Assembly (NCBI RefSeq): GCF_000406145.1 | Contig: NZ_CM001976.1 | Span: forward strand, 1,765,117-1,797,116 | Direction: 5' to 3' | DNA length: 32,000 nucleotides | Source of the DNA: Dickeya dadantii NCPPB 898 | GTDB taxonomy: Bacteria > Pseudomonadota > Gammaproteobacteria > Enterobacterales > Enterobacteriaceae | Notes under the pieces: model-generated | Seen by the model: only the letters and a program-made list of their open reading frames with translations | What the model was told of the DNA's origin: nothing | Databases searched by the model: none | Position numbers and translations under genes: made by a program | In this document: in pieces, positions 1 through 32,000 of the stretch | Position numbering within the stretch: the first letter of the stretch is position 1 | Layout: each line of letters opens with the position of its first letter

Positions 1-1254
1 CAGCGTATTTATCGTATGGAAGGCCAGATGCCAAGGGAAGCCGTATTCAACATGCCGTATCGCTTATTAGTGGAAGGCGCGTTGGATGCGCAGAAGGTTG
101 AAGCAGCCTTCCGGGCTGTCTGCAGGCGTCACTGGATGATGACGGCGAACATCGTGTCAGATAATAATGGTGAGTTAAGCTTGTTTCCCAATTCTGCGGC
201 TGATATTGCTTTCTCTTACTCGGATAGCACTGAAGAAGATATTGAGTATCGGTGGCATCAGTTTGTCCGTCCCTTTGCCATTGCTGATGAGCCCCTCTTC
301 AGGATGCAGTTACTGACGGTGAACCCACAGCGGCATTATTTTTTCTTCGATAACCACACTATAGCTGCGGATTTTACGTCAAAAGCGCTAATTTTACGCG
401 AGTTTGTCAGTTTATATCTCGGGCATTCCTTGCCGCAGCCTGGGATGGATTATCCAACCTATGTGCAACAACGTTTGGCGCGGGCAAACAGTGCGATAGC
501 ACTGGCGCAAAGGAACGCATGGCAACGCATGTTTAGCCGGGGGGCATTGCGTTTACAGAGTACTGATGCGCAAACACTGACCGAGGTCAGTGCAGAAAAA
601 GCGAAGCATCTCACGCTCAGGCTGGATGAGACGCGACTGGGACAAATCAGTGCGCTGTCTAAAATCAGCGGCGTTAGCGAACACAATATTTGCCAGGCAG
701 CTTTTTCCCTTGCCTTGGCCAGTCAGTTCAACCAACGTGAGTTCTTTTTGCTTTCACTGGTGACCGATCGTGACCAGCCGGAATATGACAACATTGTCGG
801 GCTGGTATTTGATTCGCTCCCTGTGTGGCAACAGATCGATGTAGCCCAGTCAGTAACGCAACTTTTAGTTCAAACACAATATCATTCACGCCAATCCTAT
901 GAGAAACGAGAATATCCGGCCATTCTGCTTTATGAAGAACGATCAGAGCAGGATGGTAATTGGAGTAATGGTTATTTTGATACGACGATGGTCTGGGTTG
1001 AACATGATGCATTTAATTTTTCTCAGGCAGGTTTTAATGTCAAAGATATACCGAATGATAACATCATGGGGCGTTTCGATCTTCGTTTGGAGGCTTATCG
1101 AGAGCAATCCAGCCTGACGCTCATTCTTGAGTATCGGGAGAGAATTTTTTATCCAGAGACTGCTGAGAAAATATTTTCTTCTATTGATTCAGCGCTCATT
1201 TTTATGGTGAATAACCCTGACGCAAAAATTGCAGCCTGGGGGCGGTATGTATAA
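1..1254 (+). CDS. 3' end of an upstream NRPS gene (5'-truncated by the window): terminal condensation-like domain with a variant active site
   Basis: The frame is open from nt 1 (QRIYRMEG...), so the Met at 16 in the ORF track is internal. The layout is that of a condensation domain (QRxY C1-like start, RHWMM C2-like region). The HHxxxDG core is replaced by N-H-T-I-A-A-D-F at nt 352-375, so the second His and the Asp are kept. Stop TAA at 1252-1254. Confidence 0.8.
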   Translation, partial: QRIYRMEGQMPREAVFNMPYRLLVEGALDAQKVEAAFRAVCRRHWMMTANIVSDNNGELSLFPNSAADIAFSYSDSTEEDIEYRWHQFVRPFAIADEPLFRMQLLTVNPQRHYFFFDNHTIAADFTSKALILREFVSLYLGHSLPQPGMDYPTYVQQRLARANSAIALAQRNAWQRMFSRGALRLQSTDAQTLTEVSAEKAKHLTLRLDETRLGQISALSKISGVSEHNICQAAFSLALASQFNQREFFLLSLVTDRDQPEYDNIVGLVFDSLPVWQQIDVAQSVTQLLVQTQYHSRQSYEKREYPAILLYEERSEQDGNWSNGYFDTTMVWVEHDAFNFSQAGFNVKDIPNDNIMGRFDLRLEAYREQSSLTLILEYRERIFYPETAEKIFSSIDSALIFMVNNPDAKIAAWGRYV

Positions 1255-1969
1255 GATGAAAATATTTTGTCTACCATATGCTGGTGGATCAGCCAGTATA
1301 TATCGCAAATGGCAGTCTACTATTCATCCATTAATTGAGTGGGTTCCTCTTGAACTAGCCGGACGCGGTAGTCGCTTAAATGAAGCTCCTTATGAAATAT
1401 TTCAGGATTGTATAAATGAGGTATACGATAAGATTATCCAGCATGGCTTGAATATGCCATATGCGTTACTGGGACACAGTATGGGAGCAAGTATCGCTTT
1501 TGAAGTAGCACAAAAGCTTGTCCGCCACGCTCAGCGTCTGCCGATGCATTTATTTATTTCTGGACGCCGTGCCCCCCAATCTGTGCGTCCGGTAAAAAAG
1601 ATGCACTTACTTTCTGAGGATGAGTTTATTGCTGAATTACGTTTGCTGGGGGGAACTGCCGACGAACTCTTTGCCGACTGTGATTTATTAGCATTGTTTT
1701 TGCCAATCATTCGTGCAGACTATCGGATGCTCGCAACCTATTTATTTCAGGCACCACCTCGGCCTATTGATGTGGCATTTACCATTTTAAATGGCAAATC
1801 GGATGACTTGTTTCCAGAAGAGATAACAGGCTGGCAGGCTTTAAGTATGAGAAAATGCGAGTATCGTTTTTTTGACGGTGGGCACTTTTTTATTGATCAA
1901 CATTATAAAGAAATAAGCCACTATCTGAATTCAGTCATGCTGTCCACAGGGAGTGCTGGGGAAAAATGA
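1247..1969 (+). CDS. Type II (editing) thioesterase of NRPS/PKS clusters
   Basis: N-terminus MKIFCLPYAGGSASIY, GHSMG nucleophile elbow at nt 1472-1486, and a C-terminal DGGHFF His motif. The start is ambiguous: TTG 1229, ATG 1247 (preceded by a GGGGG SD-like run) or ATG 1256. The stop overlaps the next start (ATGA at 1966-1969). Confidence 0.85.
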   Translation: MYKMKIFCLPYAGGSASIYRKWQSTIHPLIEWVPLELAGRGSRLNEAPYEIFQDCINEVYDKIIQHGLNMPYALLGHSMGASIAFEVAQKLVRHAQRLPMHLFISGRRAPQSVRPVKKMHLLSEDEFIAELRLLGGTADELFADCDLLALFLPIIRADYRMLATYLFQAPPRPIDVAFTILNGKSDDLFPEEITGWQALSMRKCEYRFFDGGHFFIDQHYKEISHYLNSVMLSTGSAGEK

Positions 1970-4900
1970 ATTTGCTTCAGGATTTGTTTCGCAAGGTTTT
2001 TTATCAGGAAGTTAGTCCCATTATTAATATTAGTGGTGATCGTCTGTTGCAGATCGATGATGTGGCACCACTACCTGTGGATGATGAGAAAGGTGATGGC
2101 GAACAGGTTGATTTAATTACGACGAGAGGACTCATTCTCTCGCTAATCCGAAAAAATAAAAAACCCATATTATTGGGCTTGTTTTTTTCTCTGTTCCGGG
2201 TTCTTCTGACGTTGAGTATCCCGGTAATGATTAAGTTGATTCTTATTGTTATTATAAGTGGACCACAATCTAGTCTATCTAGTGGGGTCATTTATTCCTT
2301 TCTGTTTGCTGTCGCAACCATTATAAGCGGTATAATAACAAATTTTTGTTTTTATTGGGATTTTGTTGCCTTTCAGGCTCATCAGCGCCTACTCAATATT
2401 TTAATTTATCGACAAATACTGGCATTAAATGTAGCTGCCCGCTCGACATATAATTCCGGTGATATGATTAATACTGTCGGTAACGATGTACAGGCAGTGG
2501 CTCGGCTGGGCTATCTGGTCAACGATAGTTTTTATGCACTGAGCCTGTTTATTGGGGTTGTCGCAGTATTGCTGAGTTATTTGGGATGGGCTACCTTTGC
2601 TGCCTTGGCTGTTTTAATAATTTTTCAGCCTGTTGCATGGAAAATTACGCAGCACTTCGTTAAATATGACAATACGCGTACTCATCTTAGAGAAGCCCGC
2701 CTGAGCCTGATTTCACAGTTGTTGTCCGGTATTCGGACGGTAAAGCTTTATAGTTTGTTCGGTCTGCTGAACAATAAAATTGGTCAATTGCGGCAACAGG
2801 AAAGACAGCAACAAATCCATTGGGGTTACAAATCGGCATTATCGATAGTTGTATTTGGCAGTACAACTACACTGGTATGTCTGGCGGCATTCGGTACACG
2901 TGTGTTATTGGGGCAATCGATTGACCCTACCGTGCTGTTTCCCTCCCTTGGTTTACTGATGTTACTTGAAGTGCCCTTTGCACAATTGCCGGAAATTCTA
3001 AGCACTTTTTCTGGCGTTAAGGCTGCCGGAACACGCGTTCGGCGCTTTCTACAGCAAGAAAAAACCGCAGACACAAAACCGCTTGCGGCATCAGATGTAG
3101 TACCAGGGGTGGTGCTGCAACAGGTGTCTTTTTCTAATGCCGTACAGGAAAAACCGCTACTAAACAAGATAGAACTGATTATTCGTCCAGGAGAAGCGGT
3201 GGCCATTGTTGGCCCGGTCGGGGCAGGTAAGAGTATTCTTCTACGTACCCTCTTGGAAGAGGATGAACGAGTGTCCGGTGTGATCCAATGGCAGGGTATC
3301 GATCCACAGTCTGCGCCACGGATGTCTTATGTGCCCCAAGAAGCTTTCATCTTTCATGCGACGTTGAAAGAGAACGTACTTATGGGCCAACAAGGAGAGC
3401 AGGCGGAGGCACTGTTACAGCAGGCGATTAAAGTCACTGCTCTGGACGCTGATATTCGCCAACTGCCAGGCGGGATGACGATGGAAGTTGGTGAGCGGGG
3501 AACTGGTCTTTCCGGTGGACAAAAGCAGCGTATCAGTCTGGCACGTTCAGTGGTAGCCAGACCGGGTATTGTTTTGTTAGACGACCCTTTTTCTGCCCTG
3601 GATGCCAGAACAGAAGAATATATTGTTGAGCATCTATTGTTCTCACAATGGCAATCGATTACCCGGGTTGTTGTCACACATCGGCTGAATTTTTTGCACC
3701 GTTTTGACAACATCGTCTTTATGAAGGAAGGCGAGATCGTGGCACAGGGAACGCTGGAGGAATTATTAAAACGTGACGATTTCAGTACATTCTGTGCCAA
3801 TGATTCACATCACTCTGTCGTCTCTGCTGGAGACGAATCCTCCTCTGTAGCGGAAGAGCTGACGTTAACTAATGTCGGTTCGAGCGAGCCACTACGTATT
3901 ACTGAGGATGAAGGCCGGCGTTTTGGCGGCGTTGGCAGACAAATTTATGGTGATTTTTTGCGGGCGATGGCGGGGGGCCGAAACCATCCACAGCGACGCG
4001 CTATATTTGCTTGCTTGCTGATTGCTGTGATTCTGGCTGTTTTGCTCCCTCTTAGTCAAAATCTCTGGTTTGTCGTGCTGTCTGACCCTCAGATTTTCAC
4101 CAGTGGCTCGTGGTTACGTCAGATTGCAGACAATCCGCTATTGAGCGTAGCGATTTATGCTGGGCTTGGTATTTTTGCGTTAAGCGTTATTTATCTGCAA
4201 CGTGCACTCTGGTTTCGCCAGACAGCCGTAGCCTCGGGGATATTGCATCAGGAAGGGCTTGAGGGATTATCTCGTGCACCTATTCGTTTTTTTGATGCCA
4301 CCATGTCAGGCGTTTTGATGAATCGTTTTTCACGAGATATTTTTGTCATTGAAAATGATTTAAGCTGGATGTTTGAAAACATGGTTCGTTTTACCTTTCA
4401 ATGTCTGGTCAATATCGTTTTGATAATCCTGGTTAGTCCCTGGATTATTCTGGGTATTATTCCTATCCTGTGGCTTTATTCTCGCTTGTTGAGTAAGTTT
4501 AATAACGCTTCTCGAGAGATAAAACGGCTGGTACAAATTACCCAGTCGCCTCTTTTTAGCCATTTGAGTGAAACATTCGATGGTTTATTGACTATTCGTA
4601 CATTAAACCAAAAACGTTATTTTATCCGTCAATTTGATGTTCGGCATGATGCATTTCAGCGCGCTTCTCGTGCACACGAATTGACCGATCGCTGGTTTAG
4701 TGTACGTGTGCCAATTTTAAGTGGTGTCATTTCGTTGATTTCTGCGATATCAATTTTTGGGGCTGCACGCTATGGCTGGATCTCCGCTGGTTTGGCAGGT
4801 GTGGTTCTCACCTATCTGATTAGCTTCTGGACGTTACTTAATTGGAGTGCAAGAACCTTTGTAATGGTGGAGGGCAACCTCACGTCGGTTGAGCGTTTGG

Positions 4901-5715
4901 TTCAACTGACTCACTTGCAGAATGAAGAAACGTTATTCGGCAAGCAGCACAGCAACCAACCAAAGAATGATTGTCAACGTTTTCCACTCGTCAATGGCAA
5001 CGGTGCACCGTGGAAACATAAAGTGCATGGTGCGGCAATTGAGTTTGTTTCGACTTCAGTACGTTATGCAGAACACTTACCCGATGTGCTTAGAAATATC
5101 AGTCTGAGGATTAAGCCAGGAGAAAGGGTTGGTATTATAGGCCGAACCGGTTCGGGTAAGAGTACGATTCTTCAGGCACTTGTTGGCATGGCGGAGATTT
5201 CAAGCGGCGATATTTTACTTGATGGGATATCAATTCGAACATTCCCTTTATCTGTGTTGCGAGAACTAATCGCGGTTGTTCCTCAGGAACCTTTCCTGAT
5301 GAACGATACGATCCGCGTAAATCTTGACTCCGAAGGTTTATATTCCGATCAGCGACTGATTGACGCTATTGCACAGGTTGGTATGCCAGATTTTATTACA
5401 AGCTTACCTGATGGTCTCGATACGGTATTTTCTGATAGTGACAATAGTTTTAGTCAGGGCCAGCGACAGTTACTGTGTTTTTCCCGGGCGTTATTGAAAA
5501 AGCCTAAAGTTATTATCATGGATGAAGCGACGTCCAATGTTGATGTGCAGACAGAGGCGAAAATTAATCGCCAGTTAAAAACAGTACTTGATGGTATTAC
5601 CGTACTGATTATCGCCCACAGAGCGTCAACTATCAGGGATTGCGAGCAAATCATCCTTCTTTCTGAAGGTCAGTTTGTAAATACGACTATGGACGATGGT
5701 AATTACTATGAGTAA
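1966..5715 (+). CDS. Full-length (TMD-NBD-TMD-NBD) ABC exporter, ABCC/MRP-like, with a degenerate NBD1 catalytic site
   Basis: Two hydrophobic six-helix blocks alternate with two NBDs. NBD1: Walker A GPVGAGKS (3211-3234), LSGGQKQR, Walker B LLDD (DD at 3580-3585, no catalytic Glu). NBD2: Walker A GRTGSGKS (5140-5163), FSQGQRQL, Walker B IIMDE (DE at 5521-5526). The NBD1-TMD2 linker ITEDEGRRFGGVGRQIYGDF resembles the ABCC linker. Confidence 0.9.
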   Translation: MNLLQDLFRKVFYQEVSPIINISGDRLLQIDDVAPLPVDDEKGDGEQVDLITTRGLILSLIRKNKKPILLGLFFSLFRVLLTLSIPVMIKLILIVIISGPQSSLSSGVIYSFLFAVATIISGIITNFCFYWDFVAFQAHQRLLNILIYRQILALNVAARSTYNSGDMINTVGNDVQAVARLGYLVNDSFYALSLFIGVVAVLLSYLGWATFAALAVLIIFQPVAWKITQHFVKYDNTRTHLREARLSLISQLLSGIRTVKLYSLFGLLNNKIGQLRQQERQQQIHWGYKSALSIVVFGSTTTLVCLAAFGTRVLLGQSIDPTVLFPSLGLLMLLEVPFAQLPEILSTFSGVKAAGTRVRRFLQQEKTADTKPLAASDVVPGVVLQQVSFSNAVQEKPLLNKIELIIRPGEAVAIVGPVGAGKSILLRTLLEEDERVSGVIQWQGIDPQSAPRMSYVPQEAFIFHATLKENVLMGQQGEQAEALLQQAIKVTALDADIRQLPGGMTMEVGERGTGLSGGQKQRISLARSVVARPGIVLLDDPFSALDARTEEYIVEHLLFSQWQSITRVVVTHRLNFLHRFDNIVFMKEGEIVAQGTLEELLKRDDFSTFCANDSHHSVVSAGDESSSVAEELTLTNVGSSEPLRITEDEGRRFGGVGRQIYGDFLRAMAGGRNHPQRRAIFACLLIAVILAVLLPLSQNLWFVVLSDPQIFTSGSWLRQIADNPLLSVAIYAGLGIFALSVIYLQRALWFRQTAVASGILHQEGLEGLSRAPIRFFDATMSGVLMNRFSRDIFVIENDLSWMFENMVRFTFQCLVNIVLIILVSPWIILGIIPILWLYSRLLSKFNNASREIKRLVQITQSPLFSHLSETFDGLLTIRTLNQKRYFIRQFDVRHDAFQRASRAHELTDRWFSVRVPILSGVISLISAISIFGAARYGWISAGLAGVVLTYLISFWTLLNWSARTFVMVEGNLTSVERLVQLTHLQNEETLFGKQHSNQPKNDCQRFPLVNGNGAPWKHKVHGAAIEFVSTSVRYAEHLPDVLRNISLRIKPGERVGIIGRTGSGKSTILQALVGMAEISSGDILLDGISIRTFPLSVLRELIAVVPQEPFLMNDTIRVNLDSEGLYSDQRLIDAIAQVGMPDFITSLPDGLDTVFSDSDNSFSQGQRQLLCFSRALLKKPKVIIMDEATSNVDVQTEAKINRQLKTVLDGITVLIIAHRASTIRDCEQIILLSEGQFVNTTMDDGNYYE

Positions 5716-8700
5716 TAAGAGTATGGAACCAGCCTCACTTTCTTATGGACAAAGAGCACTCTGGTTTCAGCATTATGCGAATAATAAAACACCTTTTAAT
5801 CATCTTAGTTTTGCTGCGAAGATTCTATCGGGTAAAGATCCTGCGCGACTATATAAGGCGTTAAACTATTTATTTCATCAATATGATTCTCTGCGTATGA
5901 AATACGTTGAGCATGACGGTGATATTTTCCAGCAGGTCGTGCACGACATTGACTTACCTCTTGTGGAAATTGATGCGACTGCATTGGATAACTCGGAACT
6001 GCTGGCCAATATTGCCGATGCAGCTGACGAACCGTACGATCTTTCATCCGGTATTTTGATGAAAGCGAAACTATACCATTGTCTGAATGGTGAACTGGTA
6101 CTCTTCTTAGGTTTTCATCATATCGCTGTTGACCTATGGTCGATGAGCCACTTTATTAAAGAGTTAGGAAAAGCGTTTGCCTGTCAACATCCTGAAGAGC
6201 CTCTGTGGCAGGAACGCTTGAATAACTACATTGAGTTTATCAATTATCAGTCTTCCGTGATGCAGGGGAGCAAGGGAGAAGCGCTGCTAAATTATTGGCG
6301 TACAGAACTAGGGCAGGATATTCCTGTTCTGCAATTACCCGAGGATAAGCTGCGCCCCGTTAATAAGAGTTATCATGCGGCATCAATCCGCTTCGAACTA
6401 CCGGAAAAGCTGGAAGAAGAATTACGTACCTTCGCAAAAAAACAAGGTGTATCGCTTTATCCGGTATTGTTGGCGATATATAACGTGTTGTTGCATAAAT
6501 ATTCAGCGCAAACAGATATCGTCGTTGGATCACCTTGTGCAGGGCGCAGCCGGGCACATTTCCGGGAAACGTTTGGTTTTTTCGTCAATATTCTGGTGAA
6601 TCGCCAGCGGGTCGAACCAACCATGCCTTTCCGTGCATTAGTGGCTGAGATTAACCAGCGCACGGCGAAACATTTGCGTAAACAGGATTACCCCCATGCT
6701 GCTCTGCACCAGAAAATAGCTCTCCAGCATGACAGGAGTCGTTCGCCTTTTTATGACGTTGAATTTGTCTATGACCATCCGCGCTTTATTGAAGATATCG
6801 CACCATTTATTCAGGGTTGGAATGGGGCAAGACTTGAGCTGGGGGAGCTGGTATTTGAATCGCTGGCTTTTGAAAAACGGTGGCTGGAACGTGATCTACA
6901 GCTTTTTATTGCACAAGGGCGGGATAAACTTTACTGCACGCTGAGTTATAACCAGGATCTATTTTTCACTCAGACGGCTCAACGATTTGTCAGGCATTTT
7001 ATTAATCTGCTCAGTGCTGCAATCAGAGAACCAGACAGTACTATCGGGTCACTGGACTGTTTAAGTTCGCAAGAACGTGAGCAAATCTTGCAGCAATGGA
7101 ATCAGACGAAGCGCAGCTACCCGGATGTAGGGTGGGGGCATGACTGGTTGCAGAGACAAGCACGGGAGACTCCCTATAGAACGGCGCTTTCTTTTGCTGG
7201 TCATCAGCTTACCTATCAGCAACTTGACCAGCGTATTGACCGCTTGGCCGCAGTGCTTTCCGCCCGAGGGATTATGGCAGAGTCGATGGTGCCAGTTTTT
7301 ATGCACCGCTCTGTAGATATGGTAACGGCTATTCATGCCATCATGCGTGCTGGCGGTGCCTATGTACCCATAGATCCAGACTTGCCTGTCGAGCGTATCA
7401 AATGGATGCTTGATGAAGTCTCTGCCAATTTGGTACTGACGCAAAAAGCGTTACTCAGGCAATGGGAGGCTACAGGCATCGAAGATACCGTACTGGTAGT
7501 GGATGATGATAATTTACCTGTGGTGCCTATCAACTCCGTCACTCTGACGGCGGATAATGCGGCCTATATGATTTATACCTCGGGTTCTACGGGACGACCC
7601 AAAGGGGTAGTAAATACGCATGGTGGTATACGTAACCGTATTTTGTGGATGCAAGAGGCGTTGCAGTTAACCAGTGATGACCGCGTCTTACAGAAAACAC
7701 CTTATTCGTTCGATGTATCTGTATGGGAATTCCTGTGGCCATTTTTAGCGGGGGCACAACTGGTGATTGCCCGGCCTGGAGGGCATAAGGATGCAGAGTA
7801 CCTGATCGATCTGATCATTACGGAAGCGGTAACGACGCTTCATTTTGTCCCATCAATGTTACAGCTTTTTCTCTCTAATCCGCGTTGTGGCGAATGTACT
7901 TCTCTAAAGCGTGTAGTATGCAGTGGGGAAGTACTACCAGTGGAGCTGGTCCGTCAGTTTTATCGTCAGTTTTCTGATTGCACTTTGTACAATCTTTACG
8001 GTCCCACTGAGGCGGCGGTGGATGTTTCATGGTGGCAATGTCGCCCAACAGATGACCTTGCTATAGTGCCAATTGGTTACCCTATTGCAAATACACAACT
8101 TTATATCCTGGATGAAAATCTCAATCCCGTGCCCATTGGTGTTGCCGGAGAGTTATATATCGCTGGATGTCAGTTAGCGAGAGGATACTGGAATCAGCCC
8201 ACGCTCACTGCTGAGCGTTTTATCGCTAATCCGTTCGCCGGGCGTGCCGAACAGCGAATGTATAAGACGGGCGATATTGCTCGCTACCGTGACAATGGTG
8301 AGATTGAATACCTGGGACGTTCGGACTTCCAGGTAAAAATCCGTGGATTCAGAATTGAATTAGGCGAAATAGAAGCCAGGCTAAAAGTACATCACCAGAT
8401 AAAGGATGCAGTGGTGATGACTTATGGTGAAGGTGACGAAAAATTTTTATGTGCTTGGCTGGTGGCTGATACAGAATTATCGTTGATCGCGCTGCGTGAA
8501 TATCTGTCTAAATCGCTGCCAGAATATATGGTCCCTTCTCATTTTTCCCGGTTGAATCAACTGCCGCTATCTCCTAATGGCAAGCTCGACAGAAAGGCGT
8601 TGCCGACACCGGAACCAGATAACAGTCTGTACGCAAGGCAACAATATGTGGCGCCGACAGATGACATTGAGTCTCGACTGGTGGATATTTTCCGCCACCT

Positions 8701-11700
8701 GCTGGCGGTGGAACATGTTGGTATTGAGGATGATTTCTTTCTGCTTGGTGGTCATTCGCTAAAAGCCATGACTCTGATTGGCGAGATTAACAAAACACTG
8801 CACGTCAAACTGTCAATCAACGATATTTTCGCTAATACGCAAGTTAAAGCCCTGGCTGCGCTTATCCGCAATTGCTCACCCAGTGAGCAGATAGTCATTG
8901 TACCGGTAAGTGACAAGAGCAGTTATCCCGCCTCATTTGCACAACGGCGATTGTATATGATCGAACAGTTAAATGGGGTGGGAACGAGTTACAACATGGC
9001 GGGTGCGTTGTTAGTAGAAGGCGTACTGGATCATACGCGGCTGGAGGAGGCTTTCCTCCAGCTTATTCAGCAACATGAAAGTCTGCGGACATCTTTTGCG
9101 ATGGAGAGCGACGTCATTGTACAGCGAATACATCCAGACGTTCCTTTTTCCATCAGTACGGATGAGGTGATAGACGCGCAGGTTGATGATTTGATCACCC
9201 GTTTTGTCAGACCATTCGATTTAGGCCATGCACCGCTATTGCGTGTGGGGGTGGCGCGCGTGGGGGACGAGCGGCATATCTTACTGTTCGATATGCATCA
9301 CATTATTTCAGACGGCGTGTCGATAGCGCTGTTGATCGATGATTTTGTCCGTTTGTATGCCGGAGAGCAGACGCTGCCACGGAGCATCCACTATAAGGAT
9401 TTCTCTGCCTGGCAGCATCAGTGGCTGTCTAGTCCGGCGTCTAGTGCAGAAGAGCAGTACTGGCTAGAGACCTTTGCTGATCAGGCTCCGGTTCTGAATC
9501 TGATGACTGACTATCCACGACCGCCCGTGCTGAATTTTGACGGTAGCAGCATCGAACTTAGTGCAGATCCGGTGTTAAGTGGAAAACTTCGCACTCTGGC
9601 GCGGGAAACCGGGGCGACGCTCTATATGGTGATGTTGGCTGCGTACAACGTAATGCTGGCGAAGTACTCTGGGCAACACGACATTGTAGTCGGGTCACCC
9701 GTTGCCTGTCGCCCGCTTGCCGAGACACAAAATGTCATCGGCATGTTTGTCAATACGCTGGCGATGCGTAATACACCACACCATGACCAGACTTTCAGGA
9801 CGTTTCTGCATAGTGTTAAACAGAATGCGGTGCAGGCATTTGAGCATCAAAACTATCCATTTGAGCAGTTGGTGGAAAAACTGGATATTCCACGTGATGC
9901 CAGCCGGAATCCGTTGTTTGATACGCTGTTTGCTCTACAGAATACAGAATCTGGTCGATGGGATATTGCAGGGTTACGTTTTACTCCGTGGCCGCTGGCA
10001 TCTGTAACTGCCAAGTTTGATTTAGCTATTACCGCTTATGATGCAGATGAACAGATCAGGTTTAACTGGAGTTATCGTACTTGCTTATTTAAGCAGGCAA
10101 CCATTGAGCAGATGGCCGGGCATTTTATTAATATCCTGCAACAGGTGACAGAAAATGTGGACGTCAGGATTGAAGATGTGAATCTGCTCTCCGCTACGGA
10201 ACAACATCAGCTTCTTTGTGAGTTTAACAACACGACAACTGACTACCCGGACAATAAACTTTTCCATACTTTATTTGAGCAGCAGGCAGCGCGTTTGCCA
10301 GACTGTCCTGCGGTAGTCTTGGGTAACAAGCAACTCACCTATCGCCAATTGAATAACAAAGCGAATCGTCTGGCCGCCTTATTACGGGCGAAAGGAGTTA
10401 GAGCCAACCAGCCGGTGGGAATTATGGCAGTGCGCTCTATCGAGCTCATTGTGGGTATTCTTGGAATATTTAAGTCCGGTGGTGTTTATTTACCACTTGA
10501 CCCTCAATTACCCACAGAGCGTATTGCCTACATGTTAGAGGACAGCCATAGTGAGTTTCTCCTTATGGTCGGACCAGGCAATAATGCTATTCCCTTTCAT
10601 GGTAACGTGATTGATCTTACCGCATTTCCCGAAGAGGAAATATACTGCCATGAACTAGAAAATAGCGTACAACCAACTGATTTAGCTTATATTATATACA
10701 CTTCTGGTTCGACAGGAAAACCCAAAGGAGTAATGATAGAACACCGATCATTCGTGAACTTTCTTTATGCAATGTATGACGGTTACGCGGGTGATATTGG
10801 TCCTGGAGACAGAGGATTAACCCTATCCTCTATCAGCTTTGATGTGACAATTTTTGAACTTTTCCTTCCATTAGCGTTTGGTGCCTGTCTGGTGCTGTAT
10901 GAAAATACGGATTTTGTGGAGCCAAGAGAGCTTGCTCAGACCCTTATTGAGCAGGCTATCACACTGACTTACATACCTCCTTCATTGTTGAATGAGGTAA
11001 ATGATGAGCTTCACCAAAGCAAGGTACCGCTGGTGCTCAATAAACTGATGGTTGCTGTTGAGCCCTTCAAAGCACAGGCACTGGATAATTATCTGTCCCT
11101 CAATCCTGCGATGACCATCCTCAATGGTTATGGACCGACTGAGTCAACCGTGCTGGCCACTGTATTTCCTTATCAGCGCGGGACGGTAGACGGGAAATAT
11201 GTCCCGATTGGGAAACCTTTGCCCAATATACGCATTATGATCTTGAATGGCGATCGCCTGGTTCCTGTAGGTGTCGTGGGGGAACTCTGTATTGTCGGAG
11301 AGGGATTATCCCGGGGATACCTGAATCTTCCTGATGTGACAGCAGAAAAATTCATCGCCAGCCCCTATACCAGTGAGCGTATGTACCGGACAGGCGATCT
11401 GGCACGCTGGCTGCCAGACGGCAATATTGAATTTATTGGCCGGGCGGATTTCCAAGTGAAAATGCGAGGTTACCGTATTGAGCTGGGTGAAATAGAATCT
11501 AATCTGCAACTTCTTGCCGGCATTAAAAAAGTCGTGGTGCTTGCTTGGAAGGATGACTTTCGCGGCATGTATTTGGCTGCTTATCTCAGCTACAAGGATG
11601 GCCAGCAGCCCTATAGTGTGGAGACATTGCGTGAACACCTGGCGCAGAGTTTGCCATCCTATATGATCCCTCTGCACTTTATGGTCATGGTGCAAATTCC

Positions 11701-13459
11701 TGTGACGACGAATGGGAAGATTGACCGCAAAAAACTGCCGCGTCCAACGGATCTAACGCAGGAGAGCACACAACCAAATCAGTTGTTCAATGATACTGAA
11801 GCGCAGCTGGCATCGTTGTGGTCTGAGTTATTAGGGAAAGTCCCTTGCGTGGGAGATGATTTCTTTGAGTCTGGTGGTCATTCGTTACTGGTAATGCGTC
11901 TGGCAACGCGTATTCAGGAGCGTTTCAACATCGCGCTTTCAGCACGCGATATTTTTTCCCACCCACAGTTTTCCGCCCTTGCCCGTCTGATAAGTTTGCA
12001 GGTTGAAACCGCCAGGCAAACGGTGGTGATGTCGCCAATACGTAAGGCCAATGCCGGACGTGTCGAATTTCCACTTTCTTTCCCCCAGCAGCGGCTCTGG
12101 TTCTTGGATCAATTGAACTTGGGCGGTAGTCAATACAACATGACAGGCGCATGGACATTGCAGGGAAAAGTTGATCCTCATCGTCTGGAGGATGCTTTCA
12201 ATCAGGTCGTAAGTCGACATGCCATCCTGCGTACCCGATTTGTGACTCGTGATGGCATACCTTACCAATATGTGGAAGAAAACAGCGGTATTGAGTTTCG
12301 CTATATTGAAAAATTGAGCGATGAAGACATCCATTCACATATTCAGCAGGAAGTGAGAAGCGGATTTGATCTGGCTCATGGCTCTCTGTTGCGCGTACTA
12401 CTGTTGAATAAGAAGCAGAAAGATGAAGAATATTTATTAGTTGTCAATATGCACCATATTATTTCGGACGGCTGGTCAATGAATATTCTGGTGAATGAAG
12501 TTAGCGCATTTTGGCAACAGGGACACCAGACTAAGCCGGTATTGTCATCATTACCGCTGCCGCTGATTCAATATGGTGATTATGCGCTCTGGCAGCACGA
12601 ATGTGTTGAACAGGGCGATTTCTCTGAGCAACTGGCCTACTGGCAACAACATTTGGGCGGTCATAAAGGTATTTTAGCCTTACCGGCAGATAAACCCCGT
12701 TCTTCCTCCGGTGTGGGGCGAGCGGGAGAAATTCCCCTTCGCCTTAACCGTAACGAATTGAGTCAATTGCAGCAACTGGCTAAGCACCATGATTGTACTC
12801 TCTATATCGTGCTACTGGCGGCTTATGCGGTAGTACTACAACGTTACTCAGGTGACAATGATATTGTCATAGGTACTGCTGTTGCTAACCGACGGCGTCG
12901 GGAGCTTGAAGGGTTGATCGGTTTCTTCGTCAATACGTTGGGGTTGCGCGTTGATCTGTCCGAAGACATGCCGTTATCCAGCTATTTGCAGCAGGTTAAA
13001 AAAGTCGTGCTTGATGGTTTTGCTAACGAAGATGTGCCGTTTGATATGGTACTCGAACGCATCACCCCCCCACGTTTGCCCGGTATTAACCCGTTATTCC
13101 AATCAATGTTTATTTTGCAGACCGCCTCACCAGCAACGGTTTCTCTTGACGGTCTTGACATTACTCCTATGCATTTACCGCTGGAGGAGTCCAAGTTTGA
13201 CTTGTTTCTCAATCTCGAAGAGGTGCAAGGGGAACTTGTGGGCCAGCTCATCTTCAATCGGGACATTTTTCATCCGAACCGCATTCATAAGCAAGCCGAG
13301 TACTTCACTGCTTTATTGGCATCGTGGGTGAAAGAGCCTAACAGAACACTTTCTCAACTGAGTGCGTCTATGCCAACAGCGCGCCAGATAAAACCGGTGC
13401 TTTCACCACAGGATATTCGCGGTCTTCTGGATAAATTGGCCCGAGAAGGGAGCAAATAA
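5696..13459 (+). CDS. NRPS, domain order C-A-T-C-A-T-C (two complete modules plus a trailing C domain)
   Basis: Core motifs: HHIAVDL 6116-6136; A3 YTSGSTGRPKG 7574-7606; T GGHS (Ser codon 8756-8758); HHIISDG 9296-9316; A3 YTSGSTGKPKG 10697-10729; T GGHS (Ser 11882-11884); HHIISDGWS from 12452. By-eye alignment to GrsA numbering gives specificity codes A1 = DVWHVSLVDK (Ser-like; EntF is DVWHFSLVDK) and A2 = DVFYMAGVLK (no code I recognise). Alternative starts are ATG 5708 and ATG 5723. The gene overlaps the 3' end of the exporter. Confidence 0.95.
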   Translation: MVITMSNKSMEPASLSYGQRALWFQHYANNKTPFNHLSFAAKILSGKDPARLYKALNYLFHQYDSLRMKYVEHDGDIFQQVVHDIDLPLVEIDATALDNSELLANIADAADEPYDLSSGILMKAKLYHCLNGELVLFLGFHHIAVDLWSMSHFIKELGKAFACQHPEEPLWQERLNNYIEFINYQSSVMQGSKGEALLNYWRTELGQDIPVLQLPEDKLRPVNKSYHAASIRFELPEKLEEELRTFAKKQGVSLYPVLLAIYNVLLHKYSAQTDIVVGSPCAGRSRAHFRETFGFFVNILVNRQRVEPTMPFRALVAEINQRTAKHLRKQDYPHAALHQKIALQHDRSRSPFYDVEFVYDHPRFIEDIAPFIQGWNGARLELGELVFESLAFEKRWLERDLQLFIAQGRDKLYCTLSYNQDLFFTQTAQRFVRHFINLLSAAIREPDSTIGSLDCLSSQEREQILQQWNQTKRSYPDVGWGHDWLQRQARETPYRTALSFAGHQLTYQQLDQRIDRLAAVLSARGIMAESMVPVFMHRSVDMVTAIHAIMRAGGAYVPIDPDLPVERIKWMLDEVSANLVLTQKALLRQWEATGIEDTVLVVDDDNLPVVPINSVTLTADNAAYMIYTSGSTGRPKGVVNTHGGIRNRILWMQEALQLTSDDRVLQKTPYSFDVSVWEFLWPFLAGAQLVIARPGGHKDAEYLIDLIITEAVTTLHFVPSMLQLFLSNPRCGECTSLKRVVCSGEVLPVELVRQFYRQFSDCTLYNLYGPTEAAVDVSWWQCRPTDDLAIVPIGYPIANTQLYILDENLNPVPIGVAGELYIAGCQLARGYWNQPTLTAERFIANPFAGRAEQRMYKTGDIARYRDNGEIEYLGRSDFQVKIRGFRIELGEIEARLKVHHQIKDAVVMTYGEGDEKFLCAWLVADTELSLIALREYLSKSLPEYMVPSHFSRLNQLPLSPNGKLDRKALPTPEPDNSLYARQQYVAPTDDIESRLVDIFRHLLAVEHVGIEDDFFLLGGHSLKAMTLIGEINKTLHVKLSINDIFANTQVKALAALIRNCSPSEQIVIVPVSDKSSYPASFAQRRLYMIEQLNGVGTSYNMAGALLVEGVLDHTRLEEAFLQLIQQHESLRTSFAMESDVIVQRIHPDVPFSISTDEVIDAQVDDLITRFVRPFDLGHAPLLRVGVARVGDERHILLFDMHHIISDGVSIALLIDDFVRLYAGEQTLPRSIHYKDFSAWQHQWLSSPASSAEEQYWLETFADQAPVLNLMTDYPRPPVLNFDGSSIELSADPVLSGKLRTLARETGATLYMVMLAAYNVMLAKYSGQHDIVVGSPVACRPLAETQNVIGMFVNTLAMRNTPHHDQTFRTFLHSVKQNAVQAFEHQNYPFEQLVEKLDIPRDASRNPLFDTLFALQNTESGRWDIAGLRFTPWPLASVTAKFDLAITAYDADEQIRFNWSYRTCLFKQATIEQMAGHFINILQQVTENVDVRIEDVNLLSATEQHQLLCEFNNTTTDYPDNKLFHTLFEQQAARLPDCPAVVLGNKQLTYRQLNNKANRLAALLRAKGVRANQPVGIMAVRSIELIVGILGIFKSGGVYLPLDPQLPTERIAYMLEDSHSEFLLMVGPGNNAIPFHGNVIDLTAFPEEEIYCHELENSVQPTDLAYIIYTSGSTGKPKGVMIEHRSFVNFLYAMYDGYAGDIGPGDRGLTLSSISFDVTIFELFLPLAFGACLVLYENTDFVEPRELAQTLIEQAITLTYIPPSLLNEVNDELHQSKVPLVLNKLMVAVEPFKAQALDNYLSLNPAMTILNGYGPTESTVLATVFPYQRGTVDGKYVPIGKPLPNIRIMILNGDRLVPVGVVGELCIVGEGLSRGYLNLPDVTAEKFIASPYTSERMYRTGDLARWLPDGNIEFIGRADFQVKMRGYRIELGEIESNLQLLAGIKKVVVLAWKDDFRGMYLAAYLSYKDGQQPYSVETLREHLAQSLPSYMIPLHFMVMVQIPVTTNGKIDRKKLPRPTDLTQESTQPNQLFNDTEAQLASLWSELLGKVPCVGDDFFESGGHSLLVMRLATRIQERFNIALSARDIFSHPQFSALARLISLQVETARQTVVMSPIRKANAGRVEFPLSFPQQRLWFLDQLNLGGSQYNMTGAWTLQGKVDPHRLEDAFNQVVSRHAILRTRFVTRDGIPYQYVEENSGIEFRYIEKLSDEDIHSHIQQEVRSGFDLAHGSLLRVLLLNKKQKDEEYLLVVNMHHIISDGWSMNILVNEVSAFWQQGHQTKPVLSSLPLPLIQYGDYALWQHECVEQGDFSEQLAYWQQHLGGHKGILALPADKPRSSSGVGRAGEIPLRLNRNELSQLQQLAKHHDCTLYIVLLAAYAVVLQRYSGDNDIVIGTAVANRRRRELEGLIGFFVNTLGLRVDLSEDMPLSSYLQQVKKVVLDGFANEDVPFDMVLERITPPRLPGINPLFQSMFILQTASPATVSLDGLDITPMHLPLEESKFDLFLNLEEVQGELVGQLIFNRDIFHPNRIHKQAEYFTALLASWVKEPNRTLSQLSASMPTARQIKPVLSPQDIRGLLDKLAREGSK

Positions 13460-13461
13460 CA

Positions 13462-14439
13462 ATGGATATCAAGTCAGAGCAACAGGCACAAGCCTACCAG
13501 GCCATTATTACGTTTTTAGCCGAAAAATTATCGATAGCGGAATCTGATGTGCCGGACGCACTCATTGAGGAGACGTATGTCGAATTGATGCGTGAACAGG
13601 AGGCGATTTCTGCACCACAGACGATATCTGAGCAGTTCGAATTGCAGGCACTGGCACATCCGAATCACAGGGCTGTGCTATGGGGGCAAGAGGTAGCCAG
13701 CTACCACGAATTGTATGTAGGCATGCAGTATGTCGCCAGCATGTTATGGAAGCAAGGTGTTATACCTGGCACCCAGGTCGGTGTTTATGTGAGCAATCCT
13801 GTCCTGCGTTTATTGACGATTCTGGGAGTGTTAAGAGCGGGGGGCATCGCGGTCATTGCCTCTCCTGACAATGCGGTGGTAACAGCTAAGGCGGTGTTTT
13901 CCCGCAGTAGTGTGTCCTGTGTGCTCTGTGAACCTTCTTCCGTGCAGGTATTTACTGCGAATGTGTATCCTCTTATCACGGTCGAACGACAGCAATATGC
14001 TATGCCGGTTGAGCTTCCGCCTGAAATTGCGGCCAAAGAGGGTGGAGTGATGACTTTTTTATGTGGTCATGAGGTGTTCCTCACCCAGGCTTTGCTGGCA
14101 GACAGGATCTCATCTTGGAAAGCAACGCTGATTCTGCATGAATACGACGTCTACGCTCTGTGGCAGTTTGAGCAAGCAGATAGTTGGCTGGATCACGCAC
14201 TTTGGGTGCTAACCAGCGGAGCGACACTAGCATTACCTGTGCAGATCCCAGGAGAGCAGGTGTCGCCTGATGTACTTGCCGATATTCAGGCCGATGTGGC
14301 TTATTTTGATGCACCACTGCTAGCGTCATTTGCTGGGAGCGGATGGCGGATACCCGATAGACTTCGTGTGATTTTGTCTGGCAGCGAGCCGCTTCATCGT
14401 ACTTCCATCGCCTCATTTTTTTGCCGAACAGACCACTGA
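13462..14439 (+). CDS. N-terminal part of a megasynthetase (docking-like N-terminus plus the front half of a degenerate adenylation domain); separated from the next ORF by a 1-nt frame offset
   Basis: A1-like SYHELYVGMQYVASML and A2-like LRAGGIAVIASP are present. The A3 P-loop (TSGSTGxPKG) is replaced by GGVMTFLCGHEVF. SD GGGAG lies ~9 nt before ATG 13462. The ORF ends TDH* at 14439, just after a T7 run (14416-14422). Confidence 0.7.
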   Translation: MDIKSEQQAQAYQAIITFLAEKLSIAESDVPDALIEETYVELMREQEAISAPQTISEQFELQALAHPNHRAVLWGQEVASYHELYVGMQYVASMLWKQGVIPGTQVGVYVSNPVLRLLTILGVLRAGGIAVIASPDNAVVTAKAVFSRSSVSCVLCEPSSVQVFTANVYPLITVERQQYAMPVELPPEIAAKEGGVMTFLCGHEVFLTQALLADRISSWKATLILHEYDVYALWQFEQADSWLDHALWVLTSGATLALPVQIPGEQVSPDVLADIQADVAYFDAPLLASFAGSGWRIPDRLRVILSGSEPLHRTSIASFFCRTDH

Positions 14440-14473
14440 GTTCTATTTCTGTTTTGCGCCTGCGGGGCTGCCA

Positions 14474-17400
14474 TTGAATCTGATGCCGACGCGAACCAGC
14501 CTCAGACGGGGCCGTTTATCGCTGGGTACGCCGCGAATTGGGCGTGCTGCGTTGCTGGATCCACAGGGGCATGAAGTTGAAGAGGAAATGGTAGGTGAGA
14601 TGCACTTGTGGGACGGTTGTCAGTTAGTCGCTACGGGGTTAAAAGCGGAGTTATCTGCTGAAGGAGAATGGCTCTGGGTTGAAAATCAGGCGAAGAACCT
14701 GATGATTACCGGCCAGCATATCTGCGATACCAACCAAATTATCGCCGCGCTGGTGACCTGCCACGAAGTGGCAGATGCGGTGGTATTAATTACACAAATG
14801 CCGAACGGATGCGCTGAGCCTGTTGCCTATGTTGTGCTTGCTGATGATCGTGCCAGTACAGAAGAGTTGGGCCATAAGTTGTGCTTCGAGATGCCTTACG
14901 GACAACCGATGCTCAATATTATCGCTGTCACCGCTATCCCGTTAAACAATGGCTATGTTGATGACAGTGCTTTATTGAAAATGCCGTTGATTTCGCCAGC
15001 AAGGATCCGTGTTATAGAGGCGCATATCGGTGAGCAAGCTGGAGTTGCGTCTGTGGGCAGCATTGTGGTGCCCCATCAGGATGAAAGTGGGCATTTGGCG
15101 CTGGAGGATGTTTTTCCTAAGGAGACAATTAATTACGCGCAGGCTGTAGTGGGACAGCGTGAGAAATATGGCAATGCGAATACGCAGGTACCAGCCACAA
15201 CTGACATGACTACGGGGAATAAACCGCTTGCTTGGCAGCGTGGTGGTGAACTGGTTATCCCGCAAACATGCCCACGTGATTTGTCAACAGCGCTACAACA
15301 AACCGCTCACCGTTATCCTGATAAAGGGCTGACATTTGTTGATGCCAACGGGACGAACACGTTTCTTAGCTACCCGGATCTGGTATGCAGAGCGAAAAAT
15401 ATTCTTGGTGGCTTGCAACGGTACGGATTTCACCCGGGTGCGCGCGTCATTTTGCAGATCGATAACCTGGCAGATCATTTCTCCGCCTTTTGGGCCTGCA
15501 TGTTAGGGGGGATTATCCCCGCAACGGTAGCGATTGCCCCTTCTTATCAACAAGAAAATGGCGTTGTGGCAAAGGTCTGGCACACTTGGACATTGCTGGA
15601 AAAACCACTCATCCTGACAACGGAACATTTGCAGCCTGAGTTGCAACAGATGTGTGCCCTTTATCCCATGGAGGGGGGGACAATCCTGACAGTTGAGGCT
15701 CTGGAATCGCTACAACAGGCTGGCGAAATCCACAAGGTACAGCCTGGTGATTTGGCATTCTTTCAACTCACATCAGGAAGTACCGGTAAACCCAAATGTA
15801 TTCAGGAGATACATGAAAAGATTATTCGCCATATCAATGCGGGGAAACAGTACAATGGATATGATGCGGACGACATTAGCTTAAATTGGCTGCATCTTGA
15901 TCATGTTGTTCCTATCCTGACATCACATCTGAAAGATGTGTATCTTGGCTGCTCACAGCTTCATGTTGACACTGATTATGTGCTTGACGATCCCTTACGC
16001 TGGTTGGACCTCATAGAAAAACACCGGGTTACTCACAGTTGGTCACCGAACTTTGGTTTCCGGTTAGTCAGCGAAGCACTGAAACCGAACCGTAACCGAC
16101 AATGGAAACTGGATTCACTCCGGTTTCTGATGAATGCAGGAGAACAGGTAACCTTACCCGTTATCAGTGATTTTCTGGATGCAACGCGCCCGTTCGGTGT
16201 CACGGAACAAGTGATGCAACCTGCATTTGGTATGGCGGAAGTGTGTACCTGCATGACGTTCTGCAACAATTTTGATCGTGATATTAATGCGGTACGCGTA
16301 GTGAAAGCTTCCTTGCGCGGCGATCTTGTTTTTACCCGCGAAGTTCACCGTAGTGATGTGCTGACTTTTGTCAGTTCGGGACACATTGTTAACGGTGTGG
16401 AGATGCGTATTGTCAATGAACACAATGTCTGTTTACCTGAAGCCGTGATCGGCCGTTTTCAGATCCGCGGCGGTGTGGTGACACCGGGTTATCTGAATAA
16501 TTCACAGGCGAATACGGAATCGTTTGTTGGTGACGGGTGGTTCAATACCGGTGACCTTGGCTTTATTTTGAATGGTGAGCTTTTTATTACCGGCCGGGAA
16601 AAAGAGCTTATCATCATTTATGGTACGAATTATTACTGCCATGAAATAGAAGAAATAGTCGGCCGTAACAATGGTGTTTTACCAACCTTTACAGCAGCCA
16701 CCAGTATACAGGATGAGGTAATCGGCACTGAGTCGCTGGTTATTTTCTTCGTTTCTGAAACGGATGACGTTGCTCAACAGATGCAGATCATCCAGGCGAT
16801 ACGCACCTCTGTCACTGCAACGATGGGGATTTCTCCACGTGTTGTTTTACCGTTGGAAAAAAGCACCTTTCTGAAAACGACGAGTGGCAAGATCCAGCGA
16901 GACATAATGAGAAATGCCTATCTAAACGGACTGTATGATGAGCAGGTAAAACGGATAGATATGGCATTGGGCAATGATAACACCCTGCCGGATCAGTTCC
17001 TTTGCAGAAAATGGATAACACGTCAGCGCTCCGCTAATGTTGCCCGCTCCGTGAAAATGGCGATAGTTTTCGGTACAGCAGAGGGGGTGGGTGGCAATCT
17101 GGTATCACTTATCCATGCTGAAGGGGGCGTTGCCGTTCTTGTTGAGGCTGGGAGGCGCTTTGAAAAACTCAGCAATCTTCATTATGTGATTGATGCGGGC
17201 AGGGTTGAAGATTTTACTTCTGTATTTTCTGATCTGAGTGAGTCGCCGACACATCTGATTCAGGCATGGCCTTTCGATATTGCTTTGGAGCGAGATACTG
17301 GGGTATATGGCCTGATTCGCCTGTTGAATGCGGTAGATCGCAGTGCAATGTCGTTACGGAGTCTGGCGCTCATTACTCATCATGCCTGGCCAGTTTTAGC

Positions 17401-20400
17401 CTCCGATCGCGCGGTTCCTGAAAACGCCGCGTTTGCCGGTATACTGCAAACACTGGCGTTGGAACGTCCTGATTTGCGCTGTTTTCATGTTGATTTTGAT
17501 ACCGTCGCCACGCCGTCTGTGGTGGCGAAAGCCTTTTGGCAGGAACTTACTGGTGAGGCGTTTGCGCGCGAGGTCGCGTACCGGAATGGTGAACGGAAAG
17601 TTCCGTTGCTGACAGCCATTGATATGCAGCAGGGACAGTTACCATTACCAATAAGAGAGAAGGGGCATTATCTGGTCACCGGGGGAACGGGTGGTATCGG
17701 TTCGCTTGTCACTCAGATGCTAGTCGAGCAGTTTAACGCGAAAGTTCTGGTGGTTTCCCGCTCAGCCAGTGCTTCGGATCCTGGAAGGATGACTCTACGA
17801 CCGGAAAAGAGGGGCAATTTGCTATTTGCCTCAGTAGAGGTTGCCGATACGGAGGCTCTGCAAGCGGCAGTTAGTAAAGCAGAAGCGCACTGGGGCGCTC
17901 TGATAACCGGTGTATTCCATTTTGCTGGTGTGATGGATGAACGGTTGCTCGAAGATGAAACTCCAGAAACGTTAGCAAGGGTTTTTGCCAGCAAGGTGTC
18001 GGGTGCCCAATCGCTACTGGAGATTTTCTCCACGCGTGCCAATTCCTTTCTGGTGCTCTCTTCTTCCGTCAATGGCACCTTTGGCGGCTTTGGGGCAGGG
18101 GCTTATTCTGCCGCCAATGCCTGGCTTGATGCTTTACCGTCAGCGGCAGCGTCTGCCAATATCAGTATTTACTCAGTCGCTTGGTCACAATGGCGAAATA
18201 TTGGTATTAGTCATGGTTCACCATTCAACAAACTTGCGGAAGCAAAAGGTTTTCAGTCTCTCGGTGCAAAACAAGGGCTGGTGTCATTACTGGCAGTGCT
18301 TTGCCGTGAGCCAGGTACAACGCTCGTTGGGCTGAATCCAGCAAAACGTTATGTGGCTAGCCGGGTCAGTAACGTTATGCAGCCGGCTGAACGGCTGCGC
18401 TGTTACTATACGGGTATAGCGCAACCTGCTGCGGTTATGGCTGCATTGCCGCGTAATGATTTGTCTGATGCTTTCGGTGCTATCTCCTGTTTTGATCTCA
18501 ATTGGCTGGAAACGATGCCCATAGACAGTACAGGAACACCTGATAAAGCGTCATTACGGCGGATAGCAGTGAGTAAAGGCGCATTATTGGCGACTTTTCA
18601 GGAGCCAGAATCGCCGACAGAGAAGGCGCTAGCCAGCATTTGGGAAGAGTTGCTCAACACGAATAAAACGAGTGTGCTGGATAATTTTTTTGAACAGGGC
18701 GGACACTCTCTGTTGGCGACACAGTTAATTTCGCGGATTCGACGCTATTTTGGCATCGAAGTGCGGATTGATAGTCTGTTTGCTAATCCAACACTGCGGG
18801 AATTGGCTAGCCAGATTGATGCGGCGCGCACGAGTGTGATTAGCACGGACAGCACGGCTGAATTGCACCGCTACCAGCGTAAACACCTTGTCCCTCTGTC
18901 GTTTGCCCAAGAGCGTCTATGGTTCCTTAATCAATTAAATCCAGGAAATCCATTTTACAATATTCAGCAACTGATTCGTATTACAGGCCACCTTGATGCA
19001 ACTGATGTTGAGATGGCATTTAAAAAACTGGCACAACGTCAGGCGGTATTGCGTACTACCTTTCAGGTTATCGATGACTCGCCGGTACAAGTGGTCAATG
19101 ATATCAACCAGCAAGGTATGTTTGATTTTCAGTATATTACCTACGATGGAGAAAATGGCAGAGTAAAATGGCGGGAGACTGTTGCTCACGAGTCACAATA
19201 CGGATTCGATTTAACGCATGGGCCAGTGTTCAGAGTTCGGTTATTACGCATCACCAGCAATGAGCACTTTCTACTGTTTACTGTGCATCATATTGCAGCG
19301 GATGCCTGGTCTGTTTCCATATTGATCCGTGAATTTATGGCGTATTTTCAGGAAATAGAATTGCCGACATTGCCAATAGAGTACACGGATTTTTCGATCT
19401 GGCAGCGAGAATGGTTGGTAGGTAAGGAGTATGACCAGCAGTTACAGTACTGGATGCAGCATTTAGATGGCTATAGTGGTGTGCTGGAAATTCCATCCGA
19501 CTTTACACGTCCCGGTATGCCGAGTTATCAGGGCGAAAAATTACAATTCAGACTATCGAGCTCACAGCATCAAAAACTTGGTGAACTGAGTCAGCAGTGG
19601 GGGGTAACACCTCACATGATCTTATTTTCGCTGTTTAATGTGCTATTAAAAAAATATTCAGGTGCCGATGATATTGTTGTTGGTATGCCGATAGCTAACC
19701 GGAACCGGGCTGAAGTTGAGCAACTGATTGGTTTCTTTGTTAATACTCTGGCGATCCGCAACAACTTGTCCTCTGATCCGACATTTGAACACTTTGTGGC
19801 TGATGTGAGAACGGGTTTGCTGGAAGCCTACGCCTATCAGGATATGCCATTCGAGAAGTTGGTTAATGAATTGCATCTGGAACGCCAGTTGGATCGACAG
19901 CCATTGTGTCAGGTGATGTTCGTGATGCAGAACGTGCCAGCGCAAGCCATAGATCTAGACGGCTTTGAATTTGAGTTGATGGACTCGCCCCACACAATTG
20001 CCAAATATGACCTGACACTAAGCTTTATCGCGGTGAACGGAGAATATCACGGGGCGCTGGAATACAGTACTGACCTGTTCAGCCATGAATCAATGCAACG
20101 AATGATCAATGTCTGGAGCCTGATGCTGACGAGTGCATTGGATAATCCACTGCAACAGCTCTCGGCGTTGATCGCTCAGCAACATGGTGGGGATATTCCT
20201 GCCTGGCCATTCGCCGCATCCATTTCCTTACCAAGCGTCACGGATGACGACTATATCCGTGCATTGTTGCTGTCGCAATCTGCCATTCAGAGGGTAACAC
20301 CGCTGTCTCCTGTTCAGCGGGATTTATATCTAGATTATCTGCATAACCCTACTAGTGGGCAATATGGGCTGACATACTCTGTTGATCTGGGAACACATAT

Positions 20401-23400
20401 TGATACGTCCCGATGGCAAGCCATCGTCCAGCAGGTTACGGAAGAAATGCCGGTTTTGAAGAGCCGCTACTTCACGCTAAACGGGTCATTTTGGCAGTGT
20501 GTCGATAGTGAGTTGTTGTTAGACTACCGTATCATCGTAGGGGACGACCTCAGTAATGTCCTGGCGCATAACGCTCAGCAGCCATTTGATTTATTTGATT
20601 ATGCGGTACGCCATCTGCTCTTTCGGCACCAGACTACGGGAAACTATACTGCGATTATTACCTGTCATCATATTGTTCTGGATGCCCATTCAGCACACCG
20701 TTTCTTCCAGCGTATGGCTGCTGTTTATCAGGGCGAGTTGGCTACCAGTCAGCAGATATCACCGCATGCGGCATTTCACGATGCCGTAGTCAGACGTATT
20801 GCACGTTTCGATCATGAGGAGGTGACCAGGTACTGGACGCAAGCGACCAGAGAGGTAGAACCGTTGGTGCAGGCTCGCTCTTCGCGTAATGAGGTCAGAC
20901 GACCACGTCTGGAAACGACGTGTTTCAACCGCATGCATGCTGAACATATTAAGCGGCATTGTGCTGAACTTGGCGTAGGGCTGGCAACGTATTTTCATGC
21001 GTTGCTTGGTATCTTACTGGCACGATTCTACCAACCGGAAAGTGATTTTATTCTGTTTAATGTCTTGGCCGGGCGTGAAAAACATGAGTTAGACGTTGCG
21101 GGTTGTTTATATCAAGTTCAGCCGCAGGTGTTTGCCCACTCACTTTTTTCCTCGCCTGAAAGCAGCTTTACGGCAATAGCATTGCAACTTTCACAGATGC
21201 ATCGTGCGACAAGAGCATACAAAGACATCTCTGTTTTTACACAGAGACAGATTCTGGGTCAGGAAGGCATCCGTTTCTATACGAATTTCTATAACTTTGG
21301 CGAGCTCCACCGTGGTGAACATCATGCACACTTGGCCGTGCATGAGTCATATGAAGCTAGTGAAGTGCATTTCATTATTGAAGAATCGTCTGTGGGTATT
21401 GATATCCGTCTCGCCTTTGATGAGGGAATGTGGCAGTCAGCACGATTGCTGGAACGAATGGCATATCTGTCTGAACAAGTGCTTGCCGGTGATAAGGTGC
21501 TAGGTGATTTTGAGATAGCACTTGCTGATGAGGTTAACGTAATAACCCATCACTGGAACCAGGATTTAGTACCTCAGCAATGCGATATAGCCAGTCTGGT
21601 CGATTTATTTTCGCAACAAGCACAACAGAGACCGCAGGCTATAGCCGTTCGTCATAATGGTGAGGAAATGAGCTATGGTGAGCTGGAGTATCGGGCAAAC
21701 AAACTCGCATTCTATCTGCGTAGTAGAGGAACGACGGCGAATCGTTTGGTCGGCTTGTTACTTAATCCCTCGTTTAACACAATTATTGGTTTGCTGGGGA
21801 TCCTCAAGGCAGGCGGAGCTTATTTGCCGATAGACTCCCGATATCCGAGTGAACGGGTTCATTTCATGTTGCAGGATGCTGGGGTTGAAGTCTTGGTAAC
21901 CGAAAGCGTGTTGCAAGAGCAATCCCCGATACCTGCTGGTATTAGTGTGATTACACTGGATACCGATTGGGATAACATTGAAAGGGAAGAGGGAATGCAT
22001 GATAGCCTACAGATTGCCCCTGACCAACTGGCGTATGTCATTTATACATCGGGGTCCACTGGGGTGCCTAAAGGTGTCATGCTCACTCATGCTAATGTCG
22101 TCAGACTATTTAGCCAAACTGCAGAATGGTTCCATTTTAATGAGCAGGATGTCTGGACACTGTTTCACTCTGTTGCCTTTGACTTCTCGGTTTGGGAAAT
22201 ATGGGGGGCACTGTTGCATGGTGGAACGCTAGTAGTAGTAGACCCATCCATCACGCGTTCTCCAAATGATTTTTTTTCATTGCTGAGGAAGGAAAAAGTC
22301 ACCGTACTTAATCAAACACCTTCTGCTTTTGCACAATTAGTCCAGGCTGACCTAAAACAACCTGTAGCCAATGAGCTTGCCCTACGTTATGTCATTTTTG
22401 GTGGAGAAGCGCTGAATTACACCACTCTGCAACCTTGGGTTGATCGTTATGGATACAACAAACCGCAACTAATCAACATGTATGGTATCACCGAGACAAC
22501 AGTACATGTGACCTGGAAGTTGATTACCGCCTCGGATCTTGTTCAAGGGACGGTGAGTAATATTGGCAGACCTATTCCTGATTTGAAGTTATATCTTTTC
22601 GATCAATTTGGTAAATTGACCCCACCTGGTGCGATCGGAGAGCTATATATTGGTGGTCCCGGTCTTGCAAAGGGATATTTGAATCAGCCAGAGTTAACCG
22701 CCACACGGTTTAGCGAAAATCTTGTTTTGCAGGAACGATTGTACAAAACCGGTGATATCGGACGCTGGTTACCTGCTGGAGAAATAGAATATCTCGGGCG
22801 GTCTGATCAGCAGGTGAAAATTCGTGGCTTCCGTATGGAACTGGGTGAGGTTGAAAGTCAATTTCGTAAAATTACAGGGATAGATGATGTCGCAGTGGTG
22901 GCAAGAAAGAATTGCGATAGTGAAGTAGAATTAGTCGCTTACCTTGTTACAGCAGTTTCTATCCCACGTGCTGAAATAAAACAGCAATTAGAGAAGACTC
23001 TACCTTATTATATGATTCCTTCTGCTTTAGTCATGATGAAAACGCTGCCGCTTACCGTGAATGGAAAACTGGATCGCAGAGCGTTACCTGAACCAGATGA
23101 GTCGGCACGTCGAGCATCTTCGCACTTTGTTCCGCCGCAAAATGATATCCAGGAATTAATGGCACAGGCGTGGTGCGAAGTGTTATCGGTTGAAAAGGTA
23201 GGAATAGATGATAATTTTTATGAATTAGGCGGGCATTCGCTGAAACTCGTGGGCCTTCAGACAAGGCTTAATTTGAAATTGAGGGGAAGAACTCCCCCCG
23301 TTGAAATAATAAATTTATTCCAGTATCCCACTATTCGAGGATTATCCGATTTTCTCGCAAAAGAAAAATCAGTAATCACCGAGCCTAGACAGGTAAATCA

Positions 23401-23470
23401 GGTGGAAAATAGAGCTGATAAAAGAAGAAAACTGACTGAAAAACGGCGAAGTTACGTCAATAGGACCTAG
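14474..23470 (+). CDS. Hybrid NRPS/PKS-like megasynthetase: (rest of pseudo-A)-FAAL-like acyl-AMP ligase-KR-T-C-C'-A(Thr)-T; probably continuous with 13462-14439
   Basis: This frame is open from 14372, and TTG 14474 is only the ORF-track start. The pseudo-A remainder lacks the A7 Asp (VATGL) and the A10 Lys (LNNGYVDD). FAAL-like ligase: TSGSTGKPK 15770-15796, FGMAEV, NTGDLGF..GREKELIIIYGTNYYCHEIEE, TSGKIQR. PKS-type KR: TGGTGGIG 17678-17701 and YSAAN 18104-18118. T: GGHS, Ser 18707-18709. C: HHIAADA 19286-19306. C': HHIVLDA 20666-20686. A: YTSGSTGVPKG 22043-22075, code DFWNIGMVHK (the canonical Thr code). T: GGHS, Ser 23237-23239. There is no TE or R domain. Confidence 0.9.
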   Translation: MNLMPTRTSLRRGRLSLGTPRIGRAALLDPQGHEVEEEMVGEMHLWDGCQLVATGLKAELSAEGEWLWVENQAKNLMITGQHICDTNQIIAALVTCHEVADAVVLITQMPNGCAEPVAYVVLADDRASTEELGHKLCFEMPYGQPMLNIIAVTAIPLNNGYVDDSALLKMPLISPARIRVIEAHIGEQAGVASVGSIVVPHQDESGHLALEDVFPKETINYAQAVVGQREKYGNANTQVPATTDMTTGNKPLAWQRGGELVIPQTCPRDLSTALQQTAHRYPDKGLTFVDANGTNTFLSYPDLVCRAKNILGGLQRYGFHPGARVILQIDNLADHFSAFWACMLGGIIPATVAIAPSYQQENGVVAKVWHTWTLLEKPLILTTEHLQPELQQMCALYPMEGGTILTVEALESLQQAGEIHKVQPGDLAFFQLTSGSTGKPKCIQEIHEKIIRHINAGKQYNGYDADDISLNWLHLDHVVPILTSHLKDVYLGCSQLHVDTDYVLDDPLRWLDLIEKHRVTHSWSPNFGFRLVSEALKPNRNRQWKLDSLRFLMNAGEQVTLPVISDFLDATRPFGVTEQVMQPAFGMAEVCTCMTFCNNFDRDINAVRVVKASLRGDLVFTREVHRSDVLTFVSSGHIVNGVEMRIVNEHNVCLPEAVIGRFQIRGGVVTPGYLNNSQANTESFVGDGWFNTGDLGFILNGELFITGREKELIIIYGTNYYCHEIEEIVGRNNGVLPTFTAATSIQDEVIGTESLVIFFVSETDDVAQQMQIIQAIRTSVTATMGISPRVVLPLEKSTFLKTTSGKIQRDIMRNAYLNGLYDEQVKRIDMALGNDNTLPDQFLCRKWITRQRSANVARSVKMAIVFGTAEGVGGNLVSLIHAEGGVAVLVEAGRRFEKLSNLHYVIDAGRVEDFTSVFSDLSESPTHLIQAWPFDIALERDTGVYGLIRLLNAVDRSAMSLRSLALITHHAWPVLASDRAVPENAAFAGILQTLALERPDLRCFHVDFDTVATPSVVAKAFWQELTGEAFAREVAYRNGERKVPLLTAIDMQQGQLPLPIREKGHYLVTGGTGGIGSLVTQMLVEQFNAKVLVVSRSASASDPGRMTLRPEKRGNLLFASVEVADTEALQAAVSKAEAHWGALITGVFHFAGVMDERLLEDETPETLARVFASKVSGAQSLLEIFSTRANSFLVLSSSVNGTFGGFGAGAYSAANAWLDALPSAAASANISIYSVAWSQWRNIGISHGSPFNKLAEAKGFQSLGAKQGLVSLLAVLCREPGTTLVGLNPAKRYVASRVSNVMQPAERLRCYYTGIAQPAAVMAALPRNDLSDAFGAISCFDLNWLETMPIDSTGTPDKASLRRIAVSKGALLATFQEPESPTEKALASIWEELLNTNKTSVLDNFFEQGGHSLLATQLISRIRRYFGIEVRIDSLFANPTLRELASQIDAARTSVISTDSTAELHRYQRKHLVPLSFAQERLWFLNQLNPGNPFYNIQQLIRITGHLDATDVEMAFKKLAQRQAVLRTTFQVIDDSPVQVVNDINQQGMFDFQYITYDGENGRVKWRETVAHESQYGFDLTHGPVFRVRLLRITSNEHFLLFTVHHIAADAWSVSILIREFMAYFQEIELPTLPIEYTDFSIWQREWLVGKEYDQQLQYWMQHLDGYSGVLEIPSDFTRPGMPSYQGEKLQFRLSSSQHQKLGELSQQWGVTPHMILFSLFNVLLKKYSGADDIVVGMPIANRNRAEVEQLIGFFVNTLAIRNNLSSDPTFEHFVADVRTGLLEAYAYQDMPFEKLVNELHLERQLDRQPLCQVMFVMQNVPAQAIDLDGFEFELMDSPHTIAKYDLTLSFIAVNGEYHGALEYSTDLFSHESMQRMINVWSLMLTSALDNPLQQLSALIAQQHGGDIPAWPFAASISLPSVTDDDYIRALLLSQSAIQRVTPLSPVQRDLYLDYLHNPTSGQYGLTYSVDLGTHIDTSRWQAIVQQVTEEMPVLKSRYFTLNGSFWQCVDSELLLDYRIIVGDDLSNVLAHNAQQPFDLFDYAVRHLLFRHQTTGNYTAIITCHHIVLDAHSAHRFFQRMAAVYQGELATSQQISPHAAFHDAVVRRIARFDHEEVTRYWTQATREVEPLVQARSSRNEVRRPRLETTCFNRMHAEHIKRHCAELGVGLATYFHALLGILLARFYQPESDFILFNVLAGREKHELDVAGCLYQVQPQVFAHSLFSSPESSFTAIALQLSQMHRATRAYKDISVFTQRQILGQEGIRFYTNFYNFGELHRGEHHAHLAVHESYEASEVHFIIEESSVGIDIRLAFDEGMWQSARLLERMAYLSEQVLAGDKVLGDFEIALADEVNVITHHWNQDLVPQQCDIASLVDLFSQQAQQRPQAIAVRHNGEEMSYGELEYRANKLAFYLRSRGTTANRLVGLLLNPSFNTIIGLLGILKAGGAYLPIDSRYPSERVHFMLQDAGVEVLVTESVLQEQSPIPAGISVITLDTDWDNIEREEGMHDSLQIAPDQLAYVIYTSGSTGVPKGVMLTHANVVRLFSQTAEWFHFNEQDVWTLFHSVAFDFSVWEIWGALLHGGTLVVVDPSITRSPNDFFSLLRKEKVTVLNQTPSAFAQLVQADLKQPVANELALRYVIFGGEALNYTTLQPWVDRYGYNKPQLINMYGITETTVHVTWKLITASDLVQGTVSNIGRPIPDLKLYLFDQFGKLTPPGAIGELYIGGPGLAKGYLNQPELTATRFSENLVLQERLYKTGDIGRWLPAGEIEYLGRSDQQVKIRGFRMELGEVESQFRKITGIDDVAVVARKNCDSEVELVAYLVTAVSIPRAEIKQQLEKTLPYYMIPSALVMMKTLPLTVNGKLDRRALPEPDESARRASSHFVPPQNDIQELMAQAWCEVLSVEKVGIDDNFYELGGHSLKLVGLQTRLNLKLRGRTPPVEIINLFQYPTIRGLSDFLAKEKSVITEPRQVNQVENRADKRRKLTEKRRSYVNRT

Positions 23471-23509
23471 GTGGAATAGTAATTCCTTAATTTACTTTAT
23501 CGTTATAAT

Positions 23510-23541
23510 TTGTCAGACTCGAAAAATTTTCGGCCTGACAA
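23510..23541 (+). terminator. Imperfect hairpin downstream of the megasynthetase stop; weak terminator candidate
   Basis: TTGTCAG (23510-23516) pairs with CTGACAA (23535-23541), with inner CGAAAA/TTTTCG pairing. The trailing sequence TCTATAATTTATT is only moderately T-rich. Confidence 0.3.
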
Positions 23542-23546
23542 TCTAT

Positions 23547-23560
23547 AATTTATTGTGTGG
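23547..23560. repeat. Copy 1 of a 14-bp direct repeat AATTTATTGTGTGG
   Basis: Exact match to 23658-23671, and it overlaps a consensus TATAAT at 23544-23549. Confidence 0.8.
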
Positions 23561-23657
23561 TCATGGATTGCGACGACAGGTTTGTTTTATTTTTGTGAAT
23601 AATAGATAGTTAATTTCTTCATGAAGTTAATGTCGTTATTGCATGATTAAAAAAGGC

Positions 23658-23671
23658 AATTTATTGTGTGG
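23658..23671. repeat. Copy 2 of the 14-bp direct repeat AATTTATTGTGTGG, spanning the GTG start of the M28 gene
   Basis: Exact match to 23547-23560. It contains GTG 23666-23668. Confidence 0.8.
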
Positions 23672-25972
23672 AAAAGAAGTGGCTGTACACAAGCGACAAT
23701 TATACAACGATTCAGTCAGGTTGGTTTTTTAATCGTATTGCCTATGGTGGTATTATTAACACTATGGCAGGCAAAACCACCTGAGCCTAAATTAGCTAAC
23801 GCACCTGCGAACGTTTTTTCTGCAGAACGAGCACTAGCTATAATAAAAGATATCGCCAGGGAACCACGCCCAACAGGTTCGAAAGAAAATGAGCGAGTAC
23901 GGCAATATCTTATTACCAGACTAAAAAGTATGGGGCTGACACCAGAAACACAATCGGGTATTGCCTATTCCGATGGTGCTTTCACCAGTGTCGCTGTAGT
24001 AACAAATGTGGTCGTGCGTCTAAAAGGAACGGTTAGTCATAAAGCGGTACTTCTGATGGCGCATTATGACTCTGTTGAAACGGGGCCTGGAGCGAGTGAT
24101 GATGGTGCCGGAGTGGCGACAGAATTGGAAACGCTGCGGGCATTAATGCAGGGACCTGCGTTAAAAAATGACGTTATCTTTCTTTTTACTGATGGGGAAG
24201 AACCTGGCAGTCTCGGTGCTCAGCTTTTCTGGCATCATCATCTCTGGCGCGATGATGTTGGTGTTGTATTAAACTTCGAGGCTCGTGGAGCGAGTGGTGC
24301 TTCGCTAATGTTTCAAACTAGCGAACAAAATGGATGGCTTATAAAACAATTCGCCCAGGCTGGTCTTCATCCGGTCAGCAATTCGCTGATGGGGGATCTA
24401 TATCGCTATATGCCAAATGGCACAGATCTTTCTGTCTCGAATGAGAAAAAAGTGTCAGGAATGAACTTTGCCTTTGGGGGAAACTGGCCGATTTATCACA
24501 CTAGCAGGGATCGTGTTGAAAATATTGATCTGTCTTCTCTGCAACATCATGGTGATAATGCGCTTAATTTAAGTAGTAAATTAGGTAACACAGACCTTTC
24601 GCAAACGAAAGATACGGATGCTTCATATTTTAATGCATTCGGATTGTTGATCCATTATCCACAATCTTGGGTGAAATGGATTACGAGTGGTATAATATTA
24701 CTAGCCGTCATTTTATTAATTCGCGGTGTAGAGCAACATCGTTTGTCTCTAAAAAAGATAGTACAGGCGACATTTATCCAGCTATGCGGAATCATTATTA
24801 TCCCAGCTCTAGTCCTTGGTCTTTGGTTGGTAATTGAGGCGTTATGGGCAGGGAAAATGTATGCCCCCATGGGAGGGCTGTATGATAATCTACTATATGA
24901 GGGTGGATTCGTCACTCTGACGGTTGCGCTGACAGTTGTGATGCTAGGGCGTGGTCAACAGCGCTTTGGTCTACTTAATATGTTGAGTGGTGGCCTGCTT
25001 ATTTGGTCTCTGCTTATTTTGTGTGTGGCATATTTACTCCCCGGTGGGAGCGATTTCTTTAGCTGGTCGTTACTGTCCAGCTTACTCGTATTTGGTTGTG
25101 CCCTGAACAGTAGGCAACCACAAACTGTACTTAGCCACCCGGTATCAATGCTGGTTGTGACATTACCAGTCGTTTTTTTTCTGACTTCAATTCTCAACCT
25201 ATTTTTTATTTTTCTCTCTGCAACGATTAATGCCTGTGCGATGGCTCTGGTCGTATTAGCTTTGCAATTGCTGCTGGCCCCATTATCTGTGTTGATGGCC
25301 CCCCGATTTTGGCTGTTGCCTGGGATTGCCATGCTGATAACCGTTATATTATTTAGTTGTGCTTTTTTCCGAGGACAGCCAGATAGCGACAGACCAAAAG
25401 GGAATAATATCTCTTATTACTTGAATGCTGACACAGGGGAGGCGAAATGGGTCAGTTGGAGCGAGGTTACAGATGAATATCTTGAACAGTTTCTGCCACA
25501 TCCGCAAAGAGATATGGCTACTCAGGTATTGCCCTTTGCTTTTGCAGATAAAAAGCTACTAACGGGGAATGCAACGGCTGTGCCTTTATCCGCAGCAGAA
25601 GTGCAGCTCGATAACCAACAGGTTGATGCTGACGGTATACGTAAGATCCGCGTGGTTGTGACGTCAAAACGTAAACTCAGCAGATATCTGCTCCAGATTA
25701 ATAATCCCAATATTGACCATATAACTTTAAATGGTTTCATTTTAGAAAATAATAGTCACGTCAATCCATGGTGCATTGAGTATCTCGCACCAGGAGAGTA
25801 CCCATTGGTAATATCTCTTGGTTCAATGAGGAAAACAAAATTGATCGTATCTGAAGTGATCGATGGTTTACCTGTCATCCCGAGCAAAATGTATATGCCA
25901 AGAACAGAATTATTTATTCCTCAGCGATTCTTTGATCACTCAACAATAGTGAGCAAAACATTCGAATTTTAA
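23666..25972 (+). CDS. Polytopic membrane M28-family zinc (amino)peptidase with ERMP1/Fxna-like architecture
   Basis: N-terminal anchor helix (VGFLIVLPMVVLLTLW). M28 ligand motif series: HYD (24062-24070), DDGAG, TDGEEPG, NFEARG, YHTSRD. About 8-9 hydrophobic helices follow (aa ~330-570), then a ~190-aa C-terminal soluble domain. GTG start with AAGG ~9 nt upstream. Confidence 0.8.
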   Translation: MWKRSGCTQATIIQRFSQVGFLIVLPMVVLLTLWQAKPPEPKLANAPANVFSAERALAIIKDIAREPRPTGSKENERVRQYLITRLKSMGLTPETQSGIAYSDGAFTSVAVVTNVVVRLKGTVSHKAVLLMAHYDSVETGPGASDDGAGVATELETLRALMQGPALKNDVIFLFTDGEEPGSLGAQLFWHHHLWRDDVGVVLNFEARGASGASLMFQTSEQNGWLIKQFAQAGLHPVSNSLMGDLYRYMPNGTDLSVSNEKKVSGMNFAFGGNWPIYHTSRDRVENIDLSSLQHHGDNALNLSSKLGNTDLSQTKDTDASYFNAFGLLIHYPQSWVKWITSGIILLAVILLIRGVEQHRLSLKKIVQATFIQLCGIIIIPALVLGLWLVIEALWAGKMYAPMGGLYDNLLYEGGFVTLTVALTVVMLGRGQQRFGLLNMLSGGLLIWSLLILCVAYLLPGGSDFFSWSLLSSLLVFGCALNSRQPQTVLSHPVSMLVVTLPVVFFLTSILNLFFIFLSATINACAMALVVLALQLLLAPLSVLMAPRFWLLPGIAMLITVILFSCAFFRGQPDSDRPKGNNISYYLNADTGEAKWVSWSEVTDEYLEQFLPHPQRDMATQVLPFAFADKKLLTGNATAVPLSAAEVQLDNQQVDADGIRKIRVVVTSKRKLSRYLLQINNPNIDHITLNGFILENNSHVNPWCIEYLAPGEYPLVISLGSMRKTKLIVSEVIDGLPVIPSKMYMPRTELFIPQRFFDHSTIVSKTFEF

Positions 25973-26023
25973 CGTATTGTTTATAGTGTAAAGATAATAT
26001 TAACATTTATGGAGGTAAAATAA

Positions 26024-26983
26024 ATGCTGGAAAAACTGCATGCATTAAAGCATCTAATTGGGAATACTCCATTAGTACCATTGAAACATGATAAGATTAA
26101 TCTTTTTACCAAGTTAGAATATCAAAATCTATCTGGAAGCGTGAAAATTAGACCTGCATTTTACATTCTGGATGCAGCAATTAGTCGTGGAAATATCCGC
26201 CCTAACTCTTCCATAATAGAATCATCTTCTGGGAATTTTGCTATTGCACTGGGAACATTATGCAAGCAACTAGGCATTACCTTTATTCCGGTTATCGATC
26301 CTAACATTAATTCTATTTATGAAAATGTACTGTTTTCTTTAACAAACCGAGTGGAAAAGGTGAAAGAGCGTGACGAAACAAAAGGATTCTTACTTACCCG
26401 GTTACGTCGGGTAAGAGAACTAATGGAAGGAACAACGAATGCATTCTGGACTGATCAATATGGTAATCCAGATGCTGTCGATGGCCATTACTATGGACTG
26501 GGTGATGAAATAGCAAGAAGCTTTGATGAGCTGGATTATATTTTTATCGGTGCTGGTTCATGCGGAACACTGGCTGGTGTGTCTAAGCGTCTAAAGGAAA
26601 AGTTTCCAGATATTACGGTTGTTGCCGTTGATACGGTAGGATCTGTTATTTTTGGCGATGAGCCACGTAAGAGATTTATTCCAGGAATTGGTTCCAGTAT
26701 TGTTCCACCAAATCTAAAGAAAGCAAAGGTTGATAAAGTTATGCATGTGTCCGAGTTGGATGCAATTAATGGCTGCCATCAGATACTGGAAAAACATGCT
26801 CTCTTTACAGGAGGGTCGTCTGGTAGTGTATATATGGCAATCCAGACCTATTTCCAAGATAAAAAGTTTAGTAAAAAACCAAATGTTATTTTTATCTGTG
26901 CAGATAATGGTATCCCATATGTGAACACCATTTATAATAAAGAGTGGGTGAATATGTTTAGTGAGGAATGTATTAAAGCATAG
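26024..26983 (+). CDS. sbnA: SbnA-like PLP-dependent enzyme (cysteine-synthase fold; N-(2-amino-2-carboxyethyl)-L-glutamate synthase), first step of L-Dap synthesis
   Basis: GGAGG SD ~9 nt upstream. It aligns by eye along its length with S. aureus SbnA: LEYQNLSGSVKIRPA (PLP Lys codon 26144-26146) against LEYMNPGGSMKDRPA; ESSSGNFAIAL; GFLLTRLRRVRELMEGTTNAFWTDQYGNP; VDTVGSVIFGD; PGIGSS; FTGGSSGS. Confidence 0.85.
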   Translation: MLEKLHALKHLIGNTPLVPLKHDKINLFTKLEYQNLSGSVKIRPAFYILDAAISRGNIRPNSSIIESSSGNFAIALGTLCKQLGITFIPVIDPNINSIYENVLFSLTNRVEKVKERDETKGFLLTRLRRVRELMEGTTNAFWTDQYGNPDAVDGHYYGLGDEIARSFDELDYIFIGAGSCGTLAGVSKRLKEKFPDITVVAVDTVGSVIFGDEPRKRFIPGIGSSIVPPNLKKAKVDKVMHVSELDAINGCHQILEKHALFTGGSSGSVYMAIQTYFQDKKFSKKPNVIFICADNGIPYVNTIYNKEWVNMFSEECIKA

Positions 26984-27020
26984 AGTAGTAACATGATCTT
27001 AATTGACTGGAGAGAAGTAG

Positions 27021-27989
27021 ATGAGATATTTGAATACGGAAAGCATAAAAAAAATTGGTATTGACTGGTTGCAGACTGTTGAAACGATAAAGAATGCAGT
27101 TTTCACTTTATATCATAATGAAGTAGCACAACCAATCAAGCCCTATCTACGATATAGAAACCCGGAAAATCGTATTATTGCAATGCCTGCTTTTATCGGT
27201 GGGAATATCGATATGGCCGGGATTAAATGGATCGCCAGTTTCCCGAAAAATATCCTACATGGCATCCAGCGAGCGCATTCGGTCACGATATTAAATGAAT
27301 CTACAACCGGAAAGCCTCTGGCAGTACTGAACACCGCATTAGTTAGTGGTATTCGCACGGCATCGGTCACTGGATTGATGATCCAAGAATATGCTAAGCG
27401 ATTTCCACTGCATAATGTAACTGTGGGTATTATTGGTTTTGGTCCAATTGGACAATTACATTTGCAGATGATGAGCGAGTTACTAGGGGATAGTATCTCT
27501 CAGGTCCTGCTATACGATCTTTCTGGCGTTAAAAAAGAATTCATTCCTGAAACGATCAGGGAACGTGTCACAATAGTACAAAGCTGGGAAGAGGCGTACC
27601 ACCAGGCAGATATTTTTATTACCTGTACTGTCTCTGCCGGAGGATATATTGATAAAAGACCTAAAGATCGCTCATTGCTACTTAATGTTTCCTTACGTGA
27701 TTTTAAACCGCAGATACTAGATTATACCTCATCGATTATTGTTGATGATTGGGATGAGGTATGTCGGGAAAATACGGATATCGAGTTGATGCATCTGCAG
27801 CGCGGTTTACAAAAAAGTGATACTCAATCGATTACCGAGATCGTCTGCGAAAACAAAATGCATACCTTCCCACCAAACTCGCCGATAATATTCAACCCAA
27901 TGGGAATGGCGATATTTGATGTGGCGATTTCGACTTATTATTACCGAAGAGCAGTGCAAGATGGAGTTGGCGTTGATCTGGATGACTAG
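27021..27989 (+). CDS. sbnB: SbnB-like NAD-dependent dehydrogenase (ornithine cyclodeaminase/mu-crystallin family), second step of L-Dap synthesis
   Basis: GGAGAG SD. QPIKPYLRYRNPENRIIAMPAFIGG..GIKWIASFP matches SbnB QPLKPYLR...RIIAMPSHIGG..GIKWIGS. Also a Rossmann motif IGFGPIG, ITCTVS, and NPMGMAIFD (SbnB: NPMGMAIED). Confidence 0.85.
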   Translation: MRYLNTESIKKIGIDWLQTVETIKNAVFTLYHNEVAQPIKPYLRYRNPENRIIAMPAFIGGNIDMAGIKWIASFPKNILHGIQRAHSVTILNESTTGKPLAVLNTALVSGIRTASVTGLMIQEYAKRFPLHNVTVGIIGFGPIGQLHLQMMSELLGDSISQVLLYDLSGVKKEFIPETIRERVTIVQSWEEAYHQADIFITCTVSAGGYIDKRPKDRSLLLNVSLRDFKPQILDYTSSIIVDDWDEVCRENTDIELMHLQRGLQKSDTQSITEIVCENKMHTFPPNSPIIFNPMGMAIFDVAISTYYYRRAVQDGVGVDLDD

Positions 27990-28217
27990 CTGTATCCAAC
28001 GTGATACGGATGCATAGAAAAGTCCACGCGAAAGCGCTGAGGAATCCCCAGTAATGGGTGGGTAAAAAAAGACAGGCATAGAGTTATGTGATCTACTGAT
28101 TGTTCCACCAATTCAATAAGGTCACCTCTATGCCTGCCCGACAAGTGAAGTGGTTTACTGAATTTGGCCACCTGAACAGAGGTGATATGCTCACCTCAGA
28201 ACAACACATGTACACCA

Positions 28218-28519
<302 letters not shown>

Positions 28520-28520
<1 letters not shown>

Positions 28521-28690
28521 TCGCGAAACTTAGGGCGCGTTATCCTGCGGCCTCTCTCTGCCACGTGTTCGGGGTTCATCGTAGCAGCTACAAATACTGG
28601 CAAAACTGGATTGAGAAACCATTGAGACGGCATACTGGTGCGGGCGTGACACTTTTTCGTGAAAGTGTCAGACTCGATTTTTATGCAATG
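28520..28690 (+). pseudogene. 5' remnant of IS911-type orfB (transposase catalytic part deleted)
   Basis: The -1 frame reads [34 protein letters not shown]..., then degenerates and stops (..SEMAF*) with no DDE region. Confidence 0.6.
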
Positions 28691-28885
28691 TATCGAAAAG
28701 GATATTCTGAAATGGCTTTCTGAAAGAATTCTGAAATGCAAAGGGCTGCATACGCAACCCCTTGATAAATTTGGCTCCTCTGACTGGGATCGCCTTTGCC
28801 AGTAAATGGCTAATAAGTAAGCTAAGCCGGAAGTCTCTTCCTGTCAAGACCACCAAAATGACCACCGTTTTATGAGAAGAGCGAG

Positions 28886-28917
28886 AAGTATAAGTGAGGA
28901 TATCCTCACTTATACTT
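28886..28917. repeat. Perfect 32-bp palindrome AAGTATAAGTGAGGAT/ATCCTCACTTATACTT
   Basis: The two arms (28886-28901 and 28902-28917) are exact reverse complements. It is followed by TTGGG and lies in DNA with no credible coding sequence. Confidence 0.9.
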
Positions 28918-29113
28918 TTGGGTGCTGAAATTATGATTGAACGGTCTTTCAGAACAAACATTATCATGATTTGAGCGTTACATACGTATAGAGGGCATGA
29001 TAGGCATGTATGTGTTGTAACCAACTAATCTGTATGAGATATTGAATTTACACATTTTTGAGTGAGGTTTTCACTCCGCTGTGTTGATACAGCGTATATA
29101 TAGCAGATACGAA

Positions 29114-29365
29114 ATGGCTAAAAAAATCATTAGTATACTGAGTTTGTTAGGGTGTATCACTGCTTTTGTCTCAGCTTGGTTTACCAATAATACAACATGG
29201 TATTTTACAGCATTAGGTTTACTTTTAACCTTTATAGGTACTTTTGTCGTGGGTAAGGCGCCTTCTGGACACGTTGTTAAACAGAAAGGTGGCGCTTTTT
29301 CAAAAAATAATCAAAATGTATACTTTGGGAACGTTAATACAGGCAAGGATGACAAAAATGAGTGA
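29114..29365 (+). CDS. Small two-TM membrane protein with a C-terminal QKGG-motif tail; candidate membrane effector of the downstream ATPase system
   Basis: MAKK, then two ~19-aa hydrophobic helices (IISILSLLGCITAFVSAWF and WYFTALGLLLTFIGTFVVG), then a polar tail VKQKGGAFSKNNQNVYFGNVNTGKDDKNE. The stop overlaps the next start (ATGAGTGA). The SD is weak, so ATG 29114 was chosen over GTG 29081. Confidence 0.6.
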   Translation: MAKKIISILSLLGCITAFVSAWFTNNTTWYFTALGLLLTFIGTFVVGKAPSGHVVKQKGGAFSKNNQNVYFGNVNTGKDDKNE

Positions 29366-29948
29366 GATCTCTCAGAAAGGAGGTTTTGGTTCCCATAATA
29401 CTCAGATTGTGATTCAAGATTCAATTGTAGATGTTGTACGTTCCCCTTCTATATTTATGCAATTGGTTTCAATATTATCCGGCACACCAAGAAAAGATGT
29501 GCCATCTGATAATTACCAATCTTATGATATTGAGAGAAAAATAGAATTCAATGACATAATTAAACATAGAGAAAAAATAGAATATTATTACGCCTACGTA
29601 TCCATGATAGAAACGGCATATACGACGCTAAATGAATCTAGAGCATCGGCTAGAGAAACATCACTTGAATATATAAATTCTAAATACAAAGATTGTGTTG
29701 GTGATATTCTTCTTAAAAACAAAGAGCTTGTAAAAGGGAAGAAAAGAGAGGAAGTCGAGGAAATTAGAAGGGTTATAATAAAGGAGAATTCTGATGAGAT
29801 AATTGATTGTGTTATAGAGCACATAAACAAAACGTGTGCAAAGTCTATCTCATCAATTAATTGTAGTATTGAAGAAATAGCAATACATTCTGAGTTGATT
29901 GTTTTCCATGCGTTTGTTGAATGCAAAGTGTTGGAAAAACCATTATGA
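29358..29948 (+). CDS. Helical protein of unknown function, resembling the C-terminal adaptor domain of ABC-3C/Lamassu effector subunits but with no enzymatic domain
   Basis: AAGGA lies 8 nt before ATG 29358 (alternative start ATG 29349). The N-terminus SQKGGFGSHNTQIVIQ repeats the tail motif of the upstream ORF. The remainder is predicted helical, K/E-rich, and ends IHSELIVFHAFVECKVLEKPL. The stop overlaps the next start (ATGA at 29945-29948). Confidence 0.65.
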   Translation: MSEISQKGGFGSHNTQIVIQDSIVDVVRSPSIFMQLVSILSGTPRKDVPSDNYQSYDIERKIEFNDIIKHREKIEYYYAYVSMIETAYTTLNESRASARETSLEYINSKYKDCVGDILLKNKELVKGKKREEVEEIRRVIIKENSDEIIDCVIEHINKTCAKSISSINCSIEEIAIHSELIVFHAFVECKVLEKPL

Positions 29949-30183
29949 TACTATCTGACAGCCTAAAACCCGATCAGACGATCTATTACTTGGGTGCTAA
30001 ATTACTGCATTGTATTAAAAATGAACCATCAATGGTAATTGATAGCATATATCTTTTTGACAAATTTAAAAAATCCGCGAACAAAAAATCACATTTTCTC
30101 AGTATATGTACACATTAGATTGGCTTTATTTGTTGGATTTGGTTGATGTTAATAATCAAGGGGACATTATCATATGTTTTTAA
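29945..30183 (+). pseudogene. Small middle-component-like gene, interrupted as sequenced by a 1-nt frame offset (57 aa as read; ~79 aa if restored)
   Basis: The frame from ATG 29945 stops at TAG 30116-30118. The -1 frame is open from 30070 and reads ..ITFSQYMYTLDWLYLLDLVDVNNQGDIIICF*, ending at TAA 30181-30183, which overlaps the ATPase ATG (30174) by 10 nt. Two A6 runs (30068-30073 and 30083-88) are candidate indel sites. Confidence 0.55.
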
Positions 30184-31877
30184 AAAAACTGGAGGTTTAC
30201 TCTCAATCTCTTGGGATGATTAGAGATATTTCTTTTCATAATGGTGTGAACTTGATTCTGGATAGAAGTACAGTAAAGAAATCAGAAACAGGGAATAGCG
30301 TAGGTAAGACAACAGCTTTGAGAGCAATTGACTTTTGCTTGGGAGCTAAACAAGAGAACTTTTATATAGACCCTGAGTTTAAAACCGAAGATTCAGCGAT
30401 AAAGAGTTTCTTGATTGATAATGAAGTTGTCTTCACGATTATATTAAATACGACTAGTAATCGTGAATTGATTATTAGTCGAATAATTAGCGCTAACTCA
30501 AAAATTCACGCCACTATAAATGGTACGGTTTTCACCAATCTGTCGTCACTCCATGAAGCTTTAAAACTCAATCTATTTTTGAGTTCTTCGCTGAAGCCGA
30601 CATTCAGACAAATCATGTCTCGTTTCGTTAGAAACTCAACTGAAAAGATGTCTAATGCATTAAAAACATTACAAATGGCGTCTTTGGCTGATTATGAAAC
30701 ACTTAATCTTTTCCTATTCGGTTTTGACAATGCTAATATTCTTAGTGAAAAGCAAAAAATAGGGAAAGAACTAAAAAAAATTGAAAAAGAATTTGATGTC
30801 ATTCTGAAAATAAGATCTAAAAATTCTATAGAACAATCATTATCTGTCATTGAAAGGGAAATTAAAGAGAAAGAAAAAGATATCGCCAATTACAATTTAG
30901 GTGAGTCTTATTCTGCGCAGATGAATGAAATTAACGCTATAAAATTAAAAGTATCTCAACTATCATTAGATCTGTCTGTTCTTGAAATGAAAAGAAGTTT
31001 AAATGAAAAAGCAATAAAAGATCTTCTTGAACAGCAAGATAATACAGACCCTGACGAATTAAAAAAACTTTACGAAGAAGTTACTTTCAGAGTTGTTAGT
31101 ATAAGTAAAACCTTTGAAGAGGCACTTGATTTTCACAATAAGATGATAGTGAAGAAAGTTGAGTTTATTAATTCTCAAATGGAATCATTGATTACAAATA
31201 TTGATGAGGTAAAAAGAAGTTTAAATATATGGCTGGAGAAAGAGTCTAGTATCTTGAGGGAATTATCTCAGTTAGGATCATTAAGTGATCTTCAGATAAT
31301 ACAGAAAGATGTTAATAAGCTTTATGAAAACAAGGGAAGTTTTGAAAGCTCATTAAACCAAATATTGGATTATGAAGAAAAAATAGAAAAAGCTAGAGGA
31401 AAACTAAATGAAGTTGCTTCTGAGATTGATGTGAATCTCGAAAGATTTAACGAAAAACTATCTGTTTTCAATAAATATTTTTCTGCATATACAAAGGAAT
31501 TATATCATGAAGAATATATATTAAGTTATGATGAAAGCAAAGGAAACTATGTTTTTAAAGTTGAGCCATTAGGTGCAATTAAAAGTAAAGGCAATCAAGG
31601 TGAAGGTAAAAAGAAAGCTCAGGTTTCAGCACTTGACCTCGCTTATCTTTCAACACAAGAAGAAAATAATTCAAAAACATTAAGATTCATTGCGCATGAT
31701 GGAATTGAAGCCATACATTCCAACCAAATAAAAACATTATTTGACATTGCATCATCTATAAACGGCCAGTATATATTGTCTATATTAAAAGATAAACTGT
31801 CATCAGTAGACACTGATTTTATAGAGCAGCACACAGTTCTCGAATTAAGTGAAGATGATAAGTTTTTTAAAATATAA
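30174..31877 (+). CDS. Coiled-coil ABC/SMC-like ATPase (DUF2326-like; ABC-3C / LmuB-like)
   Basis: AAGGGGA SD ~9 nt upstream. N-terminal half-head with Walker A GNSVGKT (30291-30311). About 250 aa of K/E-rich heptad-like sequence (aa ~190-440). C-terminal half-head with a signature-like NQGEGKKKAQVSALDLAYL and Walker B LRFIAHD (31680-31700). Confidence 0.8.
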   Translation: MFLKKLEVYSQSLGMIRDISFHNGVNLILDRSTVKKSETGNSVGKTTALRAIDFCLGAKQENFYIDPEFKTEDSAIKSFLIDNEVVFTIILNTTSNRELIISRIISANSKIHATINGTVFTNLSSLHEALKLNLFLSSSLKPTFRQIMSRFVRNSTEKMSNALKTLQMASLADYETLNLFLFGFDNANILSEKQKIGKELKKIEKEFDVILKIRSKNSIEQSLSVIEREIKEKEKDIANYNLGESYSAQMNEINAIKLKVSQLSLDLSVLEMKRSLNEKAIKDLLEQQDNTDPDELKKLYEEVTFRVVSISKTFEEALDFHNKMIVKKVEFINSQMESLITNIDEVKRSLNIWLEKESSILRELSQLGSLSDLQIIQKDVNKLYENKGSFESSLNQILDYEEKIEKARGKLNEVASEIDVNLERFNEKLSVFNKYFSAYTKELYHEEYILSYDESKGNYVFKVEPLGAIKSKGNQGEGKKKAQVSALDLAYLSTQEENNSKTLRFIAHDGIEAIHSNQIKTLFDIASSINGQYILSILKDKLSSVDTDFIEQHTVLELSEDDKFFKI

Positions 31878-31886
31878 AATAATCAT

Positions 31887-31920
31887 AGGCTCTGAAAATA
31901 TGATCAGAGTCTATATTATT
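31887..31920 (+). terminator. Candidate rho-independent terminator after the ATPase gene
   Basis: AGGCTCTGA (31887-31895) pairs with TCAGAGTCT (31904-31912), with one G-U pair and an 8-nt loop. It is followed by ATATTATT. Confidence 0.45.
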
Positions 31921-32000
31921 AACCACTCTTTATACCTTCATATCTTATCGGAAAAATAGTTTCTGGCTTTAATAAATATTGAGGACTATGTCAGAACATA

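Follow-up and report, generated by a model that had tools for sequence, protein, structure and literature searches.

A probable keto-acid elongation module with its condensation domain on a separate polypeptide in an NRPS island of Dickeya dadantii

Introduction

A gene island of Dickeya dadantii, a major plant pathogen, encodes in mid-assembly line a ligase with motifs of the fatty acyl-AMP ligase (FAAL) type, a PKS-type ketoreductase (KR) and a carrier. Does this tridomain insert a 2-hydroxy acid into a growing peptide, or does it load an acyl starter? The original prediction, made on the window analysed here (32,000 nucleotides of strain NCPPB 898), allowed both readings, the second requiring a gene order that is not colinear with assembly. 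It also set the FAAL-like ligase apart from the known depsipeptide A-KR-T modules, which it took to use NRPS-type A domains. Our literature search returned nothing specific on this Dickeya cluster.

Results and discussion

Architecture of the module

Every ligase, KR and carrier motif that had been quoted was found at its predicted position in ORF 14474-23470 (Table 1), where Pfam domains follow in the order AMP-binding, Beta-ketacyl_N, KR and PP-binding. Amino acids 239-1450 of this ORF align in a single piece with the StsA A-KR-T module (6ULW; E 7.5e-196), and homology extends to other characterised keto-acid modules. The domain order in the window is C/Ax-KAL-KR-T-C, the slash marking a protein boundary: the motifs of the 2-keto acid AMP ligase (KAL), KR and thiolation (T) domains are intact, and those of the adenylation domain Ax are dead. 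Judged from sequence, the tridomain very probably lies at the core of an NRPS elongation module with five domains. It would be an ordinary case of a familiar NRPS module type, in which a 2-oxo acid is loaded, reduced to a 2-hydroxy acid and built in through an ester link.

Table 1. Positions in the window of the module and its neighbours (amino acids numbered in ORF 14474-23470)
Feature	Position	Strand	Remarks
C-A-T-C-A-T-C NRPS gene	5696/5708-13459	+	upstream C is its final domain
Upstream C domain	12065..13366	+	PF00668 E 5.8e-100; HHIISD motif intact
Ax, full-length (A1-A10), catalytically dead NRPS-type A domain	13462-15097	+	weak AMP-binding matches
T7 homopolymer	14416..14422	+	frameshift source; T6 in public record
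KAL (FAAL-like ANL domain)	15239..16933	+	motifs A3, A5, A7, A8, A10 intact
KAL-KR-T core	15270-18830	+	inside ORF 14474-23470
FQLTSGSTGKPK	15761-15796	+	ligase motif
FGMAEV	16226-16243	+	ligase motif
TGDLGF	16547-16564	+	ligase motif
GREKELIIIYGTNYYCHEIEE	16592-16654	+	ligase motif
TSGKIQR	16880-16900	+	ligase motif
KR N-terminal structural subdomain	17063..17500 (aa 864-1009)	+	PF21394 (Beta-ketacyl_N) E 6.8e-07; NF047870 'KR prefix'
KR catalytic subdomain	17663..18196 (aa 1064-1241)	+	PF08659 E 1.9e-37
TGGTGGIG	17678-17701	+	KR motif, NADPH site
YSAAN	18104-18118	+	KR motif
KR-to-T segment with A9/A10-like remnant LNWLETMPIDSTGTPDKASL	18260..18598	+	A10 Lys replaced by Thr
NRPS-type T domain	18626..18811 (aa 1385-1446)	+	PF00550 PP-binding; PCP matches in PDB
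GGHS(L)	18698-18709	+	carrier motif; Ser1412 at 18707-18709
Downstream C domain	18884..20167	+	PF00668 E 1.2e-105; HHIAAD motif

Identity of the ligase

As predicted, the ligase is FAAL-like and not of the NRPS A type. Among NCBIfam models it matched PRK07768 with 274 bits (cut-off 572), PRK09192 with 245.7 bits (cut-off 600) and FAAL_FadD32 with 146 bits (cut-off 975), against 105 bits for the amino-acid adenylation model TIGR01733 (cut-off 317); it stayed below the cut-off of every FAAL-type and A-domain model matched. It groups apart from amino-acid A domains: identity is ~22% to the cluster's own three canonical A domains, but 36-43%, over the full length and with motifs in common, to the ligases of CesA1, CesB1, CrpD-M2, StsA and DidB. 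Relative to canonical A domains, ~25 residues are inserted between motifs A5 and A6. Against the PDB, E-values were ~1e-119 to 1e-126 for StsA (6ULX/6ULW) and ~1e-122 for McyG, but only ~1e-40 for FAALs and ~1e-11 for NRPS A domains.

Keto-acid ligases are marked by a hydrophobic residue where amino-acid A domains have Asp235 (StsA Ile306, Dol15D Val219) and by a Gly-Met pair, which in StsA (Gly414-Met415) recognises the 2-oxo group (PMC7923214, PMC13643306). Here, Val478 (15905-15907; LDH-V-VPIL) occupies the Asp235 position, aligned with StsA Ile306, and Gly586-Met587 (16229-16234; PAFGMAEV, motif A5) align with the StsA pair, which is conserved in all eight KALs compared. The valine at position 235 and the low TIGR01733 score rule out a canonical amino-acid A domain. 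The best-supported identity is a ligase of the KAL clade, predicted to adenylate a 2-oxo acid. The keto-acid ligases of cereulide and cryptophycin belong to the same FAAL-like clade and are not canonical A domains (PMC13643306). The contrast drawn in the original prediction was therefore false: FAAL-like motifs are the rule in A-KR-T keto-acid modules, not the exception, and a false lead is removed.

Could the enzyme nevertheless be a true fatty acyl-AMP ligase, or load a 3-oxo or other non-2-oxo acid, with the KR working as in a PKS? The NCBIfam models that it matches best bear the names of long-chain fatty-acid ligases or FAALs, its insertion after A5 sits at the FAAL position, and the phenylpropanoid-loading McyG scores nearly as high as StsA. 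FAALs (FadD32, E. coli, Legionella) and the McyG and CrpA loading domains also share its ANL fold, its FAAL-like motif variants and, as predicted here, CoA-free carrier loading. Yet the FAAL models fall far under their cut-offs, which rejects a FAAL by family model, and PDB FAALs reach 140 bits compared with 426 for StsA. FAALs come without a coupled KR, a pseudo-Asub or an upstream C/Ax context, and McyG and CrpA, unlike the module described here, serve as PKS starters with a KS after them. Besides the hydrophobic residue and Gly-Met, both specific to keto-acid ligases, the locus has a remnant of the pseudo-Asub, an element described as confined to keto-acid modules. The module has no KS that could create a 3-oxo group, and a fatty acyl group would offer the upstream C domain no nucleophile. 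We consider this explanation extremely improbable.

Ketoreductase and carrier

The PKS-type KR directly follows the complete ligase. The region described earlier as a spacer of ~200 aa is indeed present, but it is the N-terminal structural subdomain of the KR (PF21394/NF047870), which aligns without a break to 6ULW. When aligned with the KRs of CrpD, CesA1 and CesB1, the catalytic residues are in place (Lys1174, Ser1196-1198, Tyr1211 and Asn1215), and the objection foreseen in the original prediction, an SDR region lacking Tyr, Ser or Lys, can be set aside.

In alignments, the segment between KR and T matches PvdL and LgrA in their A10/T region, as well as residues 1100-1307 of 6ULW (E 6.9e-16). 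The concept of a split pseudo-Asub comes from Alonzo 2020, as summarised in PMC7923214: one piece of ~70 residues separates KR from T, and another lies at the N-terminus. The alignments suggest that the segment supplies the C-terminal half of this pseudo-Asub, which is split in keto-acid modules. The N-terminal element is only implied, as the 6ULW alignment begins at chain residue 75, and a comparison of the Ax tail with the N-terminal pseudo-Asub piece of StsA found nothing significant.

A dead adenylation domain and a frameshift

The degenerate A domain directly upstream, Ax, was overlooked in the original prediction. It is 19-23% identical, over ~490 aligned residues, to the three A domains of the cluster. 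The A3 P-loop is deleted (FLCGHE), A5 reads LMPTRT, A7 reads ATGL with a deletion of 28 aa, A8 is degenerate, and the A10 lysine is a tyrosine (NGYVDD). Ax is equally degenerate in the closest relative, P0001. Identity to P0001 is 48-52% for Ax, 68-74% for the KAL and 36% for the linker, which indicates that Ax is under constraint, though less than the active ligase. Ax and the A10-like remnant that lies between KR and T would jointly serve only as a scaffold (pseudo-Asub).

The order C-Ax-KAL-KR-T is also that of Dol15D-M2 (dolastatin 15), PyrG (pyridomycin), HcaB, HctF-M1 and HapC (PMC13643306). In Dol15D-M2 and PyrG, as here, Ax is full length (A1-A10) with a defective A3 and lies between C and a KAL with the hydrophobic residue and Gly-Met, followed by a PKS-type KR, an A10-like remnant and a PCP (PMC13643306). 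The Dickeya module differs in that C is on the preceding polypeptide, with short tails at the junction with Ax, in that A3 is deleted outright and the A10 lysine of Ax replaced, and in its substrate, probably neither KIV nor KMV. It comes from an enterobacterial plant pathogen; the published systems are mainly from actinobacteria and cyanobacteria (PMC13643306). The cereulide-type modules (StsA, CesA1, CesB1) have the same key residues, and KAL-KR-pseudoAsub-T aligns end to end with 6ULW, but what they retain of the former A domain is only ~30 residues at the N-terminus, compared with the whole of Ax here. DidB (didemnin, Tistrella mobilis) is also proteobacterial and, of the characterised KALs found, comes closest to this one (42-43% identity); it is a single four-domain C-A-KR-T protein with an Ax-like remnant of only ~250 aa. 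The locus appears as an enterobacterial example of a recently defined architecture, with a separate C domain and a well-preserved dead A domain. It may be useful for testing whether Ax has the proposed scaffold role and for efforts to engineer ester bonds in peptides.

In the window, a frameshift splits Ax between ORF 13462-14439 and the start of ORF 14474-23470, cutting off the first 325 aa. If it is real, the module, and perhaps the whole island, may be decaying or non-functional, a horizontally acquired remnant. IS/transposase genes flank the island on both sides, GC content is ~47% and drops to 30%, and the last NRPS has no terminal TE or R domain. However, GenBank record CP023467.1 has T6 and an uninterrupted gene of 3335 aa, and is otherwise identical across the 3 kb compared; P0001 is unbroken at the same point. 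The frameshift falls in the non-catalytic Ax, KAL, KR, T and the remaining domains all keep intact catalytic motifs, and genes for a type II TE (TEII), a transporter and a precursor (Dap) are retained. Decay is an unlikely explanation.

Position in the assembly line

The C domain that the original prediction placed before the tridomain exists, but on the previous polypeptide: its gene stops at 13457-13459 and the next ATG lies at 13462, a gap of 2 nt. By analogy with the cereulide system, where CesA ends in C and CesB starts with a KAL, the C/Ax protein split would be functionally equivalent to the single-polypeptide form.

As a starter of acyl or hydroxy-acid type, the tridomain would begin a non-colinear assembly and the upstream C domain would serve another purpose. 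Most database relatives are indeed stand-alone KAL-KR-T proteins of ~1400 aa or have the tridomain at the protein start (for example the Anabaena locus L009 and StsA/CesA1). The cluster itself may not be colinear: a PKS and a C-A-T-C NRPS lie upstream of the TEII and ABC genes, and the final NRPS ends in T, with no TE or R release domain detected in a domain search of the cluster. But here the tridomain is not at the protein N-terminus, a relic elongation-type A domain of ~590 aa preceding it in the same gene, and this gene follows immediately on a protein that ends in C. The order C-Ax-KAL-KR-T defines elongation modules in PyrG, Dol15D-M2, HctF and HapC (PMC13643306), and the C-A(Ser)-T-C-A-T-C protein would feed the keto-acid module in either plausible protein order. 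Because Ax is fused to the tridomain, in a gene that starts 2 nt after one ending in a C domain, and other C domains lie downstream, the module is best read as elongating. Of the two readings first proposed, the mid-chain 2-hydroxy-acid module is therefore the better supported; the starter is very unlikely.

In the elongation module, the KAL would adenylate a free 2-oxo acid and load it onto the phosphopantetheine of the T domain, where the KR would reduce the 2-oxoacyl thioester with NADPH to the 2-hydroxyacyl thioester. The C domain ending the preceding protein would then use the hydroxyl as nucleophile, presumably joining the Ser-X peptidyl chain to the 2-hydroxyacyl-S-T by an ester (depsi) bond. 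The following C domain is expected to pass the depsipeptidyl chain to the Thr module. When all seven C domains of this cluster were compared with those that precede the KALs of Did, Ces and Crp, no ester-forming signature emerged. No sequence feature separates the upstream C domain from the amide-forming ones of the cluster, and we infer ester formation from the type of module.

Substrate and product

Pocket codes were derived from the plasmid-borne ces, crp and did loci. The KAL code (VVLSMAATCK) is nearest to that of DidB (VVLAIAETVK), with which the ligase has in common the pocket segment DHVVP.LT.HLKD and five of the nine variable code positions. It is unlike the KIC and KIV codes, (V/I)G(V/I)T..(S)(G/A), found as VGVT... 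and IGVT... in StsA, CesA1 and CesB1, and recurs identically or nearly so in its closest homologues (L047, L001, L002, L035 and L057). DidB is assigned to pyruvate/lactate on the strength of didemnin colinearity and, reportedly, by Xu et al. in 2012. As the pocket is closest to the DidB lactate module, pyruvate, reduced to lactate, is our tentative suggestion for the substrate, the alternative being another small aliphatic 2-oxo acid. A VVP motif was considered as a mark of pyruvate, but it also occurs in the Anabaena loading module of a spumigin-like cluster, which weakens the idea. The product is probably, with low confidence, the L-(S)-hydroxy acid.

For the island as a whole, we see about an even chance that it encodes an undescribed D. 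dadantii PKS-NRPS hybrid depsipeptide, likely to be built from Ser, one unassigned residue, a hydroxy acid of the lactate type, Thr, an extension by malonate and probably 2,3-diaminopropionate, with a naturally trans-split keto-acid module and a complete fossil Ax kept under selection as scaffold. An orphan depsipeptide cluster, in an uncharacterised island, is also flagged in the type strain of this species. The tandem C domains that stand ahead of the A domains for Ser and Thr were considered as one repeated special type; this was rejected, since the two candidates share only ~37 bits. Before the Thr unit lies an additional C-like domain that has diverged strongly. Public records matching the upstream context include a TEII of 240 aa and an NRPS of 2583 aa.

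Identity of the ligase

The tridomain at 15270-18830 is real and correctly located, and the feature of it that seemed unusual is the norm among keto-acid modules. Every motif quoted in the original prediction was found at the position assigned to it, and Pfam models gave the order AMP-binding, KR N-terminal structural subdomain, KR, PP-binding, followed by C, a second C, A and T. The stretch of ~200 aa described as a spacer before the KR is present, but it is the KR structural subdomain (PF21394/NF047870) and no mere spacer. As proposed, the ligase falls outside the canonical amino-acid A domains: it scored 105 bits with TIGR01733 (cut-off 317) and shares ~22% identity with the cluster's own three canonical A domains. 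FAAL-type models gave 246-274 bits, also under their cut-offs. Aligned with the cluster's canonical A domains, the ligase carries a ~25-residue insertion after motif A5, about where FAALs have their specific insertion.

When the ligase alone was compared with solved structures, it scored 426 bits with StsA and 410 with McyG, against ~140 for true FAALs and ~47 for NRPS A domains. Residues 239-1450 of the 2998-aa ORF aligned as a single block with the StsA structure 6ULW (E 7.5e-196); StsA is a keto-acid A-KR-T module and belongs to a cereulide-type depsipeptide synthetase. Characterised keto-acid ligases were retrieved by tblastn against plasmids and realigned. Over the full ligase, those of the Ces, Crp and Did systems were 36.1-42.7% identical to the Dickeya enzyme, and the contrast drawn earlier, that known hydroxy-acid modules use NRPS-type A domains, is therefore wrong. 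We refer to the Dickeya enzyme as a FAAL-like 2-keto acid AMP ligase (KAL).

Keto-acid ligases compared: identity to the Dickeya ligase, ten-residue pocket code and substrate or module
Ligase	Identity	Pocket code	Substrate or module
Dickeya KAL		VVLSMAATCK	
DidB (Tistrella didemnin cluster)	42.7%	VVLAIAETVK	lactate module, assigned by colinearity
CrpD-M2	39.0%	VAITLGSSGK	KIC
CesA1	37.4%	VGVTVGTSGK	KIC
StsA	36.7%	IGVTIGASAK	KIC
CesB1	36.1%	VGVTVAVSGK	KIV
Second Did KAL		VGVSIAESAK	Hiv module, assigned by colinearity

The Asp235 position is occupied by Val478, aligned with StsA Ile306, and Gly586-Met587 align with StsA Gly414-Met415; a hydrophobic residue at the Asp235 position and the Gly-Met pair are features of keto-acid modules (PMC13643306, PMC7923214). 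The predicted KR has its complete catalytic set, with the NADPH motif, Lys1174, Ser1196-1198, Tyr1211 and Asn1215, and the T domain is a PCP with the motif GGHSL. Between the two lies an A9/A10-like remnant, MPIDSTGTPDKASL, with Thr in place of the A10 Lys; it could be aligned both to residues 1100-1307 of 6ULW and, in PvdL and LgrA, to the A10 and T region. This remnant is, as judged by alignment, the C-terminal half of a split pseudo-Asub, an element reported as specific to keto-acid modules (PMC7923214).

A fossil A domain within a five-domain module

One full-length NRPS-type A domain (Ax) spans the 325-aa ORF and continues through the first ~265 residues of the 2998-aa ORF. It has lost the A3 P-loop, has tyrosine for the A10 lysine and shows degenerate A5, A7 and A8 motifs; from these motifs, Ax is predicted to be catalytically dead. 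All that separates the two ORFs is a T7 run (14416-14422) that shifts the frame. GenBank CP023467.1, otherwise identical over the 3 kb compared, has T6 and a single 3335-aa gene (Ax-KAL-KR-T-C-C-A-T), and P0001, the closest relative (66% identity), is continuous across the frameshift point. We conclude that the split is a one-base homopolymer difference, which would be either a slip or a product of sequencing or assembly.

The preceding protein ends in an intact C domain, with its stop codon 2 nt before Ax, and the module is thus C/Ax-KAL-KR-T, the slash marking the protein boundary. The same five-domain architecture is known in Dol15D-M2, PyrG, HcaB, HctF-M1 and HapC, with 125 homologues reported (PMC13643306). 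Cereulide synthetase is a precedent for the C/KAL split, with a C domain at the end of CesA and a KAL at the start of CesB. Two other relatives, in a Moraxellaceae MAG and a Blastocatellia MAG, have a four-domain form; the Moraxellaceae one retains a short Ax remnant. P0001 is 48-52% identical in Ax, 68-74% in the KAL and 36% in the linker, and it shares the dead motifs. Ax appears to have lost its catalytic constraint and yet to be maintained, which fits its proposed role as a scaffold. At 13367-13600, neither the C-terminal tail of the upstream NRPS (ending in PVLSPQDIRGLLDKLAREGSK) nor the first ~45 residues of the Ax protein (starting with MDIKSEQQAQAYQAIITFLAEKL) has a counterpart in a normal C-A linker; these tails may be docking elements for the C/Ax split.

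The module type is already known from PyrG, Dol15D-M2 and the StsA structure. The distinctive points here are minor: the enterobacterial host, the distribution of C and Ax over two proteins and the completeness of the fossil A domain. A literature search found no paper on the Dickeya cluster.

Substrate, stereochemistry and position in the assembly line

Bulkier residues at positions 236, 239, 299 and 301 suggest a smaller pocket in the Dickeya KAL. The closest homologues, from Moraxellaceae (locus L047), Rhizonema (L001 and L002) and alphaproteobacteria (L035 and L057), carry this code unchanged or nearly so, and it therefore defines a conserved specificity subgroup. Our best guess for the substrate, a tentative one, is pyruvate, yielding lactate, but a VVP motif also found in the loading module of a spumigin-like Anabaena cluster counts against this call. 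For DidB, we take the substrate to be pyruvate/lactate from didemnin colinearity; the paper on DidB gives only its domain order, C-A-KR-T. Near the catalytic Ser and Tyr, the KR is closer to the L-forming KRs of CrpD and CesB1 than to the D-forming KR of CesA1, and we weakly favour an L-hydroxy acid as the product.

By analogy with the family, from which we infer these steps, the KAL would adenylate a 2-oxo acid and load it on the T domain, the KR would reduce it to a 2-hydroxyacyl thioester, the upstream C domain would esterify the incoming peptidyl chain with the 2-hydroxyacyl hydroxyl, and the downstream C domain would pass the depsipeptidyl chain to the Thr module. A motif-based reading of the A-domain codes gave DVWHVSLVDK and, in the second A domain (8858-11947), DVFYMAGVLK for the 2583-aa NRPS, and DFWNIGMVHK for the downstream A domain. 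We take the first as Ser-like and the last as Thr-like; DVFYMAGVLK could be matched to no amino acid.

The original prediction also allowed for an acyl starter module, with gene order not colinear with assembly. In both plausible protein orders the KAL module takes an internal position, so this reading is unlikely. One may speculate on the order NRPS2, NRPS3, PKS, NRPS1. It would end in the NHxxxD C-like domain and give every condensing domain a role, apart from an extra, highly divergent C-like domain. This extra domain (20288-21560, HHIVLD) follows a normal C domain in tandem and immediately precedes the Thr-type A domain; it scored only 83 bits with Pfam Condensation, shares ~20% identity with the six remaining C domains and has almost no PDB match. 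It may be a modifying (e.g., dehydrating) or otherwise specialised C domain.

Gene layout of the window and its flanks

Large ORFs of the window, all on the + strand, in listed order
Feature	Coordinates	Strand	Length	Remarks
C-like domain	16-1254	+		runs off window start; bases 1-15 without stop
Type II thioesterase		+		between C-like ORF and ABC exporter
Fused ABC exporter		+		after type II thioesterase
NRPS, C-A-T-C-A-T-C	5696/5708-13459	+	2583 aa	
325-aa ORF	13462-14439	+	325 aa	first part of Ax
2998-aa ORF	14474-23470	+	2998 aa	rest of Ax, tridomain, then C, second C, A, T
Membrane M28 peptidase	23666-25972	+	768 aa	membrane-anchored; directly 3' of last NRPS gene
SbnA/SbnB-like pair	26024-27989	+		PLP enzyme (PALP) and ornithine cyclodeaminase-family protein

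The counterpart of the window is on the Dickeya dadantii DSM 18020 chromosome (CP023467), where an IS element, a KS-AT-ACP PKS and a C-A-T-C NRPS (1530 aa) lie 5' of it. The first window ORF (1-1254) is the last domain of this NRPS, also present at 5416-10008 of L080, a locus in another D. dadantii assembly. Its active-site motif is NHTIAAD in place of HHxxxD, and it is a candidate terminal or release C domain; the last NRPS has no TE or R domain at its end. In the 1530-aa NRPS the A-domain code is DVWEMNADDK, which we take to resemble diamino-acid (Dab-type) codes, and the SbnA/SbnB-like pair suggests a supply of L-2,3-diaminopropionate. The M28 peptidase could serve maturation of, or resistance to, the product.

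GC content, ~47% over the cluster, drops to 30% at the window's right end. A low-GC (~30%) segment at 29244-31877 encodes a CTD10-like protein and a DUF2326 ABC-type ATPase, the latter matching the PADLOC candidate PDC-M68B (E 2.2e-45); it looks like an ABC-three-component conflict or defence system. Outside the window, locus L079 carries transposase genes, ccdAB and an RHS toxin. Between positions 1-11969 and L080 (CM001982.1, GCA_000406265.1, which also holds the island), 35 of 11969 positions differ; the public assemblies are therefore not identical in this island.

Follow-up and report, generated by a model that had tools for sequence, protein, structure and literature searches.

Lamassu and related ABC-three-component (ABC-3C) systems occur in about 15% of prokaryotic genomes (PMC12663957). 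All known Lamassu systems act through an effector that is released from a complex, LmuA being a monomer while sequestered and tetramerising through its C-terminal domain (CTD) once released. Within the short Lamassu systems, LmuB proteins follow the Walker B consensus hhhhD[Q/S/T/E] (PMC12663957), and a group termed 'Clade O', with more than 100 sequences from more than 40 species, retains LmuB and LmuC intact while its LmuA has 'seemingly lost the effector domain' (Haudiquet et al. 2025, PMC12663957). One P4-hotspot screen saw no protection from a related system described as a 'Lamassu missing a known effector', which may or may not belong to the family treated here.

Signalling to a membrane through a shared peptide motif is described from other systems, among them the E. 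coli antiphage pair Bab/Agp, in which a C-terminal/N-terminal shared motif mediates amyloid signalling to a membrane-targeting effector. A further point of reference is YydB-YydC-YydD of B. subtilis, for which we know of no TM partner. YydB, at 481 aa, has an N-terminal region that we take to be a phosphoesterase-type domain. PADLOC also lists PDC systems, which are untested defence candidates.

Locus organisation and genomic context

Within the window, the whole 32,000-nt stretch of Dickeya dadantii DNA that was analysed, four translationally coupled genes occupy positions 29114-31877 of the + strand in AT-rich DNA (Table 1). The original prediction of four coupled + strand ORFs with overlapping starts and stops is borne out by overlaps of 8 nt between ORF1 and ORF2 (ATGAGTGA), 4 nt between ORF2 and ORF3 (ATGA) and 10 nt between the restored ORF3 and ORF4. 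Its claims that the module is AT-richer than the neighbouring DNA and lies just past an IS remnant hold equally, with a GC content of 0.314 (29081-31920) against 0.466 (1-26000), and with an IS3-family orfA whose transpos_IS3 match spans positions 1-85 of 369 only; this remnant is the left edge of the AT-rich island and lies outside the system. The module itself stood, but its predicted end at 31920 was placed slightly too far, ORF4 stopping at 31877 and a search for a terminator-like site near 31920 finding none. This copy is flanked by IS remnants. In Dickeya the module sits on an integrative island that is decaying.

Table 1. Features of the module and its left flank
Feature	Position	Strand	Evidence
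IS3-family transposase orfA remnant	28218..28520	+	Pfam HTH_Tnp_1 on called gene; NCBIfam transpos_IS3 8.6e-15
ORF1, 83-aa 2-TM protein, proposed trans-acting membrane effector	29114..29365	+	Hydropathy and 12-sequence alignment
Motif copy 1, ORF1 C-tail, QKGGAFSKNNQNVYFG, residues 57-72	29282..29329	+	In-register alignment with ORF2 N-terminus
ORF2, 196-aa CTD10 protein, proposed adaptor/nucleator	29358..29948	+	Pfam CTD10 (PF20275) 3e-6
Motif copy 2, ORF2 N-terminus, QKGGFGSHNTQIVIQD, residues 6-21	29373..29420	+	Alignment of 24 homologues
ORF3, ABC-3C middle component 6 (MC6), LmuC-like	29945..30183	+	Pfam MC6 (PF20293); three-frame translation
ORF3 frameshift site, A6 run	30083..30088	+	DNA comparison: A7 in Pectobacterium cassette L002
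ORF4, 567-aa DUF2326 SMC-like ABC ATPase, LmuB/YydD-like sensor	30174..31877	+	Pfam DUF2326 7e-18
ORF4 Walker A GNSVGKTT, residues 40-47	30291-30314	+	Invariant
ORF4 deviant Walker B RFIAHD-G, residues 504-510	31683-31703	+	Homologue alignment

Pectobacterium has an intact four-gene cassette, and so do a P2-like prophage of Yersinia and, in their early-right region, lambdoid prophages of E. coli (about 2.8 kb); the syntenic set is also found in Chimaeribacter, Enterobacter, Bacteroidota, Myxococcus and metagenomes, with E. coli accounting for 17 complete genomes. The Yersinia cassette lies between gpA and the portal gene gpQ, an interval of P2-like prophages described as the old/tin defence hotspot (PMC9122126), while ArdC and CcdAB adjoin the cassette on the Pectobacterium and Dickeya islands; the four genes alone are the content shared across these contexts. 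In the synteny check the three upstream ORFs kept their place beside the ATPase gene in four unrelated contexts, and 17 of 80 related species loci retained them too, which disposes of the possibility that they are not conserved neighbours. This genomic context of P2 hotspot, lambdoid prophages and islands supports a candidate role for the module in anti-phage or anti-plasmid defence.

The ATPase, the middle component and the adaptor

The last ORF had been described as a split-head ABC ATPase with a long coiled-coil insert, and its DUF2326 match agrees with an AF2 model (pLDDT 81.8) in which the head is split by a ~260-aa coiled-coil insert (helices at residues 187-444). Residues G40, N41, G44, K45, T47 and D509 are invariant, the Walker B RFIAHD is followed by G, S, Q or K and never by E in 19 homologues, and a CxxC zinc hook is absent from ORF4. 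In Foldseek searches the best match is YydD (9a6c_A, 1e-23), with LmuB structures just below it (9uxh_F, 2e-13; 9ux7_A, 9hqu_A and 9hqx; range 2e-13 to 1e-11) and SMC, Rad50 and RecN ranking after both (RecN 38th, 3e-8); JGI labels homologues 'YydD (DUF2326 family)'. A sequence search of ORF4 against the LmuB chains in the PDB found nothing. Among PADLOC models, PDC-M68B matches ORF4 end to end (2e-45) and LmuB at 1e-10, the latter model covering the N-terminal head alone, whereas ORF1-3 match no PDC-M68 model.

ORF3 was predicted to be frame-broken and restorable, and so it is. As read it spans 29945-30118 (57 aa), with a -1 frame continuation reaching the TAA at 30181-30183; gene calls split it into pieces of 57 and 25 aa, of which the 5' piece matches MC6 with 23 bits and the 3' piece weakly, against 58.8 bits for the intact 79-aa Pectobacterium orthologue. 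The break is a 1-nt deletion, A7 to A6, in the deposited genome, as seen against the 95%-identical Pectobacterium cassette, and the copies from Yersinia, E. coli and metagenomes have an intact MC6 as well. ORF3 of the Dickeya genome is either a pseudogene or broken only by a sequencing error in the homopolymer; because its MC6 gene carries this deletion in the A-run, the Dickeya copy is probably inactive, unless the frameshift is a sequencing error.

ORF2, labelled 'ABC-three component system protein' in RefSeq, is an LmuA-type C-terminal docking domain without the enzymatic N-terminal domain; its CTD10 score of 28.2 bits is marginal over the Pfam cut-off of 28.1. All 47 homologues stand alone (45 of 176-208 aa, one a 115-aa fragment), with a fused domain in none. 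The AF2 model (pLDDT 79) is all-alpha over residues 29-188, while residues 1-22 form a low-confidence beta-hairpin (residues 2-18, pLDDT below 50). In the PDB, Foldseek matches it best to YydB (YydD-YydB model, chain 9a6c_B; prob 1.0, E 0.022), a protein whose N-terminal region has no counterpart in ORF2.

The profile searches recovered the kinds of family that the original prediction had pointed to (a CTD family, CTD10; an MC family, MC6; DUF2326; and the PADLOC LmuB model), and these, together with the LmuB-like fold, uphold the ABC-3C/Lamassu order of effector, small middle protein and ATPase. Type II or short Lamassu systems (LmuA-LmuC-LmuB; DdmABC; ABC-3C) have the same order of an effector-side protein, a small middle component and an SMC-like ATPase, and share with the locus the CTD-type docking domain of ORF2, a middle component from one of the families to which MC6 belongs, a deviant Walker B like that of ORF4 (hhhhD followed by G, S or Q rather than E) and carriage on mobile elements or in defence hotspots. 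The locus has the coiled-coil ATPase with Walker A and deviant Walker B and the middle component (frameshifted here) that mark Lamassu, but LmuA carries an N-terminal enzymatic domain besides its CTD, whereas ORF2 consists of CTD10 alone.

A putative change of effector

The absence of a nuclease, protease, hydrolase or other enzymatic effector domain, also foreseen, was confirmed by profile searches, which detected no enzymatic domain in ORF1-3. Among the 80 closest species loci, 58 encode HNH::CTD10 and 17 a small TM gene with an HNH-less CTD10; among metagenomic CTD10 proteins three types occur, namely SMEK_N::CTD10, HNH::CTD10 and a short CTD10 protein preceded by a small ORF, which is hydrophobic in most cases. 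The HNH::CTD10 and SMEK_N::CTD10 relatives have the CTD10, MC6 and DUF2326-type ATPase families in common with the Dickeya module, and their ATPase is ~33-40% identical to ORF4 in most loci. Unlike the TM variant, whose ATPases form clades of their own apart from the HNH/SMEK type, these relatives have no upstream TM gene, and at the place of the ~20-aa motif of ORF2 a nuclease-type effector of ~85-150 aa is fused on. In the TM variant, the CTD10-fused HNH or SMEK domain is swapped for a Q/N/G-rich motif of ~16-20 aa. A TM::CTD10 fusion was found in none of about 40 TM-variant loci.

ORF1, for which the ATG at 29114 is a more likely start than the GTG at 29081, has two hydrophobic segments (TM1, residues 5-23; TM2, residues 29-47) and a predicted N-in/C-in topology with a cytoplasmic C-tail. 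Conserved are FTxL...FxGT...K and the tail Q.GG..S.N.Q (12-sequence alignment), and the gene is kept directly 5' of the CTD10 gene in Pectobacterium, Yersinia and E. coli. The family comprises only 11 representative clusters among 1.84 billion proteins, 10 of them of 76-89 aa, with the 2-TM layout and a Q.GG..FS.N.Q tail in all nine cluster sequences read; across clades, ORF1-type proteins have 55-89 aa and one or two TM segments. No Pfam or PHROG family was found for ORF1, nor significant similarity to known pore-forming or defence TM effectors, and a weak match to PADLOC PycTM (7e-4) may stem from TM composition bias. The effector role of ORF1 is putative. The view of the 2-TM protein as the only plausible effector is strengthened, the HNH and SMEK domains of the sister systems being absent here and ORF1 being linked to ORF2 by a motif. 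That link goes beyond what had been noticed in the original prediction.

A motif shared by the ORF1 tail and the ORF2 head

The C-tail of ORF1 and the N-terminus of ORF2 carry similar motifs (Dickeya, shuffle p=0.0025), examples of the pair elsewhere being EQNIGKSGTGYQAGETININ / EQNIGKNGTGYQAERINIYN and QKDGQNNQQVGGDINN / QNDGSHNQQAGRDIINN. Q, GG, S, N and Q of the first copy are conserved through the ORF1 family, and G9, S12, N14 and Q16 of the second are nearly invariant in 24 ORF2 homologues. Composition-preserving shuffles give p<=0.026 in 16 of 20 loci; in one Bacteroidota clade (L025, L035, L043, L065) the similarity is not individually significant (p 0.14-0.45). Cognate pairing reaches 862 against 491+-46 when permuted and, for 11 clade representatives, 442 against 250+-30 (permutation p<1e-5), with the cognate partner first in 7 of the 11. 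The motif is short, with a core of 13-20 aa.

At the DNA level the motif copies form direct repeats with a spacing of 47-91 nt and a common codon register; in one locus (L016) their nucleotide identity is 0.88. Conserved motif residues use the same codon in only some positions (3/8 in Dickeya, 3/8 in E. coli, 5/10 in L014), and these synonymous differences argue for selection at the protein level. Judged from sequence, ORF1 and ORF2 likely interact through the shared motif, whose features hint at amyloid-like signalling to the membrane. The amyloid reading of the ORF2 motif rests on its Q/N/G-rich composition and the low-confidence beta-hairpin prediction.

Bab/Agp (BASS11), fungal HET-S/NWD2 and bacterial Bell/NLR BASS pairs are likewise adjacent genes, in which a short motif is common to the C-terminal end of a small membrane-targeting protein and the N-terminal end of the sensor-side protein, the motif standing in, as here, for an effector domain that is fused in 'all-in-one' relatives; Bab/Agp also shares the prophage hotspot location. 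These pairs differ in their sensor, a STAND/NLR or TPR-GreAB-PIN protein rather than an SMC-like ABC ATPase complex acting via a CTD10 adaptor, and in their effector, a Bell/HeLo helical domain rather than a bare 1-2-TM hairpin with a shorter, only putatively amyloid motif. Relative to Lamassu, the Dickeya module has a fourth gene, for a 1-2-TM protein, and a motif link in place of the covalent fusion; the separate TM protein appears to substitute for the missing enzymatic half of ORF2. Clade O fits a CTD-only LmuA such as ORF2, a likeness of description, and the paper describing it mentions neither a TM gene nor a shared motif (PMC12663957). The literature search found no report of this shared-motif layout for a Lamassu-type sensor, and, in keeping with the claim that such a variant is experimentally uncharacterised, the searchable literature yielded no experimental characterisation of a membrane-effector Lamassu.

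Proposed mechanism and alternative explanations

The best explanation, which we hold with moderate confidence, places the module among the ABC-3C or short (type II) Lamassu systems, which are SMC-like and directed against phages and plasmids, and has it signal via the shared motif to ORF1 as membrane effector. By analogy with solved Lamassu complexes, an ORF4 dimer, MC6 (ORF3) and one ORF2 would form a resting complex in which ORF2 is sequestered; when the complex detects foreign DNA ends or replication intermediates, ORF2 would be freed and would oligomerise through its CTD like LmuA. The anatomy of the sequences suggests that oligomerisation would then cluster the ~20-aa Q/N/G-rich, beta-prone motifs of ORF2; that the clustered motifs would pair with the near-identical motif of the ORF1 C-tail and possibly act on it as an amyloid-like template; and that ORF1 assembly in the inner membrane would lead to permeabilisation or depolarisation and aborted infection. 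The more far-reaching proposition, that Lamassu-type SMC sensors signal by prion-like or amyloid templating, with CTD10 oligomers nucleating the matching motif of a minimal 1-2-TM protein, many copies of which would build a membrane lesion, is tentative and rather doubtful.

ORF1 could instead be a membrane anchor and not a killer, its motif holding the CTD10/MC6/ATPase complex permanently at the inner membrane, where it could be placed to meet incoming phage DNA. Defence would then be the work of the SMC-like complex, by binding or occluding DNA, or of an unlinked host factor. Motif pairing speaks for an ORF1-ORF2 interaction only, not for ORF1 toxicity, and ORF1 is tiny; yet in every sister lineage a genuine toxic effector, either HNH or SMEK, fills the position of the motif, all known Lamassu systems work through a complex-released effector, and a direct TM::CTD10 fusion, which would suffice for anchoring, is missing from the about 40 TM-variant loci. 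We consider this unlikely.

It is improbable that the likeness of ORF1 tail and ORF2 head is a scar, left when a tandem duplication split a TM::CTD10 ancestor and preserved by gene conversion with no signalling involved. The direct repeats in shared codon register, and the high nucleotide identity in some loci, would fit such an origin, but conserved residues often differ in codon, an unsplit ancestor-like fusion was not found, and the likeness holds across lineages whose ATPases are only ~35% identical, though the motif itself has diverged between them. Divergence between lineages with likeness kept within each is what co-evolution, not neutral decay, would be expected to produce.

Very improbable, and disfavoured for the family as a whole, is a degenerate, effector-less Lamassu remnant beside which ORF1 is an unrelated small ORF; the Dickeya copy does lie between IS remnants with a frameshifted MC6, and a seeming loss of the effector domain is on record for a short-Lamassu clade (PMC12663957), but the four genes including ORF1 are intact and syntenic from Pectobacterium to Myxococcus and metagenomes, and ORF1 is translationally coupled to ORF2 and has a co-varying motif in common with it. 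Finally, that ORF4 is a housekeeping RecN/RecF/SbcC-type repair ATPase with incidental neighbours is virtually certain to be wrong, and is refuted despite its generic SMC/Rad50 head plus coiled coil: YydD (1e-23) and LmuB (about 1e-12) outscore RecN (3e-8), so that grouping with housekeeping proteins fails, the gene is patchily scattered over prophages and islands, E. coli having it in 17 of 5426 genomes and there inside prophages, the module is AT-rich against its neighbourhood, and linkage to MC6 and CTD10 is constant.

Significance

In all characterised Lamassu/ABC-3C systems an enzymatic effector is covalently fused to the docking domain, whereas the TM variant has another wiring, a trans-acting membrane protein coupled by a short co-evolving peptide motif. 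Since intact cassettes exist in E. coli prophages, a direct test is possible in a standard host. If the motif acts in an amyloid-like manner, SMC-type DNA sensors would join fungal NLRs, mammalian RHIM proteins and the single bacterial Bab/Agp case in using this signalling principle; signal amplification would be explained, one sensor converting many effectors; and the 'effector-less' short-Lamassu clade would gain a concrete, testable effector. If true, amyloid signalling would here be tied to an SMC-family immune sensor for the first time.

Family assignment of the four-gene module

The original prediction of an ABC-3C/Lamassu module near the 3' end of the window is borne out by CTD10, MC6 and DUF2326 profiles and by fold matches to the Lamassu ATPase LmuB and to Bacillus subtilis YydD; since type II Lamassu is already regarded as equivalent to ABC-3C, this family assignment is not new. 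The variant is new: as read from sequence, the module is a Lamassu/ABC-3C system with a putative trans-acting membrane partner, apparently coupled to it through a co-evolving motif.

The ATPase, ORF4, carries DUF2326 (Pfam profile search, 7e-18), is spanned end to end by the PADLOC model of the untested candidate PDC-M68B (2e-45), and is covered over its N-terminal head by the PADLOC LmuB model (1e-10). Its AF2 model (pLDDT 81.8), in which the ABC head is split by long helices, is nearest in Foldseek to YydD (1e-23) and next to LmuB cryo-EM chains (2e-13 to 1e-11), both level with or above the best SMC/Rad50 chains, with RecN at 3e-8. A profile search of PDB sequences with the ATPase alignment gave 0 matches at E<=0.01, and the likeness to LmuB and YydD is visible only by fold comparison, not by sequence profile. 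Walker A is canonical; in Walker B the residue after the aspartate is G, S or Q rather than E, a deviation likewise reported for short LmuB.

CTD10 scores 28.2 bits in ORF2, barely over Pfam's cut-off, and 43-47 bits in Bacteroidota orthologues of the same architecture. The predicted ORF2 body (residues 29-188) is all-alpha, and the PDB offers a single meaningful match to the model, the YydB chain of the YydD-YydB integrative model; the homologues are standalone in 47/47 cases (45 of 176-208 aa, one a 115-aa fragment). ORF3 is ABC-3C middle component 6 (MC6), at 23 bits for the window's truncated piece and 58.8 bits for the intact Pectobacterium orthologue. RefSeq names the E. coli orthologues of ORF2-4 'ABC-three component system protein', 'ABC-three component system middle component 6' and 'DUF2326 domain-containing protein', and that of ORF1 'hypothetical protein'. 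In PHROGs, ORF3 and ORF4 matched just families of unknown function and ORF1 and ORF2 matched none, and NCBIfam gave no meaningful match for any of the four proteins.

Gene layout and genomic setting

The overlaps attributed to the four genes are all present (ATGAGTGA, ATGA and, after repair of ORF3, 10 nt between ORF3 and ORF4), as are the AT-rich composition (GC 0.314 vs 0.466 in the upstream NRPS/PKS cluster) and the nearby IS remnant, an IS3-family orfA. With a second remnant on the other side, the cassette is bracketed by IS debris. Downstream of the window lies conflict-system cargo typical of an integrative element, including an Rhs-repeat protein with an Endonuclea_NS_2 tip and an Imm-NTF2 immunity gene; together, these surroundings place the module in a mosaic, decaying island. 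In Pectobacterium, ArdC/CcdAB directly adjoin the four-gene cassette. Rfam, promoter and terminator scans of window 27.9-32 kb gave nothing above background.

The final two genes of the NRPS/PKS cluster match SbnA (397 bits) and SbnB (348 bits) at equivalog level; as these form an L-2,3-diaminopropionate (Dap) synthesis pair, the cluster probably makes a Dap-containing product. The pair is preceded by a gene for an M28-family peptidase.

Features of the module, its surroundings and compared loci (window coordinates unless a locus is named; L-numbers denote individual loci)
Feature	Position	Strand	Description
ORF1	29114-29365	+	TM protein, 83 aa
ORF2	29358-29948	+	CTD10 protein, 196 aa
ORF3	29945-30118	+	MC6, 57 aa, frameshifted
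A6 run	30083-30088		
ORF4	30174-31877	+	DUF2326 ATPase, 567 aa
IS3-family (IS911-like) element, decayed	28182-29080		orfA 28218-28520 and degenerate orfB fragments
Second IS remnant	L001 (D. dadantii contig) 11844-12954	-	rve + HTH_Tnp_1; just past window end
Downstream cargo	L001 12947-17886		ArdC-like antirestriction/metalloprotease gene; CcdA/CcdB toxin-antitoxin; Rhs toxin/immunity pair
M28-family peptidase gene	23666-25972		
SbnA	26024-26983	+	
SbnB	27021-27989	+	
Tandem motif	L017 (Myxococcus sp.) 3108-3761		CTD10 gene
ATPase lesion	L096 (metagenome contig OJKH01000221.1) ~1990-2080		frame ends after ~27 residues
ADP-ribosyltransferase toxin genes	L006-L010 (E. coli prophages) 10719-11444 and 13544+		

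Effector side across relatives

Scanning a single genome from each species yielded 563 loci related by ATPase, the best 80 of which were classified by effector side. MC6 and the ATPase are accompanied by an HNH::CTD10 fusion of ~265-290 aa in 58/80 and, in 17/80, by an HNH-less CTD10 protein of ~180-217 aa together with a protein of 55-111 aa with 1-2 TM segments. When metagenomes were scanned with the CTD10 alignment, further loci of this TM variant and a third class, SMEK_N::CTD10 (140 + 120 bits), came to light; HNH and SMEK are both listed as short-Lamassu effectors. TM-variant ATPases fall in clades of their own, apart from the HNH clade, which argues for an old, diversified lineage rather than sporadic decay.

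Direct TM::CTD10 fusions were looked for among the relatives and none was found; '1 TM' calls on ~270-aa proteins from a crude hydropathy scan were dismissed, those proteins being HNH fusions. A programmed frameshift at ATGAGTGA that would fuse ORF1 to ORF2 was rejected because conservation of the junction is lacking: in E. coli the two genes do not overlap and are separated by a 2-nt gap.

A motif shared by the membrane protein and the CTD10 protein

ORF1 has hydrophobic segments at residues 5-23 and 29-47, and its positive N-terminus and the lysine past TM2 predict that both ends face the cytoplasm (N-in/C-in), with a C-terminal tail of 36 residues. A short Q/N/G-rich motif is common to this tail and to the CTD10 protein, where it falls within the first ~20 residues; the two copies are in register, and the CTD10 copy occupies the exact position of HNH or SMEK in relatives. 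The Enterobacterales ORF1 family comprises just 11 representative clusters in a set of 1.84 billion proteins, and the tail motif is present in 9/9 clusters with sequence examined.

Paired motif in the window and in individual compared loci
Locus	TM tail	CTD10 N-terminus
Window	QKGGAFSKNNQNVYFG	QKGGFGSHNTQIVIQD
L016 (Lentimicrobiaceae)	EQNIGKSGTGYQAGETININ	EQNIGKNGTGYQAERINIYN
L107	QKDGQNNQQVGGDINN	QNDGSHNQQAGRDIINN
L118	MNQSIKGTNNTQIG	MNQSIDGNNNTQIN
L104	DRSTYVEQANDITIN	DRSTNIGTAQTVHIN

Tail and head are similar at p<=0.026 in 16/20 loci by composition-preserving shuffles; in one Bacteroidota clade, which keeps no more than the skeleton Q...G..N.Q, the similarity is not significant for individual loci. 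Cognate tail/head pairings sum to 862, against 491+-46 when permuted, and, when each of 11 clades (<45% CTD identity) is represented once, to 442 against 250+-30 (p<1e-5), the cognate head ranking first for 7/11 of these tails. Codons often differ between the two copies, only 3/8 conserved motif residues in the window sharing an identical codon, which argues that the similarity is kept at the protein level and not by recent gene conversion. The Myxococcus CTD10 N-terminus holds a tandem motif (QGIRGDHNQQ / QSIRGDNNQQAAGDVVN), with one copy in the TM protein, and motif repeat number may thus vary. The motif of a Bacteroidota family is exemplified by EQNIGK.GTGYQ.

Distribution and state of the Dickeya copy

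The upstream ORFs, checked as conserved neighbours of the ATPase, recur with it as a four-gene unit in contexts unrelated to one another: an integrative island in Pectobacterium; the interval from gpQ (portal) to gpA (replication) in a P2-like prophage of Yersinia enterocolitica, which is the old/tin defence hotspot of Rousset et al. (PMC9122126); and E. coli lambdoid prophages, between replication genes and hokD/Q (17/5426 complete genomes). Intact cassettes are present in Pectobacterium A5351 and in E. coli SA31-1 (NZ_CP076276.1, 1537415-1540201). As the four genes alone are common to all contexts, the unit is self-contained. Five IMG/VR viral contigs were recovered with the CTD10 protein alignment; an IMG/VR scan with a single ATPase protein was negative, as was a tblastn search for the ATPase in 50,697 GenBank phages. 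The cassette is seen in prophages and IMG/VR contigs and was not found in sequenced isolated phages. Close to the lysis module, cassette-bearing E. coli prophages also carry pertussis/Scabin-like ADP-ribosyltransferase toxin genes.

The window has A6 where the 95%-identical Pectobacterium cassette has A7, and an unbroken MC6 gene is present in the copies from Pectobacterium, Yersinia and E. coli and in the metagenomic copy closest to the window (L096; ORF2 92% identical). Because MC6 is frameshifted and each Lamassu component is essential wherever tested, the Dickeya copy is probably inactive, provided that the short A-run is not an artefact of homopolymer sequencing. The near-identical metagenomic cassette has a different inactivating lesion, in its ATPase frame. 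Among HNH::CTD10 relatives, four loci (L073, L084, L089, L036) have the HNH and CTD10 halves in different frames or lack the N-terminus; in this family, then, it is not rare for the effector gene to be a pseudogene.

Proposed mechanism and outlook

In solved Lamassu complexes, LmuB2-LmuC keeps the effector LmuA inactive and monomeric; upon sensing of DNA ends LmuA comes free, its CTD drives tetramer formation, and the N-terminal domain becomes active. Transposed to the present module, CTD10 oligomers would cluster four or more N-terminal motifs, which would pair with matching ORF1 tails and bring about ORF1 assembly in the membrane. This pairing may represent amyloid templating, ordinary beta-augmentation or constitutive tethering. 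The arrangement resembles amyloid-signalling pairs (HET-S/NWD2, Bell/NLR BASS pairs and E. coli Bab/Agp, an experimentally shown antiphage system) in its adjacent genes, in the motif placement at the C-terminus of a small membrane protein and at a sensor-side N-terminus, and in the replacement of a fused effector by the shared motif.

In the literature searched, the founding paper (Krishnan et al. 2020, NAR) aside, no link of Lamassu/ABC-3C to a TM effector or amyloid motifs was found. Clade O of Haudiquet et al. 2025 (PMC12663957; >100 sequences, >40 species) is described there as short Lamassu in which LmuA 'seemingly lost the effector domain' and LmuB and LmuC are intact, with no mention of a TM gene; it may be the present TM-variant family; if so, its 'missing' effector would be the upstream TM gene. 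Intact members of the family occur in E. coli prophages, which makes it directly testable.
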